Virus record (IMG/VR): IMGVR_UViG_3300018495_000088 | Span: 32,001-96,000 of that record | Direction: 5' to 3' (one strand) | Origin: a virus | Lineage: Duplodnaviria; Caudoviricetes | DNA: 64,000 bases | Part shown: piece after piece, positions 1 through 64,000 of the stretch | How positions within the stretch are numbered: the first letter of the stretch is position 1 | How the letters are laid out: the number at the start of each line of letters is the position of its first letter | Notes under the pieces: generated by a model | What the model was told of the DNA's origin: nothing | What the model saw: only the letters and a program-made list of their open reading frames with translations | Databases searched by the model: none | Position numbers and translations under genes: made by a program

Positions 1-1
1 G

Positions 2-1672
2 TTCACCGATGAGCAAATTGACGAATTAATTGAGCCTACTGTATCGAAAATTAAAGATTGCCTTGGACTCGACTGGAGAAAATTGATTTTATATATGTGC
101 GGATCTGGTTTAGATGAGAAAAGCGTGGTTCATATGGAGCCTATGTGTAAAGCCATTATGGCTAATCCTGAGCTTATTAATGACCCATACGTTAGGTCTA
201 AAGTTAGTAGAATGATACAAAAACGTATTAATTCTGCTAAAATTGGCGTTTTAGACATTTCGGGAGACTATGGTATAGCAGGTAATGACCCCTATTCATT
301 CTTGCAGAATATGTTTGGTCTTGAAGTAACTGGTTTGTTAAAGAGCGGCGAATGCTACCATAGGTACTGGATAGATAAGAGATCTGATGAGATCTGTGTT
401 TTTCGTGCCCCAATGACAAGTATTGAAAATATTTGCAAGTTGAGGGTTGTAACTAACTCGGAAATGGAAAAATGGTATAAATATATCAAGACTTGCATTC
501 TTTTAAACAGTTGGGACGATACAGCAATGAGATGTAACGGCGAAGATTATGACTCTGATTCAAATTTCTGCACCGACAACCAGGTGTTGCTTGATGCATT
601 TGAATATAAGACAACATTGATGTGCGAGCAAGAAAGTAGCGTTAAAAAGATTCCTACCGAAGATGATTATGTAAGCTCTGATATTAACGGGTTTGGAGAT
701 TCTATTGGAAGTGTAACTAACAAGGCTACGAATATGATTTCTTTGAGAGAACAGTTTGATCCTGATAGCGAAGAATATAGAAGACTTACCTATAGAATTA
801 GCACAATGATGAACTATCAGCAGAACGCTATAGACCGTATAAAGGGCGTTGTAGCTCGACCTGTACCTAAGGAATGGCTAAATAATAGGCTATTTAAGAT
901 CGAAGACGATGATGACGATGAAACAATTAGAGACAAGCAAATTAATGCAAATATAGCCGCAGAAATTAAACCGTGGTTCTTTATTTATCGTTACTCACAA
1001 TTAAAGTCCGAGCTTGACAAGTATATAAAGTCGGTTCGATCTAATTGTAAGATTAGATTTGGTAAAAGTCTCGATGATTTATATGCTAGCGACAATAGGT
1101 CTTTTGATGAGGATGAGTTTTTGTATTATTACGAAAAATATCTTCCTGTTAGTAGAGCGCCAGGCACAATGAACCGTATTTGTTGGAAGATTGAAGAAGC
1201 GTTTCAAAGTATGGACGTGTTGTCAGATATTGAATTTGATCGTTCTATATTGAAGAGTGACGCATACTATACGCAAGAAGAATATGATGCAATTGTTCAG
1301 TTGTATGACGAGTATAATAAGAGTATGCAGTTGTTTTTAAAGGGTGTTAAAAAGAATGATTCTTCAAAAGAAGAGAGAGATGCTTTTACATCTAGGTTGA
1401 TTAATGAATTTACCAATATGTGCTCAGAAGTTTGTCTTGATGCAGAAATATTGGCGAATATCCTTGTTGATGTTTGTTATACTTCGAATAAAAACAAGTC
1501 ATTTGCGTGGGAAGTTGCTGGTGAACAAATATTTAATAATATTCTTAAGCAAAACGGTGGTATAATTCAATACCCTATCAAAGATGAGAATGGAGATATT
1601 GAGTTTGGTGGCAAGAGGTTCTCTTTGCATACACAAGAGATTGGTGGTGATTTAGATGTTGATTTTGAATGA
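2..1672 (+). CDS. YonO-like single-subunit DNA-dependent RNA polymerase (RdRP-like two-barrel fold), 5'-truncated by the window
   Basis: Frame is open from nt 2. FRAP motif followed about 45 aa later by the catalytic loop NGEDYDSD (DxDGD variant), then IGSVTN and QQNAID..KG motifs. Position at the head of the late cluster as for SPbeta yonO. Confidence 0.85.
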   Translation, partial: FTDEQIDELIEPTVSKIKDCLGLDWRKLILYMCGSGLDEKSVVHMEPMCKAIMANPELINDPYVRSKVSRMIQKRINSAKIGVLDISGDYGIAGNDPYSFLQNMFGLEVTGLLKSGECYHRYWIDKRSDEICVFRAPMTSIENICKLRVVTNSEMEKWYKYIKTCILLNSWDDTAMRCNGEDYDSDSNFCTDNQVLLDAFEYKTTLMCEQESSVKKIPTEDDYVSSDINGFGDSIGSVTNKATNMISLREQFDPDSEEYRRLTYRISTMMNYQQNAIDRIKGVVARPVPKEWLNNRLFKIEDDDDDETIRDKQINANIAAEIKPWFFIYRYSQLKSELDKYIKSVRSNCKIRFGKSLDDLYASDNRSFDEDEFLYYYEKYLPVSRAPGTMNRICWKIEEAFQSMDVLSDIEFDRSILKSDAYYTQEEYDAIVQLYDEYNKSMQLFLKGVKKNDSSKEERDAFTSRLINEFTNMCSEVCLDAEILANILVDVCYTSNKNKSFAWEVAGEQIFNNILKQNGGIIQYPIKDENGDIEFGGKRFSLHTQEIGGDLDVDFE

Positions 1673-2429
1673 AGAAAAATATGCTAGAGATATATACATT
1701 GGTAAGGATGTAGGCGTTAAATCTATGATGACAAAAATAAGATATATTACAAGACATTTGATATATTCAGAGCATCAGAGTGATGAAGACGCTTATATAA
1801 ATTCAATTAAATGGTTAAAAACATATCAAGACAATTTTGATGAAAGTTATTATTCTAATGTTGTTTCTGATGCTATTAAAAAGGCACATAAATATCCTTT
1901 TTATATTATTGACAATATCCAAATCACCCAGTCTGAGTTGAATGCCATTTCTTCGTTGAATGATTTAAGGGCGGAAAAAGTATTGTTTGTATTGTTGTGT
2001 ATGGCGAAGCAACAAAAGTTATCTAGTGGTTTTACGAATGGGCTTGTTAAGTATTCCATAACGGAGGTGTGTAAATTGGCACGCATATCCGTTCCTGCTG
2101 AAGATAGAGAATATATACTGCATAAAATTGTTCAAAATGGCCTGCTTGGATATCCCAAGAAAAATGATACCCAGTGTTTGATTGTGAATTTTATTGATTA
2201 TGGTGAAGCTGCTTTAGTATTAGATGAGATTGATTGTCAAGAGCTTGCTTATATTTATCTTATGTGGAAGAATGATGGCAAAGGATATACTAAGTGTCAG
2301 AGGTGTAACAGATTAATAAAACAAAGCAAAAATGGAATAAGAAAATATTGCGAGGTTTGTAAGACAGAGATCGAGGTTGAAAATAAATCCATTAGAAATG
2401 CAAAGTATTATGCAAAACACAAAAATTAA
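1656..2429 (+). CDS. RNAP-associated hypothetical protein with C-terminal Zn ribbon
   Basis: Overlaps the RNAP stop; SD GGTGGTGA; C-terminal CQRC-x14-CEVC followed by a basic tail. Confidence 0.75.
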   Translation: MLILNEEKYARDIYIGKDVGVKSMMTKIRYITRHLIYSEHQSDEDAYINSIKWLKTYQDNFDESYYSNVVSDAIKKAHKYPFYIIDNIQITQSELNAISSLNDLRAEKVLFVLLCMAKQQKLSSGFTNGLVKYSITEVCKLARISVPAEDREYILHKIVQNGLLGYPKKNDTQCLIVNFIDYGEAALVLDEIDCQELAYIYLMWKNDGKGYTKCQRCNRLIKQSKNGIRKYCEVCKTEIEVENKSIRNAKYYAKHKN

Positions 2430-2585
2430 GACGCTTTGTTTTGGTCATTTTGACACGCCAAAATGATTGGAAATTGCTGTTGTTTTCGGCTTTGATAAAA
2501 TTTCAAGTCGAATTTTTCCTAATGAATGATATAGGAAACAACAGTAATTTCCTATATTAAACCTAAAAGAAAAGGGAGAAAAATT

Positions 2586-2795
2586 ATGGCAGATAAGATG
2601 ACAAAAAATTACAAGATTTCTGGAAGCGGAGTCCTCAGTATCAATGACGATATGATTACCATTCTCGTCGAGGACAAGGGTGAGTTCAATCTCGCTAAAG
2701 TGCTTGCTGACCTTGATGGATGTGCAGTAAAGTTTAGTTTCTCGTATGATGAGGATTACGAGAGCGTTGATGAAGAAACTGGCGAAGTAATTTAA
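2586..2795 (+). CDS. YonK-like small protein
   Basis: 69 aa, SD AAAGGGAG; pattern G.L...ITI...GEFNL..VL..LDG..VKFS and position resemble SPbeta YonK. Confidence 0.6.
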   Translation: MADKMTKNYKISGSGVLSINDDMITILVEDKGEFNLAKVLADLDGCAVKFSFSYDEDYESVDEETGEVI

Positions 2796-2874
2796 TTTAA
2801 CTAAGAAAACATTAACATCGAAGTTTGTAAGGGCGAAGTTGCGGCTCCGCTCTAGTTTAGTAGATGTTATATAT

Positions 2875-2950
2875 GGGTCCATAGCTCAATTGGGAGAGCA
2901 CTACCATTGCAAGGTAGGGGTCGGGAGTTCGACTCTCCCTGGATCCACCA
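2875..2950 (+). tRNA. tRNA-Ala(UGC)
   Basis: Acceptor GGGTCCA/TGGATCC with G3:U70; anticodon arm CTACC-ATTGCAA-GGTAG; TTCGA T-loop; encoded CCA. Confidence 0.95.
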
Positions 2951-2953
2951 TAT

Positions 2954-3032
2954 GGCGCTATCGTCTAGCCTGGTCTAGGACACCGCCCTTTCACGGCGGT
3001 AACTGTGAGTTCAAATCTCCATAGCGTCACCA
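2954..3032 (+). tRNA. tRNA-Glu(UUC)
   Basis: Anticodon arm CCGCC-CTTTCAC-GGCGG; acceptor GGCGCTA/TAGCGTC; ends ACCA; bulged T-stem. Confidence 0.92.
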
Positions 3033-3034
3033 AT

Positions 3035-3110
3035 GGCGGCATAGCTCAGTCGGTAGAGCACCCGACTGTTAATCAGGTTGTCGTAGGTTCAAACCCTACT
3101 GTCGCCTCCA
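3035..3110 (+). tRNA. tRNA-Asn(GUU) with atypical acceptor end
   Basis: Anticodon arm CCCGA-CTGTTAA-TCAGG; acceptor GGCGGCA/TGTCGCC; ends TCCA. Confidence 0.9.
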
Positions 3111-3113
3111 TAT

Positions 3114-3190
3114 GGTTCCGTAGCTCAGTTGGTTAGAGCGCCAGCCTGTCACGCTGGAGGTCGTGGGTTCGAACCCCATCGGAATCGCCA
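3114..3190 (+). tRNA. tRNA-Asp(GUC)
   Basis: Anticodon arm CCAGC-CTGTCAC-GCTGG; canonical D and T arms; ends GCCA. Confidence 0.95.
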
Positions 3191-3242
3191 AGCAGTTTTT
3201 AGTAGGTTTCTGCTGTTACAGCTAAATAAACTTACATTTTAT

Positions 3243-3327
3243 GGGAGAGTAGCAAATCGGCAACTGCGGCGGACTGTAACTCCGTTGCCTTCGGGCACAG
3301 TGGGGTCGGCACCCACCTCTCCCACCA
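3243..3327 (+). tRNA. tRNA-Tyr(GUA), long variable arm
   Basis: Acceptor GGGAGAG/CTCTCCC; anticodon arm GCGGA-CTGTAAC-TCCGT; variable hairpin TGCC-TTCG-GGCA; T-loop GTCGGCA; ends ACCA. Confidence 0.9.
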
Positions 3328-3332
3328 TATAT

Positions 3333-3407
3333 GCTGGCGTGGCTCAATGGCAGAGCAGCTGACTTGTAATCAGCAGGTTGTAGGTTCAACTCCTATCGCC
3401 AGCTCCA
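3333..3407 (+). tRNA. tRNA-Thr(UGU)
   Basis: Anticodon arm GCTGA-CTTGTAA-TCAGC; acceptor GCTGGCG/CGCCAGC; ends TCCA. Confidence 0.95.
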
Positions 3408-3410
3408 TAT

Positions 3411-3487
3411 TGCGGAGTGGAGCAGTTGGTAGCTCGTCAGCCTCATAAGCTGAAGGTCGTGGGTTCAAGTCCCACCTTTCGCAACCA
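3411..3487 (+). tRNA. tRNA-Met(CAU), initiator-like body
   Basis: D arm GGAGCAGTTGGTAGCTCG typical of tRNA-fMet; anticodon arm TCAGC-CTCATAA-GCTGA; ends AACCA. Confidence 0.9.
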
Positions 3488-3491
3488 TTAT

Positions 3492-3567
3492 GATTCGCTG
3501 GTCTAATGCATACGATGTCGGTCTTCGAAACCGAAAGATGGGGGTTGGAATCCCTCGCGAATCACCA
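3492..3567 (+). tRNA. tRNA-Arg(UCG)
   Basis: Acceptor GATTCGC/GCGAATC; anticodon arm TCGGT-CTTCGAA-ACCGA; T-loop TTGGAAT; ends ACCA. Confidence 0.85.
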
Positions 3568-3598
3568 CTTAAAATTTAAAAAGAAAAGGAGAAGAATT

Positions 3599-3925
3599 AT
3601 GACTATTACACGCGAAGAAGTGATCAGAAAGCTGTCAAAAAAGAGCGGCTATCAGATTCAGCACATAAGAGAAGTACTTCATTGTATGGACGAAGTTGTT
3701 TTCGAAGAACTATGCGGAGTAACTCCCGATGAGGAAGTTGCTATACAGATTGTTCAGGGTGTGAAGTTAGAGTGTGTTCCTGTTGCGGCAAGAATGGGAA
3801 AGAATCCCGCTAGCCAGGAAGATATAGAATGCTCTGCAACTTGTAAGGTTAAGGCAAGAATATCTCGGGACATGAAGGAAAAGCTTCAAGCTCATTACGA
3901 GAGCACATATAATAAGAACGGTTAA
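3599..3925 (+). CDS. HU/IHF-family DNA-binding protein (YonN-like)
   Basis: True start ATG 3599 after AAAGGAG; the ORF-track 5' extension overlaps tRNA-Arg. TREEVIRKLSKKSG helix and ARMGKNPASQEDIECSA arm match the HU R.GRNP.TGE.I pattern. Confidence 0.85.
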   Translation: MTITREEVIRKLSKKSGYQIQHIREVLHCMDEVVFEELCGVTPDEEVAIQIVQGVKLECVPVAARMGKNPASQEDIECSATCKVKARISRDMKEKLQAHYESTYNKNG

Positions 3926-3940
3926 TGCCGTTCTTTTTTT
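3914..3940 (+). terminator. Rho-independent terminator after HU gene
   Basis: AAGAACGG-TTAATG-CCGTTCTT followed by a T-run. Confidence 0.75.
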
Positions 3941-3964
3941 ATTAGAAGAAAGGAAAAGAGAATT

Positions 3965-5182
3965 ATGAATGATATTTTGAAGAAATTATCTGAAGAAAAT
4001 GAAGATCAATATATATGGAAAGTTGGACAAGCTAAGGATGCGGGCTTGATTGATTCCACTTGGGAGGAGCTTACTCCAAGACTTAATACCGAACTTGGTA
4101 TTGATGAAACTGAATGGAGAGGATCTTCTGCGTTCAGAAAGGCTTATAGATGGATGCAGAGAGCTTACGACAACGTTTTTAGACAAAATGGTTTTATTGG
4201 CGTTCAGGGCGATGAACTTGATGTAAAGAAGCGTGAAGTTGAAAAGGCGACCATTAAACTTAGAACCGAAAAGCTTGAGTACAATAAGTGGCTTCGTGAA
4301 GAAGCAAGGGACGAGATGATTTGTGAGAAGATTTGTAGTGAAATTAAAGCAAATAATTCTTTGGTTGCACCCGATCCTATTATTGTAGATAAGCCGAGTC
4401 GTAGCGCAGTATTGGCTTTCGGAGACGAACATTACGCTACAGAGTTTACTATTTATGGTCTTTATGGAGAAATTCTTAATTCATATAGTCCCGAAATTTT
4501 CGAGCAGAGAATGTGGGAATTATTTTATCAGACGGTCGAGATTATACAAAAGGAAGATTTGACAACACTCTATGTGTTTGCTCTCGGCGACTTTACCGAT
4601 GGAATTTTGCGCTGCAGTCAGTTAATGAAATTAAGATATGGTGTTATTGAAGGCACCGTTAGATATGCAAATTTCATTGCTCATTGGCTTAATGAACTGA
4701 CTAGATATGTCAAGGTAAAGTATCAGATGGTATATGGAAATCATTCAGAACTTCGTATGCTGGGCCAACCCAAGGGTACTTTCAAGGAAGAAAATACAGG
4801 AATGTTTGTCAGAGAAATGATTAGGACATATCTTGAAAACAATCCTAATTTCGAGATGACCATTAACCCTACTGGGTTGATTTTTGATAATATTGAAGGT
4901 CTTAATGTTTTAGGTATCCATGGTGAGGTTAAGAATATGGAAAATGCAATTAAGGATTTCTCTAACACATATAATACCAACATTCAAATTCTCCTTGGTG
5001 GGCATATGCACCATTATAAGGCAGAGACCGTTGGTGTCAATAAAGATGTTATTAATGTACCTAGTATTATAGGCATTGATGATTATTCAATGAGTTTGAA
5101 TAAAACTTCCAATCCTGGTGCAGTTTTATTCTGCATTGAGGAAAACAAGGGTGTAACCCTTGAATATAAAATTAAACTTTAA
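3965..5182 (+). CDS. Calcineurin-like metallophosphoesterase (YonJ-like position)
   Basis: Motifs GDEH, LGD..DG, GNH, IHG, GHMH. Confidence 0.88.
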   Translation: MNDILKKLSEENEDQYIWKVGQAKDAGLIDSTWEELTPRLNTELGIDETEWRGSSAFRKAYRWMQRAYDNVFRQNGFIGVQGDELDVKKREVEKATIKLRTEKLEYNKWLREEARDEMICEKICSEIKANNSLVAPDPIIVDKPSRSAVLAFGDEHYATEFTIYGLYGEILNSYSPEIFEQRMWELFYQTVEIIQKEDLTTLYVFALGDFTDGILRCSQLMKLRYGVIEGTVRYANFIAHWLNELTRYVKVKYQMVYGNHSELRMLGQPKGTFKEENTGMFVREMIRTYLENNPNFEMTINPTGLIFDNIEGLNVLGIHGEVKNMENAIKDFSNTYNTNIQILLGGHMHHYKAETVGVNKDVINVPSIIGIDDYSMSLNKTSNPGAVLFCIEENKGVTLEYKIKL

Positions 5183-5209
5183 AATGATTTAGAAAGAAGG
5201 AATAGAGTT

Positions 5210-5470
5210 ATGATTGATAAGAAAGACACAAGAAAGAGTCGTCTTATTTTTGATGCTAAGATAGCAAGAAAGCTTCTTAAGCAGGGTTTTGTCGTTGTTG
5301 ATATTAAACCCAATAGAGAAAATACAGATAAGAGTATTTTTATTTTTGAGAATACAGATGAATTTAAGGTGGCTCTTGAAAAGCTTATGGATGAGCTTAA
5401 AGCAAAGAAGGAAGCTGAAGTCGAAATTGAATTCGAGTGCGAAATTGAAGTCGAGATCGACGCTGATTAA
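5210..5470 (+). CDS. Small hypothetical protein (DUF5659-like)
   Basis: IFDAKIARKLLKQGF...IKPN...SIFIFENT pattern; SD AAGGA. Confidence 0.7.
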   Translation: MIDKKDTRKSRLIFDAKIARKLLKQGFVVVDIKPNRENTDKSIFIFENTDEFKVALEKLMDELKAKKEAEVEIEFECEIEVEIDAD

Positions 5471-5504
5471 TTGCTCCTAAAATTTATAGAAAGGAGTGAT
5501 GTCT

Positions 5505-6698
5505 ATGGCAGGTAAAGCTATGGGGAAAACCTCAGCTAAAAAGGCAATGACCACAACTGCTCAAAAAGCGGCAGAAGATAAGGAAGAGTATTTATGCTAT
5601 TGTTGTGGCGAAAAAAAGAAAAAAACTTCGTTTTACACTTCGTCAGATCCATTTAATGGCGTGGGTGTCAATCCTTTTTGTAAGTTGTGTATTGAGAAAA
5701 TTGCTAGAAACTATAATGAAAGAAGCGGACAGTATGGTGAGGTTACCAAGGCATCGTTGTGTGATGCACTTGAAAGAATGGATTTGCCGTATAAAGAAAA
5801 TTTATGGGATTCATCTTACAATGAGGTTCATGATCCAACTTTAAAACAGCCCAAAACTAACGTGTGGTCGGCATATATTAAAAATGTTAAGTTACCACAG
5901 TATAGCGGGGAACGTTGGAGAGATGGAGACTTGTTTAAGGATGGAGCAAAAGTTCAGAGTGATACAGAGGACAAAATTGCATCTACTATGACCTCTGAAG
6001 TTTTAGATGAGTGCAAAACAAACAAACGAGATTTAATTCGTCTTATTGGGTATGATCCTTTTGCTAACTATCCTATAGAACAAGACCTTCCCGTGTTATA
6101 TGCACAAATAATTAGTTTTATTGATGAAGAAACTAAGAATGATGGCATGAAGATGAATGCTATTATTCAGATTGTTCAAGCATTTAATCAGATACAGAAG
6201 CTAAACGACGCCATTAATGAATTACTGGCGGACACAAAAAAGTTAAATAGCAACAATGGTACTATTAAGCAACATTCTGATACAATATCAAAATTGCTTA
6301 GCGGTGCAAATGCTCTTGCTAAGGATAATGGAATTTCTGTAAACTTCAACAATAGTAAGTCTAAGGGACAAAATACCCTTACTGGCAAAATGAAAGAACT
6401 AGACTTAATCGGTTTCAGAGATGCAAAAATTAATATGTATGATATTGATTATTGCGAGGGTATGAGACAGGTTGCAGAAATTAGCGCTAAGTCACAAATA
6501 GACCAAATTGGTTTTGACGAAAATACAATGAATACAATTAACAATATTAGACGCGAGTTGGTTGATGAACTTCAAAAGAAGTTAGATAAGGCTAACGAGC
6601 GCGCCAGATTGTTGCTTGTAGAAAACAAAGATTTAAAAGAGTTTTTAAAAGAAAAGGGGTTAATTGATGAGTTTGGGCAGGTGATTGACAATGAGTGA
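5505..6698 (+). CDS. Zn-finger/coiled-coil protein, probable terminase small subunit
   Basis: CYCC...CKLC; C-terminal coiled coil; overlaps the terL start; SD AAGGAG. Function inferred from position only. Confidence 0.6.
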   Translation: MAGKAMGKTSAKKAMTTTAQKAAEDKEEYLCYCCGEKKKKTSFYTSSDPFNGVGVNPFCKLCIEKIARNYNERSGQYGEVTKASLCDALERMDLPYKENLWDSSYNEVHDPTLKQPKTNVWSAYIKNVKLPQYSGERWRDGDLFKDGAKVQSDTEDKIASTMTSEVLDECKTNKRDLIRLIGYDPFANYPIEQDLPVLYAQIISFIDEETKNDGMKMNAIIQIVQAFNQIQKLNDAINELLADTKKLNSNNGTIKQHSDTISKLLSGANALAKDNGISVNFNNSKSKGQNTLTGKMKELDLIGFRDAKINMYDIDYCEGMRQVAEISAKSQIDQIGFDENTMNTINNIRRELVDELQKKLDKANERARLLLVENKDLKEFLKEKGLIDEFGQVIDNE

Positions 6699-8736
6699 TG
6701 TCATTTTGACTGAACGACAAATATTAGAAAACTGTATTGAAGATTGTTTCGAAGGGTTTAAGGATTTGTGCGATGAACTCGAATACACTCTTGGAGAGTA
6801 CGGAATATTTGTTAAACCAAACTTATACAATATGACCACTAAAAGATATAGAGAAAAAGTAGATTTGGCAGAATTTCTTCAATGGGGACGCAGAAATCCA
6901 TCTCGTTTTATTGAAGAAGTTTTTAACGTACAGTTAATGGACTATCAGAGATATTTGATTGATAGTTCTTGGAACAAACCGTTTGTTGTGTGGGCTATGT
7001 CAAGAAATGGGGGTAAGTCCCTACTTGCGGCTTTGTTTATTATGGCAAAAATGCTTTTAATCCCTGGATTTAAAGCATATATTCTTGCGGGAGTTGGTTC
7101 TCAGTCTATTGAGTTGTTTACCAAGATGGAACAATTTGCGATGAAAAATATATCGTCCTTTACAAATTTAAACGATGTTTTTCAGAGCAATGTTGTTAAG
7201 TCTCAGGCAAATTCAACTGGATGGGTACACAATCCTGCATCTTATACTGTAAGAACTTATGGTGGTTCTCAGGTGTTTACATTGAACGGCGCTTTCGACA
7301 ACAATAGATCGAAACGTTCGAATTTAAATGTATATGATGAGGCAATGAATGCAGCAGATGAGCTGTTCCATACATCCGAACCTTTTACCACTCAGAACTC
7401 AGAGTTTAAGATGGGTAAGGATTTTAATGCAGATGACGTGCTGGCAGAGCCTACTCCGTTCCCTAACCAATTACTATATTGTTCTTCTGCGGGACGCACG
7501 GACCAATACTTCTTTAAGAAGTATAAAGAATTTTCTCTTCGTATGTTTGCTGGAGACAAGAGATATTTCTGTGCAGACATTTCTTGCGATGTCATTATTA
7601 ATGCTACTGTACATAACAAATTGTGGCCAGTTCCGTTGTTAACGCAAGAAAAAGTTGACCAAGCTATGCGTGAGGATAAAGAAGCCGCTATGCGTGAGTA
7701 TAGAAATATCTTTACTTCTGAAGGCGGCGAAGGTCAGATTATTAAGAGGGCAGATATTATTAGGAATTCTGTTACGAGACCCCCGAAACTTAGAAATGAG
7801 GACGGTAATAGCCTGTGGGGGCTTATGTATGACCCTGCTCGTTCAAAAGACAACTCTGTAATTTTTATTCCAGAATATTATAAAGACCCTGTAGTTGGTT
7901 GGAAGATGAGAGTTCAAAACGTTGTAAATCTTATTAATTTAGAGAAACGTAATAAAACTCCTATGACAACTCCGAACCAAATCAAGGAGTTTAAAAGACT
8001 ACTTTTGGCGTATAACGGCGAAGGAAAAGCAGACTATGAAAATATTCTTAGTATGTGCGTCGATGCAGGTTCTGGTGGTGCAGGTGTTAATATTTGTGAC
8101 TTTTTATGGGAAGATTGGGAAGACGATGATGGTAATATACATCGAGGATTGATAGACAAAGATTATAGCCCAGATGAAGTTGGGTTATATCCAAATGCGA
8201 TTAAAGACAAATTGCATTTAATTCAACCTTCTAAATATAAAGTCGAAATGTTTACGGCGCTTATCGAGATGACTAATATGAATCTTATAGAATGGCCTAG
8301 CGAATATGATAATCGTGGATATATCGTATTGATGTATGACCTTAATACTAAAACAGGCGTTAAGACTTTGAGATATACAGAACCGACGGAAAAAGAAGTT
8401 AAAGAATTGGCAAAGCAAGGAATTGAAATTATAAGAGAACAATATCATTTGGACCCAGATGAGGAGATTGCATTGAAACAAATCGATGCTATGAAAAACG
8501 AACTAGTTAACATATATAAATTCAAACAGTCCAACGGTAATGTTAGATATGATTTGGCTCCCGATAAAGTTGGTAAACTCAACGATGACCGTGCTTATGT
8601 TATGGCAATGGCCGCTTGGGTATTACAACAACTTCGTCGTGAAAGCCTGGTAACTAGAAAGAAACCAGATCATAAAACAATACTTGATAAATTGGTAGTT
8701 TCTAATGGAAAACACATTGACAAAATTTTCGGATAG
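6691..8736 (+). CDS. terL: Terminase large subunit
   Basis: Walker A SRNGGKS; Walker B LNVYDEA; motif III CSSA; RNase H-like nuclease DPARSKD...DAGSGG...DDRAY. Confidence 0.93.
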   Translation: MSDVILTERQILENCIEDCFEGFKDLCDELEYTLGEYGIFVKPNLYNMTTKRYREKVDLAEFLQWGRRNPSRFIEEVFNVQLMDYQRYLIDSSWNKPFVVWAMSRNGGKSLLAALFIMAKMLLIPGFKAYILAGVGSQSIELFTKMEQFAMKNISSFTNLNDVFQSNVVKSQANSTGWVHNPASYTVRTYGGSQVFTLNGAFDNNRSKRSNLNVYDEAMNAADELFHTSEPFTTQNSEFKMGKDFNADDVLAEPTPFPNQLLYCSSAGRTDQYFFKKYKEFSLRMFAGDKRYFCADISCDVIINATVHNKLWPVPLLTQEKVDQAMREDKEAAMREYRNIFTSEGGEGQIIKRADIIRNSVTRPPKLRNEDGNSLWGLMYDPARSKDNSVIFIPEYYKDPVVGWKMRVQNVVNLINLEKRNKTPMTTPNQIKEFKRLLLAYNGEGKADYENILSMCVDAGSGGAGVNICDFLWEDWEDDDGNIHRGLIDKDYSPDEVGLYPNAIKDKLHLIQPSKYKVEMFTALIEMTNMNLIEWPSEYDNRGYIVLMYDLNTKTGVKTLRYTEPTEKEVKELAKQGIEIIREQYHLDPDEEIALKQIDAMKNELVNIYKFKQSNGNVRYDLAPDKVGKLNDDRAYVMAMAAWVLQQLRRESLVTRKKPDHKTILDKLVVSNGKHIDKIFG

Positions 8737-8754
8737 AAAGGATGGTGAGGTGCC

Positions 8755-10266
8755 GTGGAAACTAAAGAACAAATTGCAAAATTGCAAGAAGATGAAAGAA
8801 AACAACAAATCAAGCAGTTCGCCACCGAATTGAAGAACGTTTTACAATTGTTTAATCCTGAAAAGATTCCGAATAGAACAACCACAACCTATAGTAGAGA
8901 AACGCTCAGATCATATTTGAGAAATCCTGCGACTGAGGCAAACAACAATAACCTGAGAAAACTTAGTAATTATCTTTACACAATTTCTCATGTGTATCGC
9001 CGTATGATTAGATTTAAGGCACATCAGATGAATTGCAAAGTTTGGAGTGCCTATCCTATTGTTAGTATGATCGAGGAGAATGATAGAGAGTCTATTCTTA
9101 AAGAATATGAGCGCGTTGTTAAGATTGTTGCTAATATGAACATGGAGTCTCAGATACTTAAGATGAACCTTTTGGCGTGGAAGCACGGTGTGTCATATGG
9201 TTTTTGTTATGGTGATCCAGAGGGTGAGGGTAGTTTTTATATTCATCCATTAGATCCAGACCGTTGCAAGATATCGTGTGCTTCATTTGATAATGGTGTA
9301 ATAGGATTTCTATTTGATATGTCATATTTTAGAGGTAATGAAGACCAGTTAGAATATTATGATGACATATTTACTAGTCTTTATAATGAATATCAAAGAG
9401 ACAATATTAAGTGGAAGCAGCTTCCTATTGAAAAAACTTTCTGTACCAAAGTTGATCCTGATAATCTGGATTATTCTATCCCGCCTCTTTCTGGTTTGAT
9501 GGAGCAGGTAATTTCTGTAACCGACCTTCAGGCTGCTCAGGATGAGATAGATAGTCTTTCAAACTATAAAATGGTTTGGGGTAAACTTGATACTATTAGT
9601 GGATCTAAGAATCCCGATGACTTTACGGTTGACTTAGATTTGGCGTTGTCGTTTATGAGAAAGATCAATGATGCACTGCCAGAGAACGTGGCTTATGCAT
9701 TATCTCCACTAGAGTTGGATGTAATTGATTTCAAGACGAATGATGCCAGCGATATTAATGTACTTAGCAAGGCTTATAGTAACCTTATTGAAGCTAATGG
9801 CTCTATCATCTTGAATTCTAATAAGATTACGAATAGCCAATCGTTTAAGTTAGCTCTTAAGGCTGAGTGTGAGGATGCTATGAGTATGACTCCGCAGTTG
9901 AATGCGTGGTTGAAATTCTATTTGAAGTACAACTATAATGTTGAGACTGTTGCGGTTGAATTTTCTGATGTTTCGCCCTACTTTATGGATGACGAAATTG
10001 AGAAGATGACAAAATTAGCTGGCTTGGGTCTTCCTGTTAAGACGAAGCTTGCGGCAATGGCTGGATCTAATCCTCAAGAGAGTTTTGGTATGGATTTCCT
10101 TGAGAGAGAACTTCTTGGTCTTGGTACGGAGCGTTGGACTAATCCTCTTGTATCTTCTAACACTCAAAGTGGTGTAGGAAGTGAGGGCGGAGCTCCTGAA
10201 AAATCCGAAGGTGACCTCAGCGACGAGGGACTTGAAGACAGAGACCAAAATAAGAATGATAATTAA
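8755..10266 (+). CDS. Portal protein
   Basis: 503 aa directly after terL; helical; low-complexity tail PLVSSNTQSG...GGAPEKS typical of SPbeta-like portals. Confidence 0.85.
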   Translation: METKEQIAKLQEDERKQQIKQFATELKNVLQLFNPEKIPNRTTTTYSRETLRSYLRNPATEANNNNLRKLSNYLYTISHVYRRMIRFKAHQMNCKVWSAYPIVSMIEENDRESILKEYERVVKIVANMNMESQILKMNLLAWKHGVSYGFCYGDPEGEGSFYIHPLDPDRCKISCASFDNGVIGFLFDMSYFRGNEDQLEYYDDIFTSLYNEYQRDNIKWKQLPIEKTFCTKVDPDNLDYSIPPLSGLMEQVISVTDLQAAQDEIDSLSNYKMVWGKLDTISGSKNPDDFTVDLDLALSFMRKINDALPENVAYALSPLELDVIDFKTNDASDINVLSKAYSNLIEANGSIILNSNKITNSQSFKLALKAECEDAMSMTPQLNAWLKFYLKYNYNVETVAVEFSDVSPYFMDDEIEKMTKLAGLGLPVKTKLAAMAGSNPQESFGMDFLERELLGLGTERWTNPLVSSNTQSGVGSEGGAPEKSEGDLSDEGLEDRDQNKNDN

Positions 10267-10280
10267 GGAGGCGTACCTTA

Positions 10281-10460
10281 ATGAAGAATTTTATTAAAAC
10301 AACAGATGCAGAAACTGCAAATAAGTTGATTGCTTATGGGTTTAAACTTATTTCACATATTGGAAGCGTTTATACATTCTTAAATGAAGCTCCTCAGAAT
10401 TTAACTTTTGATTCTGTGGACAAATCAAAGATTGTATATGACAACAAGTTAAGTCTGTAA
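10281..10460 (+). CDS. 59-aa hypothetical protein (absent from ORF track)
   Basis: SD AAGGAGG; MKNFIKTTDAETANKLIAYGFKLISHIGSVYTFLN...KLSL*. Confidence 0.75.
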   Translation: MKNFIKTTDAETANKLIAYGFKLISHIGSVYTFLNEAPQNLTFDSVDKSKIVYDNKLSL

Positions 10461-10510
10461 TCTCCTTTCGGAGTTACATATATAATTCTAAAGAAAGGAG
10501 GATGATGCAG

Positions 10511-12181
10511 ATGGCGAGAAAATTTTATACATTGGATGACCTTTATAATTTTTGTAAAGAGAACCGTTTTGAATTTTTTAGTGCAGAGAAATTTGGAGCG
10601 CCCCTAGTTGTACAGTCTTTGGGCACATTTGAGGCCGATGATAAAAATACCGATGGTTTAATGTCTGTAAAACTTAAGTCTTGTCATACGGGTAAAAACA
10701 GAAATAGATCTGGAATTACTGATGACAATATGAATAAATACAAGCACACTTTTAAGGGCAGACCTATTCTTGGTGCTATCTATAAGACAGATACTGGAGA
10801 GTATGAGTTCCGCGCCCACGATATGAAGGTGATTGATGATGGTGAAGATATTGAATATATCGAGCAACCTATTGGTGTAATTTCACAGACCGAAGAACCT
10901 TATCTTGAATTTGATAAAGAGGAAGATAAGAACTATCTTATGGTAAGCGGAACCATTTTCTCTGATTATTCTAAGGCCGCTGAGATTCTTGAAAGACGTA
11001 GAACTTGCAAGTGTTCTGTGGAAATTGCTGTTGAAGAACTTAGTTACAACTGTGATGAAGATTATTTGTCTATTGATAAATTTAGATTTTCGGGCGTAAC
11101 TATTCTTGGTTACGAACAAGATGGCGTTACAGAAATTCAAGAAGGCATGAAAGGTAGTAAGATTACCATTGATGACTTTAGTGTTAAAAATAGTATGTTT
11201 TCTACCGATGGTCAAGATAAGTTGATTGAAATACTTGAAAAGCTTAATACAACGCTTGAAAGTTTCAATAATAAAAATCAGAATTCAGAGAAAGGAGGAG
11301 AAAAAGTTATGAACAAGTTTGAAGAATTACTTGCTAAATATGGCAAGATTGCTGAAGAAGTAACTTTTGAGTACGAAAATCTCTCTGATGAAGAACTTGA
11401 AGTTGCTTTTAAGGAAGCGTTCGAAGAAGCCGAGGAAGAGACCGAGACCGTTGTTGAAGAGACAGTGGTTGAGGAGGAGGCTGAGGAAACTGTTGAGGAA
11501 GAGCCTGCCGAAGAGGTAGACGAGGAAGTTGAAGAGACTGAAGAAATTGTTGTCGAAGAATCTGTCGAGGAAGTTGTTGAACAGCCTGCAGAGAAGTTTG
11601 TGCTTCAATACGAACTGAGTCACGACGACATTCGCTCTGCACTTTATAGTCTTTTGGCTGCAACCACGGATGATGGTTATTATTGCACTTGGATTCTTGA
11701 AGTATATGACGATAAGTTTATTTACCAGGATTATATGGAAGGAAAATTCTATAGACAGGATTATTCCAAGGATGGTGAAAATGTTGCTCTTGGCGAGAAC
11801 AAGGTTGAAGTATTCAATGAGTGGCTTTCCAAGGCAGAAAAGGATGCACTTGAGGCATTAAAGGAAGACTATGCTGCGCTTAGGGAGTTTAAGTCTAATA
11901 CTGAGTCTGCTCAGTTACAGGCACAGAAGGATGCAATCTTCGCAAGAGAAGAGTTCGCAGACATCGCAAATACTAAGGCGTTCAAGAAGCTCGTTGAGAA
12001 TTCAAAGGATTATACTGTTGAAGAGTGCGAGCAGAGAGCAAAAGACATTCTTGATGACTGCAACAACTATGTAACAAGTTTTGCAGCAAAGGACGAAACT
12101 AAGAAGCCTAAGGTTCTTGGTTTTGCCGTAGACGTAAAGAAGGAAAAAAAGAAAAAGGCTTATGGCAAACTTTTTGATTGA
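10511..12181 (+). CDS. Prohead protease / scaffold protein
   Basis: N-terminal CHTGKNRN..GRPIL..CSVEI protease-like half; acidic E/V/T linker; coiled-coil C-terminal half; lies between portal and capsid. Confidence 0.8.
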   Translation: MARKFYTLDDLYNFCKENRFEFFSAEKFGAPLVVQSLGTFEADDKNTDGLMSVKLKSCHTGKNRNRSGITDDNMNKYKHTFKGRPILGAIYKTDTGEYEFRAHDMKVIDDGEDIEYIEQPIGVISQTEEPYLEFDKEEDKNYLMVSGTIFSDYSKAAEILERRRTCKCSVEIAVEELSYNCDEDYLSIDKFRFSGVTILGYEQDGVTEIQEGMKGSKITIDDFSVKNSMFSTDGQDKLIEILEKLNTTLESFNNKNQNSEKGGEKVMNKFEELLAKYGKIAEEVTFEYENLSDEELEVAFKEAFEEAEEETETVVEETVVEEEAEETVEEEPAEEVDEEVEETEEIVVEESVEEVVEQPAEKFVLQYELSHDDIRSALYSLLAATTDDGYYCTWILEVYDDKFIYQDYMEGKFYRQDYSKDGENVALGENKVEVFNEWLSKAEKDALEALKEDYAALREFKSNTESAQLQAQKDAIFAREEFADIANTKAFKKLVENSKDYTVEECEQRAKDILDDCNNYVTSFAAKDETKKPKVLGFAVDVKKEKKKKAYGKLFD

Positions 12182-12276
12182 TAAACACACATCAAAATGA
12201 TTAAAATGAGAGCGTTTTAAAAGAAGCTCTTTTTAATATTAAAAACTAAAACATATTTAATTAGGAGGACAAAATT

Positions 12277-12750
12277 ATGGCACAGGATCTTATGAATAAG
12301 CACTGGGTCGCAGAAATTTCCAGAGTTTCTGCTGTTTATGGTACAGGTCATATCCTCTCTGGTGAGATGGATAAGGACAGAGACAACGGTGAGATTGTTA
12401 CCGTTGGTGAGTACAAGGAAGGCGAGTACTACACCGTTAGTGGCTTCGCTGGCGAATTTGAGGCAAAGGTAATTGAGATTGTTAATCACCCTGGTCGCAC
12501 TATGGTTAGATTTGAGCTTACCAAGGACTGCGATGGTTACTTCGTTCACAATCCCGAGACTATGCCCAACGATTTCCTGAAGGTATATCAGGATATCGCA
12601 AACTACTACAATGCAGAGGGCGACAGAGCAAGAATGTACCCTATGTATAAGCACGATGTATTTACCGTATCCGTTGACGCATTTGGCGGCACTGCTCCTG
12701 AAATTGGCGCAACCGTTTCTTATGTTGACGGCACTGGCTACTCTGCGTAA
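12277..12750 (+). CDS. Head decoration (cement) protein
   Basis: 157 aa beta-rich, DNG..V motif, immediately before the major capsid gene; highly biased codons. Confidence 0.7.
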   Translation: MAQDLMNKHWVAEISRVSAVYGTGHILSGEMDKDRDNGEIVTVGEYKEGEYYTVSGFAGEFEAKVIEIVNHPGRTMVRFELTKDCDGYFVHNPETMPNDFLKVYQDIANYYNAEGDRARMYPMYKHDVFTVSVDAFGGTAPEIGATVSYVDGTGYSA

Positions 12751-12772
12751 TTAGTGAAAGGAGAGAATAATT

Positions 12773-13879
12773 ATGAAGAACTTAATGACTTTTAACACAA
12801 CTGTTCAGAACGCTTTCGAGAACGATAACGAGAATTTCGTTTGCTTCAGAGAGCTCCTTTCCGACGCTGCTCGCGGAGAGGTTAAGGAAGTTTCCGCTAA
12901 GGAAGCTAACAAGAAGATTGTTGAGAAGTTCAGAGCTGCTCTTGGTATCGAGCCCACTGACAGACCTCAGGCAATCAAGCGTGCAATCCGCGCTAACAAG
13001 GATCTCGTATTCACTCTTATCGAGGAAACTATCGAGGAAATGATTATTTCTGGCTGGATGGAGAATCCTTTCTTCATGCAGTTCGTTGAAACCAAGAACC
13101 TTGCTCTCGGAGACGAGAACGACTTCTATGTAGAAGATGATGCTATCCTTAGCGTATCTAAGGTTTCTGGTAATCACCACAATATGATTAGACAGAGACT
13201 TGCAGGAGGCAGACACTTCTCCGTAGCTGGTGAGTGGTTCGGCCTAAAGATCTATGCAGATTTTGAGCGTGTTCTTACTGGCGCTGAGGACTGGGCTGCT
13301 TTCGTTTCGAAGGTAGCTGAGGCTATCAACCGTTATCTCTACGATGCTCTTTACGCTTCTCTTAGAGGCGCAAAGGACAGCCTTGGTGCAAACTGGGTTA
13401 AGTCTGGTGCACTTGAGACTGCTAACAAGGCAACACTCGTAAAGCTTTGCCAGGACATCTCTATGGCAACTGGCTCTGAGGTTACTATCTTTGGTGCTCG
13501 TACTGCTCTCTCTTCTCTTACTGGCATGGCTGATGTAAACTGGGCTCCCGAGTCTGTTAAGAAGGAGTACTACGCAAACGGCGGCATCCTTGGCAACTGG
13601 GAAGGCTTCGCTTGCGCAGAAATCGGTCAGGGTCTTAAGAGAGGCGCTGGCATTAATAGTGCTTCTGTTGAGTATCAGCTTGATACCGATAGACTCTACA
13701 TCATTCCTACTAGCGTAGCAAACAAGTTCATTAAGCTTGTTAACTACGGTGAGACTCAGGTTTCTCAGGTTACCGATAAGGATGTTAACAGAGATATGAG
13801 CTACGAATATGAAGTACTCTACAAGATGGGTATTAATGTTATTCTTAACACCGTCTTTGGAGTATGGGAGATTGTATAA
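12773..13879 (+). CDS. Major capsid protein (HK97 fold)
   Basis: 368 aa; position; FVETKNLALGD motif; strongly optimised codons (GCT, AAG, AAC, TTC). Confidence 0.88.
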   Translation: MKNLMTFNTTVQNAFENDNENFVCFRELLSDAARGEVKEVSAKEANKKIVEKFRAALGIEPTDRPQAIKRAIRANKDLVFTLIEETIEEMIISGWMENPFFMQFVETKNLALGDENDFYVEDDAILSVSKVSGNHHNMIRQRLAGGRHFSVAGEWFGLKIYADFERVLTGAEDWAAFVSKVAEAINRYLYDALYASLRGAKDSLGANWVKSGALETANKATLVKLCQDISMATGSEVTIFGARTALSSLTGMADVNWAPESVKKEYYANGGILGNWEGFACAEIGQGLKRGAGINSASVEYQLDTDRLYIIPTSVANKFIKLVNYGETQVSQVTDKDVNRDMSYEYEVLYKMGINVILNTVFGVWEIV

Positions 13880-13919
13880 TCTTTAATTAAACATATAGGA
13901 CAAAAAGGAGAAATTTATT

Positions 13920-14465
13920 ATGGCTACAAAAAAATCAACAGTTGAAACCGAAGAAATCATCGATACCGAGGCGGTCGAGGAAGTTAAGCCCGCTCCAAAA
14001 AAGGTCAACAAGCCAAAACACGACCCCAATGAACTTATTCTTTGTAGAAGTGTTCGTTTTGGTGAGCTTAGACTTATTGGTCCAAAGACTCGTATGCCTT
14101 ATAGCTGGGCAAACGAAGGAGATGTGCGAGAGGTTGAATATCAAGACCTTGTATCTTGGAGAGCACTTCATTCTAGATATCTTTTCGAGCCAATGATTAT
14201 CATTGAGGACGAGGATATTGTTGAGGAGTGGAAGGCGGATCTTGGGGAACTCTATGATGAACTTCAGGACATTGATATTAAAGCAATGTTTAAGCTTCCT
14301 CATAGACAGTTTGTCGCACAGCTTAAGAAACTTCCTGCTGGTATGAAGACTACAGTCCAGAATATGGCTTATTCTATGATTCAGGATAGAACTCTTTATG
14401 ACCTTAGAATTATCGACGCTATTGATGAGATTCTTGGTACAGAACTGAAGATGATGATCAACTAA
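13920..14465 (+). CDS. Virion-associated hypothetical protein
   Basis: SD AAAGGAG; directly after the capsid gene. Confidence 0.7.
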   Translation: MATKKSTVETEEIIDTEAVEEVKPAPKKVNKPKHDPNELILCRSVRFGELRLIGPKTRMPYSWANEGDVREVEYQDLVSWRALHSRYLFEPMIIIEDEDIVEEWKADLGELYDELQDIDIKAMFKLPHRQFVAQLKKLPAGMKTTVQNMAYSMIQDRTLYDLRIIDAIDEILGTELKMMIN

Positions 14466-14483
14466 TATAGGGAGGTGTCTTAG

Positions 14484-14906
14484 ATGACTTCCTATGAAGT
14501 ACTTTATAACCGTGCGTTAGCACAAATCACAGATCCTCTTTTAGCGCAACTGCCTGAAGAGGATTTAGAAAACATGCTCCACGATTGGTTACTTGATGCT
14601 ATTGTCGAACCTGTTGTTGGTGAGTACGACTTCTCCGACAGAGATGATGAATTGAGGCAATTCAATTTTGACATTTCAGAAAGAGACCAGAAGATACTCT
14701 CGATACATATGGTTCGTGCTTGGCTCGCCCCTCAGCTCCGTTCGGTTACATTAACTCAGCAGGTGTTTAGTGGTAAAGAGACTAAGTATTTTAGTCAGAG
14801 TCAACATATCACAGAAATGCGTGCGCTCGATGAACAGCTTCGCAAGGATGCAGACTTGTTATTTTGTCGTGGAACATATTTAAAGAATGATTATTTCAAT
14901 GATTGA
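14484..14906 (+). CDS. Putative head-tail adaptor
   Basis: 140 aa helical protein; SD GGAGGTG; position. Confidence 0.6.
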   Translation: MTSYEVLYNRALAQITDPLLAQLPEEDLENMLHDWLLDAIVEPVVGEYDFSDRDDELRQFNFDISERDQKILSIHMVRAWLAPQLRSVTLTQQVFSGKETKYFSQSQHITEMRALDEQLRKDADLLFCRGTYLKNDYFND

Positions 14907-14917
14907 GGTACATAGTG

Positions 14918-15220
14918 ATGAGAAATATATATGAAAATGTACCGTCGAATCAAATTGAAAAACAAAAGCGTTACTTTTATGGCGCTATAATTAATTGTTT
15001 GTATCTCTGGGAGGATAACAGTCCTTTTGTAGATGCAACAATTCAAACTTTGATAAATCAAATTGGTGGGTCAAATCACTTGTTTGGTTTTCAGCCCGAA
15101 GTGCTTACAATTGTAAGCAATTTGGAGACGGCTCGAAGAGAGCCTTCACAATTCCGTAAATGCATCCTAGATGCCGCCAATTTGGTAGATAAACTGAATG
15201 GTGGTGATTCCAATGTTTGA
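14918..15220 (+). CDS. Hypothetical protein
   Basis: SD GAGGT; overlaps the start of the next gene. Confidence 0.6.
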   Translation: MRNIYENVPSNQIEKQKRYFYGAIINCLYLWEDNSPFVDATIQTLINQIGGSNHLFGFQPEVLTIVSNLETARREPSQFRKCILDAANLVDKLNGGDSNV

Positions 15221-16283
15221 CCATTACAAAAGCCGTATGGCTCACAGAGGCTCTAATATGAGTGAAATGCTTCGTGCGCAGTCCAATATGGTTATTGAGC
15301 AAACTTGGGATCGAGATCCAAATTACCGTCAAGTTTATGTTGTTAAAGTTGAGCATGGGTTGCCTATGGTGACCTATGAGCATGAATTAATTGATGCAAA
15401 GTTTAATGTTGAGTCGTATCAAAGACTTACATCTGACGAGCCCGCTTATCACCTTCAGTTTAGACACGGTGCCGAAAAACTCAATCCCGATATTGCTATC
15501 GGTTCTTATGTATATATGGCCGATGAGGATAATGAGTGGAAGTGGTGGCTAATCGTTGCTTTAGATGAGCGTCCGCAGTTTAGACAGTACCACATATTGG
15601 AAACAAACTGGACTTTAAAGTGGATTGTTGACAATAAGATTTATAGCTGTCTTGCGGTGCAGAGATATCAAAATAGTTATAGTACTGGACTGCAGTCTGG
15701 TATCAGAATTACTGGTGTTGATGATATGACGGCTATTTGGGTGCCGACAAATTCAGAGACGCAAACCATTGGATATAATCAGAGATTTTTAATTTCAGAT
15801 GTTGGTAGAATTCCTGCCCTTTGTTATGAAGTGTCTAAAATTTCTGACACATCTCCTGTGGGATTAATTAAGTTTAGTCTTGCACAGACAGCATTTAATG
15901 AAAGCACTGATAACACCGACTTGATGATTGCTGACTATTGGTCAGACGCCATAGAGCCTATCGAGTCAGATATTGAGGCAGAGCTTACGAGAGAAGCTAA
16001 GATTTCCTATACAGGACAAACTACTACCATTAAGGTAGGAGGAAGTTTTAAAACCTTTACACCCTCGTTTACTGCTTCGGATACAAAGGTGAAGAAATGG
16101 CTTGTTAGTGACGAGGTGGGCGATATTAGTAGAGATGGCGAGAATTACACTATAGAATATAGCGGCGAGCAACTTAAATTGAAAGTGGCACGCAATTATT
16201 ATTTGATTGGAAAAATTTTAACCATACAAGTGGTTGGCACGGACGATAGTACGGCAGAAATAAAGATTGAGGTGATTGGCTAA
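15213..16283 (+). CDS. Putative head-closure/neck protein with C-terminal Ig-like domain
   Basis: SD GGTGGTGA; beta-rich; C-terminal TIKVGG...KTFT...W Ig-like segment. Confidence 0.6.
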   Translation: MFDHYKSRMAHRGSNMSEMLRAQSNMVIEQTWDRDPNYRQVYVVKVEHGLPMVTYEHELIDAKFNVESYQRLTSDEPAYHLQFRHGAEKLNPDIAIGSYVYMADEDNEWKWWLIVALDERPQFRQYHILETNWTLKWIVDNKIYSCLAVQRYQNSYSTGLQSGIRITGVDDMTAIWVPTNSETQTIGYNQRFLISDVGRIPALCYEVSKISDTSPVGLIKFSLAQTAFNESTDNTDLMIADYWSDAIEPIESDIEAELTREAKISYTGQTTTIKVGGSFKTFTPSFTASDTKVKKWLVSDEVGDISRDGENYTIEYSGEQLKLKVARNYYLIGKILTIQVVGTDDSTAEIKIEVIG

Positions 16284-16816
16284 TGAAACGAGATATTCAG
16301 CACATTGATGATGATATAATCCGTAAAAAGCGTCGTATCGAAGAAATTCTTTATTCTGACGAGGATATTATCGAGGTATTAGATAACAAGTCTTTGGATC
16401 CGACTGTTCCCGAGGATTATGTCGGTGAGAATATATTTGGGTTTTTACGTGTTCCTGGAGTTCAGGATACTTCCAAAAACTTTATAACTTTTACTATAGA
16501 TGATATGGGATTGATGCCAGGGAATCAGGTAATGAAATCTCAATATATTCAGTTTGTTGTCTTTGTACATAAAGATATGGTGAAGACTGACTACGGTATG
16601 GAACGTCACGATTTACTCGGATATTTGATTCGGGACATCTTTAATTTATCTAACAAACTTGGCCCACAAATGGAGCTCGTATCCAATCGCGAGGGCATCA
16701 CAGACAGAGATTTTTATACCAGAACACTAAAATTTGAGCTTATTGATGATAATTCAACAAAGTCTTGTAGAACAAACCCTTATGAATATGACAGAATTGT
16801 TGGTCATAGGAGGTAA
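16283..16816 (+). CDS. Putative tail terminator/completion protein
   Basis: 177 aa; RHDLLGYLIRDIFN motif; position before the tail tube. Confidence 0.55.
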   Translation: MKRDIQHIDDDIIRKKRRIEEILYSDEDIIEVLDNKSLDPTVPEDYVGENIFGFLRVPGVQDTSKNFITFTIDDMGLMPGNQVMKSQYIQFVVFVHKDMVKTDYGMERHDLLGYLIRDIFNLSNKLGPQMELVSNREGITDRDFYTRTLKFELIDDNSTKSCRTNPYEYDRIVGHRR

Positions 16817-16819
16817 GTT

Positions 16820-17599
16820 ATGGATATTATCCAAGTAGACGAACTTCGCTTATATTTTGGTGATGATATAAAAATTGCAGATGGGGTAGTTTTGAGGTCT
16901 CCTACTATTGGACAAATAGTTGAGTATGGGGAGAGTTCGTATTTTTCCGTGCTACAGACTTTATGCGCAACGCCTAGTTCTATGAAGGTTCAACTTGATG
17001 ATATGAAGTTGGACTGGATGAAAGTTACAGATTGGCAATTGTTTACTATGCTTTGTTCTTCTTTTCGACCAGAACAAACATCGCTGGTCCTTGGTGATTT
17101 AGACCTTTCTAAACTCAAACCATATTCTATGGGAGAGACTGAAGAAGTTGTGCTTTCTAATGAAGATCACACGGTTGTTATTAATGAAATTATATATAAT
17201 GTGTTGATTACATACTTGAGAAAGATGCATGGGTTTAAGAAACAGGTAGACAAAGCAGGAAACAAAATGACACATAAGGTGTTGTTGAATCTTGCTAGGC
17301 AGGATGCAAAAATGGCCCAAAACAAACCATACAAATCTTTCTTGTTACCCTTGGTGTCTTCTTTACAAGGCAGACAAGGATATGAGAAAGAGTATATTCG
17401 TAATATGGGCGTTTACGAATTTTTTAATCAAATAAATCGCGCACAAATCATTTGTCAAGCAGATGCTGCCCTTGGAGGTATGTATTCTGGCTTTGTGGAT
17501 ACAAAGAAGATGGACAAAACTGTCTTAGATTGGATGCGTGATATTACAGATGAATCGCCCAAAAATAATAAATCAATTCTTAAAGAAGGGGCTAACTAA
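16820..17599 (+). CDS. Tail-region hypothetical protein
   Basis: SD GGAGGT; 259-aa ORF. Confidence 0.65.
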   Translation: MDIIQVDELRLYFGDDIKIADGVVLRSPTIGQIVEYGESSYFSVLQTLCATPSSMKVQLDDMKLDWMKVTDWQLFTMLCSSFRPEQTSLVLGDLDLSKLKPYSMGETEEVVLSNEDHTVVINEIIYNVLITYLRKMHGFKKQVDKAGNKMTHKVLLNLARQDAKMAQNKPYKSFLLPLVSSLQGRQGYEKEYIRNMGVYEFFNQINRAQIICQADAALGGMYSGFVDTKKMDKTVLDWMRDITDESPKNNKSILKEGAN

Positions 17600-17611
17600 C
17601 CTCTTCTTTTT
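17583..17611 (+). terminator. Terminator-like hairpin before the tail tube gene
   Basis: AAGAAGGGG...CCTCTTCTT followed by T-run. Confidence 0.55.
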
Positions 17612-17647
17612 ATATTAAAAAAATTTATTTAATGGAGGAAATATATC

Positions 17648-18421
17648 ATGGCTCAGTATGCACTCGATAGAGTTATTAGCGTTGCTGGTACTTACGCAGC
17701 AACCAATTCCAAGAAGGGTATTACTGAAGGCGGCCTCGCATTCCTTTGCGACCAGGTCGTAGACCCTTCTCTTTCTTTTACCTCTGAAACAGAGGATATC
17801 GTAGACGCAAGAAATAATGTAGTAATGCAGCTTCAGGGCGCTCGTGGAGCAACCCTTGGCGCTTCCAACGCTTTCTTCAACACTCAGATCCTTGCAAACC
17901 AGACTGGCGGCAAGGTAGAGGCAATCACCGCAGAGACCTTCGACAAGTACGACATCTGCACTCTTGATGCAGAGAAGAAGGCAACCCTTACCGTTACACC
18001 TTCGGCTGATAGCGAGTATAAGGTGTTCGCTCTTCGTACTGACAATAGCATCACTACTGCAGAGCCCACCGTTGGTACTTACGCTGACGGTAAGGTAACT
18101 GTAGAAAACGGTGTTGAGGGCGACAGAGTTCTCGTTGCTTATACCGCAGAGGTTAAGACTGGTGAGAAGATCGTTGCTCTTGCAGATGCTCAGAACGAAC
18201 TTATGAACGTAACTGCAGAAGTTCTTCTTCGTGAACTTTGCGCAGAGGAGCTTTATTATGCTTACATCATCATGAGAGGTAAGCTCTCTGGTGAGGCTGA
18301 GTGGTCTATGACCAGAGATGGTAACCACGCTTTCGAAATTACTGCATTCCCCTCTTATTGCGATGCAGAGAGAAAGCTTGTTGAAGTTATTATCGTTAGA
18401 GGCGAGGATCTCCTTGCTTAA
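17648..18421 (+). CDS. Major tail (tube) protein
   Basis: 257 aa beta-rich; capsid-like codon bias; strong SD GGAGG; followed by a hairpin. Confidence 0.8.
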   Translation: MAQYALDRVISVAGTYAATNSKKGITEGGLAFLCDQVVDPSLSFTSETEDIVDARNNVVMQLQGARGATLGASNAFFNTQILANQTGGKVEAITAETFDKYDICTLDAEKKATLTVTPSADSEYKVFALRTDNSITTAEPTVGTYADGKVTVENGVEGDRVLVAYTAEVKTGEKIVALADAQNELMNVTAEVLLRELCAEELYYAYIIMRGKLSGEAEWSMTRDGNHAFEITAFPSYCDAERKLVEVIIVRGEDLLA

Positions 18422-18435
18422 TTTATAATGTTTAT

Positions 18436-18461
18436 GCTAAGGCGGCTAACACCGCCTTAGC
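18436..18461 (+). terminator. Stem-loop after tail tube gene
   Basis: GCTAAGGCGG-CTAACA-CCGCCTTAGC perfect 10-bp stem; no clear U tract. Confidence 0.65.
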
Positions 18462-18484
18462 GCATTATTAAGGAGGTATGACAT

Positions 18485-18850
18485 ATGAATAGAAAGATAT
18501 GTCGCCAATGCGGAAAAGTGTTTAATTATTGCAGAAGTTGCTCATTTAAACCCATTCCGTGGAAAGAGGCTGGATTCTGCAGTCGTGAATGTTCTGCAGA
18601 ACACAAAGAACCAAAAATAAAAGAAGTTATCCCCACAGAGGATGTAGAAGTAGTTGTAATTGAGGAGGATACATCTACGCCAACAGAAAATGCGATAGAG
18701 TGTCCTCATTTTTTTACCGAGGTCGAAGAGTCTGAAATTACATCTACTGAAGAATTTAAGCCTAAAAAGAAAAGGATTAAAACCATAGAAGTGGGACAAA
18801 AGGAGAACAATATAGATGAAAATGAGCAAAATAACGGGTCAGTCATATGA
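18485..18850 (+). CDS. Cys-rich Zn-finger protein
   Basis: CRQC..YCRSC..FCSREC; SD AAGGAGGT. Confidence 0.7.
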   Translation: MNRKICRQCGKVFNYCRSCSFKPIPWKEAGFCSRECSAEHKEPKIKEVIPTEDVEVVVIEEDTSTPTENAIECPHFFTEVEESEITSTEEFKPKKKRIKTIEVGQKENNIDENEQNNGSVI

Positions 18851-19043
18851 CCCAACAAGAGTTGTCTATATTACTAACCCAAAACAACATTTTGCATATG
18901 CAAGATATTTGGGTGGTTGGCAATATTTTGTAGATATGAGTGCTTCGTCTGATAAAAATGATGGTATGGGCGTGTTTATATGGCAAAAATGCCCAGAGAC
19001 AAGAGAAGCAAAACAAAAGTGGGATAACCACGAATTAGAATAA
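18816..19043 (+). CDS. Small hypothetical protein
   Basis: SD AAGGAG; 75 aa. Confidence 0.65.
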   Translation: MKMSKITGQSYDPTRVVYITNPKQHFAYARYLGGWQYFVDMSASSDKNDGMGVFIWQKCPETREAKQKWDNHELE

Positions 19044-19078
19044 ATAAAATTTCAAAGAAAGGAGGGTGTGAATGTACA

Positions 19079-22000
19079 ATGGCACTTTCATTTGAAGAAT
19101 CTAAAAAACAACTACTTGCCCAGCAGGCGGCCGAGGCACCAGCTATGTTTATGATGAGAAGAGCGGCTCCTGCCTCGGATTTTTGGATCCCCCATAATGG
19201 GTATAGGTGGTTCGAAGATTATTATGATGATAAGATTTCTACGGTTGATGACAATAAAAATATTTTCGTACATGACTCGCAGGTAAATATTTCCCAGGAA
19301 GTTAACAGCCAATTTGTTCCTTTTGAAATGATGAGACGCTATGACAATATAGATTTGGTTAATATGGCGCTCTCGATACATTTTACAACCAGCGACGGTT
19401 ATCACGGTGCGTCGAACCCTGTGAACGTGGAATATAATGACGAGAAGATTAGATTTGCGTGGCTTGTTGATGAAAAGGTAACTCATGTAGCAGGCAATAT
19501 TAAATTTGAAATTCACGCCGATGGTGCAATTACAGATACCAAAGGTAATTCATACGGATATCGCTGGAAGTCTCAATCTACCGACAAGTTTAATATCGTA
19601 AAGTCCTTGTGCGAAGACCCTAATTGCGAACCCGTAGCTGTTAGCGACGATTGGGTTGTAGAGATAGTTGAGTCTGTCACGGCCTCTGTCGCTGAAAAAA
19701 TAGCGGAGGCTGAAGTTGGAGCAGAAGTTGCAAAAGCCGAGGCCGCAGCCGCAAAAGCTGAAACTGCTGCGAGCAACGCTGAATCTGCAGCGGAAACAGT
19801 TGTAAATAATGCATTGGTTGGTTATAGTACGACTACGGAAATGCAGGAGCAGATTGCGCAAGCAATTGAGAATGCTGATATTGACAATAAGCTTACGGCG
19901 TATGCAAAGACGGAAACTGTTAATGCATTAATCGGAGATATTGGCGAAAGCGAGTCTGTTGTTAGTTATGTTGATAATGCCGTTAAGGGCGTAGATGTCA
20001 CAGAACAGCTAGCTAATTATGCGTTGAAGGATGAAGTTCCAACTAAACTTAGTGAGCTTGAGAATGATGCAGAGTATGTAACTACTAGCGAAATGCAGGA
20101 GGCAATTGACAGCGTTGATGTGTCTGAGCAGTTGGTTGACTATGCTAAAGCTAAGGACGTTGATGATAAGATTTCTGTTGTTCAAACACAAGTTGATACA
20201 AACAAGGGCGATATTTCGGCACTTTCTGGTAAGGTTTCGACCAACGAAACTAATATTGGAGACTTAACTTCCAACGCAACAACATTAAGTACGAAAATTA
20301 CCGACTTGGAAGCCGCAGTTAAAGAGATGGCGGATCAAGCTGGTTATGAATATTATGCAACTTATGGAAAGACCACACTTGAAGCGACTGGCGAGGAGGC
20401 TGAAAACGTCTTTACTTTATATGAAGTGGACGGCAGTTCAGAGTCTGTAAAGAGCCAGTTTGTTATTACGGGTGGCTCTGGGGGCGGAAATGTAGCGGCA
20501 ACTACTCTTACCGTAACGCGCGTCACATCTTCGCCTTTAACTATTACTACGAGCGATAAAGCTATAATTGAGTTTAATTGTACATCTTATGATGCAGACG
20601 GCGAAACCGTTGATTGCTCTTATACTTGGAAAAAGGGCAGTTCTGTTATTATGTCTGGTTCGCTTGCACAAGGTCTTAACACCTTTGATTTGAGTGAGTA
20701 TGTTACAACGGGTACACACAAGTTTACCCTTACTGTTACCGATGAAGGCGGATCTATGTCTGTTAAAACTTGGACCGTTCAGATGGTCGACGTTCACATC
20801 GAATCTTCGTTTAACGATCAAAGAACTTATGTGGCGGGTGATACAGTTAGTTTTACATATACACCCTATGGCGCAATACCAAAGACTGTACATTTTAAGC
20901 TCAATGGTGTTGAACTTGAGTCCGTAAATACTACCGCTTCTGGCTTATTGCAATCTTATACATTGCCTGCGCAGACTCACGGCGCACATTTGCTTGAAGT
21001 TTGGATGACGGCAACTGTAAATAGTGTGGAAATTGAAACACCTCATATTTATAAGGACATCATTTGGTATGATTCTGAGTCGGACATTCCTGTTATTGGA
21101 TGTATTTATCGATATGATTATTACGGCATTGTGGCGGCCCGTCAGTATAATGCAACGGAGATTACTTATGTTGTATATGACCCGTCTGCTGAAAACCCAA
21201 CAGTAATTCGTTATGTTGATGGAGTATCTATTGGCGAACAGACCCTTGAGGGTGCTACCGATACTTGGTCCTATAAGTCTTCTGAAGTTGGCGAAAAAAT
21301 ACTTACCATTGAGTGTGGCGTAACTTCTGTGGAAATCAAACTTGATGTTGCGGAGCTTGGTATTAATATTGAGCCTGTTATAGCAGGTTTGGCATTTGAC
21401 TTTAATCCGACTGGCTATTCCAATAATGACACCGATAGAATTTGGTCTGATGCAAAAACGGGCATAAAGATGTCTGTGTCTGATAATTTTGACTGGACTA
21501 ACGGTGGATATCAGAGAGATGAGAATGGTGACACATATTTCTGTGTAAAGGCTGGCACAACGGCTACTATTAACTACAATCTCTTTGGATCTGATTATGA
21601 CCCCAAGGCAACAGGCAAAGAGTTTAAGTTTGTATTTAAAACCACAAATGTTAAAAAGCGTAGTAGCACTTTCTTGTCTTGTATCGACGGCGAAACTCCC
21701 ATTGGTCTTGATATGAAGGTTGAGAATGCGAAGATTTATGCGAGCAACAAAGAACTTTATGTTCCTTATTGCGAAGAAGATATCATCGAATTTGAGTTTA
21801 ATATTAACAAAGACACCGATATTCCTATGGTTATGACATACGAAGATGGTGTTGCTAATAGACCTTTGATTTATGCAGCCGACTCGTCATTTATGCAACT
21901 TGCGGCACAACCCATTACGATTGGTAGTGCAGACTGTGACGTTCATATTTATCGTATGAAAGCATATGATACGAGCTTGACAGATAAAGAGATTTTGACA

Positions 22001-25000
22001 AACTTTATTGCGGATGCTCGTAATGCAGATGAGATGATTGCAAGATATAATCGCAATCAGATTTATGACGAGAATAACGCATTAACACCTGAGACTTTGG
22101 CTGAAAAATGTCCAGATCTCCGTATCATTATGATTGATGCACCTTGGTTCACCAATGATAAGGATGATAAGGTTGGCGGTACTACTATTCGTCAGATTTA
22201 TAAGGGTGGAGATGCACTATTAGATAACTGGACTTGTACTGGAGCAAAACATAGTGGACAAGGTACTAGTTCTAATAAGTACGGTTACGCAGGTCGTAAC
22301 ATTAGACTTATTATGAATGAAGATGAATCTTTGTTTACATTTAATGGTACAAATGAAGACGGAACTCCTATTACTGGCAAGAAAGTTACCTTTACTAGAG
22401 GCTCGGTTCCTACTGACTATATGAATATCAAAGTCAACATCGCTTCGTCTGAAAACCAAAATAACGCACAGTTTGCTCAGAGATACAATGAGTTCAACCC
22501 CGTTGTTAGACTTGCAAAGGTAGATGATCCGAAGGTTAAAGACACTATGGAGTTTCATAACTGTGTAGTCTTTATTCGTGAGAATGAAGAAGACTTGACG
22601 AAACATAGAGAATTCAATGATACTTCTTGGCATTTTTATGCGATCGGTAATATCGGCGACGATAAGAAGACAGATAAAACCAGGGTTAATGACTCCAAAG
22701 ACCCAAAAGAGTGTATTGTTGAAATTACAGACTTTGATGTGCCTTTAGCAGAATTTCCAACTGGCATTGGTGGTGACTATATTGCCCCCGATGAATTTGT
22801 TGCTGGCAATACTGCGTATGATAACCTATATTCTGAATATGCCTATGATGAAGAGGGTAAATTTAAAGCTTTTGGCGCAGAATCGTATGAATTTAGATAC
22901 GAAATGAAGGGAATTACCGATGAACAGAGACAGGCAAATATTGATGCTTGGCGTGAATTCTATACGTTTGTTATAACTTCTACCGATGAAGAATTTATTA
23001 CAAATATTGAGAATTATTTCGTGCTTGACTCGGCATTATATTATTATCTGTTTACTGAAAGATATTTGATGGTCGATAACAGAGCAAAGAATAGCTTCTG
23101 GCATTATGGTAAATGTGATGATGGTATTTATAGATGGGATTTGTGCTTTGCTTATGATATGGACACCTCTCTTGGTATCGACAACACAGGTAAACTTATC
23201 CTATCATACGGTCAAGAAGATGTAGATAAAGATGCTTCAGGTGCTTACATCTATAGAGCAGCAGAAAGTAATTTCTTCTGCCGTATCAGAGATCTTTTTG
23301 CCGACAGACTCAAGGGTATGTTCCAGAGCCGCGAAAGTCTCGGCGCATGGAGCTCAACAAGTCTAATCAATCAGTGGGATAAAGCACAAAGTCAATTTCC
23401 TGAAGAACTTTGGAGACTCGATATTCAGAGAAAATATCTTAGAACTTATCAAGGAATATCTATTGACAATAGTATCGCGGGTGCTCAGAACCCGATGTTC
23501 TTAGAGCCTATGCTGAATGGTCGAAAGAAGTATCAGCGTAGACAGTTTGAGCGCAACCAAGAATTGTATATGGCAACAAAGTATGTAAGTACTTTTGCTA
23601 AGGATGATTTTATTAGATTGAGATTTAATAATCCAACTAATCCTGTGGTTAAGCAAGATTATACACTTTACCTAACGCCTTATACAGATATGTATATTTC
23701 GGCAGAGTTTGGTAATACTGCACCTATTGTATTTAGAGCAAAAGCTGGTGTCGAATATCCTGTTCGAAGAGAAACCGCTTCCGACACAGCAGATATTGTA
23801 CTTATTTACGGCGCTTCGTTTATTCAGGCGATTGGTGACTTGTCCAAGTGCTATCTTGGAGATAATGACTTTTCGAAGGCATCTCGTTTACAGAGCTTGA
23901 CGATTGGTAGCGACGTTGAAGGATATGAAAATACTTTCATGACTGGACTGGCTCTTGGTAACAATAAGTTACTTGAGTATCTTGATATTCGCAATATTAC
24001 TGGACTAAATAGCGTTGTTGATTTGTCTAACTGTAACAACCTTATCGAACTTCGGGCCGAGGGTTCTGGAGCAACAGGTGTTATTTTTGCAAATGGTGGT
24101 AAGCTTGAAAAAGCTTATATCCCCGCAGTTACATCTCTCACAATGAAGAATCTTAATGACCTTGAGGTTCTTGATATTGCAAGTTATGAAAAACTTCAAA
24201 AACTTGTAGCTGAGAATATTCATAGAATAGATACTCATGCAATTGTTGATGCTTCCGCAAATCTGAACACGGTTAGACTTGTTGGTATTAACTGGTCTAA
24301 GAATCTTAATATTCAAAACACCAATGTTCTTGACAGAATGTCTGATATGCGTGGCGTTGACAATGACGGATATGAAAATAACACCCCTGTTGTTACTGGT
24401 TATATTTGGGTGGCATCTGGCAAAGATAGAGAAATTAGCGAATTTAATGAGTTATGGCCCTATCTTACTATTGAAGCGGATGCTGTTACTAAGCAGTTTA
24501 CGGTTACATTTGTCAATGATGATGGAACCGTATTAGATGTTCAATATGTTGATGCCGAGTCGCTGCCAGTAGATCCTGTCACCAGAGATGAGAATCCAAT
24601 TAGTATACCTACAAAGGCAAGTACTATAAGCACACAATATGAATATACAGGATGGGATTCTAACTTTATTCCTGTTTGGTCTGATCAGATAATCAAGGCC
24701 ACCTATACGGAAAAGGTTAGAGAATATACTGTTCAGTATGTTTCTAACAACAATGTGCTTCAGACTAGTGTTGCACCATATGGTACTATGGTGTCGTATA
24801 ATGGAGAAATTCCAACGTATACTTCGGGAGAAAGCGCACGTAAATATTACTTGTTTGATAGTTGGGATAAGTCTGGTTATGTTGATGGCGATAAGGCTAT
24901 TAATGCAATATTTGATTCGTGTCAGTACGCAGACAAGTATTTTGAAGGGAAAGAGTTATCTTCTCTTCGCCCTGTTGAAGTTTATATGATGACTAAACTT

Positions 25001-26179
25001 AATGCGGCTGGAATAATTTCTATGGCAGACTACATTGGGGCTAAGGATTCGTTGACCATTCAATTAGGTAGCGATGTTAGCTGTTCTGATATTGAAGAGA
25101 AAGTTCTTATTGGAGAAAAAACAGTATTTACTGGCACAAACCATATTGATACAGGCATTAAATTGCTTGCAGAAGATAGGAGTTTTGTTTTAGCCATCGA
25201 TTATAAGATGGATGAAGAAAATGCTGCTGGTGCTGTTTTGGCACAATGCTTCTCAGGACTTGATACAAGCGGTTTCCAGTTAGCATATAATAGCGGGGTA
25301 AAACTTGCATGGGGCAGTTCGTCTATGTCTCCATCGGCTGTTTCAAATCGAGAAATGCTTGTTATTAGGCACATCAAGGGCGAGAATGGCTTGCATGTTT
25401 ATGCTTCTCAAGTAAAAGCAAATGCACCTCTGTATGGGCATTTGAGTGGAGCTCACAATATGGCTCATAATGTGTCTCTGGTGTTTGGTTGCAACAAGCT
25501 CGAAGATGGTTCTTATGAACAATATGGCATGGGAACAATTTATTGGAGTAAAATCTGGTATGCAGATTTGGGTGACGAGATGTGTCATCAACTTGCGTAT
25601 TGGCCGCATGAAGAATTAACACTTGAAGCGTGTTGCGAAACTAATGGTTTATTGAAGCGTAATTATTTAAGTGACAATTCTGGTGCACGTTCTTCTGTAA
25701 CATTTATAGCGTCTACTGTATTATCTCAGCCTATGATTATGGACGAATCTTCATCTTCGAATAATGGCGGATGGAAATCATATTCTCTGAATGAATATTT
25801 GAATAATAGATTATATTATGCATTAGCAAGTCAGTGGAGGCAGCTGATTAAGCAAGTCAAAGTTAAATCTTCGGTTGGTAACAAATCTACTGAAATATCT
25901 AATTCTGATTGTTATATTTTTGTTCCTTCGATTACCGAGCTTGCTTCTAGCGTAACGGGAGAACCTTATGTTAGCGAGGGCACATTAATTAGTCATTTTT
26001 CTTCAAATGAATCGAGAATTTGCCGTACATCTGATGGTAATCCCGTACAGTATTGGACGCGTTCTCCGCATGTTGGTTACACTAATTATGTTCATCGAAT
26101 AGGCGACAATGGTGCACCCCAAGCGGTTACAGTATTAAATACGCAGGATGTTTATGTTAGAATTATGCTTTCTATGTAA
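19079..26179 (+). CDS. Giant multidomain virion fibre/baseplate protein: BppU-like N-term, coiled coil, Ig-like, LamG-like, CotH-kinase-like, LRR, Listeria-Bacteroides repeats, C-terminal DUF6273/CLec-like
   Basis: N-terminal YDNIDL...AGNIKFEI; QGTSS / DNRAKN / YDMDT kinase motifs; LxxLDIxN LRRs; FTVTFVNDDG repeats; C-terminal YWTRSP...VRIMLSM. Confidence 0.8.
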   Translation: MALSFEESKKQLLAQQAAEAPAMFMMRRAAPASDFWIPHNGYRWFEDYYDDKISTVDDNKNIFVHDSQVNISQEVNSQFVPFEMMRRYDNIDLVNMALSIHFTTSDGYHGASNPVNVEYNDEKIRFAWLVDEKVTHVAGNIKFEIHADGAITDTKGNSYGYRWKSQSTDKFNIVKSLCEDPNCEPVAVSDDWVVEIVESVTASVAEKIAEAEVGAEVAKAEAAAAKAETAASNAESAAETVVNNALVGYSTTTEMQEQIAQAIENADIDNKLTAYAKTETVNALIGDIGESESVVSYVDNAVKGVDVTEQLANYALKDEVPTKLSELENDAEYVTTSEMQEAIDSVDVSEQLVDYAKAKDVDDKISVVQTQVDTNKGDISALSGKVSTNETNIGDLTSNATTLSTKITDLEAAVKEMADQAGYEYYATYGKTTLEATGEEAENVFTLYEVDGSSESVKSQFVITGGSGGGNVAATTLTVTRVTSSPLTITTSDKAIIEFNCTSYDADGETVDCSYTWKKGSSVIMSGSLAQGLNTFDLSEYVTTGTHKFTLTVTDEGGSMSVKTWTVQMVDVHIESSFNDQRTYVAGDTVSFTYTPYGAIPKTVHFKLNGVELESVNTTASGLLQSYTLPAQTHGAHLLEVWMTATVNSVEIETPHIYKDIIWYDSESDIPVIGCIYRYDYYGIVAARQYNATEITYVVYDPSAENPTVIRYVDGVSIGEQTLEGATDTWSYKSSEVGEKILTIECGVTSVEIKLDVAELGINIEPVIAGLAFDFNPTGYSNNDTDRIWSDAKTGIKMSVSDNFDWTNGGYQRDENGDTYFCVKAGTTATINYNLFGSDYDPKATGKEFKFVFKTTNVKKRSSTFLSCIDGETPIGLDMKVENAKIYASNKELYVPYCEEDIIEFEFNINKDTDIPMVMTYEDGVANRPLIYAADSSFMQLAAQPITIGSADCDVHIYRMKAYDTSLTDKEILTNFIADARNADEMIARYNRNQIYDENNALTPETLAEKCPDLRIIMIDAPWFTNDKDDKVGGTTIRQIYKGGDALLDNWTCTGAKHSGQGTSSNKYGYAGRNIRLIMNEDESLFTFNGTNEDGTPITGKKVTFTRGSVPTDYMNIKVNIASSENQNNAQFAQRYNEFNPVVRLAKVDDPKVKDTMEFHNCVVFIRENEEDLTKHREFNDTSWHFYAIGNIGDDKKTDKTRVNDSKDPKECIVEITDFDVPLAEFPTGIGGDYIAPDEFVAGNTAYDNLYSEYAYDEEGKFKAFGAESYEFRYEMKGITDEQRQANIDAWREFYTFVITSTDEEFITNIENYFVLDSALYYYLFTERYLMVDNRAKNSFWHYGKCDDGIYRWDLCFAYDMDTSLGIDNTGKLILSYGQEDVDKDASGAYIYRAAESNFFCRIRDLFADRLKGMFQSRESLGAWSSTSLINQWDKAQSQFPEELWRLDIQRKYLRTYQGISIDNSIAGAQNPMFLEPMLNGRKKYQRRQFERNQELYMATKYVSTFAKDDFIRLRFNNPTNPVVKQDYTLYLTPYTDMYISAEFGNTAPIVFRAKAGVEYPVRRETASDTADIVLIYGASFIQAIGDLSKCYLGDNDFSKASRLQSLTIGSDVEGYENTFMTGLALGNNKLLEYLDIRNITGLNSVVDLSNCNNLIELRAEGSGATGVIFANGGKLEKAYIPAVTSLTMKNLNDLEVLDIASYEKLQKLVAENIHRIDTHAIVDASANLNTVRLVGINWSKNLNIQNTNVLDRMSDMRGVDNDGYENNTPVVTGYIWVASGKDREISEFNELWPYLTIEADAVTKQFTVTFVNDDGTVLDVQYVDAESLPVDPVTRDENPISIPTKASTISTQYEYTGWDSNFIPVWSDQIIKATYTEKVREYTVQYVSNNNVLQTSVAPYGTMVSYNGEIPTYTSGESARKYYLFDSWDKSGYVDGDKAINAIFDSCQYADKYFEGKELSSLRPVEVYMMTKLNAAGIISMADYIGAKDSLTIQLGSDVSCSDIEEKVLIGEKTVFTGTNHIDTGIKLLAEDRSFVLAIDYKMDEENAAGAVLAQCFSGLDTSGFQLAYNSGVKLAWGSSSMSPSAVSNREMLVIRHIKGENGLHVYASQVKANAPLYGHLSGAHNMAHNVSLVFGCNKLEDGSYEQYGMGTIYWSKIWYADLGDEMCHQLAYWPHEELTLEACCETNGLLKRNYLSDNSGARSSVTFIASTVLSQPMIMDESSSSNNGGWKSYSLNEYLNNRLYYALASQWRQLIKQVKVKSSVGNKSTEISNSDCYIFVPSITELASSVTGEPYVSEGTLISHFSSNESRICRTSDGNPVQYWTRSPHVGYTNYVHRIGDNGAPQAVTVLNTQDVYVRIMLSM

Positions 26180-26185
26180 AAGGAG

Positions 26186-26509
26186 ATGGCTAAAATGTAT
26201 TATAAGGTTTTAAAAAACAATAAAGTTATTGATGTTTTAGACCGTCTTGATTATGTTAAATATCAATCAAAGCATAAAGCTATGATTGTCTGCCCTCAAC
26301 ATGAGGCGCAGGCAATCATTTCTTCTGACGGCGAATATATTTGGCATGTGCGTGGATTATATAGGGTTCCCGTGGACGGCTACGACACAGTTGAGCTTTT
26401 TGAGATTGATGAATATGAGTATAGACAGTTAAAAGTACTAAACTTAAAGACTCCAGAGGAAATTATCGATGCATATACCTTGATGTTATTGGAGGGCAAT
26501 GTGTTATGA
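26186..26509 (+). CDS. Fibre assembly protein (XkdW-like position)
   Basis: Follows the fibre gene and precedes an XkdX-like gene; ends IIDAYTLMLLEGNVL. Confidence 0.6.
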   Translation: MAKMYYKVLKNNKVIDVLDRLDYVKYQSKHKAMIVCPQHEAQAIISSDGEYIWHVRGLYRVPVDGYDTVELFEIDEYEYRQLKVLNLKTPEEIIDAYTLMLLEGNVL

Positions 26510-26646
26510 ACCAATTTATAAAAAGCTTGACTAGATTATATCAGCATAATAAAGTTGACGAGAAAAAATTAAAAGAATTATTAACGAATAAAAAAATTAA
26601 TCAGCAGGAATACACTTATATTATTTCTGCTAAGAAGGCGGTGTAA
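26506..26646 (+). CDS. XkdX-like small protein (absent from ORF track)
   Basis: MNQFIKSLTRLYQ...KKINQQEYTYII; ATGA overlap with the upstream stop. Confidence 0.7.
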   Translation: MNQFIKSLTRLYQHNKVDEKKLKELLTNKKINQQEYTYIISAKKAV

Positions 26647-26647
26647 T

Positions 26648-27514
26648 ATGTACACTATTTTACTCGGCGAAAGTAATGAGCTTATAACAAGTGTGCGAGA
26701 AAGAATTATGCAGCGCAGCAAACTTGTCGATGCTCTTCATTTTCTTGTAGATCCCACATATAAAGGGATTGATATGTCAGACTTCACAGTGACGATGGAG
26801 TACGTTACGCCCGTTAGTAGAGAGTATCGAACTGAGACTCTTGTGAAGTCTGAGGCGCTGTATAAGGAAAGATTAGAATATAAACTTCCTTTTGATACCG
26901 ATTTAACTAAAGAAGCGGGTAAAATTGAAATAACACTTACATTTACTAAGGTAGAAATGGATCCTGATGGCAATGCTATACAGCGTGTTAGAAAAACAAG
27001 CCCCGCTACTGTTACAATTATTCCTTGCGCCGCTTGGTGCAATGTTGTTCCAGATAGTGCTCTTAGCGCCCTTGACCAGAGACTTCTTAAAGTTGATGCG
27101 GCCATTTCTGCCCTTAATGATATGAGTACTTATCTTGATGATAACAAAGCAGACAATATTATTATTGATATGGAGGCAAACACTATTCAGCTTACTGCAA
27201 ATGGAGCGCCCATAGGAGATAAATGCGAAATGCCTGCCAAAGGACATGATTGCGGCATCGAAAGCTTTGTTATTAGCGTAGATGATGAGATTATTATTAC
27301 TTTGACAACGGGTCAAGTTATTAATCTTGGTCAGGTAATCGGGGCGTCTGGCGCAACTTTTGTTCCGCATATTTCGGATGATCTTATTCTCAGCTGGACA
27401 AACGATAAAAACTTGGAGAACCCCAATCCCGTTGATCTTTCGCCTTTTAATGACTGGGTAGAGCTTGGCGACGATGGTGAAGAATCTACCCAGCATAATT
27501 GGGAATATATTTAA
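26648..27514 (+). CDS. BppU-like fibre anchor protein
   Basis: N-terminal YKGIDMSDF...LTKEAGKIEITLTF BppU-like domain; GATFVPHISDD..LSWTND fibre motif; ends NWEYI. Confidence 0.65.
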   Translation: MYTILLGESNELITSVRERIMQRSKLVDALHFLVDPTYKGIDMSDFTVTMEYVTPVSREYRTETLVKSEALYKERLEYKLPFDTDLTKEAGKIEITLTFTKVEMDPDGNAIQRVRKTSPATVTIIPCAAWCNVVPDSALSALDQRLLKVDAAISALNDMSTYLDDNKADNIIIDMEANTIQLTANGAPIGDKCEMPAKGHDCGIESFVISVDDEIIITLTTGQVINLGQVIGASGATFVPHISDDLILSWTNDKNLENPNPVDLSPFNDWVELGDDGEESTQHNWEYI

Positions 27515-27572
27515 TTGGTAATGACAGTTAAATCTGTTGTTATAAAATATTTTTAGAAAGGAAGGTGAAAAC

Positions 27573-28955
27573 ATGGCAAACGTGCGTTTTCTGAGTGTAA
27601 AATTACGCTCAACATTTGATGCGCTACTTACCAAAGAAGCAAATGCCTTGTATTGGATTGAGGAAACTCAAGAATTATACAAGGGCTCGACGCTTTATGG
27701 CACTGGTGCACTCGTAACGGATAAAGTCGCTGGACTTCTGTCGCCCGAAGACTATGTTAAGTTTCAGGAACTTACGGCTTCTGGTGGCGGACTTAGCAAT
27801 TTAAAGCCTGTTGATGGAACCATTAGTATTCTTGATGATGCTAATGGCGGCAAAACTATTAGCGTGGCTATCTCGCCTGACGTTGGAAACCAGCTTGTTG
27901 CTGTTGAAGGCGGTTTGTTCGTTCCTACGGCAGTTGTACCTGAGTACTCTATCGAGAGGCAGACAGAAGCAGAAGATGGGTTTGCAGTCAGCTATAAGCT
28001 GAAGAAGACTGTCGACGGCGTCGAATTCTATGTAGGAGACACTATTAACATCGCTCGCGACCTCGTATTGAAAAGAGCAACCCTTGAAACAGTAATTGAG
28101 GATGGTGTTCCTTATGAAGAGGCGAAAGTCGGTGATCCTTACATTAAAATGGAGTTTAATGATGCTAATACATCTAATCTCTATATTCCTGTTAAGGGTC
28201 TTGTAGACAATTATTCTGCGGGGTCTGGCATCGAAATTATTGATAACGAAATTAACATTAAGCTTGCCGATGTGTCTCACGGTCTGCATTTTGTGGACGG
28301 CGCTATGTCTCTTGCTCTTGCAACTCGCAAGGTTGATGGTGCTATGTCTAAGGAAGACAAACTTATCATTGATTCTATTCCTTCTGTTTATGTAGCACGC
28401 AAGTATGACATCACGGACACTCCTGAGGGAACACTTGTAAACTACGGTGAGAAGGAAATCCGTGTTATGTGTCCTGCTGATGCAAAATTCGTTAAACAAA
28501 CCGTTGGCGCCAATGGCAATCCCAATATGTATTATATGACATTCAAGGCGTATGCTCCTGAGGGTGCCGTAAGCTTTAAAGAGGGCGACAGAGGTGTTAT
28601 TATTGATGAAATACATACCTTCGATGATTCTGCTGCAGGAGTAGATGAGTTTGGTCGCAAATATAGCGTTGTTTGGCTTGCTCTCGCATCTTATGACCCC
28701 GCTTCTGATACTTGGACTTATTTTGGTAAGAATTCTTCTGAATCTAAGTATATTGGTTGGGATTACGTGGTAGAGTGGTATGGCGAGAACGGCAAGATTG
28801 CTTGCGATTCTATTCGTATCAATCTTAGTAATGAAGATTGTCATAACAATACTAAGCCTTACTATATGGCTAATTATGTCACCTCTGTTGAGGTAGACGA
28901 ACTCAAGGAGTCTGTTTATGAAATTGAACGGGCTAATACTTGGGGCGAATTATAA
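27573..28955 (+). CDS. Fibre segment protein
   Basis: Mtd_N-like N-terminus; AGLLSPED and DGAMSKEDK fibre motifs; ends TWGEL. Confidence 0.7.
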   Translation: MANVRFLSVKLRSTFDALLTKEANALYWIEETQELYKGSTLYGTGALVTDKVAGLLSPEDYVKFQELTASGGGLSNLKPVDGTISILDDANGGKTISVAISPDVGNQLVAVEGGLFVPTAVVPEYSIERQTEAEDGFAVSYKLKKTVDGVEFYVGDTINIARDLVLKRATLETVIEDGVPYEEAKVGDPYIKMEFNDANTSNLYIPVKGLVDNYSAGSGIEIIDNEINIKLADVSHGLHFVDGAMSLALATRKVDGAMSKEDKLIIDSIPSVYVARKYDITDTPEGTLVNYGEKEIRVMCPADAKFVKQTVGANGNPNMYYMTFKAYAPEGAVSFKEGDRGVIIDEIHTFDDSAAGVDEFGRKYSVVWLALASYDPASDTWTYFGKNSSESKYIGWDYVVEWYGENGKIACDSIRINLSNEDCHNNTKPYYMANYVTSVEVDELKESVYEIERANTWGEL

Positions 28956-29019
28956 TTAAATACTTAAACAATATTAATAATTATTAAAACAAAATTTTAA
29001 TTTTTAGGAGGAAATTATC

Positions 29020-31074
29020 ATGGCTAACGAAATGATCAAATTTTTAAGAGGTAACGTAGCTTCCCTTCCTGCAACTGCAACCCCTGGTGCAGTGTATTTT
29101 ACCAAAGATGAAGGTCTTTACCTTGGTCTTGAAGATGGTTCCTACCATCGTTATGGTGATTTTATCACTGTAAATGATGTAGCTTCCCTTCCTGCTGACG
29201 GCGCACATGAAACTTGCATGTATTACTGCGTAGCAGAAAATGTACTTGCTAAGTGGAATGGCTCTAGCTGGACCCAGATTAACAAGCAGAAGACTCTTGC
29301 AGAACTTGGTGGTGTAGCTAAGTCTGTTTACGAGGCTAAGATCGCTCTTCTTGAGAAGGCTGACTCTGATAACGCTACTGCTATTTCTGGTGTTGACACT
29401 AGACTTCAGGCAGCAGAAGAGAAGCTTAAGTCTGTTGCTACTACCGAGGGTCTTGGTGAACTTACTGATCGTGTAACCACTGCAGAGGGCGATATCGATG
29501 ACCTTGAGGCTGCTATCGGTGAAGGTGGTTCTGTAACCCTTGCTATCGCTGATGCTAAGCAGGCTGGTCTTGATGCTAAGGCACTTGCTGAGACTAAGAC
29601 TACTATGGCTGAGGTTGAAGCTAAGAACTATGCAACCAAGGAAGAAGCTAAGGGTTATGCAGATGCTAAGGATACTGCTATTGGTAATGCTCAGGCCAAG
29701 GCGGACGAGGCTTATACTCTTGCTAGTGGCAAGGCTACTATGGAAGAAGTTAACACCGCTATTGGCAATGCAGGTCACGCTGTAAAGTCCGAGGTTGACC
29801 AGGCTATTGCTGATCTCGATGCTGCTTATAAGAAGGCTGACGGCGACATGAAGACCGAGCTCGAAGGCAAGATTGGCGCAAAGGTTGACCAGTCTGCTTA
29901 TGATGCTAAGGTTGCTGAGCTTGTTGGTGCCGACACTACCCTTCAGGGTAACATTGATGCTCTTGCTGGCAAGGTTGGTACTCCTACCGAGGGCAAGACC
30001 ATCGTTGAGATGATTGCAGACGCTCAGACTGCTGCTACTTACGATGACACTAAGGTTAAGGAAGACATCAAGGCTAATGCTGATGCTATTGATGCAATCG
30101 AAGCAGATTACCTGAAGAAGGCTGACAAGGATGGTCTTCAGGAGCAGATTACTGCCAACGCTAATGCGATTACTCTTCTGACTAACGGTGTATCCGCAGA
30201 AGAGGTTGATGGTGTTAACGACCTTATCCAGTATGTTAAGGAGCATGGTCCTGAAGTAACTGGTATGAAGGAAGACATTGCCGATAACGCAAAGGCAATT
30301 TCTGACCACGAGACTCTTGCTGCTGAGACTTATGAAACTAAGACAGATGCTGGCAATAAGCTTACTGAGGCTAAGGGTTACACCGATACCGAGGTAGCTA
30401 AGGACAGAGCAAGACTTGATGCTCTTGAGCTGATTGACCATGACCACTCTAACAAGGGTGTTCTTGACGGCATTACCGCCGAGAAGGTATCCGCTTGGGA
30501 TGCATCTGAGCAGAATGCTAAGGATTATGTTGATGGCAAGATTACCGATCTGAAGATTGGTGACTATGCTAAGCAGTCCGACCTTGATACTCATACTGGA
30601 GATACTGTTGCTCACATCACTGCTGCAGAGCGTGAAGCTTGGAACAAGGCAGAACAGAATGCTAAGGACTATGCAGATGGTCTTGCAGGCAACTATGCCG
30701 AAGCTGAGCACGAGCATGTAGTTGCTGATATTACTGACTTCGAGGATACAGTAGAAGCAAGAATTACCGCTAAGGGTTATGCTACTACTGGTTATGCAGA
30801 CGACAAGGCTTCTGCCGCTCAGTCTGCTGCTGAAGCAAAGGCTGCAGAACTTGATTCTGCGCTTAAGACTGAACTTGAGGGCAAGATTACTTCTGGTGAT
30901 TCTGCTACTCTTGCTTCTGCCAATGCTTATGCCGACACTGCTAAGAGCGAGGCAATTGCTGCTGCTAAGACCGAGACCGAGTCTCAGGTTAAGGCTCTTG
31001 CTGAGGGTCAGGTTACTACTAACAAGAATGACATTGCAAGTCTGTTTGAGCAGCTTCAGTGGGGTTCTTTTTAA
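29020..31074 (+). CDS. High-expression coiled-coil fibre protein
   Basis: IKFLRG...GAVYF N-terminus; AKxYAD repeats; ends QWGSF; capsid-like codon bias. Confidence 0.8.
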   Translation: MANEMIKFLRGNVASLPATATPGAVYFTKDEGLYLGLEDGSYHRYGDFITVNDVASLPADGAHETCMYYCVAENVLAKWNGSSWTQINKQKTLAELGGVAKSVYEAKIALLEKADSDNATAISGVDTRLQAAEEKLKSVATTEGLGELTDRVTTAEGDIDDLEAAIGEGGSVTLAIADAKQAGLDAKALAETKTTMAEVEAKNYATKEEAKGYADAKDTAIGNAQAKADEAYTLASGKATMEEVNTAIGNAGHAVKSEVDQAIADLDAAYKKADGDMKTELEGKIGAKVDQSAYDAKVAELVGADTTLQGNIDALAGKVGTPTEGKTIVEMIADAQTAATYDDTKVKEDIKANADAIDAIEADYLKKADKDGLQEQITANANAITLLTNGVSAEEVDGVNDLIQYVKEHGPEVTGMKEDIADNAKAISDHETLAAETYETKTDAGNKLTEAKGYTDTEVAKDRARLDALELIDHDHSNKGVLDGITAEKVSAWDASEQNAKDYVDGKITDLKIGDYAKQSDLDTHTGDTVAHITAAEREAWNKAEQNAKDYADGLAGNYAEAEHEHVVADITDFEDTVEARITAKGYATTGYADDKASAAQSAAEAKAAELDSALKTELEGKITSGDSATLASANAYADTAKSEAIAAAKTETESQVKALAEGQVTTNKNDIASLFEQLQWGSF

Positions 31075-31101
31075 TAGAATCTAAATATAAATAAACTTAA
31101 T

Positions 31102-31132
31102 AGGCTAGTGGGGAAACCCACTAGCCTTCTTT
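31102..31132 (+). terminator. Rho-independent terminator
   Basis: AGGCTAGTGGG-GAAA-CCCACTAGCCT followed by TCTTT. Confidence 0.8.
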
Positions 31133-31164
31133 AAAAAAAATAACCGAATGACGAGGAAACAACG

Positions 31165-31831
31165 ATGGCAATACTTAAACCGCTTAGAGGACACAGTTCC
31201 TCATTGAATGCACGACCCTTATGTGACGGTTCTATTTATTTTTGCGTTGATACTGGCCTGTTGTATGTTGATTGTGAAGACGACAAAGGTAATTTGGTGC
31301 GTTTAAATGTGCTTGCGGATCGTGCCAATAAAGTAGGATATACGATAGACGATGTAGACGTAGAGATCAAAGCCTCAGAAATAGCTACTAAGGAATATGT
31401 GCGTGGGTTATTGATGGATAATGGAAATTTTACCAAAGAAATTATTTTTGAAATGATTTACCCCTGTTGGTTCCATTTATATATCGACATCAGATGTATC
31501 TCCGTTAGTTTTGTTTGGATTTGGTTCTTGGGAGAAAATTGAAGACAGATTTTTACTTGCGTCAAGTTCTACTTATTCAATTAATACTGAGGGCGGCGAA
31601 GCTACCCACACATTGACAGTAGATGAGATGCCTACGCACGCACACGATTTCAATAGACATCAATTATGGACTACGGAAACTGCGCCCGAAACCAGTTTGG
31701 AACAAGGTTATGGCGTCACTAACAAATCCGTTGCGATTTATAGAGATACGACCACAACTGCGGGGAGCGGAATGTCTCACAATAATATGCCTCCGTATCT
31801 TGCGGTAAATATATGGAAAAGAGTTAACTGA
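31165..31831 (+). pseudogene. Short fibre with T4 gp10 C-terminal-like baseplate domain, split by a +1 frameshift at 31461-31464 (programmed shift, mutation or sequencing error)
   Basis: Removing one C of CCCC joins the two ORFs and restores IYPVGSIYIST...FGFGSWEKI...GGEATHTLT.DEMP.H.H...HNNMPPYLAVNIWKR. Confidence 0.85.
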
Positions 31832-31993
31832 TATATTTATTTTATAAAAATAGAATTTTTGGGCATATTTAATGCTTAAAACTTGAAAATTACAAATAAT
31901 TAATTTTGAAAACAACAGTTGGCTTTGTAGTCAGAGACACGAAGAAAACTTTTTATATAAAGCCAACATTCTTACTTAGAAGGGAGAATAGAA

Positions 31994-34900
31994 ATGGCAC
32001 TTTGGAAACCATTTAGAGGCAGTCGTGCAGATTTAGATGCTGTTGCTAAACGTGACGGTTATGTTTATTTTTGTGACGATGGAGCCTTATTCTTTGATTA
32101 TACAGATAAAAATGGTAATCTACAAAGAAAACAAATTAACGCTAAAGACGCCGAAACGCTTACAGGCATGTCTTTAGATCAAATTCAAAAATCCATCTCT
32201 TGGAACGACCTGCTTAACAAACCCGAACTTGGTCTTATTGCCGTATATGACGAAATTAGCAAAGGTCTTCTTACCGAAGATGTTCAGGAAACTCTTGATA
32301 AGATAGATACTATCGAGAGCGTTTATGAAACAAAGACTGGCTCTTCGATAAAATTAGATGAAGCTAAGGCTTATGCTGACGCTAACCTTGAAACTGCAAA
32401 GTCTTACACTGATGAGAAAATAGCAAACATTCCAGCTGTAGATTCTTATACCAAACCAGAAATTGATGCCGCTTTAGAAAACAAAGCAAACAACGATCAC
32501 GATCATGATGATATTTATTATACAGAAGCAGAGATTGATGTAAAGCTTTCTGGCAAATCCGACACTGGTCATACTCATAGCAATTATGCACCTACTTCAC
32601 GAACTGTTAACGGAAAAGAACTTTCTTCCAACATTACCCTTTCTGCTTCTGATGTCGGTGCTGATGCAAGCGGTTCTGCTAATACAGCTTTAAATTCTGC
32701 AAAGTCTTATACCGACGATGCGATTGAAGCACTTGGCGATACTTATTACACCGAGGCAGAAATTGATACAAAGCTTGCATCTAAATCGGATTCAACACAT
32801 AATCACGACTCTAAATACGACACAAAGGGTTCTGCTTCTGCTGTTCAAACAAATTTAGATGTAGTAAGCGATACACTCGATTCTCACACAGACGATTCTG
32901 ACATCCACGTAACTACAACAAATAAGTCTAACTGGAATACTGCTTATACTCATTCTCAATCTACTCATGCAAGAACAGATGCAACAAAAGTCGCAGATTC
33001 CACAACTAATGGTAATATTCTTATCAATGGAAGTGAAACAAATGTTTACACACATCCCAACTCTGGCGTAACTGCTGGCACTTATAAGAGCGTGACAGTA
33101 AATGCACAAGGTCATGTTACTGGCGGTACGAATCCGACTACATTGGCTGGATATGGAATTACCGATGCCGAGACTAAGGGTGCGGCAAGTAGTGCTCTTG
33201 CAAGTGCAAAAGAATATACGGACTCTGTAGCATCTGGTAAAGCTAATACAAACCACAATCACGACACTACTTATGATAAAAAGGGTGCTGCTGATAGCGC
33301 ATTGGCTTCTGCAAAATCCTATGCTGATTCTGCCGCTACTACTGCTGCAAATGCTGTTAAGAATGACCTATTAAACGGTGCTGGCACAGCTTATGATACT
33401 CTTAAAGAACTTGGTGATTTGATTGACGACAATGCAGATGCGATTGATGCGCTTGAAACTGTTGCCGCTGGCAAAGCTGACAAAACTCATACTCATGCGA
33501 TTTCGGATGTATCTGGTCTTCAGTCTGCTCTTGATGGTAAGGCAGCCTCTTCTCACGGAACACACGTTTCTTATAGTGCTACGGCTCCTGTAATGGACGG
33601 TACTGCAAGCGTTGGCACCGCAAGTACCGTTGCAAGAAGCGACCATAAACATCCTACCGACACAAGCCGTGCATCTAAAACAGAATTTGATTCTCATACA
33701 AGCAATACAACAGCGCATATTACTTCAACAGAAAGAAGCAATTGGAATGCTGCTAAGACACACGCTGATTCCGCTCACGCACCTTCTAATGCTGAAAAGA
33801 ATCAGAACGCATTTAGCAATATTAAGGTAGGTTCTACTACCGTCGCTGCTGATGCTGCAACTGACACTGTTGAGTTTGTAGGCAGCAACGTCACTATTAC
33901 TCCTGATACGACTAATGACAAAGTGACCTTTACTGTTGCTGATGGTAGCACAAGTGGAAAGGGTGTTGTACAACTCACCAACAGTACATCAAGCACTTCT
34001 ACTACTACCGCTGCAACACCAAGTAGTGTTAAATCGGCTTATGATTTAGCAAATACTGCTAAGACAAATGCTGCAACCGCACAGTCTAGAGCGGATAGCG
34101 CTTATTCTTTGGCTGAAGGCAAAGTTGATAGTTTATCAGACTTAGGTGTAACTGCTACCGCTACCGAGTTGAATTATGTTGATGGAGTAACTTCAAATAT
34201 TCAGACTCAACTGGATGGTAAGGCACCTTCTTCTCACAATCAATCCGCTAGTACTATCACAAGCGGAACTTTATCTTCTGATAGATTGCCTACCGTTCCG
34301 ATTTCTAAGGGTGGCACAGGTGCAACAACTGCGGCTGGTGCTCTTACTAATTTAGGAATTACAGCTACTGCTGCGGAACTGAACAAAATGGATGGTGTAA
34401 CAGCTACAACAACTGAGCTTAACTATGTGGATGGAGTTACAAGTAATATTCAGACGCAGTTGGATGGAAAATTGGATAAAACAACAAAATACGCTGGTAG
34501 TTCAAGCACAGGTGGTGCTGCTAATAGTGCAGTTAAAGCAACTCAAGACGGCAGTGGTAATACTATTACAAGTACTTATGCAACAAAGGCTGAATTAGAT
34601 TCAGCTAAATCAAGCTTGCAAACTTCTATTAACGGAAAAGCAAATAGTTCGCATATACATTCTATTTCTAATGTAACTAATTTACAAAGTTCATTAGACG
34701 CAAAACAAGCAACTGTCACAGGTGCTGCGACAACTATCACAGGTTCCAATCTTACCGCTTCAAGAGCTTTAATTTCTAACTCTTCTGGTAAGGTTGCGGT
34801 TTCAGACATAACATCCACGGAATTAGCGTATTTGGACGGCGTTACAAGTAACATCCAAACACAACTTGATGCCAGGGCAAATAAGTCAGATATTGCAACA

Positions 34901-35905
34901 ACGATAATGCAGGGTACTGCTACCCAAAATACTACCTATTGGAAAATCTCTGGTTTCGGCAATTGGGGCACAGGAACATGGATGCAAAAAGGTTTTTCCA
35001 TGCTTATCACTTCAAGAGCGGGCGAAATGGTTTGGGTTAGCCTTGCAGCAAACGACTCTAATACAAGTGCGGGAGCTATTCGTCTTATCAACCGATATTC
35101 CAAGATCGCTGCGATACATTACAGTGTTTCGGAAAGCGCAATTTATGTAACTGCAGCTGGCTGGGCTAATAATATTTGTGCTCATATTCTCTCTAATGTA
35201 AATGGAGATTATGTGCCTACCATTGCAAGTGCAAGTGCCTTGCCAAGTGATGCAGTTTCAATTAATATTATAGAATTTGGTATTGACGGTACAGGCACTG
35301 TCGTTGGAGATAATTCAGTGCCTCTTGCAATGGGCGGCTCCACAACAAGACCAACCTATAATAGTAAAGACCTTGCTTTAAAGAGTGACGTCGATGCCAT
35401 TACGCTAGACACTCTAGGTGGAAATGATAGATATTATACTGAGTCCGAGATTGATAGCAAGGTGTCAACTTTGAACACCGCTATTAATGGCAAGGCAGCG
35501 TCTTCTCACACTCACGATGACAGATATTATACAGAAGCAGAAATCAACGCCAAGGTGGACACTTTAAATACTGCTATCGCTGGCAAAGCTCCAAGTGTGC
35601 ATAGTCACGGTCATATACAAGATGGTACTGTAGGTATGAAGACTTCAGATTCCAATGAAGTGAGTTTTTCGTCTAACGCTAATTATATCTATTTTGGATA
35701 TGACAATCGCATGGGTTCAACTGGCATAGTTGATACTTATAAGTTCGGAAAACATAGCGGAACAGCTAGTGCTGCAGATGGTAATATCGAATGTGGTTCA
35801 TTGGCAGCAGGAAGAACTCTTAAGGGTGGAACTGTAACTGTCGGCAACGCAGCTACATTACAATATGATTCTACAAATCAATGTCTTAACTTTGTATTCG
35901 GATAA
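31994..35905 (+). CDS. Long tail-fibre-like protein with HxH and GVTSNIQTQLD repeats
   Basis: WKPFRG N-terminus; about 10 HxH motifs; YYTExEI repeats; gpH-like KGVVQLTNS..AATP repeat. Confidence 0.85.
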   Translation: MALWKPFRGSRADLDAVAKRDGYVYFCDDGALFFDYTDKNGNLQRKQINAKDAETLTGMSLDQIQKSISWNDLLNKPELGLIAVYDEISKGLLTEDVQETLDKIDTIESVYETKTGSSIKLDEAKAYADANLETAKSYTDEKIANIPAVDSYTKPEIDAALENKANNDHDHDDIYYTEAEIDVKLSGKSDTGHTHSNYAPTSRTVNGKELSSNITLSASDVGADASGSANTALNSAKSYTDDAIEALGDTYYTEAEIDTKLASKSDSTHNHDSKYDTKGSASAVQTNLDVVSDTLDSHTDDSDIHVTTTNKSNWNTAYTHSQSTHARTDATKVADSTTNGNILINGSETNVYTHPNSGVTAGTYKSVTVNAQGHVTGGTNPTTLAGYGITDAETKGAASSALASAKEYTDSVASGKANTNHNHDTTYDKKGAADSALASAKSYADSAATTAANAVKNDLLNGAGTAYDTLKELGDLIDDNADAIDALETVAAGKADKTHTHAISDVSGLQSALDGKAASSHGTHVSYSATAPVMDGTASVGTASTVARSDHKHPTDTSRASKTEFDSHTSNTTAHITSTERSNWNAAKTHADSAHAPSNAEKNQNAFSNIKVGSTTVAADAATDTVEFVGSNVTITPDTTNDKVTFTVADGSTSGKGVVQLTNSTSSTSTTTAATPSSVKSAYDLANTAKTNAATAQSRADSAYSLAEGKVDSLSDLGVTATATELNYVDGVTSNIQTQLDGKAPSSHNQSASTITSGTLSSDRLPTVPISKGGTGATTAAGALTNLGITATAAELNKMDGVTATTTELNYVDGVTSNIQTQLDGKLDKTTKYAGSSSTGGAANSAVKATQDGSGNTITSTYATKAELDSAKSSLQTSINGKANSSHIHSISNVTNLQSSLDAKQATVTGAATTITGSNLTASRALISNSSGKVAVSDITSTELAYLDGVTSNIQTQLDARANKSDIATTIMQGTATQNTTYWKISGFGNWGTGTWMQKGFSMLITSRAGEMVWVSLAANDSNTSAGAIRLINRYSKIAAIHYSVSESAIYVTAAGWANNICAHILSNVNGDYVPTIASASALPSDAVSINIIEFGIDGTGTVVGDNSVPLAMGGSTTRPTYNSKDLALKSDVDAITLDTLGGNDRYYTESEIDSKVSTLNTAINGKAASSHTHDDRYYTEAEINAKVDTLNTAIAGKAPSVHSHGHIQDGTVGMKTSDSNEVSFSSNANYIYFGYDNRMGSTGIVDTYKFGKHSGTASAADGNIECGSLAAGRTLKGGTVTVGNAATLQYDSTNQCLNFVFG

Positions 35906-35917
35906 GGAGGTGTCCAT

Positions 35918-38900
35918 ATGAGTTTACAAGTATGGTTGCCTCTAAATGGTAATCTAGAAAATCTTGGATTGTCGGATTTATCCTTCAGAGTTGTTAACTA
36001 CAGCAATGCTATTAGTTCAGCAACTTCTGGCGGTAAAGTCGTTTCTGGATTATACAAAAGAACTACTAAAGAAACGGCTGATTATATTATCAGCGATAAA
36101 AATATTACATTAGATGGCGATGTAACAATGTGTTGTTGGGCTAAAGTAACTGGAATTGGTTATAGTGGAACAGCAAACGGCCTCTTTGGGCAGCATGGGC
36201 ATCAAACAGGTGGACTGGGTATCACGATGAAGGATGTTAGCTCTACTGACTTACGAATGAGCGTCAATACAGGTTTATATGGCGACAGTCATGGTGGCTC
36301 TAGTGACAGAACTTATTGCACATATTACGGTTCAACTAACATTTATAATGCGTGGCATCATTTATGTTTAACTTATGATAGTAAAACAAAACAGTTACGC
36401 ATGTATGTAGATGGCAAATTAGAGAATATTCAAGGTTGTGGCTCTTATGCTACGCTAAATGGTAATAACATTACTCCCAGACCTGTAATCTTATTTGCTT
36501 GGTCTACTGACCACCTTAGCTCAAGTATTGTAAATTATCGTCCACCTTGTGAACTAAATGATGTTCGTATTTATGACCATGTGCTGTCCGTCAAAGAAAT
36601 TAAAGAGATATCTAAAGGTCTTGTTGCTCATTATCAGCTAAAACCCACTAATATCACAAATTATGCAAAGAGTACTCCGTTCAGTATTTATAATAACTAT
36701 GGAGTAGGAGCAACTTTAACACAGTTAAGTGAACGATTTATGGGTTATCCTGTTTATAGATTAACAATGACTCCTACTAGTGCAAGTGTTAGTAGTTTTC
36801 AAACCGAGTTGTGGTCACATGGTGTGTGTCATGGTCGGTGGACATTTAATGCAAACACAAAATATTGTTACTGGTTATACTATAGACCTGTTAGCCACAA
36901 TGATATTCGAGCAGGTGGCACAGCAAGTAATATTAATGGATGGACAGAGATTGCTCCTCAATATATTGAAGATGGCTGGTATAGAGTTGGTCAATATAGA
37001 AACGGTAGTGTTACTTCAACTCAAGCAGATGACATATATACGTCATTTATAACTCCTTCAGCAGCAGCTGGTGTTCCAATTACTATTGATTTTTGTGCTC
37101 CGCATCTAATTGGTGGGTTATCTGAGATTATTGAGACTTACGATGGAGTAGTAGCTGAGGATAACAAAGTACACGATGTATCTGGCTATGGTAATCATTT
37201 AAATATTACTGGTTCAATTGCAGCAAATAGTACAAGTCCGAGATACAGTAACAGTCTTGATTTTAATCAAACTGGTTATCTAAAGAAAACAGACTTTAAC
37301 ATGACCACGAATGAGTTTACCATCACATTCTGGTTGAATCCTCCCTACTCAATCAACGCACAACATTTTATATGTGGTACATTTAATAGCTGGACTGGTA
37401 ACGGATTCGGTATGTGGAGAGACAGCACAGGTGGTGGATATAGTTTGCTGTATAGGTCAAATAGTGAGGGTGGTCACACAGGGCTCCCAGCAGTTACGCC
37501 TCCTCATGATACATGGAGTCATATAGCAATTGTTTACACTGGCACTCAAGGTATTGTTTATCTGAACGGGGCCGAAGTAGCTAGAGTAAATGGTGGCTCA
37601 AGTGGCACAGTGTCACACCCTGTTCTTTATTTAGGTAACTCAATGTATAGTGAGGTTGCATCACAAACAGATGAAGCATCTATGTCTGACTTCAGATTCT
37701 ATGCTACAGCGTTATCAGCTTCTGATATTGAAGGATTATATAAACACGGTGCTTCTATAGCAAAAGATGGCACCTTATTCGCATACGACTTTAACGAGTT
37801 CAATCCAAATGCAAAAAGTGGTGTTGATAAAGATGGTACTGCTTCTAGTTGCAGTCTTAACACTAAAGTAAGTCCTACTGCGGACATGAAGCTTAAAACT
37901 TTAGAAGATGGTTCTTCTTGGGCAAGAATACATTATTTGGATCTAACAAATGATAAAACATTCTTTGCTAATGCTGCTGAGGTTGCTAAATGTAGTAGAA
38001 ACAATCGTTTTAGCCGTATGAGAGATGTTGATAAGTTTAAGAGTCAACCCTCCCTTTCTAGTGGTTATACTGAACTTGAGTATATTCAGTCTAGCGGAAC
38101 ACAGTATATTAATACTGGAATTGCTCCAACAAGCGATATGAAGGTTGAAATTTCCTTTATACCTACAAATGGATTAACAGAACATTCAATTTTTGGTTCG
38201 TCTTGGGCTGTAGATGGATTCTTCCTAATGATTTATCAAGGAAAAATTAGATTCCATTCAGGTGGTTCAGTTATTGATGCTGTTTCATGTTCAGCAGGAA
38301 ACAGATATATAATGGAATGTACAAACAGTTATATTAAAATCAACGGTACCAGTTATAGCATTTCAGGTGGAGCAAATACTGCTAATAATATCCTTCTTCT
38401 TGGCGACATGGGATACAACGAAAGTTGTCGTGGTATTGGTAAAATTGAATACGCTAAGATATGGGCAGATGGTAAACTCGTTCGTAACTTTGTTCCTTGT
38501 AAAAATGCAGGTGGCACAGTTGGTTTATATGATTTAGTTGAAGATAAATTCTACACTAATGCAGGAAGTGGCTCGTTCACAGCAGGTACTTTTGTAAGTA
38601 AGTATGAGTTCATGTTAACTTATCCAGCCCTATCCAGTACTGAATATAATAGATGGACTCAGACATCATCACCTAATGCTACGTCCGTTACAGGATATAC
38701 CCCTATCCATATTGCTTGGCCAGCTCACAGTGCAGGTATTCGCAAACATGGTAGTGCTTCTTTGTACAACTGTGACAGTGGTGACACTTGGTATGCTCCT
38801 ATTGGACAGTATAGTATTTGGGAAGGTGGCATTCCCGCGGCAAATGGAAATATGCAACTTCAAACAGAACTTTGGGTTAGAACAGATAAATCTGCTGATG

Positions 38901-38959
38901 CTACTCAAACAAAAATTTATGATGGTACTATAGTAGCATCAAACTTTATTGAATTATAA
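35918..38959 (+). CDS. Multi-lectin adhesin (two LamG domains, CBM-like insert, fibrinogen-like domain)
   Basis: WLPLNGN...WHHLCLTYD...LNDVRIYDHVLS; second LamG WSHIAIVY...MSDFRFYATALS; C-terminal DGSSWARI/KYEFML/NRWTQ/GGIP. Confidence 0.8.
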   Translation: MSLQVWLPLNGNLENLGLSDLSFRVVNYSNAISSATSGGKVVSGLYKRTTKETADYIISDKNITLDGDVTMCCWAKVTGIGYSGTANGLFGQHGHQTGGLGITMKDVSSTDLRMSVNTGLYGDSHGGSSDRTYCTYYGSTNIYNAWHHLCLTYDSKTKQLRMYVDGKLENIQGCGSYATLNGNNITPRPVILFAWSTDHLSSSIVNYRPPCELNDVRIYDHVLSVKEIKEISKGLVAHYQLKPTNITNYAKSTPFSIYNNYGVGATLTQLSERFMGYPVYRLTMTPTSASVSSFQTELWSHGVCHGRWTFNANTKYCYWLYYRPVSHNDIRAGGTASNINGWTEIAPQYIEDGWYRVGQYRNGSVTSTQADDIYTSFITPSAAAGVPITIDFCAPHLIGGLSEIIETYDGVVAEDNKVHDVSGYGNHLNITGSIAANSTSPRYSNSLDFNQTGYLKKTDFNMTTNEFTITFWLNPPYSINAQHFICGTFNSWTGNGFGMWRDSTGGGYSLLYRSNSEGGHTGLPAVTPPHDTWSHIAIVYTGTQGIVYLNGAEVARVNGGSSGTVSHPVLYLGNSMYSEVASQTDEASMSDFRFYATALSASDIEGLYKHGASIAKDGTLFAYDFNEFNPNAKSGVDKDGTASSCSLNTKVSPTADMKLKTLEDGSSWARIHYLDLTNDKTFFANAAEVAKCSRNNRFSRMRDVDKFKSQPSLSSGYTELEYIQSSGTQYINTGIAPTSDMKVEISFIPTNGLTEHSIFGSSWAVDGFFLMIYQGKIRFHSGGSVIDAVSCSAGNRYIMECTNSYIKINGTSYSISGGANTANNILLLGDMGYNESCRGIGKIEYAKIWADGKLVRNFVPCKNAGGTVGLYDLVEDKFYTNAGSGSFTAGTFVSKYEFMLTYPALSSTEYNRWTQTSSPNATSVTGYTPIHIAWPAHSAGIRKHGSASLYNCDSGDTWYAPIGQYSIWEGGIPAANGNMQLQTELWVRTDKSADATQTKIYDGTIVASNFIEL

Positions 38960-38974
38960 GGAGATGATAAATAA

Positions 38975-39214
38975 ATGCAAGTAAAAGATTTAATTGTTAC
39001 TGGCAACGCTAGAATTCTCGGCAACCTATATACTAATACTAAGATTACGGTAGATTCTGCATTATCTAACACGTCTATTAATCCTGTTCAAAATAAGGTT
39101 ATAAAGGCTGCGTTAGATGCCAAGGCACCCGCATATACCTATGGCACAGCAGATGTTACTGTGGGTGGTACAAGTAGTGCGGCCACAGGCACATTACATT
39201 TTGTATATGAATAA
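38975..39214 (+). CDS. Small fibre linker protein
   Basis: DLIVTG.AR N-terminus; VDSALS.TS.NPVQNKVI fibre motif; ends GTLHFVYE. Confidence 0.75.
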   Translation: MQVKDLIVTGNARILGNLYTNTKITVDSALSNTSINPVQNKVIKAALDAKAPAYTYGTADVTVGGTSSAATGTLHFVYE

Positions 39215-39225
39215 GAGGTGAGATT

Positions 39226-40434
39226 ATGGCTAAAAAAATGCTTTTAACCATAGATGGCACCTATAGAAATATAAAAAAAGCCTACATTACTGTGAACGGT
39301 GTTTATCATAAAGTGAAAAAGGCATTTATTACTGTAGGCGGTGTTTATCACCCCGTATGGAACGCCAATCCTACCTCTGAACCCACTTATTGGGGCACTT
39401 CAGAGAATTTATATGCCCCAGTAAGTCAGCTAGCAGCAACTTCTGTTGGTAATTACGCCTTATTTGGTGGAGGGTATGATCCTAGCCTTGATAACAATGA
39501 AGCTTTCTCAAGATGTGAGGGCTATAGTTCATCACTTACACATACAAGCCTAACGCCTTTGAATGCGACATCATATTCGGCTCTTAGGCTCGCTGCAACT
39601 ACTGTTGGAGGATATGCCATATTCGGTGGTGGCGAGAGCGATACGCTCGATACTCTTGATTTGATAAATGACTTTGCAAATAATCACATAACGGCATACA
39701 ATACTTCATTGACAGACCAAGGTACTCTAACTAATAGTAGACTTGGTGTTGAAGCCTCTAGGTTGGCGGCTACGACGGTTGGCAATTATGCTTTGTTCGG
39801 AGGCGGATATAATAAATGGCACGTATTTGAAAATTGGCAATATAAAACCAAGGAAGCCTGGCAAAATCATGTGACGGCATATAATTCCTCACTGACAAAA
39901 TCTGTGCCAGGCGGATTAAACTTGGGAAGACGCGGTTTGGCTGCAACAACTGTTGGAAATTATGCTTTATTTGGTGGTGGAATTCAAAGCGGTACAACCA
40001 GTAGTATTGTTGATACATATAACACATCTTTGACCAAAGGAACGGCAACTTCTTTGTCCGTACCAAGAGATGACTTAACCGCTACGACAGTTGGTGGATA
40101 TGCAATTTTCGCGGGAGGTTGGAATGATGGCGACGTGAATACGGTTGATGCATATAATACGTCTTTAACAAGGGTGTCCTGCTCACCGCTGCAAACTGCT
40201 CGTGATAAACTTAATTCAACTACCTTGGGCGATTTCGCATTCATTGGATGTAGTGAAGCAACTACAAATATTGATGTGTATGACAAAAATTTGACAAAAG
40301 TATTTATTTTACAAACACTGCAAGCAAGATGTTTTTACGGGGCGGCCACAATTGGCAACTATGCTTTGTTCGGTGGTGGCGACGTAACGGGTATCGGCGT
40401 GACCGCAAGAGTCGACGTTTTTACTATAGTTTAA
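39226..40434 (+). CDS. Kelch-like beta-propeller protein (putative receptor-binding tip)
   Basis: About seven LAATTVGNYALFGGG repeats; N-terminal KKAYITVNGV repeats. Confidence 0.85.
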   Translation: MAKKMLLTIDGTYRNIKKAYITVNGVYHKVKKAFITVGGVYHPVWNANPTSEPTYWGTSENLYAPVSQLAATSVGNYALFGGGYDPSLDNNEAFSRCEGYSSSLTHTSLTPLNATSYSALRLAATTVGGYAIFGGGESDTLDTLDLINDFANNHITAYNTSLTDQGTLTNSRLGVEASRLAATTVGNYALFGGGYNKWHVFENWQYKTKEAWQNHVTAYNSSLTKSVPGGLNLGRRGLAATTVGNYALFGGGIQSGTTSSIVDTYNTSLTKGTATSLSVPRDDLTATTVGGYAIFAGGWNDGDVNTVDAYNTSLTRVSCSPLQTARDKLNSTTLGDFAFIGCSEATTNIDVYDKNLTKVFILQTLQARCFYGAATIGNYALFGGGDVTGIGVTARVDVFTIV

Positions 40435-40457
40435 CTTATTAAAAAGGAGATAACAAA

Positions 40458-40889
40458 ATGAAAAAATATGCAATTTGGAATAAAACCGATCCAATTATTA
40501 CGCCTATTGGTGAAGTATTAACAGCAGAACAATGGATTGACAGATATCCTGTTGCAGGCGTAGAATCTATTACAGTGTTATGCGCTGCAGGTGAAATTAA
40601 TGGTGCATTTTTTGGAACTTTAGGTCAGGTCGTCGAAGCCTACGAAGACCAAGGTTGCGATTTTTCTGAATGTACCACGCCAGAGGAAAAATTAGCAACA
40701 ATCGAGGCTTTTGATGATGCTAAAGCGGCAGAAAAGATTGCGGCACAAGTAGCTTCTCAGGAGGCGGCCAAGGTGGCGGCCGAAGAAGAGAGAGCCAATG
40801 CTGAATTAACAGCTATGTCTCTTGCAAGTATCGCAGCTAGTATGGAGTATCAGAACATGTTAACACTTGATGATGCTGAGGAGGTGTAA
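40458..40889 (+). CDS. Fibre assembly protein (XkdW-like position)
   Basis: SD AAAGGAG; C-terminal helix; precedes xkdX. Confidence 0.6.
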   Translation: MKKYAIWNKTDPIITPIGEVLTAEQWIDRYPVAGVESITVLCAAGEINGAFFGTLGQVVEAYEDQGCDFSECTTPEEKLATIEAFDDAKAAEKIAAQVASQEAAKVAAEEERANAELTAMSLASIAASMEYQNMLTLDDAEEV

Positions 40890-40891
40890 TC

Positions 40892-41023
40892 ATGAATTAC
40901 GAAAGAGTAAAGTATTACTACGAAGCAGGTCTTTGGAGTCTTCCTATGGTGAAAATGGCCGTTCGTAAGGGTGTTATTACTAGAGAGCAGTATAAAGAAA
41001 TTACAGGAGTAGAATATAAGTAA
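40892..41023 (+). CDS. xkdX: XkdX family protein (absent from ORF track)
   Basis: MNYERVKYYYEAGLWSLPMVKMAVRKGVITREQYKEITGVEYK*; SD GGAGGTG. Confidence 0.85.
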   Translation: MNYERVKYYYEAGLWSLPMVKMAVRKGVITREQYKEITGVEYK

Positions 41024-41038
41024 TTCTATCCAAACTAT

Positions 41039-41072
41039 AAACCCATAGAGTAACCCTCTATGGGTTTCTTTT
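41039..41072 (+). terminator. Rho-independent terminator
   Basis: AAACCCATAGAG-TAACC-CTCTATGGGTTT followed by CTTTT. Confidence 0.8.
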
Positions 41073-41092
41073 AAGAAAGGAGTTGATACAAA

Positions 41093-43933
41093 ATGGCAAA
41101 AAAATATCTTGTACAACACCGCAGAGGCACCATTCAAGAATGGGAAAACGATGCCATTGTCCCACTTGAGGGTGAGATTGTCATTGAAATTGATTACATC
41201 AACTCATTGCACAAACTCAAAATTGGTGACGGTGTGCATTCATATGCGGAGTTAAAATATTTACAAGCAGGCGGAGATCCTGTTATTCAAGAATTAATTA
41301 AAATTTTGCCCCGTGTTGTTACGGTCACATTGGATGTAAACCGATGGGCAAAGAACGAAAATAGTTCAGCTTGTTTCAGTCAGACCGTGGCGTTAGATAA
41401 AATAACCTCGCGTAGCCGACTAGACTTGCAACCAGACACAGATATGCTTAATGAATTTAAAGAACTGGGCGTATCTTTCGTAACTGAAAATCAAAATGGC
41501 ACTCTTTGGGTGCACTCGGTCGGAGCTAAGCCGACCACTACATATATAATGCAGGCTACAATTGTCGAAACTGAAGTAGAGGTAGAGCTTGAGAAGATAG
41601 TCGGTACGCCGATTGGAGTTACAAATCCTCATAAGCAACCCGACTGGAACCAAGCCGATCCTACACAGCTAGACTTTATATATAATAAACCTATCTTTGG
41701 CGGATTTGCGTTCAAAGATGTGATAACTTGGGCAGATCTCCCAGAGGATGTTCGGGCGGCTTTAGATAAAGCTAATTCAGCGTTGCAGCCTTACACGGAG
41801 TCTGACCCGACCGTGCCCGCTTGGGCGAAGAATCCTACCAAGCCCACATACGCTGTTAATGAAATTGCTGGAGCTCTCGCATATACTCGGCAAGAGCTTA
41901 CCGAGGAGCAGAAAGCACAGGTGCGTTCTAATATCGGCGCAGGCGCGAGCAGTTTCTCTGGTGATTATAATGATTTGATTAATAAACCTTTTATTCCCTC
42001 CGTAGATGGATTAGTGACAAGGGAATATGTCGATGAAGAGCTTAGTTATAAGGTGGATAAAGTTTCGGGTAAAGGATTGTCTACGAATGACTTCACAAAT
42101 GCCTATAAGAAGAAAATAGATTCGGCATTACAGTCGTATACCGAGTCTGATCCCACCGTTCCCTCTTGGGCAAAAGCTTCGGAAAAACCTACATATACGG
42201 CAAATGAGGTGGGAGCAATTTCGTATAATACCGCCCAGAATTTAACTGAGGCTCAAAAGGCCCAAGCAAGAGCTAATCTCGGCACGACTATTGGAACTCC
42301 CGCGCCTCCAGGTGAGGATGGATACTCTCCGAGCGCAAAGGTAATAAAGACTGGGAAAACTGCAACTATAACAATCACCGATAAAACAGGCACCACAACA
42401 GCAAGTGTAAGTGACGGTGCAGATGGTGTAGATGGTGCAGACGGTACTTCCGTAGCCATTGAAAGTATTACCGAAAGTGACGTGGACGGCGGATTAAATG
42501 TTGTAACTTTCTCAGATGGCAAGACGCTGACAATTAAAAATGGTTCTAGCGGCGTGGGCTCCGATGGTAACGATGGCGAGAACGGTATAAGTCCTACGGT
42601 TGCGGTTAGCAAAATAGGAACCACAACTACTATTGCTATCACAGATGTTAACGGCACTCAAACAGCGACTATTAACGACGGTGAAAAAGGAGAGGACGGA
42701 CAATCATGTACTCACTCTTGGAATGGTACGACTCTTACTGTAACATCTGCAAGCGGAACATCCTCTGCAAATCTTAAGGGAGAGAGCGGTACATCTGTTG
42801 TCGTTAGCAACGTCTCTACTTCTTCTGTGGATGGTGGATCTAATGTTGTAACATTTTCAGATGGCAATACTTTGACTATTAAGAATGGACAAAGAGGATC
42901 CGATGGTTCATCTATTTCTATCTCATCGATTGAAGAGGTTGGTGGCTATCAAGAGGGAAAAGTCATTCTTGGTGTAGAAAAAATAACTTCCGATACCTAT
43001 GCGAATGGAGTTACCTATGTAGACGAAAAGTTTATTCTACTTGACATCTATCCGAAACCCAACGGTACGGTTATGGTTACCTACGGCGGGCTAACAAAGA
43101 CGATTACTGATACAAGTGGGGCGGAAAGCCCGAGTGCACAACGAGTATTCTTCGGCACTTTCAATGGTGTCTCAGATGAAGTGATAACCCCTACATCAGG
43201 CAGATTGACGATTGAGGGTGATTATAATAGTTTTGGCTGTGGTGTCTTTTACTCTTCTGGACAAGTATCTACTGCGGGTTCTTGCGTGATAGCAGTCATA
43301 AATTGTGGACACATTAAATTTATTCCAGACAACGCATTTTCCGATTGCAAAAAGCTAACAGACATAGAAATTCCGTATGATGTAGAGATGATCGGCCATA
43401 TGGCATTTGCAAATTGTACTAGCCTTAAGAATGTAAAACTCCCTGATAGTGTGGCGCATATTGGAGTTATGGCGTTCTGTAATTGCACAAGCCTATCAAG
43501 TATTGTAATTCCAGCCAGCGTAACAATTATTGAGATGTTCGCTTTTGTTCTTGATTCAGGTTATAGTAGAACTGTTTTTATGAAATCTACCATTCCCCCG
43601 ACTTTTCCTGATGGGGAATTTGGTCAGTTTGCCACAGATGGTACACATAAAATTGTAGTACCTTATGGTTACGCCGAAATATATAAAACCACAAGTGATT
43701 GGAGCGGATATGCGAACTACATCATTGAAGGTGATACTAATAATATTTTTGCCGAAGACGATGGTAGTGCTAATATCATAACATTTTCTGATGGTAAAAC
43801 TTTGACTATTAAGAATGGTACAAAAGGATCTACTCCTATTAGGGGCGTAGATTATTATACCGAGGCAGATAAACAAGAAATGATTAATCTTGTTCTTGCC
43901 GCACTTCCTGAGTGGAAGGGAGGTAGTTACTAA
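41093..43933 (+). CDS. Fibre with Mtd_N-like N-terminus, collagen-like triplets and BspA-type LRR domain
   Basis: QHRRGT..W...GE...KIGDG; GxDG triplets; IPDNAFSDCKKLTDIEIP / IG.MAF.NCTSL..V.LP repeats. Confidence 0.85.
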   Translation: MAKKYLVQHRRGTIQEWENDAIVPLEGEIVIEIDYINSLHKLKIGDGVHSYAELKYLQAGGDPVIQELIKILPRVVTVTLDVNRWAKNENSSACFSQTVALDKITSRSRLDLQPDTDMLNEFKELGVSFVTENQNGTLWVHSVGAKPTTTYIMQATIVETEVEVELEKIVGTPIGVTNPHKQPDWNQADPTQLDFIYNKPIFGGFAFKDVITWADLPEDVRAALDKANSALQPYTESDPTVPAWAKNPTKPTYAVNEIAGALAYTRQELTEEQKAQVRSNIGAGASSFSGDYNDLINKPFIPSVDGLVTREYVDEELSYKVDKVSGKGLSTNDFTNAYKKKIDSALQSYTESDPTVPSWAKASEKPTYTANEVGAISYNTAQNLTEAQKAQARANLGTTIGTPAPPGEDGYSPSAKVIKTGKTATITITDKTGTTTASVSDGADGVDGADGTSVAIESITESDVDGGLNVVTFSDGKTLTIKNGSSGVGSDGNDGENGISPTVAVSKIGTTTTIAITDVNGTQTATINDGEKGEDGQSCTHSWNGTTLTVTSASGTSSANLKGESGTSVVVSNVSTSSVDGGSNVVTFSDGNTLTIKNGQRGSDGSSISISSIEEVGGYQEGKVILGVEKITSDTYANGVTYVDEKFILLDIYPKPNGTVMVTYGGLTKTITDTSGAESPSAQRVFFGTFNGVSDEVITPTSGRLTIEGDYNSFGCGVFYSSGQVSTAGSCVIAVINCGHIKFIPDNAFSDCKKLTDIEIPYDVEMIGHMAFANCTSLKNVKLPDSVAHIGVMAFCNCTSLSSIVIPASVTIIEMFAFVLDSGYSRTVFMKSTIPPTFPDGEFGQFATDGTHKIVVPYGYAEIYKTTSDWSGYANYIIEGDTNNIFAEDDGSANIITFSDGKTLTIKNGTKGSTPIRGVDYYTEADKQEMINLVLAALPEWKGGSY

Positions 43934-45069
43934 TGGCATTACCTAGTGGATATACACAAATTGAATATATTCAAAGTACGGGAACGCAGTATATCGATAC
44001 AGGCGTCATCCCAAATCAAAATACTTGCATTGTTTGTAAGGGAAGACTTATTGCCAGCGATGATGATAATTATCTTTTTGGTTCAAGTGGTTTTAATAAT
44101 TCGCAACAATTTTATTTTGGAACTCATGTAAATAATTACGGAGAAAGCACACACTATTGCGGATATGGTGCAGAAGTAAAGTGGTTTCCTGATTCATATA
44201 TTACTCATGGTGCTATAACTCTTTTTACTAATTCGCAAACTTGGTTTTTCGACAGCGATTCGCTAAGCGAAACGATATCGTTTGTCCCCACAACATTCGT
44301 AGGAGCTGGAAGTATTTATCTTTTTGCTTGTAATTTCGGAGATAGTTTGGATTACCTTCAATATGGCAAAGCTACGATTTATTCATTTACTATTATTAGC
44401 AATGGCACAGTTCTTCGTGAGTTTATTCCTTGTGTTGATTTAAATGGCGTTGCGGGGATGTATGATACGATAAATGGCGAATTTTATACCGACGTGGCAG
44501 GAGGGTCTTTTATAGCGGGTGAGCCAACTGAATTTAAGGTTGTTAATTCTGCAAGACTTAACGGTGCAATAAAAGCTTCTGCTGATACCATTAGATTGAA
44601 AACTGATGGCGTAAATCAAATTTTATGGAATGAATTAACTGGGTTTGCAGATGCTATTGGATCTATTATAGCTGCAAAAGACTCTAAAATTGCTACGGGA
44701 ACAATTAAATCCGAATCGGATACTGAATTTGTTGTTAGTGGTTTAGGATTTGCGCCAACTCGAATAGCTGTGTATTTAAATGATTTAGTAGGTATTTCGG
44801 ATAGTGAATTAGAAAGTGGTTATTTTGAAGAAATACCTATTTATATGTTGCGTAATTTGTCTGGTGGGGTTTTTGGAAGTAATCTCACACAGGTGCTCTT
44901 TTTATCAATTGAATATGTAGAAGAAGTAGATGATTCGGGTGATACTTATGAGTATCCATATATTAACGGAAATTTTTATGCCAGACAGAATCAAATCACC
45001 CTCACAGAGGATGGATTTATAGTGGATATTCCAAGGAATGCACGATATGGCTATATTGCAATAGGCTGA
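43933..45069 (+). CDS. Lectin-like (ConA-fold) fibre-associated protein
   Basis: LPSGYTQIEYIQSTGTQYIDTG...REFIPC...GMYD domain; ADTIR..T...GFADAI segment. Confidence 0.75.
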   Translation: MALPSGYTQIEYIQSTGTQYIDTGVIPNQNTCIVCKGRLIASDDDNYLFGSSGFNNSQQFYFGTHVNNYGESTHYCGYGAEVKWFPDSYITHGAITLFTNSQTWFFDSDSLSETISFVPTTFVGAGSIYLFACNFGDSLDYLQYGKATIYSFTIISNGTVLREFIPCVDLNGVAGMYDTINGEFYTDVAGGSFIAGEPTEFKVVNSARLNGAIKASADTIRLKTDGVNQILWNELTGFADAIGSIIAAKDSKIATGTIKSESDTEFVVSGLGFAPTRIAVYLNDLVGISDSELESGYFEEIPIYMLRNLSGGVFGSNLTQVLFLSIEYVEEVDDSGDTYEYPYINGNFYARQNQITLTEDGFIVDIPRNARYGYIAIG

Positions 45070-45080
45070 GGTAATATATA

Positions 45081-45335
45081 ATGAAATATTATAAACAATT
45101 AAATAAAAACAATGAAGTCGTTGCCCTCTTAACTTATGATTTCGAGCCAAATATTACTGACAGCTTGATGATTAGAATAACCGCAGAAGAGTACGAAAAT
45201 ATCGACGAAGAGTGGAGAGCAAATGCAAAAATTGAAATTTCTCCCAAAGTAGTGGGGCGACGTGTAAGAGAAATGGAAAAATTTCTTAAAGCAAAGGCTT
45301 ATGATGCTGTATCAGAGCAAACAAATGAAATATAA
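45081..45335 (+). CDS. Hypothetical protein (fibre chaperone-like)
   Basis: SD GAGGT; ITAEEY motif. Confidence 0.6.
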   Translation: MKYYKQLNKNNEVVALLTYDFEPNITDSLMIRITAEEYENIDEEWRANAKIEISPKVVGRRVREMEKFLKAKAYDAVSEQTNEI

Positions 45336-45372
45336 ATAATTTTAATCAAACGATTATGAAAGGAGCGATAAT

Positions 45373-45762
45373 ATGATTCGGGGAGCAACTACATGTTTTA
45401 AATTCGAGCTACCATATGAATTTGAACAAATTTACTCGGTTAAAATTATGTTTTGGCAAGACCACAATGATGGCCCTTCGGAGAGCCGCCCTTTGCCAAT
45501 TATTAAAACAAAATCTCATTGTTTCCAAACGGCTAGAAATGAGTTAGCCGTTAATTTAACACCCGAGGAAACGCTGAGATTCTCCGATGAGCGAAAGGCG
45601 TATCGTCAGTTATCTGCGGTGGCGGCTGATGGATCGAGATTTTTGAGCCATGAGGAAATGTTTACAGTTTATCCTGCAAAAGATGAAATTGTGGATGACG
45701 ATGATATTATTCTCCCGCCTGAAGACGATGGATTCATTATTTTAGATGGTGGTCGTATTTAA
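45373..45762 (+). CDS. BppU-like adaptor protein
   Basis: MIRGATT..F...V.LT.EETL.F pattern; ends ILDGGRI. Confidence 0.6.
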   Translation: MIRGATTCFKFELPYEFEQIYSVKIMFWQDHNDGPSESRPLPIIKTKSHCFQTARNELAVNLTPEETLRFSDERKAYRQLSAVAADGSRFLSHEEMFTVYPAKDEIVDDDDIILPPEDDGFIILDGGRI

Positions 45763-45774
45763 AAGGAGGCAAAA

Positions 45775-48700
45775 ATGATGATAGATGAAACACAAGATAT
45801 TATAGTGGTTAACGAGCCTTCTTATGTTGAAGAAACAACAAAGGTGGAATTGCCCGACCCAATTGTCACTAAGACAGAAGAAGCTTTTCCACCTTTGGGT
45901 ATACCTAATGAGCAGTTAAAGCATACGCTTTTAACAGAACTTGAGGTAGATGACCAGCATCCGATAGAGGCAGTCACGGGACTGAGGACAGCTATTGACG
46001 AGATTAATTCTTTAAAGTCTATTTATTCGGACGGCACGGGAACTGCTGATTACTATGAATGGGCTGGCGATCCTCGTGATGCTGTAGGTTATTTTGTTAG
46101 TCTTGTGCCTCATAGCTCAATGATTAAGATTTGTAATGGCAAAAACATCTTTGGTGTTACCGTAGATAGGGCTGGTTTTATTGGACACGAGGGATTCGTG
46201 GAGGTTGAGCAACGTGATGGAGTTACAAGAAAAGTACGCGTCGGGCGTGACGAGCAGTACGCCCTTGTTGCGACTTCTGGCTTCGTTGAGGTAAGATGCG
46301 AGGTTGATGTTGCAGAGGGCGATTATGTTATCTCAAATGAATTCGGCAAGGCACAAAAGGCGAGATCTGAATACGGATATAAGGTTATTGACTTAGAAAC
46401 CAAGCACGACATTAAGTATGCGGTTATAGCGCTGGGTGTTCAGGCTGATATTACCGAAGATATTGGGCGCGATTTAATGGATTTAAACGAGCGCATGAGT
46501 GACGCCGAAAAGAATATTACATCTTTGGCGGCGGCATTGGAGGACAATACTGACGAGATAGATGAGCTCAAAGAAGACGTTTCTCAGCTCCAAGAGCTCG
46601 ACACTCAAGTGAAAAATGCGGCGTTAACTGCAGCTCAAGCAAAAGCTATTGCTGCAAGTGCAGTTGCTAGCGCTGAAACTTGGCGTAATGAAGCCGTAGA
46701 AGAAGCAAATAAGGCGTTTTCTGAGGCAGTTAAAGTAAGAGAAGAATTTGAAAAAGAAACATCCGATATGAAGAAGGGTCTGGAGACTGCCTCTTTAGAA
46801 CTTCAAGAAGCCAAAGAGGATTTGTGGCGAGAACAAGGTAAAATGCAGAATAGCCTTAATGATGTAGACGACTATTTTAGAGGTATGCGCCACGATTTAA
46901 TTCCCTTGTATTCTTGGAGCGGAGAAGAAGGAGAATCTATTGCTGGATTTGTAAGCCAGGCGGATGCCGACAGAGCAGTTCTGGGCGGGATCGTTGAATG
47001 GAAAAATGGCGAGGGTGTAAACTCACTGGCTGGTTATGTTGCAGAAGCAACGGGTGAATACGCTACAGTAAAAGAGTTAGCCGAATATAAATTTAAAGAT
47101 GAGACAGGCAAAGAGTATACGGCTACTGCTGCATTGGATGCATATGCCAAAGCAAATGAGGCGGCAATTAATGCAATAGTAGGCATCGATGGCAGTCTTG
47201 CTGGACTTACAAGTAGGGTTGATAAGAATACTTCGTCCGTTACAACTCTAGCTTCGCATATCATTGGTGATTATGTTTCTATTGGAGCCTGGGACGAAAA
47301 GAAGGCTGAAGTTGGTAATATTTATTATGGAACTGTTGACGATAGAATTGTATATTATTATCACAATGGCACAGAGTGGAAGTCAGCGGCAAGCATAGCT
47401 TCGATTACCTCCATAGATAAAAGTCTTGTTTATTATGTACCTAGTAATAAATTATATTACTATTATAAAGATGGAACTTGGCAAAGTACTGAGAAATCCT
47501 ACGAGGCAGGTCTCGGTGGCTCTATCGCGGGTGTTCAACAGACTGCTGACGAGAATAGTGCTAAGATTGAGATGATTACTAGTCTTGAGGGCGAATTCGG
47601 AGAAGCCATAGCTGGACTTGTTACTGTAAGTGGCGAAGACAGAGCCGAGCTCGATGCTTTGGCTCAGTATGGCTATATAGACGAAAATGGAGAAAAACAT
47701 TGCGGTGCCGCAGGCATTATGGCTGAGGTTGATAAAAACAAAGCAGCCATTGAAGCGATTGCGGGCATAGATGGTGATATTGCAGGATTTAAAGCACAAG
47801 TAGATAAGAACTCTTCTTATGCTACTATGCTCGCAGAAAGAGTTATGGGAACATGTGTTACCATTCCTTTAACTAATGATAGCTTAAGTAAAGACACCTC
47901 GACTGTATATTATGACAGTTCGGCAAATTTATATTGGTATTATGCTGGTGGAAAATGGAATAGTACTTCGAACTGGGGCACGATTGCAAGTGCCGCTTTG
48001 AGCACTAGCGAGGTTTACTATGTTGTTGGTTCAAAGCTGTATTGGTATTATAAAGATGGTACCTGGAAGAGTAATACAAGTGCTTATGATGCTGGTCTGT
48101 CCGCTACAATTGGTGGCATTCAGGTTGAGACCGACGAGAACTCAGCTAAGATCGATCAATTGACTTCTTGGCAAGGAGATACGAATAGTTCTCTTACACT
48201 TATTAGACAAAAGTCAGATGCTAATGGAGCTTCTATTCAGCTTTTGGCGGCTAATATTGATAAGCATAGCGTTGGCGAACGTTCACAGGCTAATGGGTTT
48301 ACACTAGAACAAGCCATAGACATATTAGAGCCAGGTGCGGTTTATGTGCCCACAATCGATCATACTGAGACGTATACAAAGTCTGACGGCAGTGTGGTCA
48401 CTTATTCTTTTACTAAAGGCAACTCGTATGAATGGGTTGATACTGGCACATGGAATGAATCTATTGGAAAGGTTATCTTTTTTGCTACCCCTCCTGCGGG
48501 AACTGCTTATGAATTTTGGTATAAAAATAGTGCTTCCTCTGATGGTTATGAGGGATACACATTATATAAACCTGACTCGTCCCAAAACTGGGTTTCCGTA
48601 GCTTCTCTTAAGGGTAGTGCTAGTAACAGAGCGGTCAGTCAAATTAGACAGGATGCAAATAGTATTGCGCTCGAAGTAACTAACGCCCGAGGCAGTGCTG

Positions 48701-51288
48701 CTACATTGGGTGCTCGTCTTACTGAAACCGAAGCTGAAGTTCAAAGTGTTGCTGCTTGGTCAAAAGATGTTAATGGCAACCAATATAACTTGGCAACTAT
48801 CAAACAGACCGCAGACAGCGCAGGCGCAAGTATTGCCCAAGTCGTGACGGCAGTTGGTAAAGATGGCGAGGTTAATGCTTCGACTATTGTACAAGCAGTT
48901 AATGAAGATGGTTCGGGTGTGTTTATTAATGCCGATCATATCCAATTTGAGGGATTTGTAAGCTTTGCAAATAAATCTGAGACGGTATTTTCTACTCAGG
49001 TAGAATATGCATTGTCAAGTTCAAGCTCCGCATTTGTTGCACTTACAGAATGGTCTACTTCTGCTCCTACGTGGCGAGCTGATGCTTATATGTGGCAGAG
49101 AACCGTTATTACCAAGGGTGATGGGTCGGTGGTTACATCTAATCCGACTTGTATACAAGGAGCTAAGGGCGAGGACGGTACAGGAGTATCGATTAAAGGT
49201 GTTGCATATGTAAATGGCGTCGTTGGAGACTCTATGATTGGTGGCGTATATGCGATATATAAAGATAAAAATTTTACAAGTCAAATTACGGGTGCAGTCG
49301 ATGGAGATTCTTATCTGATTGACGGATATCTATTTGTATATAGTGGCAGTGGAGACGCCTTTGTTTGCTCTGGTAAAATTCAGGGTGACCAAGGAGAACC
49401 TGGAGCGGCTGTTACAGCAGTCGTTAATTATTATATGGCATCTTCTCGAAGTGCTGGTGTTGCCGCAGGAGATGGTGGCGAGATCGCTGATGAACAATGG
49501 ACTACGACCATACAGAATATGACCGCAAACAAACCTTATCTGTGGAATTATGAAATAAGTATATATACAGACACCACATCGCAGTCAACTAATCCTGTTA
49601 TCATAGGTAGATATGGCTCGGATGGTAGAGGTATTGCGGCAATACAAGAGTTTTATTGTATTAGTGCTAGCACTTCTTGTTCTACGCCTACGGATGCAAC
49701 ATTGAATGCGGCAGGTTCATTTGGTGGAATGGCCATCCCAGATATGTGGTATACCACTTCTCCTTCGACCACTCAAGCATATAGATATTTGTGGAATTGC
49801 GAGAGAATTATTTATACAGACGGAACATCCGAAACTTTCCCGCCTGCCAATATTGGTACACACGGCGAACAGGGCGATGCTGGAGTGCCTGTTAAGGAAA
49901 TACGAAAAGAGTATTATCTGTCAACCTCGAAAACTGCTTGTATTGGTGGCGTATGGGGTACGGAAATATATAATTTTGCAAATGCAAAAAATAAATATTT
50001 GTGGACACGCGATGTAATTGTTTATGCAGACAATACCGAGGAAGAGCAAACTCCTGTATACGATCCTACATATACATCAATTGCTCAGTGGTGTATTGAG
50101 GAAGGCAAAACCTTGATTGATGGCGCAAATATTGCGACGGGTACGATTGCTGCGGCACAAATTGCGGCAAATTCTATTACTGCAGATAAACTTGCAGTAG
50201 GGGCTCTTACGGCGGATAGTATTACAGTAAAATCATCGGGTGGTAACACCATATTCCATGCCAGTACAACAAGTCGTGAGGTTCAGGCAGGAGGCTTTTA
50301 TATAGATACAAATTCATTGTATTCTCATACTACATTTGCGAACTCTGGTCTTATTTTAAGCAGCACAGGAACAAACGGTGCTTTTAGTGTTAATGGCAGT
50401 ACATCTCAAAGCGGATGGAAAATTCTTGCTGGTACTCAGGGTGAAACCACTAAGAATTTTGGCATTGATAGCAGCGGATATTTATACGCATCGGGTGCGA
50501 ATGTTTCTGGTACCATCACAGCATCAGAGGGTGAAATAGGTGGATTTACTGTTGGAACCAATTCGCTGCGTACTGGAACTAGGAGCTACTTCTATAGCGC
50601 ACAACCTGATATGATGCCAGGCGTATATATCACCCCAGACTTATCTAAAGAGGCTTCTAGCGCAATATTTACATCTGCTAATAGTGGAGGAATTAGTTTC
50701 GGTACAAACAATGCATCGAGCGGACTTTATTCACAACAGTGTATTTATGCGGGTAGACATGTTATTAGAGGTAAGATTGGAGCTGCGAAATGGGCGGGCA
50801 CTACGTTGACCAGTAGTGGACTTTATTTCTTGTATAATACTTCGGGCGATATATCTCCGATATACGAAACAAATTATTGTATTGGCCAAATAGTGTGCAA
50901 CGATGGCAAGGTTACTCTTGAAGGTAGTGCTTGGTATGACAACTCAGGCCTTGCGATTAGTTCTGCTCGATTATTAAAAGATAATATAGCCTCTCTTGAT
51001 AATCGTCATTCGGTATTTTTCGACAACTTGATACCTAGGTCGTTTACTTATAAAGATGGCACAAGCAATCGCACTCACTATGGTCTTGTAGTTGATGAAC
51101 TTAAGTCTGCAATGGACGCCGCAGGAATCACGCCCGCAGAATGCGCTGCATATTGTCTTACAGACCCCGAAAATCCCGATGGAGACGGCGGCATCAGATA
51201 TTCCGAGCTAATAGCTCTGTGTATTAAAGAGATACAAACACTTAAACAAAAGGTAAAAGAATTAGAAAAGGAGAACGCAAATGAATAA
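45775..51288 (+). CDS. Large tail fibre/spike with peptidase G2-like N-terminal domain and C-terminal S74 intramolecular chaperone
   Basis: ADYYEW...GYFVSL...G.VEVRC...GDYV; internal duplications; C-terminal SSARLLKDNI...HYGLVVDEL...IRYSELIALCIKEIQTL. Confidence 0.85.
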   Translation: MMIDETQDIIVVNEPSYVEETTKVELPDPIVTKTEEAFPPLGIPNEQLKHTLLTELEVDDQHPIEAVTGLRTAIDEINSLKSIYSDGTGTADYYEWAGDPRDAVGYFVSLVPHSSMIKICNGKNIFGVTVDRAGFIGHEGFVEVEQRDGVTRKVRVGRDEQYALVATSGFVEVRCEVDVAEGDYVISNEFGKAQKARSEYGYKVIDLETKHDIKYAVIALGVQADITEDIGRDLMDLNERMSDAEKNITSLAAALEDNTDEIDELKEDVSQLQELDTQVKNAALTAAQAKAIAASAVASAETWRNEAVEEANKAFSEAVKVREEFEKETSDMKKGLETASLELQEAKEDLWREQGKMQNSLNDVDDYFRGMRHDLIPLYSWSGEEGESIAGFVSQADADRAVLGGIVEWKNGEGVNSLAGYVAEATGEYATVKELAEYKFKDETGKEYTATAALDAYAKANEAAINAIVGIDGSLAGLTSRVDKNTSSVTTLASHIIGDYVSIGAWDEKKAEVGNIYYGTVDDRIVYYYHNGTEWKSAASIASITSIDKSLVYYVPSNKLYYYYKDGTWQSTEKSYEAGLGGSIAGVQQTADENSAKIEMITSLEGEFGEAIAGLVTVSGEDRAELDALAQYGYIDENGEKHCGAAGIMAEVDKNKAAIEAIAGIDGDIAGFKAQVDKNSSYATMLAERVMGTCVTIPLTNDSLSKDTSTVYYDSSANLYWYYAGGKWNSTSNWGTIASAALSTSEVYYVVGSKLYWYYKDGTWKSNTSAYDAGLSATIGGIQVETDENSAKIDQLTSWQGDTNSSLTLIRQKSDANGASIQLLAANIDKHSVGERSQANGFTLEQAIDILEPGAVYVPTIDHTETYTKSDGSVVTYSFTKGNSYEWVDTGTWNESIGKVIFFATPPAGTAYEFWYKNSASSDGYEGYTLYKPDSSQNWVSVASLKGSASNRAVSQIRQDANSIALEVTNARGSAATLGARLTETEAEVQSVAAWSKDVNGNQYNLATIKQTADSAGASIAQVVTAVGKDGEVNASTIVQAVNEDGSGVFINADHIQFEGFVSFANKSETVFSTQVEYALSSSSSAFVALTEWSTSAPTWRADAYMWQRTVITKGDGSVVTSNPTCIQGAKGEDGTGVSIKGVAYVNGVVGDSMIGGVYAIYKDKNFTSQITGAVDGDSYLIDGYLFVYSGSGDAFVCSGKIQGDQGEPGAAVTAVVNYYMASSRSAGVAAGDGGEIADEQWTTTIQNMTANKPYLWNYEISIYTDTTSQSTNPVIIGRYGSDGRGIAAIQEFYCISASTSCSTPTDATLNAAGSFGGMAIPDMWYTTSPSTTQAYRYLWNCERIIYTDGTSETFPPANIGTHGEQGDAGVPVKEIRKEYYLSTSKTACIGGVWGTEIYNFANAKNKYLWTRDVIVYADNTEEEQTPVYDPTYTSIAQWCIEEGKTLIDGANIATGTIAAAQIAANSITADKLAVGALTADSITVKSSGGNTIFHASTTSREVQAGGFYIDTNSLYSHTTFANSGLILSSTGTNGAFSVNGSTSQSGWKILAGTQGETTKNFGIDSSGYLYASGANVSGTITASEGEIGGFTVGTNSLRTGTRSYFYSAQPDMMPGVYITPDLSKEASSAIFTSANSGGISFGTNNASSGLYSQQCIYAGRHVIRGKIGAAKWAGTTLTSSGLYFLYNTSGDISPIYETNYCIGQIVCNDGKVTLEGSAWYDNSGLAISSARLLKDNIASLDNRHSVFFDNLIPRSFTYKDGTSNRTHYGLVVDELKSAMDAAGITPAECAAYCLTDPENPDGDGGIRYSELIALCIKEIQTLKQKVKELEKENANE

Positions 51289-51526
51289 CGAACGTCCAAT
51301 GATTTTAGATATCGAAGATTTTAAGCAGCAGATAGTTGCGATAATCAATGAGGCAATGCAGGTGAAAAATATTCCCTGCTTTATACTTGAACCTATTGTG
51401 AATGAACTTGCTGCTCAGGTAAGTATGGGCGCAAAAGCTGAGCTTGAACGTGCGAGAAAGCAAGAAGCAAAGGAGAAAGCTAATGAATCTGATAGAATGT
51501 ATAATGACAAACAGTCTGTGGTATAA
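51281..51526 (+). CDS. Small helical hypothetical protein
   Basis: SD AAGGAG; overlaps the fibre stop. Confidence 0.7.
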   Translation: MNNERPMILDIEDFKQQIVAIINEAMQVKNIPCFILEPIVNELAAQVSMGAKAELERARKQEAKEKANESDRMYNDKQSVV

Positions 51527-52556
51527 ACGGACTGAACATAATAGTAAGCCCGTAGGAGTGCTTTGGCACGATACTGGTGCTGGAAATCCTAATGTTAAGC
51601 GCTATGTACAGCCTATGGAAACGGATGCGAATTATAACGAGATGATTAGAATTTTAGGTAAAAACAATAATGCTAATGACTGGAATCACGCCCAGGTAGA
51701 GAAGGGTGTCAATGCAATGATTGGTAAATTGGCAAATGGCTCGATTGGCACGGTCCAGACTGGTGACTGGGAGATGGCTCCTTGGGGTTGTTATTATAAC
51801 ACTAAGGGCTCTTGTAACGGATATATTAAGGTTGCGGGACAGACTGTATATCAAGGTAAACATTGGATTCAGATAGAAATCTGCGATGACGGTTACAAGG
51901 ATAAGAACTATTTTGAAAAAGTCTACAAGGAAGCTTGCGAGTTCACCGCTTATATATGCAAGATGTTTGATATCGACCCTTATGGTACTGTTGATTTCAA
52001 TGGTGTTAAGGTGCCGACAATTCTTTGCCATAATGATGCATATAAACTGAAACTTGGTAGCAATCACGGAGATGTTTATCTGTGGTTCAAGGCAATGGGA
52101 ATGGCACAGAATATGGACAAGGTAAGAGCTGACGTTGCGGCTCTTATGGGTATTGCAAAGGAGGAAAACAATATGAGTATGTTTAAGCTTGGCGACGAGG
52201 TTAAAATTAAGCCTGAGGTTACGACTTATTATAATGGGGTGACTATGCCCCAGTGGGTCAAGAAGGCTACACTTTATGTGCGTGGATTTAAGACTGAGGA
52301 TAGAGTTGTAATTTCGACGCTAAAGTCTGGTGCTGTTACTGGCACTGTGTATGAGAAGGATTTGGAGTTTGCGGACGGAAGAGTTCCCGAAGCGAAAGAA
52401 GAGCCTAAGGTTGAGACTCCCAAGGTCGAAGTTCCTAGGGTTGAAATCCCTAAAGTTGAGGTTCCTGTGACGGAGCCTAAGAATGAATCGAAGATGAGTT
52501 TCATTGAATTTTTACGTGAACTTTTATCTACCATTCTGAAGATATTTCAAAAGTAA
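51483..52556 (+). CDS. N-acetylmuramoyl-L-alanine amidase (Amidase_2) endolysin with SH3-like cell-wall-binding domain
   Basis: VLWHDTG, IQIEIC, ILCH...SNHGD Zn-amidase motifs; FKLGDEVKIK...P.WV SH3-like domain; ATG 51483 with SD AAGGAG. Confidence 0.85.
   Translation: MNLIECIMTNSLWYKRTEHNSKPVGVLWHDTGAGNPNVKRYVQPMETDANYNEMIRILGKNNNANDWNHAQVEKGVNAMIGKLANGSIGTVQTGDWEMAPWGCYYNTKGSCNGYIKVAGQTVYQGKHWIQIEICDDGYKDKNYFEKVYKEACEFTAYICKMFDIDPYGTVDFNGVKVPTILCHNDAYKLKLGSNHGDVYLWFKAMGMAQNMDKVRADVAALMGIAKEENNMSMFKLGDEVKIKPEVTTYYNGVTMPQWVKKATLYVRGFKTEDRVVISTLKSGAVTGTVYEKDLEFADGRVPEAKEEPKVETPKVEVPRVEIPKVEVPVTEPKNESKMSFIEFLRELLSTILKIFQK
52405..52470 (+). repeat. PKVEx pentapeptide (15-nt) tandem repeat in the endolysin linker
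   Basis: PKVET-PKVEV-PRVEI-PKVEV-P. Confidence 0.8.
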
Positions 52557-52560
52557 GGAT

Positions 52561-52590
52561 GGGCCTGGCAGTAGCTGGGCCCTATTTTTT
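52561..52590 (+). terminator. Rho-independent terminator
   Basis: GGGCCTGGC-AGTA-GCTGGGCCC followed by TATTTTTT. Confidence 0.75.
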
Positions 52591-52619
52591 AATTAATGAT
52601 TAAAAGGAGAAATACTATT

Positions 52620-53156
52620 ATGAAGATTTATGATTTTTGCGAAGAATTATCAAAGGGTGAAGTTATTATGTCTGAATTAATTGCCGTAAAAAAATATATA
52701 TCATCGGCAGAAAAAATCAGACTTGCAAAAAGAGTGTTAGATTCCAGCGTCGAGTATGATCGAGGTTTGATTAAATTCGATAGTTATAAGAAGCATATGA
52801 CATTTATTTTTGCTGTTATTGAAGCACACACTGATCTACGTTTTGCAGACGATTGGTCTGAAAGAATGCAGGAATATGATGTACTATGCGAAAATGAATT
52901 ATTTGATGCAATTATTGATACGTTTAGAAGAGATTATCAGGTCTCCTTGGAGATACTTGATATGATGTATAATGATATGCTTGCTGATAACTCTATTGAG
53001 GCAAGTATGGCAAAGCTGGCAACAAGTATGTCTGAGAATTTAGATGTGCTTGTAGGCGCTTTGGCTGACAAACTTGAAAATCTTGATATTGAGAAAATTA
53101 TTCCAAAAGATTTGGATTTAGATAAATTAATGGGGTTGTTAAATAACCTTAAATAA
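52620..53156 (+). CDS. Putative tail assembly chaperone
   Basis: SD AAAGGAG; acidic helical protein two genes before the TMP. Function inferred from position. Confidence 0.55.
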   Translation: MKIYDFCEELSKGEVIMSELIAVKKYISSAEKIRLAKRVLDSSVEYDRGLIKFDSYKKHMTFIFAVIEAHTDLRFADDWSERMQEYDVLCENELFDAIIDTFRRDYQVSLEILDMMYNDMLADNSIEASMAKLATSMSENLDVLVGALADKLENLDIEKIIPKDLDLDKLMGLLNNLK

Positions 53157-53176
53157 ATTATGGAGGAGTTGATGGT

Positions 53177-53755
53177 ATGGCTAAGTCTATAATTGAACGG
53201 GCGCTCAGCCAGGCTGAAAAAGAATTCTTTAAAAAGAATAGAGAAAAAGCAAAAGAGGCGTTAAAAAGAGCTGTACCTAAGGTAAAACAAGATTTGTATG
53301 ATCTTATAGAAAAAGAAGTAGTAGAGAAGTATTATGACGATTACACTCCATCGAAGTATAAGCGTACAAAAAATATTTTAAATGCGTTTTATGTGTTGGA
53401 TACAGCAGATGATGATGGCAATGTGGAATTTAAAATTGGATGGGATCATAGATATTTAGAAGGTCTGTATCATAGTGGATCTAAATATCATCAGTCTGGC
53501 GACGAGTGGATCGATTTTTACAGCAGGAGCGATGATGACGATAACGGTATCGTAGAAACTGGCTGGATATTTACTAATTTTATGGAAGGTATACACCCTG
53601 CATATTTCGTTGACAAGGAAACTGGGATGTTGATCAACAATTCTGTACAGGGATATCCCTCTTATTTATATTTAAGAGACGCGTTACAAAAATACTCTCG
53701 TCAAAATAAAGCAAGACAAATATTGATTAAAGAACTAAAGAAACTCTACGGATAA
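53177..53755 (+). CDS. Putative tail completion protein
   Basis: VVEKYYDDYTPSKYKRT motif; immediately before the TMP. Confidence 0.55.
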   Translation: MAKSIIERALSQAEKEFFKKNREKAKEALKRAVPKVKQDLYDLIEKEVVEKYYDDYTPSKYKRTKNILNAFYVLDTADDDGNVEFKIGWDHRYLEGLYHSGSKYHQSGDEWIDFYSRSDDDDNGIVETGWIFTNFMEGIHPAYFVDKETGMLINNSVQGYPSYLYLRDALQKYSRQNKARQILIKELKKLYG

Positions 53756-53768
53756 AGGAGGTGAAATT

Positions 53769-56700
53769 ATGGCAGGAAAATATGAAGACGCAATTGGTGG
53801 CGTAAATATAAACCTTAGCATCAATGAAGTTTTGGATGAAAAATCGCATAAAAAAGTCGCCGACAAGATAGACGAAACTAAAAAGAACGCCGAGAAGCCA
53901 ATAAAAATTAAGATTGATAGTGGCGAGATGGATGAACTGCTAAATCAGGAAAAAGAAATAGTTAAAACAATTAAACAGCTTGGTCGTCTTAAAGTTGATG
54001 CAAAAGGCATTTCTGGGCTGCTTAATGGTGGTATGTCCAAGGCAGATATTCAAAAAACCATAGATGCTTTAAATAGTTTGTATGAAGTACAAAATAAAAT
54101 CAGACAAGTTAGCGGTAACACTAAAAGAACTGGTTCAGATTTCCTAAGCGGGTTTAGCGCCAACGATATTAAAACAGATTTGCTTCCAAAATTACAGGAG
54201 CAATTAAGCGAGCTAAATAAGTTGGGCTTGGACAATATCGAACAGCTTAGAGAAAGAGAGCGTTTGCAGGGCCGATTATCAAAAATAACAAAAAAAGATT
54301 TAGAGCGTGCAAAAGCCAGAGTTGTCGATGGCGGAGATGCAGACTTAGAGGCGAAAGCTATTGAAAATATAGTTATTGGTCGCCGAAAAGTCGTTGAAGA
54401 GATGAAAACTAGTGGGTTGTTTAGTGAACAGGAAATTAAAGACATTGAACGACAAAACAAAGGGCTGGCCGAACAAATTGCGCTGTTGCGCTCAATTAGA
54501 GTTGCCAAGGTTAAAGATGGCGAAAAGATTGTAGTACAAAAAGACGGTGATAAGACTGTCTCACTCGAAGAGGGAGAGCTTCCTCCTGCTAGAAAGCCTC
54601 GGGCCCAAAAGCCAAAGACAGAAACACCTCCGCCTATTGTAACAGAAAATAGCGCACTACAACAACTCAAAAGAGATGCAGAAACCGCATCTAAAGCATT
54701 TGGCGAGGCAGAAAATAAGCTGCATGATATATATGAAGCTGAAAGAAAATTAGATGAACAAATTGAACTCGCTGGGCTTGTTGATTATAGCGAAAAATAT
54801 AAAACAGCTATTAACGCAAGAGAACAGGCTCTTTCTGGCTTGCGAGGTGGCATTTCCAAGAAGAGAGACCATGTTGCAAAAGAAATACAAGTTCGAGGCG
54901 CTGTTGGTAAGCTAAAAGACAGTGGTGCGTTATCAGATGAAGCTCTTGCTTCGATACAGAGAGATGTTCTAGAATATAATTTAGCCGTTCGCGGAAAATA
55001 TGAAAAAACTACTAAAGAACAGCTGGATAAAATGTTTGCTAAGATTTTTGATAAAATCGATAAAAGCACGTTAAAACAGACGTCGGAATATCGGAATCTT
55101 GGCTGGCAGCAAGAAGAACAGGATATTAATGGTCTTTTAGCAAAAAAGAGACAACTGGCTGTCGAGCACAAGGCAGCGGCTAAAGCTTATAATGATGCCG
55201 CAGATGCAAGCTCGGAGGCTCATAAGAAACTTCATGCAGCCGAAGACGGTGATGACTCGGCAGTTAGAGCCGCCGAAGAAAAAGCAAGACTTGAGGCGGA
55301 AGCTGCGGCTGCAGAAAAGGCAAGACTTGAAGAAGAGGCAAGGTTGCGGGAAGAGACGCATCGTGCAGAGGAGGCTCGTAGAGCCGAAGAAGAGAGGTTT
55401 GCAAGGGAACGCGAAGAAGCCGAAAGACGCGCTCTTGAATTGGCGCAACAGAGGGCCGAAGAAGAAGCAAGAATTGCGGCCGAGAAAGAGAAACAATCCC
55501 CACAAAGTTCCGCAGGCACTCAACAGGAGATTAAATCTCAGGAAGAGCTGCAAAAGAAAATAGAGGATACTAATCGCATTATTAAAATTCAAAAGCAATG
55601 GCTCGAATATTTAGATCCTGTTCTTGACGACGAAAATTTCAAAACATCTGGTAAGAGAGAGGCAACAGAGCAATTAAAAAGCAAAACTCTCAACTTGTTG
55701 GATGTTCGCAGGAATCCAGACCAGTATGCGCATCTTTCGGATTATGAGATAAAAGCAGAACTTGCTCAGTCTCAAGCGTACAAAGAGGCCGAGCGTCAAG
55801 GCGTTGCATTAAGCACATTAACCAGATATCATACAGATGCGGTTTTTGTTCATGATCAGAATATTAAAAAACTGCAAGATGAAAGAGCTTTGCACGCTAA
55901 AATTTTAGAAGATGCCGAGAATGAACTTGAAGTTCTGCAGAAGCAGCTACAAGTAGAAACAAATGCGGAAAAGGTTCGTAAACATAATTTCAAGCGCACA
56001 GTAAACGAAAAGCCAGGAAGATTCAGAATAAAAAAGCAAGAATCGCAAGCATATGAAACCGAATCTGGGCAGCTGTCTTTGTTCCCCGACGCTAAAGAAG
56101 ATATAGAAACAGCAGATAATCTTGCTGAGGCTAATGAAAAGGTTGCAAAGTCAAGAAAAAAAGTAAATGATGCCGTAGAAGGCACGCAGATGACAATTGA
56201 CGATATTGTACCTGCGAGTGCGGAAGATGCTGCGCCCAAAGTGGAGGCCGAAGCAAAAGCAATTGATAAGGTTGGTAAGACCGCTGAAAAGGCTGCGGGC
56301 AGCAAGAAGAAGTTCGCCAAAGCGAATAGCGAAGTGGCTGCGAGCACTACTCCTTCAATCGAAGGCTTGAAGGCCGAAGCAGACGCGATTGAAGATGTTG
56401 ACGAGGCTGTAAATAGTTTTAAAACAAGATCTGGAATTGGGCCAATGTCAGGGTTCGGCAGTGAGTCCATGGATAACTTCAATCTACCCAAGGATTATTT
56501 GGGAGAAAAAGGCCAAGATGCCGTTCAAATGTTTGCAAAACTAAAGAGCGAGATTGAAGAGCTTACGGGAAAGCCTGTAACTATTGATTTTGTATCTGAT
56601 GTTAACGATGAGGGTCAGCTTGAGGCCGTAGGCGCAACTCTTAAGTATGTAAACGAAGAGGCGGGTGTTACCGTCAAACAGTTTTATGACATTCAACGCA

Positions 56701-59700
56701 ATCAAGATGGAATTTTAACAGCTGTACAATCACATGAAAAGGCGACTTTGGCAGCAAGCAAGGCGGCAAAGGCATTCAATACCGAAATGCAACAGAAACT
56801 TGCTCTGGAGCAGGTTAAAACCCTTGAATCGAGGATGGGTTCTCTTAAAGATACAACGGGTGAGTTTGCTCTGGCTTTACGTAACGCTCAAGTTGCCGCA
56901 AAGAAGATAGACGGCGAAGAGGGATTAAAAGAATTTAATTTAAGTTTGCGTGTTGCAGGTGAAAAGGCTAAACAGCTTAAGTCTGGACTCAAAGGACAAA
57001 ATACACTCGATACCATAGCCTCTATGGAACGTGCGTTATTGACATTACCAAGCAGATTAGATGAGGTTAAACGCCGTTTGAACGCCCTCGGTGATGTTGA
57101 TGGCGCAGATGCAATCGGTGATGTTTTACGTTCAGTTAACGAAGAATATCAACAGTTTTTAAGCAGTAATAATTCTGAAGACAAGGTTAAATTGTTCAGA
57201 TCTCTAACATCTTCTATGGTTTGGGCCAACGCAGAAATGCGTAATCTAAGTGGTAAAAGCGCTGAGATTAAGAGGCAGGAAACCGAGGTTGACAAAGAAG
57301 AACTTGCTAAACAAAAATTAGAAAGAGCTTCTTATATTGGCTGGTGGAAAGATGCTTTAAACGAACAGGCCGAAGAAGAAGATAAAGTTAGAGCTCGCCA
57401 AAAGCAAGAACAGTCTTATTCTGATTGGTGGAATAAAGCTTTATTTGACCAGGAGCAGGCAGAAAAGGCAAAGGACGAAAGAGTAATTGCCGCACGTAAA
57501 AAAAGAGAAGAAGAATATGAGAAGTGGTGGCTTAAGGCACTGCACGATAGAGAGCAGGCCGAGCAGAAAAAGGCTGACGCTCCTAATCTGAATTATGGCA
57601 AGACTACTGCAAGTTCTGCGGTGCGTAAGCGAGATAATATACAAGGCGAAATTGATGCGCTCGGTGTAATTAATCCTGAGATTTTAGCCAAAATAGATGC
57701 TTATAAGGCTAAAGTTAAAGAGGTTGTTGATTTAAGAGATAAATTTGCAGGCGACTCCAGTGTGGCAAAAGACCCAGAGTTAGTTAAGCAATTCCAAAAG
57801 GCGTCCGCCGAGGCGGAGCGTGCTCGCAGAGGTATTAAGGCTGTAATAGACGAAGAACAGAAGATGATTCAGATGTCTGAGGAGCAAGGATTTTTTCCTA
57901 AGGATTTAGCCCCCGATCAAATGTCTGATCTCCAGGACACAATGCTTAAGTTAGTTAAAACTACGTCCCAAGGAAGAGTTGAGATTAAGGGCTGGAACGA
58001 TGATAATACAAAATTGTATTATACCGTCACAGATTCCAAGGGCGCCGTTGAAGAAATGACTATGGCTCTTGGCCAAGGTACCAACAGATTATATCAATAT
58101 CGCACAGCTACCAAAGAAACAGGAACCTTATTTGAACAGGTTTTTAAGGGCATTAAGGTTAAAGCTAAAGAACTCCTTTCGTTTGTTATTGGTGGCGGAA
58201 GTGTTTATAAAGTTATTGAGTTATTCAGACAGGGCATTCAGTATGTAAGAGAGATTGACCTTGCGTTGACTGAGCTCAAGAAGGTAACAGATGAGACAGA
58301 AGAAAGTTATGATAGATTCTTAGAGACTGCGGCGAAGACTGGTGCTAGACTTGGCACTACGATTTCTGCGGTAACTGAGGCGACAGCGACATTTGCTAAA
58401 CTTGGATATACCATGGAGCAGGCTACTGAAATGGCTGAGTCTGCGATTGTATATAAGAATGTTGGTGACAACATCGCAAGCACTGAGGATGCTGCAGACA
58501 GTATTATCAGTACAATGAAGGGCTTTAGACTTGAAGCATCTGAGTCTATGGCTATCGTGGATAGATTCAATGAGGTAGGCAACCGCTTTGCGATCACTTC
58601 TCAGGGCATTGGCGAGGCATTGAGACTTTCTGCTAGTGCTTTGAGCGAGGGCGGAAACTCTCTTGACGAATCTATTGCGCTTATCGCAGCGGCCAACGAG
58701 GTAGTAAACGACCCTTCGAGTGTAGGTACTGCGCTTAAGACCTTAACTTTGAGGCTTAGAGGTTCTAAAACAGAACTCGAAGAAATGGGCGAAGATGTAA
58801 CCGATATGGCTACAACAACTTCCCAGCTCCAAGCGAAATTATTAGCTCTAACTGGTGGACAAGTTGACATCATGTTAGATGAAAATACATTTAAGAATTC
58901 TACTCAGATTCTTAGAGAGATGGCAGAAGCATGGGAGGATATGAATGATATCCAACGTGCATCGGCTCTCGAATTAATGGGTGGCAAACGTCAAGCCAAT
59001 GTTCTTTCCGCCCTCATCCAAAACTTCGACACGGTAGAAAAAGCAATCGAAACCTCCGCTAACAGCGCGGGTTCGGCACTAAAAGAGAACGAACGCTACC
59101 TTGATTCTATCCAAGGTAAGATTGACCAATTCAACAACGCTCTCCAGTCTATGTGGAGCGGTACGCTTGATAGTGGCCTGGTTAAATGGTTTGTAAATCT
59201 GGGTACTGAGCTTGTTAAGGTAGTGGATACACTTGGATTAATCCCAAGTATCTTATTATCTATTGGGTCATTTAAGATACTTCAATCGCTTTTTAAAGGT
59301 ACAGATATTATCGGTTTTATAAAGAGTATCGGTGCTTTGACAATGGGAACTAAGGTCTTTGAGGCAGAAACAAGAAAAGCTTCTTTTGCTCTTATAGGTG
59401 AAACAATTAACACCAAACTTGCGGGGTCTGCACTTGTTGAGTATGCAGTTAAGATGAAACTAGCTAAAGCTGCAGACATTTCTAAAATGACAACGACTCA
59501 GCTTCTAGGTCTAAGCTTCAAAGCCTTGGGTGTTGCGATATTAGATGCAACCAAAGCCGTTCTTGCATTCTTGTTTACAAACCCTGTTGGTTGGATAATT
59601 CTTGCAATTGGCGCTATTGCTGGTGGCGTTGCAATATTCAATCACTTCCATAAAACTACAGAAGAACTCACCGAGGAATTAGGTGAACTCAAAAACGAAC

Positions 59701-62700
59701 TTCGAGATATTCAAGGTGAGTTAGAGTCTCTTAACTCTGAACTAGAGACAACAGAGTCACGTATGGCAGAGCTTCTTGCAATGGATAGCTTGTCGTTTGC
59801 GGAAAAAGAAGAACTTGATAGATTGCGCAAACAAAATGATGAACTGCAAAGAAGCATAGATTTAAACGAGCAAAAACAAAAGAACGCCCAAAGAGCTGCC
59901 GAAAAGACTTTTGTCCAAGTAGCTGAATCTATAGTTGATAAAGATACTTACGACTATGGCGGCAAGCGTGGATTCTGGGATAAATTATTTGGCTCTCAAG
60001 CACAAGCTTACGGTCAGAGTATGAGCGCCGATGAATATATCGACGCGATGATGGTCGAATACGACAAGCATCTGGAATATCAAAAGGATCAAGAAGCCAA
60101 TGGTTATAACTGGTGGACTGCGAAAGACCCCAAGGCTAATCCCGAGAAATATGCAGGACAAATACAAGATTATATTGATCAGCTTACAGAGGCTGCGGAC
60201 GGCATTGATTATGATACCGCTGGTACGGCAACGAAAGAATGGTTAGATTATATTTATAATCTTGAAGATAAATGGGCGATTCACCAGGGCGGAGAGAACG
60301 CCAAAACAAATGCTATAACGCGCATCTTTAATAAAGATGAATTTGAGGGCGTTTCAGAAGAAATTGACAGTCTTGTAAAAAAATATAAGGCTACTGGGGA
60401 TGCAACAATATTAGATCAAATTGGCATTCAGGCAAGTAAAGCAAAAGAGGATCTTGATGCAGTCGGATTGTCTGTTGATAATGTAGTTGACTATTTTACA
60501 CTTGAAAGCAACGGGCCTAATTTAAGTACGATTGAGGGCATTACTGAAGTTTACCAAGATGGTATTAATATATTAGGAAAATATAAAAATGCTAGAGACG
60601 AGATTCTTGGTCAAGATGAGAATGGCGAAAACATTACGTGGAACAATCTCTTTACGACAGACGAAGATGGTAAAAAAGTTGCCGACAACTTAAAGATCGC
60701 GTCTATACTTGAAGGTTCCGATGAGGCTATTCGACAAGAATTCACCAAGATGGTTGAGGCTGTTGAGAATGGCGAAATGGAAGTAGATGCAGCTCTTGCC
60801 AAGTGGAATGTATCTGGTTTCGGTAAAGTTTTAGACAATCTTAACAACGAATTTGAGTCAGTCAATAACGAAATGTTCGCAAATATCGCGGACGACATTC
60901 ATGGCTTAATTGATACGGTAAGTGAACTCCAGTCGGCGCTTGAGGATGTAGCAGGTACCATAGATTTGTTGAGTGTCGCAGAAGAACAGATGGCTAATAG
61001 TGGCCAAATTTCTGTTAAAACAGCCCTCGACCTAATGGAAACTACCGATGACTACAGCAAGGTTGTAACTGTTCAAAACGGAGTGCTTAAATTAGCTACG
61101 GGTGCCCAAGAGTATTTAACTCAGTCAAAATTTAATTCAATTAAAACTCAATTAGAAGCCAGTGCTGCATTAGCGGAAAACACATATCAGACTGCATTAG
61201 CATCTAATACCGAATTGGATTATGCCGACAATGCAAATGTTGTAATGACAGCAGAAAGTATTAAAGCAGAGGCAATCGGCAGAGTTTCGGCTGTCGTAGT
61301 AGCCCTAGGTGCCGCTATGGATGAGATTATGGCTGGCAACTTCGGCTCGGCTTTTTCTTCATTCGGAAGTACATATAAATCTGCTACCGCTACTGTTGTT
61401 GCACAATCTAATGCGATGAAAACATCCATCGCTGAATTGCAGCGAGACGCTGAAAATAAAAGAGCATTGGCCGATGTATATTCTTTCGCCGATGATTATG
61501 AGAGTTTCAAAAATAATTATGACTTCGATAAAACTCCTGGCGATAAGTATGACGACGACAAAGATGCAGCACTAGATGCCTTCCAGAGAGCGATGGATTA
61601 CTGGGAGAATCGTATCGCCGCTAACCAAGCGAGGTATGACCAGCTTCAAAATGACATCGATTTACTGGAATCTAAGAATCAAAAAGCAAGTACTGAATAT
61701 TACAAAGAGCAGATTGGATTATTACAAGAATTTAACGACAAAGGCGTACTAGTAGGTGGTACGATGCACCTTCTTGCACAGAAGAGATCAGAGGCTTATA
61801 CTTATCTGAAATCTCTACAAGAAGGTAGCGAAGAATGGTGGGAAGTGGCCAATGTTATTAATGACATTGAGTCAGAAATAGACGAAGTCACTGCATCCGT
61901 CGTTGACCTACAGGATGCAATGGCGGAAACCGAATGGTATAAATATGAGGAATTCGGCAACCGTCTTGATGATATCACAAGCAAGCTTGAGACGATTCGA
62001 AATCTCATCGCACCCAATGGCGAAGAAGATTGGTTTGATGATGAGGGAAACTGGAACGAGGCTGGAGTTGCATATTTGGGATCATATATACAAGATCTTG
62101 CAGATTTTAACGAAGGTCTGGCGAGAGCAAAAGAAGAATATGCAAAATACACCGAAGAATATGCGGGGAATGAAGGCTATTATGCGAATCTCGGCATCCA
62201 CTCTGAGCAAGAATTATATGACAAGCGAGAAGAACTAATAGAGCAACAATACGACTACGCCGAGTCTATTAACGACACTGAGCAGTCTGTTATTGATATG
62301 TATGAAAGCAACATTGATGCTATAGAAGAATATACAGACAAACTTGTTGATAGTTACAATGATTACATTGACAGCGTGAAAGAGGCGCTTGATGCTGAAA
62401 GAGATTTGTACAATTTTAAGAAGAATGTTCAAAAGCAGACAAAAGATATTGCAGCCATTGAACGTCGTATAGCAAGCTTGTCGGGTTCAACTAACGCTTC
62501 AGATATTGCAGAGCGCAGACGACTTGAAGCAGACTTGTATGGAGCTAGAGAAGAGCTTGATGATACATATTACGAACACGCAAAAGAAACTCAGCAAGAA
62601 GCGCTTGATAATGAGGCGGAAGCATACGAAGAAACTATGAATAGATTCATAGAGGGGCTTCGTTTGGGTCTCGACCAAGCTACGGTTAATATGGATGAGT

Positions 62701-63926
62701 TCTTGATGAGCGTAACCTCTATGGTAACTTTAAATGCAAATACGGTACTTGCTAAGTATGAAGCGACAGAATTGCCTCTCGGCGACGCCATTACCAATCC
62801 TTGGAAAGCGGCAATAGAAAAAGTTGGCAAGTATGACGGTGATGCTCTTGCATTAATAAACAAATGGACCCAGGGGGGGTTCTTCGATGATTATAAGACG
62901 GGAGTAAGTAGTGATCTTTCATCTCCATGGAATGCGGGCTCTATTGCGGCAGATGCGTTCAAAACTAGTGTAGATACGGTTATGGACGACGTGGTTGCAA
63001 AGATTCAAACCAATGTTAAAACTGCATCTGATGAGCTGTCTGAGCTTTATAGTCAAATACTTGATACTGAGAAGAGGGCTCAAAACGTAGGTGCCGAAGG
63101 TGGTTCTAGCAACAACGGTAATAATACACACGGCAACTTTGAGAATGTAGTGGCGGACAAACCTCAAGTTGAAGCTCCAAAGGTTGAAGCTAAACCCTTA
63201 ACAGAAGCTCAAAAACTAGTACCTCAAATTACTAGATTTGGCACCGCAGAAGGAAGTGGTATGAACGCAGGAAGCAAGGGAGGAGATAATGGTGTTGTTG
63301 AATGGGATGGCGAGAGCTTCAAGGTTCAAAATTCAGGAATTACATATCGTCCAGGACAACCTTTGTATGATGCTGCTGTTAAACATTTAAAATTTGGTGA
63401 CAGACAAATTTTCGGATGGCGCGGAGGAGTATACGGATACCTTGACGGCGTGATTCAACGACTAGAGGGTAGAACCTTATCAAAAGCTGGATACAATAAT
63501 CTAGTTGCCTATGCGAAGAAGAAATACTCGAAATTCGCCAAAGGTACCACAGGCACCAAGCGTGACGAATGGGCAATCACCGATGAACCTCAGTTCGGAG
63601 ACGAGCTTGTTCTCGTTCCTGGCAAGGATGGAAATCTTTCCTTTATGCGTAAGGGTACAGGCGTTGTTCCCGCAGACCTCACAGCCAACCTTATGGAATG
63701 GGGTAAGTTTGATCCTAGTTCTATGAACCTTGGCAGTGGCGTAAATGTCAATATGATTAACAATGCAGTCAACAAGCCCGAATTCAATCTCAGTGTAGAT
63801 AACTTCTTGAGATGCGATAATGTATCTCAAGACAGCCTGCCTGAACTGAAACAATTTGTAAAAGAACAAATGAACTCTCTGGTTAAACAGATGAATTATA
63901 GTCTGAAGAAATCAGGAGCTAGATAA
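53769..63926 (+). CDS. Tape measure protein (3385 aa)
   Basis: TP901-type core (ELKKVTDE...NEVGNRFAITS..IGEAL...VGTALKT); transmembrane segment TNPVGWIILAIGAIAGGVAIF; coiled coils; C-terminal FAKGT...E.G.ELV motif. Confidence 0.93.
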   Translation: MAGKYEDAIGGVNINLSINEVLDEKSHKKVADKIDETKKNAEKPIKIKIDSGEMDELLNQEKEIVKTIKQLGRLKVDAKGISGLLNGGMSKADIQKTIDALNSLYEVQNKIRQVSGNTKRTGSDFLSGFSANDIKTDLLPKLQEQLSELNKLGLDNIEQLRERERLQGRLSKITKKDLERAKARVVDGGDADLEAKAIENIVIGRRKVVEEMKTSGLFSEQEIKDIERQNKGLAEQIALLRSIRVAKVKDGEKIVVQKDGDKTVSLEEGELPPARKPRAQKPKTETPPPIVTENSALQQLKRDAETASKAFGEAENKLHDIYEAERKLDEQIELAGLVDYSEKYKTAINAREQALSGLRGGISKKRDHVAKEIQVRGAVGKLKDSGALSDEALASIQRDVLEYNLAVRGKYEKTTKEQLDKMFAKIFDKIDKSTLKQTSEYRNLGWQQEEQDINGLLAKKRQLAVEHKAAAKAYNDAADASSEAHKKLHAAEDGDDSAVRAAEEKARLEAEAAAAEKARLEEEARLREETHRAEEARRAEEERFAREREEAERRALELAQQRAEEEARIAAEKEKQSPQSSAGTQQEIKSQEELQKKIEDTNRIIKIQKQWLEYLDPVLDDENFKTSGKREATEQLKSKTLNLLDVRRNPDQYAHLSDYEIKAELAQSQAYKEAERQGVALSTLTRYHTDAVFVHDQNIKKLQDERALHAKILEDAENELEVLQKQLQVETNAEKVRKHNFKRTVNEKPGRFRIKKQESQAYETESGQLSLFPDAKEDIETADNLAEANEKVAKSRKKVNDAVEGTQMTIDDIVPASAEDAAPKVEAEAKAIDKVGKTAEKAAGSKKKFAKANSEVAASTTPSIEGLKAEADAIEDVDEAVNSFKTRSGIGPMSGFGSESMDNFNLPKDYLGEKGQDAVQMFAKLKSEIEELTGKPVTIDFVSDVNDEGQLEAVGATLKYVNEEAGVTVKQFYDIQRNQDGILTAVQSHEKATLAASKAAKAFNTEMQQKLALEQVKTLESRMGSLKDTTGEFALALRNAQVAAKKIDGEEGLKEFNLSLRVAGEKAKQLKSGLKGQNTLDTIASMERALLTLPSRLDEVKRRLNALGDVDGADAIGDVLRSVNEEYQQFLSSNNSEDKVKLFRSLTSSMVWANAEMRNLSGKSAEIKRQETEVDKEELAKQKLERASYIGWWKDALNEQAEEEDKVRARQKQEQSYSDWWNKALFDQEQAEKAKDERVIAARKKREEEYEKWWLKALHDREQAEQKKADAPNLNYGKTTASSAVRKRDNIQGEIDALGVINPEILAKIDAYKAKVKEVVDLRDKFAGDSSVAKDPELVKQFQKASAEAERARRGIKAVIDEEQKMIQMSEEQGFFPKDLAPDQMSDLQDTMLKLVKTTSQGRVEIKGWNDDNTKLYYTVTDSKGAVEEMTMALGQGTNRLYQYRTATKETGTLFEQVFKGIKVKAKELLSFVIGGGSVYKVIELFRQGIQYVREIDLALTELKKVTDETEESYDRFLETAAKTGARLGTTISAVTEATATFAKLGYTMEQATEMAESAIVYKNVGDNIASTEDAADSIISTMKGFRLEASESMAIVDRFNEVGNRFAITSQGIGEALRLSASALSEGGNSLDESIALIAAANEVVNDPSSVGTALKTLTLRLRGSKTELEEMGEDVTDMATTTSQLQAKLLALTGGQVDIMLDENTFKNSTQILREMAEAWEDMNDIQRASALELMGGKRQANVLSALIQNFDTVEKAIETSANSAGSALKENERYLDSIQGKIDQFNNALQSMWSGTLDSGLVKWFVNLGTELVKVVDTLGLIPSILLSIGSFKILQSLFKGTDIIGFIKSIGALTMGTKVFEAETRKASFALIGETINTKLAGSALVEYAVKMKLAKAADISKMTTTQLLGLSFKALGVAILDATKAVLAFLFTNPVGWIILAIGAIAGGVAIFNHFHKTTEELTEELGELKNELRDIQGELESLNSELETTESRMAELLAMDSLSFAEKEELDRLRKQNDELQRSIDLNEQKQKNAQRAAEKTFVQVAESIVDKDTYDYGGKRGFWDKLFGSQAQAYGQSMSADEYIDAMMVEYDKHLEYQKDQEANGYNWWTAKDPKANPEKYAGQIQDYIDQLTEAADGIDYDTAGTATKEWLDYIYNLEDKWAIHQGGENAKTNAITRIFNKDEFEGVSEEIDSLVKKYKATGDATILDQIGIQASKAKEDLDAVGLSVDNVVDYFTLESNGPNLSTIEGITEVYQDGINILGKYKNARDEILGQDENGENITWNNLFTTDEDGKKVADNLKIASILEGSDEAIRQEFTKMVEAVENGEMEVDAALAKWNVSGFGKVLDNLNNEFESVNNEMFANIADDIHGLIDTVSELQSALEDVAGTIDLLSVAEEQMANSGQISVKTALDLMETTDDYSKVVTVQNGVLKLATGAQEYLTQSKFNSIKTQLEASAALAENTYQTALASNTELDYADNANVVMTAESIKAEAIGRVSAVVVALGAAMDEIMAGNFGSAFSSFGSTYKSATATVVAQSNAMKTSIAELQRDAENKRALADVYSFADDYESFKNNYDFDKTPGDKYDDDKDAALDAFQRAMDYWENRIAANQARYDQLQNDIDLLESKNQKASTEYYKEQIGLLQEFNDKGVLVGGTMHLLAQKRSEAYTYLKSLQEGSEEWWEVANVINDIESEIDEVTASVVDLQDAMAETEWYKYEEFGNRLDDITSKLETIRNLIAPNGEEDWFDDEGNWNEAGVAYLGSYIQDLADFNEGLARAKEEYAKYTEEYAGNEGYYANLGIHSEQELYDKREELIEQQYDYAESINDTEQSVIDMYESNIDAIEEYTDKLVDSYNDYIDSVKEALDAERDLYNFKKNVQKQTKDIAAIERRIASLSGSTNASDIAERRRLEADLYGAREELDDTYYEHAKETQQEALDNEAEAYEETMNRFIEGLRLGLDQATVNMDEFLMSVTSMVTLNANTVLAKYEATELPLGDAITNPWKAAIEKVGKYDGDALALINKWTQGGFFDDYKTGVSSDLSSPWNAGSIAADAFKTSVDTVMDDVVAKIQTNVKTASDELSELYSQILDTEKRAQNVGAEGGSSNNGNNTHGNFENVVADKPQVEAPKVEAKPLTEAQKLVPQITRFGTAEGSGMNAGSKGGDNGVVEWDGESFKVQNSGITYRPGQPLYDAAVKHLKFGDRQIFGWRGGVYGYLDGVIQRLEGRTLSKAGYNNLVAYAKKKYSKFAKGTTGTKRDEWAITDEPQFGDELVLVPGKDGNLSFMRKGTGVVPADLTANLMEWGKFDPSSMNLGSGVNVNMINNAVNKPEFNLSVDNFLRCDNVSQDSLPELKQFVKEQMNSLVKQMNYSLKKSGAR

Positions 63927-63931
63927 CCAAT

Positions 63932-63957
63932 AAGGTGGGGAGAAATCCCCACCTTTA
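63932..63957 (+). terminator. Stem-loop/terminator after the TMP gene
   Basis: AAGGTGGGGA-GAAA-TCCCCACCTT followed by TA. Confidence 0.7.
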
Positions 63958-63976
63958 ATAATAGGAGAATGTATAG

Positions 63977-64000
63977 ATGAATAAAAATATTGAAGTAGTT
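63977..64000 (+). CDS. Start of next gene (3'-truncated)
   Basis: SD AGGAG at 63963, then MNKNIEVV; open to the window end. Confidence 0.45.

Follow-up and report, generated by a model that had tools for sequence, protein, structure and literature searches.

The question raised by this locus is what three consecutive phage genes gain from the similar tryptophan-containing peptides in which their products end, and whether these peptides set the order of a fibre. The window, a stretch of 64,000 nucleotides, belongs to a phage record of 109 kb in IMG/VR, sampled from animal faeces. The ORFs, C-terminal peptides and N-terminal sequences listed in a sequence-only reading of the window were all recovered at their coordinates. 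A W-x-x-[LIVMF] ending occurs in four of the 121 ORFs of the record: in P0001, P0002 and P0003, which are consecutive, and in the major capsid protein (C-terminus GVWEI[IV]). The profile of the N-terminal domain that follows the tails finds exactly five proteins in the whole record (P0002, P0003, P0004, P0005 and P0010), each from residue 1. The Trp tails are real and lie far beyond chance. We put at about one in two the probability that they dock on matching domains of the next tier, with the tier order written in tail and domain classes; the figure is a joint one for the whole explanation, including the overall view of the system as a fibre of several tiers on a large, siphovirus-like phage of the gut. 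The features concerned are:

26648..27514, + strand: P0001, BppU-like anchor, 288 aa (AF2 model, Foldseek, VIA)
27497..27511, + strand: anchor tail NWEYI (family consensus Y-x-W-E-[FY]-[IL]-COOH)
27573..28955, + strand: P0002, second-tier fibre protein, 460 aa (AF2 model; 1692 homologues; profile match from residue 1)
27573..27704, + strand: P0002 putative N-terminal attachment domain, class 'SVKL..LYWI' (profile; AF2 model)
28938..28952, + strand: P0002 tail TWGEL (family consensus Y-[TS]-W-G-E-[LM]-COOH)
29020..31074, + strand: P0003, coiled-coil stalk, 684 aa (conserved ends, variable middle; codon usage)
29020..29373, + strand: P0003 putative N-terminal attachment module, class 'MIKFxRG' (invariant columns M5 to N118)
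31057..31071, + strand: P0003 tail QWGSF (family consensus L-T-W-G-[SE]-F-COOH)
31102..31127, unstranded: 11-bp G+C-rich hairpin, terminator-like, just 3' of the P0003 stop codon
31165..31831, + strand: P0004, short tip gene in two frames (N-terminal domain 31165-31341; Gp10_C in the other frame from about 31511)
31994..35905, + strand: P0005, long tip fibre, 1303 aa ('MALWKPFRG' class of N-terminal domain at 31994-32170; phage fibre repeats; Trp tail absent)

The series was proposed to open with a BppU-like anchor, and structural comparison bears this out. The P0001 gene lies between the tube and tape measure genes, and a small conserved ORF (26186-26509, 107 aa) stands just upstream of it in most relatives. 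The AF2 model (pLDDT 71.6 overall) comprises an Ig-like ring domain (residues 1-130), a helix (141-166), a beta C-domain (170-252) and a disordered acidic tail. The best Foldseek matches are TP901-1 BppU chains (E 1e-5, probability 1.0), with a low TM of 0.28 when the alignment is taken over whole BppU chains. VIA gives Z scores of 9.0 for the 80alpha baseplate chain 6v8i_AM, 8.8 for 4v96 BppU, 8.6 for 3uh8 and 8.6 for NF5, the next being 6.8. Pfam BppU_N does not match P0001, nor does any Pfam family at E <= 0.01, and similar ring domains are also found at phage necks. In the model, the N-terminal domain has the BppU_N fold. The last residues (271-288) have pLDDT below 50 in the monomer model, which fits what is expected of a docking peptide.

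P0002 is modelled as an N-terminal domain (1-44), a beta-rich middle, a globular domain (277-420), a helix (438-454) and the tail; its residues 5-44 form a strand, a helix and three strands (pLDDT 76-89) in the monomer, and Foldseek returns only generic Ig-like matches. P0003 consists of a conserved N-module (1-118), a variable Ala/Lys/Glu-rich middle and the tail. The three tail families (about 94-121 aligned homologues each) share an invariant Trp, and 88-94% of their members end in W-x-x-hydrophobic, while the linker before the tail is only 20-60% conserved in each. This ending is found in 106 of 120 anchor homologues (W285 invariant; 2563 homologues in all), in 111 of 120 P0002 homologues (W457 invariant) and in 114 of 121 P0003 homologues (W681 and F684 invariant). 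In the anchor family, the residue two before W285 is a single majority residue in 98% of rows (consensus Tyr). The N-terminal domain, of ~55 aa, is found in at least about 2300 protein clusters, and among the best 150 of these 2300 the match begins at residue 1 in nearly all. Profile comparison supports the grouping of the P0002-P0005 domains as one family, apparently always placed at residue 1.

The sequence-only reading also asked whether tails and domains keep company in adjacent genes of other phages, and they do in related and more distant ones. Among 427 unique neighbouring + strand gene pairs from related loci and the genome itself, a strict tail and a domain occur together in 25, the tail only in 15, the domain only in 25 and neither in 362 (Fisher p = 1e-16, the pairs being phylogenetically non-independent). 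Under a relaxed definition, a Trp tail precedes 38 of 50 domain genes. Tail class also follows domain class in neighbouring genes. Of the WG[SET]F tails with a domain gene directly behind them, all nine stand before a MALWKPFRG-type domain, and all eight W-x-E-[LMI] tails before a MIKFxRG-type domain, which no F-ending tail precedes. Acidic tails lead to LYFC-type domains, and the class of the anchor tail agrees with that of the next domain in 33/33 pairs. The covariation comprises only 2-4 independent switches, and a sign test on independent pairs is not significant. The code is also seen on non-orthologous carriers: at L034, a 520-aa protein that lacks the domain ends in AWGEL before a MIKF-type gene, and at L001 a 618-aa protein ends in SWGTF before a MALFKPFRG gene. 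In a more distant, TAG-recoded phage, a partial upstream protein (BppU-like by eye) ends in LYWIEP before a domain gene. Some relatives depart from the rule, with a tail devoid of Trp before a domain, or a MIKF-type gene after a GIGKII or TIYQW ending; these two endings and the GVWEI[IV] end of the major capsid protein count against a docking code.

We infer from sequence that the C-terminal Y-x-W-x-x-hydrophobic-COOH peptide, carried on a variable linker, would dock onto the N-terminal domain of the next tier. The anchor tail (W-E-[FY]-[IL]) would receive the P0002-type domain, the P0002 tail (W-G-E-[LM]) the P0003-type domain, and the P0003 tail (W-G-[SE]-F) the P0004- or P0005-type domains. 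The tips would end the series, having the domain and lacking the tail. P0004 matches the domain profile at 5.6e-22 and PF21939 (Gp10_C) at E 1.7e-11, and its unbroken-looking relative P0398 has the same kind of ending. The relatives of the P0005-type domain have hypervariable bodies, and none (0) ends in W-x-x-hydrophobic; tip-type relatives without a Trp tail number about 110. Tip proteins with hypervariable C-terminal parts that keep the domain and lack the tail are what a chain model predicts.

Several other functions could be served by such tails. The peptide might cap its own trimer internally or nucleate its folding, as the foldon of T4 fibritin does at the end of that protein, with each protein attaching to the virion independently by its N-terminal domain and adjacency reflecting ancestry and synteny. 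Synteny alone can yield adjacency, paralogous fibre genes commonly adjoin, the covariation has few independent events, and the tails of P0002 and P0003 directly follow a predicted helix or coiled coil. However, the anchor tail follows a disordered acidic linker instead of a coiled coil, tip proteins of the same family do without a tail, the motif is kept at the exact C-terminus, and tail classes vary systematically with the following gene, non-orthologous carriers included; we regard such a cap as unlikely, though worth serious thought. That short motifs recur by chance, as the one in the capsid protein recalls, could also make the terminal likeness an accident, or a linker for recombination at the DNA level that does nothing in the protein. 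Against a background of about 1 in 118 ORFs, however, three consecutive genes carry the motif, its Trp stays invariant in hundreds of diverged homologues whose adjoining residues vary, and known phages showed no similarity at the nucleotide level. Searches of 50,697 phage records by megablast and tblastn gave no match for the region, for P0002 or for the N-termini of P0005 and P0003. Accident or linker can hardly be the explanation.

Two further readings keep the tail as a binding peptide but give it another partner. All Trp tails might bind one common component, for example an assembly chaperone (such as the 107-aa protein) or a hub on the phage tail, as the likeness of the three tails and the place of the small ORF before the anchor would allow. 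However, the tails differ by class and each class is tightly conserved (last residue F, L/M or I/L; G or E after the Trp), which one shared partner would not require, and nothing ties the 107-aa ORF to the tails; a common partner seems quite improbable. Alternatively, P0003 could polymerise head to tail, its tail held by its own N-terminal domain, into a long high-copy filament capped by the tips. Tail and domain are both present in P0003, its codon usage reaches capsid level in five phages, a hairpin follows the gene, and its module is homologous to the tip domains found behind WG[SE]F tails (hhalign P0003 module versus P0005-type domain, 93.8%). Yet no tail that stands before a MIKF-type domain has F as its last residue, which is always L, M or I, so the invariant F of P0003 argues that its tail is meant for another domain class, and there is rather little chance that such a filament forms.

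If docking between tiers is the right reading, the shape of the fibre has still to be considered. A simple linear chain fits poorly with the codon usage of P0003. The codon adaptation index (CAI) of this gene is 0.73, against 0.25-0.46 for its neighbours (0.37 for the anchor, 0.46 for P0002), and P0003 resembles capsid and tube genes in codon usage here and in four related phages. Given that the codons of P0003 are optimised as in capsid and tube proteins, branching is favoured over a strict 1:1:1 chain; a simple chain of that kind is unlikely and branching is possible. One peptide would then hold one trimer, as in the BppU-BppL tripod. The tips have low codon adaptation, which counts against branching, as this needs tips in the largest numbers. 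More ambitiously, a widespread clade of large, uncultured siphophages of the gut might build a hierarchical, branched fibre 'tree', in which each peptide holds an entire trimer of the next tier, classes fix the tier order, and the rise in CAI (0.37->0.46->0.73) reflects threefold amplification per tier; we consider this doubtful.

Beyond the tips lie further putative fibre genes:

35918..38959, + strand: P0006, two LamG-type lectin domains, 1013 aa (PF13385 E 3.5e-31, two stretches; end SNFIEL)
38975..39214, + strand: P0007, 79 aa, end GTLHFVYE (ending common to P0263 and P0348)
39226..40434, + strand: P0008, seven Kelch-like repeats by eye, 402 aa (phrog_19111)
41093..43933, + strand: P0010, fibre; N-terminus of Mtd_N type (residues 7-48), BspA-type LRR; no Trp tail on the preceding gene

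The hydrophobic endings of later genes were thought to act in the same way, for which support is only partial. LNFVFG, SNFIEL and LHFVYE are indeed present, but only LHFVYE was seen to recur, as GTL[YH]FV[YV]E, and two different N-terminal types come after it (at L032, a P0008-type N-terminus is next). No relatives of P0006 were found in IMG/VR, and Pfam Kelch does not match P0008. Elsewhere in the 109 kb record, no DGR template repeat was found for the DUF6273 end of a 2366-aa protein.

The N-terminal domains were further likened to that of Mtd, and this likeness comes out weakened. A language-model search places residues 1-60 of P0005 nearest Mtd_N clusters (0.91, 142 of 256 features), and the domains share with Mtd_N the extreme N-terminal location. 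Pfam, however, finds no Mtd_N in P0002-P0005 and within the locus only a sub-threshold match in P0010 (PF18454, E 8e-5, 22.9 bits, curated cut-off 26.3; LRR_5 in the same protein, E 2.4e-21). PF18454 matches 3 of 17 aligned domain members, all of the QxRRG type. Comparison by hhalign of three domain classes with five Mtd_N-type sequences gives probabilities <1%, the short profiles having low sensitivity. A sequence search of solved structures returned nothing significant for class I domains, and only P0010 matched, to a HylP-type chain (6x3m, E 0.004). Mtd_N-type genes in these phages follow a Trp tail in 0/5 cases. Kinship with Mtd_N is only a weak lead.

Should the tails dock as proposed, the order of fibre assembly could be read from protein termini, even in uncultured phages, and, if the fibre is also a tree, architecture and copy numbers could be read from gene termini alone. 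The pair would offer a small portable device with which phages could exchange their receptor-binding tips in laboratory strains. It would also give the Mtd_N-like attachment domain, for which a mode of binding is only presumed, a concrete partner motif. A stalk gene with codon usage at capsid level suggests that the virion is unusually rich in fibres.

Such an assembly grammar has precedents in the BppU-BppL/BppA system, in Mtd as carried on the fibres of BPP-1 and in the long fibre of T4. In lactococcal phages TP901-1 and Tuc2009, the BppU tripod has the layout modelled for P0001, namely a BppU-fold N-terminal domain, then a helix and a C-domain of beta structure. The receptor-binding (BppL) trimers are held by BppU at their N-termini, and in Tuc2009 BppU carries a C-terminal extension of 25 residues that completes a beta-sheet of BppA. 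BppL begins MASIKKVYRG, resembling the first strand of the domains described here. However, TP901-1 BppU grips by hydrophobic residues that lie within a folded domain (I219, F226 and F232) and not by a terminal Trp peptide; it ends GYVFVA and serves one tier only, whereas at least three tiers appear to use the same device here. In Mtd of Bordetella phage BPP-1 and the HylP-type prophage proteins, too, a trimeric receptor-binding protein starts with a small domain, and the N-terminal prism of Mtd is presumed to attach Mtd to fibre ends. No partner motif of Mtd_N is described in the literature searched, and the search on Mtd_N/PF18454 and PF24243 gave no usable account.

In the T4 long tail fibre, proteins of adjacent genes (gp34-gp35-gp36-gp37) are joined end to end, but they bear no sequence relation to those described here, and T4 does not repeat a terminal peptide/domain pair at each joint. 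In branched tailspikes (CBA120, G7C and the K1-5/SP6 adaptors), N-terminal adaptor domains set which spike sits where and alternative tips are possible; their holders, however, use gp10-like or XD domains instead of a C-terminal peptide, and no homology was seen. In chaperone-usher pili the donor strand is N-terminal, and the Ig fold of the monomers is incomplete. Such pili share the idea that a terminal strand completes the domain of the next subunit, but in the phage system the donor would be C-terminal and the acceptors probably trimeric. Taken against these precedents, the system is a new form of a known anchor-to-fibre attachment.

The explanation best supported by the data, with a probability of about one half, is that the C-terminal tail of one fibre protein docks on the N-terminal domain of the next, and we infer that this docking is physical. 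The open reading frames (ORFs) and terminal peptides on which the sequence-only reading built its chain of C-terminal plugs and N-terminal sockets are present as described, and they are conserved well beyond the window's genome.

Fibre genes of the window
26648-27514, + strand: P0001, the anchor; 288 aa, ends NWEYI
27573-28955, + strand: P0002, the second-tier fibre; 460 aa, starts MANVRFLSVK, ends TWGEL
29020-31074, + strand: P0003, the coiled-coil stalk; 684 aa, starts MANEMIKFLRG, ends QWGSF
31165-31542: P0004, a tip; 125 aa, starts MAILKPLRG
31165-31831: the split tip gene P0004 in two frames; N-terminal attachment domain, then Gp10_C (E 1.7e-11)
31994-35905: P0005, a tip; 1303 aa, starts MALWKPFRG, ends LNFVFG

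In the whole record, a W-x-x-[LIVMF] ending occurs in 4 of 121 ORFs, namely P0001, P0002 and P0003, which are consecutive, and the major capsid protein. A W-x-x-hydrophobic ending is found in 106 of the best 120 of 2563 anchor homologues (consensus tail [ST]-[EDQ]-Y-x-W-E-F-I), in 111 of the best 120 of 1692 P0002 homologues (S-Y-T-W-G-E-[ML]), and in 114 of the best 121 of the 386 P0003 homologues retrieved with the N-terminal 90 aa (L-T-W-G-[SE]-F). W285 of the anchor, W457 of P0002, and W681 and F684 of P0003 are invariant within their families, and the residue two before W285 (consensus Tyr) is kept in 98% of rows. The motif is the exact protein end, while the 15-25 residues preceding it are only 20-60% conserved in each of the three families. 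In the AF2 model of the anchor, an acidic linker leads into 18 disordered C-terminal residues (pLDDT below 50); in that of P0002, the motif comes after the terminal helix. The Trp tails are thus conserved islands resembling docking peptides. In several related phages the major capsid protein has a conserved G-V-W-E-I-[IV] ending, so the bare pattern is not confined to fibres.

A profile of the N-terminal domain matches five proteins in the whole record, all from residue 1. An alignment of 17 N-termini, taken from the window and from three related loci, spans about 55 residues and reads roughly M-A-x-x-hydrophobic-K-F-x-R-G, a short helix, and then G-x-hydrophobic-Y-hydrophobic-x-x-D-x-G-x-hydrophobic-Y. 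Searched against 1.84 billion representatives, the profile picks up 2300 clusters, 270 of them with E <= 1e-10; of the 150 best, nearly all are matched from residue 1 onward. Proteins of the MAL[WF]KPFRG type lack a terminal Trp motif, and their bodies, 90 to 1600 aa long, are completely unlike each other; full-length MADMIKFYKG-type proteins end in WG[SET]F. Kinship with the N-terminal domain of Mtd, suggested earlier, is a lead only: in a language-model search Mtd_N clusters lie nearest to P0005 residues 1-60 (0.91), and Pfam Mtd_N matches are confined to members of the QxRRG type, but hhalign, which links P0005-type with P0003-type domains at 93.8%, gives below 1% for the domain types against Mtd_N-type sequences. 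The prism of Mtd presumably serves to fix that protein to the fibre (PMC10743442). On two contigs the domain-bearing genes (L030:770-1633 and L031:141-668) yield their database proteins only if TAG is translated as Gln, and the attachment domain therefore occurs in stop-codon-recoded phages too. One TAG-recoded phage has a partial protein, BppU-like by eye and ending LYWIEP, upstream of a domain gene.

Tails and domains occur in neighbouring genes. Among 427 unique neighbouring + strand gene pairs, a domain follows in 25 of the 40 with a strict Trp tail (no domain in 15) and in 25 of those without one (no domain in 362); the Fisher p of 1e-16 overstates independence, since such pairs share ancestry. 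Under a relaxed definition a Trp tail precedes 38 of 50 domain genes. Pairs with a tail and no domain mostly involve the capsid protein or an ORF inserted between the two genes. There are exceptions: in two relatives the P0002-type protein has GIGKII or GIGQVI at its C-terminus, and in two a 240-aa protein ending TIYQW lies ahead of a domain gene. The tail and domain classes are more informative than this raw association. MALWKPFRG-type domains are preceded by WG[SET]F in 9 of 13 cases, and MIKFxRG-type domains by W-x-E-[LMI] in 8 of 10 and never by an F-ending tail. LYW/LYFI-type domains follow W-[EKQDT]-x-[ILMF], and LYFC-type domains follow acidic or extended tails (WEEE, WTEE, WEEDV, WEPMV, WESMA); none of five Mtd_N-type genes has a Trp tail upstream. 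Non-orthologous tail carriers follow the same rule: at locus L034 a domain-less 520-aa protein ending AWGEL precedes a MIKF-type gene, and at L001 an extra 618-aa protein ending SWGTF precedes a MALFKPFRG gene. Co-occurrence of plug and socket types across relatives is seen in adjacency and in the agreement of tail and domain class for all 33 anchors with a known neighbour, but a sign test of this class covariation is not significant, as the anchor tree contains only 2-4 switches of tail class.

The system includes a stalk whose codon usage points to a high copy number. With capsid and tube genes as reference set, the codon adaptation index (CAI) is 0.73 for P0003, 0.79-0.80 for capsid and tube, 0.73 for a decoration-like gene and 0.25-0.46 for all other genes (P0001, 0.37; P0002, 0.46). 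The AAG share of Lys codons is 0.97 in P0003 and 1.00 in capsid and tube, against 0.13-0.63 in other genes except the decoration-like one. The P0003-type stalk genes of five phages have CAI values of 0.66-0.79, against about 0.4-0.55 in neighbouring fibre genes, which implies a very abundant protein.

P0003-type stalk genes with capsid-like codons, and the hairpin behind P0003
window 29020-31074: stalk gene
L001:11252-13723: stalk gene
L006:11960-13753: stalk gene
L015:10001-12145: stalk gene
L017:10001-12133: stalk gene
window 31102-31127: hairpin, 11-bp stem with 7 G-C pairs, 28 nt past the P0003 stop codon; the strongest terminator-like site in 26000-41200

An equimolar linear chain fits this capsid-level adaptation poorly. 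By analogy, a branching fibre would use one tail peptide per trimer, tripod-like, and would branch threefold at each tier, but the low codon adaptation of the tips speaks against it. Polymerisation of P0003 on itself is disfavoured because the invariant F that closes its tail differs from the L, M or I of the tails preceding its own domain class.

The two frames of P0004 may stem from a frameshift mutation or from programmed frameshifting; the relative P0398 has the same C-terminal end as the second frame. Among the later genes, P0006 encodes a pair of LamG domains and P0010 combines a weak Mtd_N match with BspA-type LRRs; inspection by eye shows seven Kelch-like repeats in P0008, which has no Pfam match. 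T-G-T-L-[YH]-F-V-[YV]-E is a second recurring C-terminal ending, ahead of one of two characteristic N-termini. It closes P0007 (38975-39214) as well as P0263 and P0348, and Pfam PF24243 (Phage_tail_C) is a related 26-aa motif, D-x-N-T-L-Y-F-V. The proposal that LHFVYE is another such plug stands as far as recurrence goes, but two N-terminal types follow the ending: P0008-type in L032 (L032:1006-1737), and in L033 (L033:124-600) one like that of the 43933 gene.

The 109 kb IMG/VR virus record that contains the window has an estimated completeness of 63%, relatives measure 140-175 kb, and the public sequencing runs containing the phage are animal faeces metagenomes.

Other genes of the window
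6685: terminase
8755: portal
12773-13879: major capsid protein
17648: tube-like protein
19079-26179: 2366-aa adhesin; C-terminal DUF6273 domain, weak CotH match (E 9e-4)
26186-26509: conserved ORF of 104-107 aa
45775-51288: 1837-aa protein; Peptidase_S74 intramolecular chaperone domain at the C-terminal end (residues 1732-1784)
between the preceding and following entries: amidase
53769-63926: tape measure protein, 3385 aa; PhageMin_Tail at residues 1520-1738

The gene order is unusual, with the fibre cluster between the tube and tape measure genes. The length of the tape measure implies an exceptionally long tail. None of the genes tested looked like a sheath gene, and the phage therefore resembles a very long-tailed siphovirus. 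DUF6273 is a C-type-lectin-like domain and a known target of diversity-generating retroelements; no template repeat for the DUF6273 end of the adhesin was found within the 109 kb. Peptidase_S74 chaperone domains are typical of self-cleaving fibres or spikes. The ORF of 104-107 aa directly upstream of the anchor gene, also present in L002, L005, L008 and L034-L038, is a possible assembly factor.

The description of the anchor as BppU-like holds at the level of the predicted fold. The AF2 model of P0001 (pLDDT 71.6) comprises an Ig-like domain (1-130), a helix (141-166) and a beta domain. Foldseek ranks BppU chains from the TP901-1 baseplate highest (E 1e-5), and VIA gives Z 9.0 for the 80alpha baseplate chain 6v8i_AM, 8.8 for TP901-1 BppU, 8.6 for 3uh8 (BppU N-terminal domain) and 8.6 for NF5, before falling to 6.8. 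A single BppU chain of TP901-1 grips one BppL trimer via I219, F226 and F232 (PMC10747895), and the BppU of Tuc2009 has a C-terminal extension of 25 residues that completes a BppA sheet (PMC4742702). TP901-1 BppU has the C-terminus GYVFVA, and the start of BppL, MASIKKVYRG, resembles the first strand of the N-terminal domains described here. Given such clear precedents, the fibre system counts as a variation on a known theme; what is unusual is its repeated peptide-and-domain code.

What the first reader, a model, noticed from the sequence alone, without database searches (positions are those of the whole stretch)
28982..31132. Fibre gene 29020 looks expressed at capsid level and carries both a socket and a plug: a candidate self-polymerising subunit
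Seen: its codon usage (GCT, AAG, GAG, CTT, AAC) matches the major capsid and tail tube genes and differs from neighbouring fibre genes. Its leader TATTAAAA...ATTTT...GGAGGAAATTATCATGGCT resembles the tail-tube leader (17613-17653, TATTAAAA...GGAGGAAATATATCATGGCT) and the decoration-gene leader (12237-12282). A strong terminator follows it. Ordinary tail fibres are low-copy. Inference: a high-copy subunit whose WGSF end could bind its own N-terminal domain to form long filaments, or a many-copy head/tail decoration fibre.
Basis: partly seen in the sequence, partly recalled or inferred. Interest (0 to 1): 0.75.

Follow-up and report, generated by a model that had tools for sequence, protein, structure and literature searches.

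The report
Capsid-level-expressed coiled-coil phage fibre shaft
A 684-residue fibre gene of a large uncultured tailed phage is built to be made in amounts like the capsid and tail-tube proteins, which points to an abundant, still unseen fibre structure on the virus particle; there is no support for the idea that it polymerises with itself.

Summary
Gene 29020-31074 has a codon adaptation index (CAI) of 0.75 against the capsid, decoration and tube genes. All 33 other genes score 0.22-0.50, and a synonymous-codon null gives z = 22.8. Unsupervised PCA of the 109-kb genome puts the gene among five outliers. It has its own leader (TATTAAAA, then AGGAGG 8 nt before the ATG), as the decoration/capsid and tube units have. 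A -22 kcal/mol hairpin follows it.

The bias recurs in related phages, where the fibre follows each genome's own preferred codons (Leu CTT, CTA or CTG).

The protein has a 95-residue N-terminal beta module, of which the first 40 residues are shared with neighbouring fibre genes. About 20 helical segments follow, and the protein ends in an invariant free W-x-x-F. It has no tip domain, so I read it as a trimeric fibre shaft needed in excess over its anchor and tip proteins.

Self-polymerisation is not supported. The upstream protein's tail ends in M/L/I (0 of 40 in F), while this family ends in F (120 of 121). The module type does not follow capsid or tube type, which argues against direct decoration.

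The scan has noted the tail/module pattern before on other DNA. The family has no name in Pfam or PHROGs.

The parts
28982..28989 (+). TATTAAAA, a promoter-like element of the fibre's private leader
   Evidence: The same octamer lies 35-40 nt before the ATG of the decoration/capsid unit (12237) and the tube gene (17613). Related phages carry an A/T-rich ACAAAATT(A/T)AAT element in the same place. No transcription start site was measured.
29006..29011 (+). Shine-Dalgarno site AGGAGG, 8 nt before the ATG
   Evidence: Read from the sequence.
29020..31074 (+). Fibre-shaft gene, 684 aa
   Evidence: ORF. CAI 0.75. More than 3000 metagenomic homologues, none named. No Pfam or PHROG family.
29020..29304 (+). 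N-terminal module, aa 1-95: two small beta subdomains (aa 8-51 and 67-86) ending in W-x-QINKQ
   Evidence: AlphaFold2 pLDDT 85. Invariant columns. Always at residue 1 in the 150 best of 787 clusters. Residues 1-40 are homologous to the N-module of the downstream fibre genes (hhalign 97.6%, E 3.8e-12). Foldseek matches N-terminal parts of phage tail fibres in BFVD (26 hits at E<=1e-3). PDB hits are weak only.
29320..31065 (+). Segmented alpha-helical rod, aa 101-682, about 20 helices with short breaks; hypervariable and full of indels among homologues
   Evidence: AlphaFold2 secondary structure. Periodicity of 3.5-3.8 residues in 10 of 16 helices. Alignment mosaicism. A short stem motif is shared with Listeria phage PSA Gp15, PDB 6r5w (E 0.011).
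31060..31071 (+). Free C-terminal W-G-S-F (aa 681-684)
   Evidence: W and F are invariant. W..F ends 120 of 121 close homologues and 114 of 124 cluster representatives of 400 aa or more. It never occurs internally.
31102..31133 (+). 11-bp hairpin (-22.1 kcal/mol) followed by TTCTTT; a terminator or a 3' stabiliser
   Evidence: A near-identical hairpin sequence follows the fibre gene in L002, L012 and L014, and the tube gene in L002.
27573..28955 (+). Upstream fibre protein 'B', 460 aa, with its own N-module (MANVRF...LYW...ELYKG) and the tail ...TWGEL
   Evidence: CAI 0.465, which is intermediate.
26648..27514 (+). First protein of the conserved triad, 'A', 288 aa, with the tail ...NWEYI; its N-terminal type varies between relatives and it is the presumed anchor
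   Evidence: No family match.
31165..31831 (+). Downstream small fibre gene 'D': N-module of the class that follows this family's tail, with a Gp10_C tip domain; broken by a frameshift in a C run near 31466
   Evidence: PF21939, E 1.5e-18.
12237..12276 (+). Matching leader of the 157-aa gene and capsid unit
17613..17647 (+). Matching leader of the tube gene

Best explanation
Gene 29020-31074 encodes the shaft of the phage's fibre apparatus. I read it as a trimeric rod with three parts. A 95-residue N-terminal beta module forms the proximal attachment and trimerisation end. A segmented alpha-helical coiled coil follows, roughly 65-85 nm long if extended. The rod ends in a free C-terminal W-G-x-F, which is either the joint for a separate tip protein or a hydrophobic cap of the trimer. 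There is no receptor-binding tip domain.

The gene is a monocistronic late unit with a promoter-like TATTAAAA leader, a strong ribosome-binding site, optimal codons and a strong 3' hairpin. It probably sits on top of read-through transcription by the phage's YonO-like RNA polymerase. The protein is therefore made in amounts comparable to the capsid and tube proteins, and far above its anchor (A, B) and tip (D, E) neighbours.

Shown here: the anatomy, its conservation, and the codon and signal features. Inferred: trimer state, presence in the virion, high copy number, and which end is proximal. The excess over anchor and tip proteins means either many fibres per virion or more than one shaft unit per fibre. 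The evidence here does not decide between these.
For: Codon adaptation equals that of the capsid and tube genes and is unique among 34 non-reference genes. In seven related IMG/VR loci the fibre's CAI, measured against that locus's own capsid and/or tube genes, is 0.66-0.80, while the median of the other genes is 0.35-0.50. The fibre adopts each genome's own preferred Leu codon: CTA 45-47 of 46-48 in L002, L004 and L006; CTT in the window and L012; CTG in L009. In 16 metagenomic loci the fibre ranks 1st to 4th in AAG+CAG fraction, and 1st in 10 of them.

The leader and the hairpin are shared with the other two high-CAI units and are kept in relatives. Phage structural genes are known to show translational selection (PMC2266997).

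The N-module belongs to the fold class of phage tail-fibre N-termini. The rod carries fibre-stem motifs. The gene lies in a run of fibre genes between the tube gene and the tape-measure gene at 53769-63926.

Split forms exist in L025, L026, L030, L041 and L043. There the N-module and the W..F-tailed rod are on two adjacent genes, both with high AAG+CAG fractions. This shows that the shaft is assembled end to end from segments. Ten of the 124 representatives lack the tail; at least three of them, and the N-module genes of the split loci, end instead in a non-helical ...KY end, consistent with the tail being a joint to a separate distal part.
Against: No expression, proteomic or imaging data exist, and no cultured phage carries the family. 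Codon bias could reflect selection for speed or accuracy in a long helical protein rather than copy number. The anchor-side proteins A and B are only weakly to moderately biased, so a simple 1:1 chain does not explain the excess. AlphaFold2 was run on a monomer only, so trimer state and contacts are untested. The poor U tract makes termination uncertain.
Confidence: 0.55

Rival explanations
1. Self-polymerising filament. The C-terminal W-G-x-F of one trimer docks into the N-terminal module of the next, and this gives long homopolymeric fibres.
For: Both ends are invariant while the rod between them is hypervariable. The tail must be a free C-terminus. Shaft proteins are in apparent excess over anchor and tip proteins, which a polymer would explain. 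High-copy 'curly fibre' proteins are reported for Bacillus phage 0305phi8-36 (PMC2147016). In L009 a second highly biased fibre gene carries the module class that normally follows F-type tails together with an F-type tail of its own.
Against: The tail that precedes this module by gene order (family B) ends in M, L or I in 40 of 40 tailed members and never in F. This family ends in F in 120 of 121 members. The two tails are different classes, and by gene order this family's tail goes with the next gene's module class. No tandem or fused C-C forms were found among about 310 sequences or in the search for longer proteins. No covariation is visible between tail and module subtypes. Open-ended fibre polymers have no length control.
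Confidence: 0.12
2. Head or tail-tube decoration fibre. Hundreds of trimers bind directly to the capsid lattice or to the tube rings through the N-terminal module, as phi29 head fibres bind the phi29 head.
For: Copy-number signals match those of the capsid and tube genes. The leader and hairpin are of the same type as the tube gene's. The protein has no tip domain.
Against: The module type does not follow the lattice proteins. L006 has a tube protein 27-32% and a capsid protein 42-45% identical to the window's, but an N-module 81% identical. L009 has a tube protein 89% and a capsid protein 88% identical, but an N-module only 58% identical. The gene always lies inside the fibre cluster behind proteins A and B, not in the head module.
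Confidence: 0.15
3. Ordinary low-copy fibre or fibritin-like whisker. Its codon bias and signals serve fast or accurate synthesis, or a chaperone-like role in assembly, and not high copy number in the particle.
For: The architecture (N-terminal anchor, segmented coiled coil, short C-terminal element) resembles T4 fibritin; this rests on my own knowledge. Long coiled coils may fold inefficiently.
Against: No other long fibre gene in the window shows the bias: the 1303-, 1013-, 946-, 1837- and 2366-aa genes have CAI 0.31-0.40. The bias is as strong as in the capsid gene and is kept across diverged lineages.
Confidence: 0.13
4. Non-virion protein, for example an intracellular coiled-coil scaffold or cytoskeletal element made during infection.
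For: Very high predicted expression. An alanine-rich helical protein with no enzyme or binding domain.
Against: The N-module is homologous to those of neighbouring tail-fibre genes and matches tail-fibre N-termini by fold. The rod has fibre-stem motifs. The gene is syntenic within the fibre cluster in the related loci examined.
Confidence: 0.05

Closest known systems
T4 fibritin (gpwac), the collar and whisker fibre
   Same: An N-terminal attachment domain, a segmented trimeric coiled coil with loop breaks, and a short C-terminal element at the free end, with no receptor-binding domain. This comparison rests on my own knowledge, with the anatomy taken.
   Different: No foldon: the end here is a helix finishing in W-G-x-F. 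The N-domain is unrelated. Fibritin is present in few copies, whereas this gene is tuned like a capsid gene. No sequence or fold match was obtained.
phi29 head fibre gp8.5
   Same: A high-copy, mostly helical trimeric fibre attached by its N-terminal base and lacking a large tip domain (my own knowledge).
   Different: The gp8.5 gene lies next to the capsid gene and the protein binds the capsid lattice. Here the gene lies in the tail-fibre cluster and its module type does not follow the capsid type. No homology was detected.
T4 long tail fibre (gp34-gp35-gp36-gp37), a fibre built end to end from separate gene products encoded in order
   Same: Consecutive genes, N-terminal modules and C-terminal joints suggest serial assembly. 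Split and fused forms of this shaft exist.
   Different: The T4 segments are equimolar. Here the shaft is tuned for far higher output than the anchor and tip proteins. The joints here are short W-x-x-hydrophobic tails, and their binding is unproven.
High-copy 'curly fibre' proteins of Bacillus thuringiensis phage 0305phi8-36 (PMC2147016)
   Same: A precedent for large virion fibres built from high-copy-number proteins, encoded beside low-copy paralogous fibre proteins in a phage of Firmicutes.
   Different: That phage is a myovirus and no sequence relationship was found. Its fibre proteins were assigned from virion proteomics, which is lacking here.
Mtd (Bordetella phage BPP-1) and HylP (streptococcal prophage) N-terminal modules; Pfam Mtd_N PF18454
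   Same: A short N-terminal beta module of the pattern R-G-x4-L...G-x-x-Y/F...D-x-G at the start of a trimeric fibre. The 946-aa fibre gene in this window scores on Mtd_N (E 8.1e-5). Foldseek lists Mtd, HylP and CBA120 TSP3 N-termini among weak hits.
   Different: The target itself gives no Pfam hit even at E<=10. It has a second subdomain (aa 47-90) that Mtd_N lacks.

Membership tests
Pfam Mtd_N (PF18454) | Score above the Pfam gathering threshold on the N-terminal ~37 residues | tested here: not met
   No Pfam hit for aa 1-130 at E<=10. The paralogous module of the 946-aa gene scores 22.9 bits against a cut-off of 26.3. A relation by profile to the neighbouring fibres' module is shown (hhalign 97.6%). 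The atlas gives only leads.
Phage tail-fibre N-terminal module (fold class) | A small beta domain at residue 1 of fibre proteins, followed by a trimeric stalk | tested here: met
   AlphaFold2 pLDDT 85. 26 BFVD matches at E<=1e-3, including annotated tail fibres and an Mtd_N protein. The module is at residue 1 in the 150 best hits.
Fibritin-like fibre (T4 wac) | C-terminal foldon (beta-hairpin propeller) that nucleates trimerisation | tested here: not met
   The last 16 residues are modelled as a helix ending in WGSF, with no beta element. No PDB sequence match.
Fibritin-like fibre (T4 wac) | Segmented parallel trimeric coiled coil | tested here: inconclusive
   About 20 helical segments with 3.5-3.8-residue periodicity. 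The oligomeric state was not testable with single-chain models.
High-copy virion component (capsid or tube class) | Codon adaptation and expression signals equal to those of the major capsid and tube genes | tested here: met
High-copy virion component (capsid or tube class) | Measured abundance in virions | not testable with these tools
   No cultured member and no proteome.
Self-polymerising head-to-tail fibre subunit | The subunit's own C-terminal tail is of the class recognised by its own N-terminal module | tested here: not met
   The tail preceding this module ends in M/L/I (40 of 40 tailed members; 0 in F). The subunit's own tail ends in F (120 of 121). This is indirect, because it assumes that gene order reflects docking.
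Self-polymerising head-to-tail fibre subunit | Physical binding of the tail to the module, or filament formation | not testable with these tools
Capsid or tube decoration fibre | The attachment domain co-varies with the lattice protein it binds | tested here: not met
   The N-module is 81% identical where the tube protein is 27-32% and the capsid protein 42-45% identical (L006). It is 58% identical where the tube protein is 89% and the capsid protein 88% identical (L009).

The most novel reading that the evidence does not exclude
A widespread family of large uncultured siphophages builds very long or very numerous fibres from high-copy shaft units. The units are joined by a modular code of free C-terminal W-x-x-hydrophobic tails and N-terminal modules. 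Shaft units such as this gene, or the second shaft gene in L009 whose tail and module classes match each other, would repeat within one fibre. That would make them polymeric fibre subunits expressed at capsid level, with no characterised counterpart.
Probability: 0.2. Interest if true: 0.8.

Novelty: new variant of a known kind. Interest (0 to 1): 0.55.

Why it matters
Fibre proteins are normally minor virion components. Here a fibre shaft is tuned like the capsid protein, and this holds across a family with 787 clusters (at 50% identity) at E<=1e-10 and with no cultured member. That implies a major structural feature of these particles that nobody has seen: many fibres per virion, or fibres built from repeated units. 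The clean anatomy (conserved module, free W-x-x-F end, variable rod) gives a directly testable system for learning how modular fibres are joined. It could also guide annotation of thousands of unnamed metagenomic proteins.

Tried and rejected
- The VIA-align libraries were not installed.
- tblastn of the whole protein and of aa 1-130 against 50,697 phage records gave no match.
- The scan of GTDB representative genomes found no relative.
- Pfam and PHROGs gave nothing for the target. The only trace was a stray 16.5-bit PHROG hit.
- The PDB sequence search gave only a short stem motif shared with Listeria phage PSA Gp15 (E 0.011) and coiled-coil noise.
- Foldseek against the PDB gave no hit at E<=1e-3.
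- A search among longer proteins for fusions that would tie the tail to a module found one protein, which again has the module first and the tail last.
- I looked for covariation between tail subtypes and module subtypes across about 25 loci and saw none.
- The lactococcal phage PhiL47 with a 280-nm tail fibre (PMC3888941) was considered as a morphological analogue. It has no detectable homologue of this gene, so I dropped it.
- The sigma-70 consensus scan found nothing convincing in front of the gene.
- I considered using a stop-codon read-through translation to fold the tail with the next gene's module.
Full report
**Setting.** The window is bases 32001-96000 of a single 109,162-bp contig. 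All long genes lie on the + strand.
- The capsid gene (12773-13879) is about 30% identical to the major capsid proteins of large Bacillus siphophages (FADO, PBC2, Kirov) and of the Lactococcus 949 group.
- The 3385-aa gene at 53769-63926 is the tape-measure protein (PhageMin_Tail).
- A 949-aa YonO-like single-chain RNA polymerase gene ends at window position 1672 (PF05183, E 1.3e-14). Its relatives are in Clostridium phage c-st, Enterocloster phages and SPbeta-like Bacillus phages.
- The finding lies in a long run of fibre genes between the tube gene (17648-18421) and the tape-measure gene.

- CAI was measured against the capsid gene, the tube gene and the 157-aa gene upstream of the capsid gene. 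The target scores 0.75, the reference genes score 0.77-0.81, and every one of the other 33 genes scores 0.22-0.50. The long neighbouring fibre genes score 0.31-0.40.
- I kept the fibre's amino-acid sequence and redrew its codons from the usage of the other genes. This gives 0.339 +/- 0.018, so z = 22.8. The bias is even along the gene.
- The pattern is specific to codons. AAG is 0.97, CAG 1.00 and CTT 0.83, and the same rare codons are avoided as in the capsid and tube genes. GC3 is lower than theirs.
- An unsupervised PCA of codon usage over the whole genome separates five genes on the first axis: capsid, tube, an unidentified 311-aa gene of the early region, the 157-aa gene and the target.
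- TATTAAAA lies 35-40 nt before the ATG of exactly the three high-CAI late units. Each is followed by (A)GGAGG.
- The hairpin at 31102-31127 has a free energy of -22.1 kcal/mol, but its U tract is poor. The tube gene ends with a similar hairpin of -22.8 kcal/mol.

**It replicates in relatives.** IMG/VR gave 14 loci and metagenomes gave 27.
- In seven IMG/VR loci I built the CAI reference from that locus's own capsid and/or tube gene. The fibre scores 0.66-0.80, equal to the reference genes, while the median of the other genes is 0.35-0.50.
- The fibre follows each genome's own preference. Leu is CTA in 45-47 of 46-48 codons in L002, L004 and L006, where the capsid and tube genes also use CTA. 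It is CTT in the window and L012, and CTG in L009.
- In 16 metagenomic loci with a complete gene, the fibre ranks 1st to 4th in AAG+CAG fraction and is 1st in 10 of them. Where I looked, the genes above it are tube-sized genes or the partner shaft gene.
- An A/T-rich leader and a strong hairpin flank the gene in relatives. The hairpin sequence is often almost the same as in the window.
- This is translational selection maintained in diverged lineages. Such selection is known for phage structural genes (PMC2266997). High output is therefore a sound inference, though it was not measured.

**Anatomy.**
- Homologues number more than 3000 in the 90%-clustered collection, and none is named. A profile of the N-terminal 95 residues finds 787 clusters (at 50% identity) at E<=1e-10. 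The module is at residue 1 in all 150 best hits.
- Alignment shows a nearly invariant N-terminal ~125 residues, a mosaic rod rich in indels, and an invariant extreme C-terminus.
- W-x-x-F ends 120 of 121 close homologues and 114 of 124 representatives of 400 aa or more. The motif never occurs internally.
- AlphaFold2 models aa 1-135 at pLDDT 85, as two small beta subdomains followed by a helix from residue 101.
- The full-length model (pLDDT 71) has about 20 helical segments up to residue 682, so the last helix reaches W681-G682 and S683-F684 end the chain. Most helices show 3.5-3.8-residue periodicity.
- Residues 1-40 are homologous to the N-module of the downstream fibre genes (hhalign 97.6%, E 3.8e-12).
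- By fold, the module matches N-termini of many phage tail fibres in BFVD. In the PDB it matches only weakly (CBA120 TSP3, HylP, Mtd).
- There is no tip domain.

**What the context says.** The gene is the third of a conserved triad.
- Protein A ends in W-E-x-hydrophobic. Its N-terminal type varies strongly between relatives.
- Protein B has its own N-module and a W-x-[ED]-[M/L/I] tail.
- This protein ends in W-G-x-F, and genes with a third module class follow it.

Earlier notes of this scan had proposed a plug-and-socket chain for such clusters on this and other genomes. I tested parts of that idea.
- The tails are class-specific. Of 51 members of family B, 40 end in W-x-x-[M/L/I] and none ends in F. 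This family ends in F.
- In L025, L026, L030, L041 and L043 the N-module and the W..F-tailed rod lie on two adjacent genes, and both have high AAG+CAG fractions. In L030 the first gene matches the window's module (63% over 94 residues). The second matches the window's rod and C-terminal blocks (E 2e-4).
- Ten of the 124 representatives lack the tail; at least three of them, and the N-module genes of the split loci, end instead in a non-helical ...KY end.

Taken together, these results support end-to-end assembly from segments, with the tail acting as a joint that needs a free carboxy terminus. They do not prove it. A hydrophobic cap on the trimer remains possible.

**Where the excess goes.** Anchor-side and tip-side genes are weakly to moderately biased, while the shaft genes are extreme. 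L009 has two consecutive highly biased shaft genes.
- A 1:1 chain does not explain this.
- Direct decoration of the capsid or the tube is unlikely, because the module type is uncoupled from both proteins. L006 has a tube protein 27-32% and a capsid protein 42-45% identical to the window's, yet its module is 81% identical. L009 has a tube protein 89% and a capsid protein 88% identical, yet its module is 58% identical.
- Self-polymerisation through the protein's own tail and module conflicts with the class difference between the tails, and no fused forms support it. It is not excluded.
- My conclusion is a high-copy trimeric shaft, present either as many fibres per particle or as several units per fibre. 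The geometry is unknown.

[quoted passage not shown] Here the YonO-like gene sits directly upstream of the late cluster. The three TATTAAAA leaders may therefore be extra promoters that raise output of the three high-copy units above read-through, and the hairpins may stabilise or delimit the transcripts. This is inference.

**Comparison and novelty.**
- The architecture resembles T4 fibritin and, in copy number, phi29 head fibres. The defining foldon is absent, the capsid coupling test fails, and there is no homology to either.
- The serial assembly resembles the T4 long tail fibre.
- High-copy fibre proteins have a precedent in phage 0305phi8-36 (PMC2147016).
- The family has no Pfam or PHROG name and no cultured member.
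- I class it as a new variant of a known kind.

Noticed in passing
window 31165-31831: The small fibre gene after the target is split into two ORFs by a frameshift in a run of four C near 31466 (...EMIYP | VGSIYIS...). Its C-terminal part is a T4 Gp10_C-like tip domain (PF21939, E 1.5e-18). This could be a sequencing error, a pseudogene or a phase-variable tract.
   Followed up: partly
window 1-1672 (whole gene: contig 30823-33672, L016:3824-6673): A 949-aa YonO-like single-chain RNA polymerase (PF05183, E 1.3e-14) lies directly upstream of the late structural cluster. It is 30-36% identical to genes of Clostridium phage c-st, Enterocloster bolteae phages and a Bacillus subtilis phage (BUCT082), and 24 Bacillus phage records match in all. 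It suggests late transcription of the SPbeta type.
   Followed up: partly
contig 13481-14416, minus strand (outside the window; L015:482-1417): An unidentified protein of about 283-311 aa is the only non-structural gene with capsid-like codon bias (PC1 1.24). It has its own terminator and no Pfam match.
   Followed up: partly
window 2875-3567: An array of eight tRNA genes (Ala-UGC, Glu-UUC, Asn-GUU, Asp-GUC, Tyr-GUA, Thr-UGU, Met, Arg-UCG). Ala, Asp, Glu and Thr are the four most abundant residues of the fibre (18.1, 9.6, 9.1 and 9.1%). However, the fibre's preferred Ala and Thr codons (GCT, ACT) are not the direct matches of these anticodons.
   Followed up: no
L009:9989-12385 and L009:12459-14549: One relative has two consecutive highly codon-biased fibre genes. 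The second combines the module class that normally follows F-type tails with an F-type tail of its own (...SWIEF). By the gene-order rule this makes it the better candidate for a self-complementary unit.
   Followed up: no
L025, L026, L030, L041, L043 (e.g. L030:3413-5110 and 5129-7756): Split form of the family. Gene 1 carries the N-module and ends in a non-helical ...NFKY or ...QYKY end. Gene 2 starts MAIEKTYLLGKN...PLDSR and ends in W-G-x-F. Both have high AAG+CAG fractions.
   Followed up: partly
window 31102-31127; L002, L012, L014 downstream of the fibre gene; L002 downstream of the tube gene: The hairpin sequence GGCTAGTGGGGAAACCCACTAGCC is nearly identical in otherwise diverged phages and is reused after the tube gene in L002. 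It may be more than a generic terminator.
   Followed up: no
window 19079-26179: A 2366-aa virion protein with a weak CotH-kinase-like match (E 9e-4, below the Pfam cut-off) and a C-terminal DUF6273 domain (E 1.4e-15) precedes the triad. It is present in L001, and shorter relatives are present in L007 and L008.
   Followed up: no
window 18816-19043 and 18485-18850: A 75-aa ORF is conserved in the five loci compared (37-64% identity). A Cys-rich gene of about 120 aa follows the tube gene in most of them. Neither has a known function.
   Followed up: no
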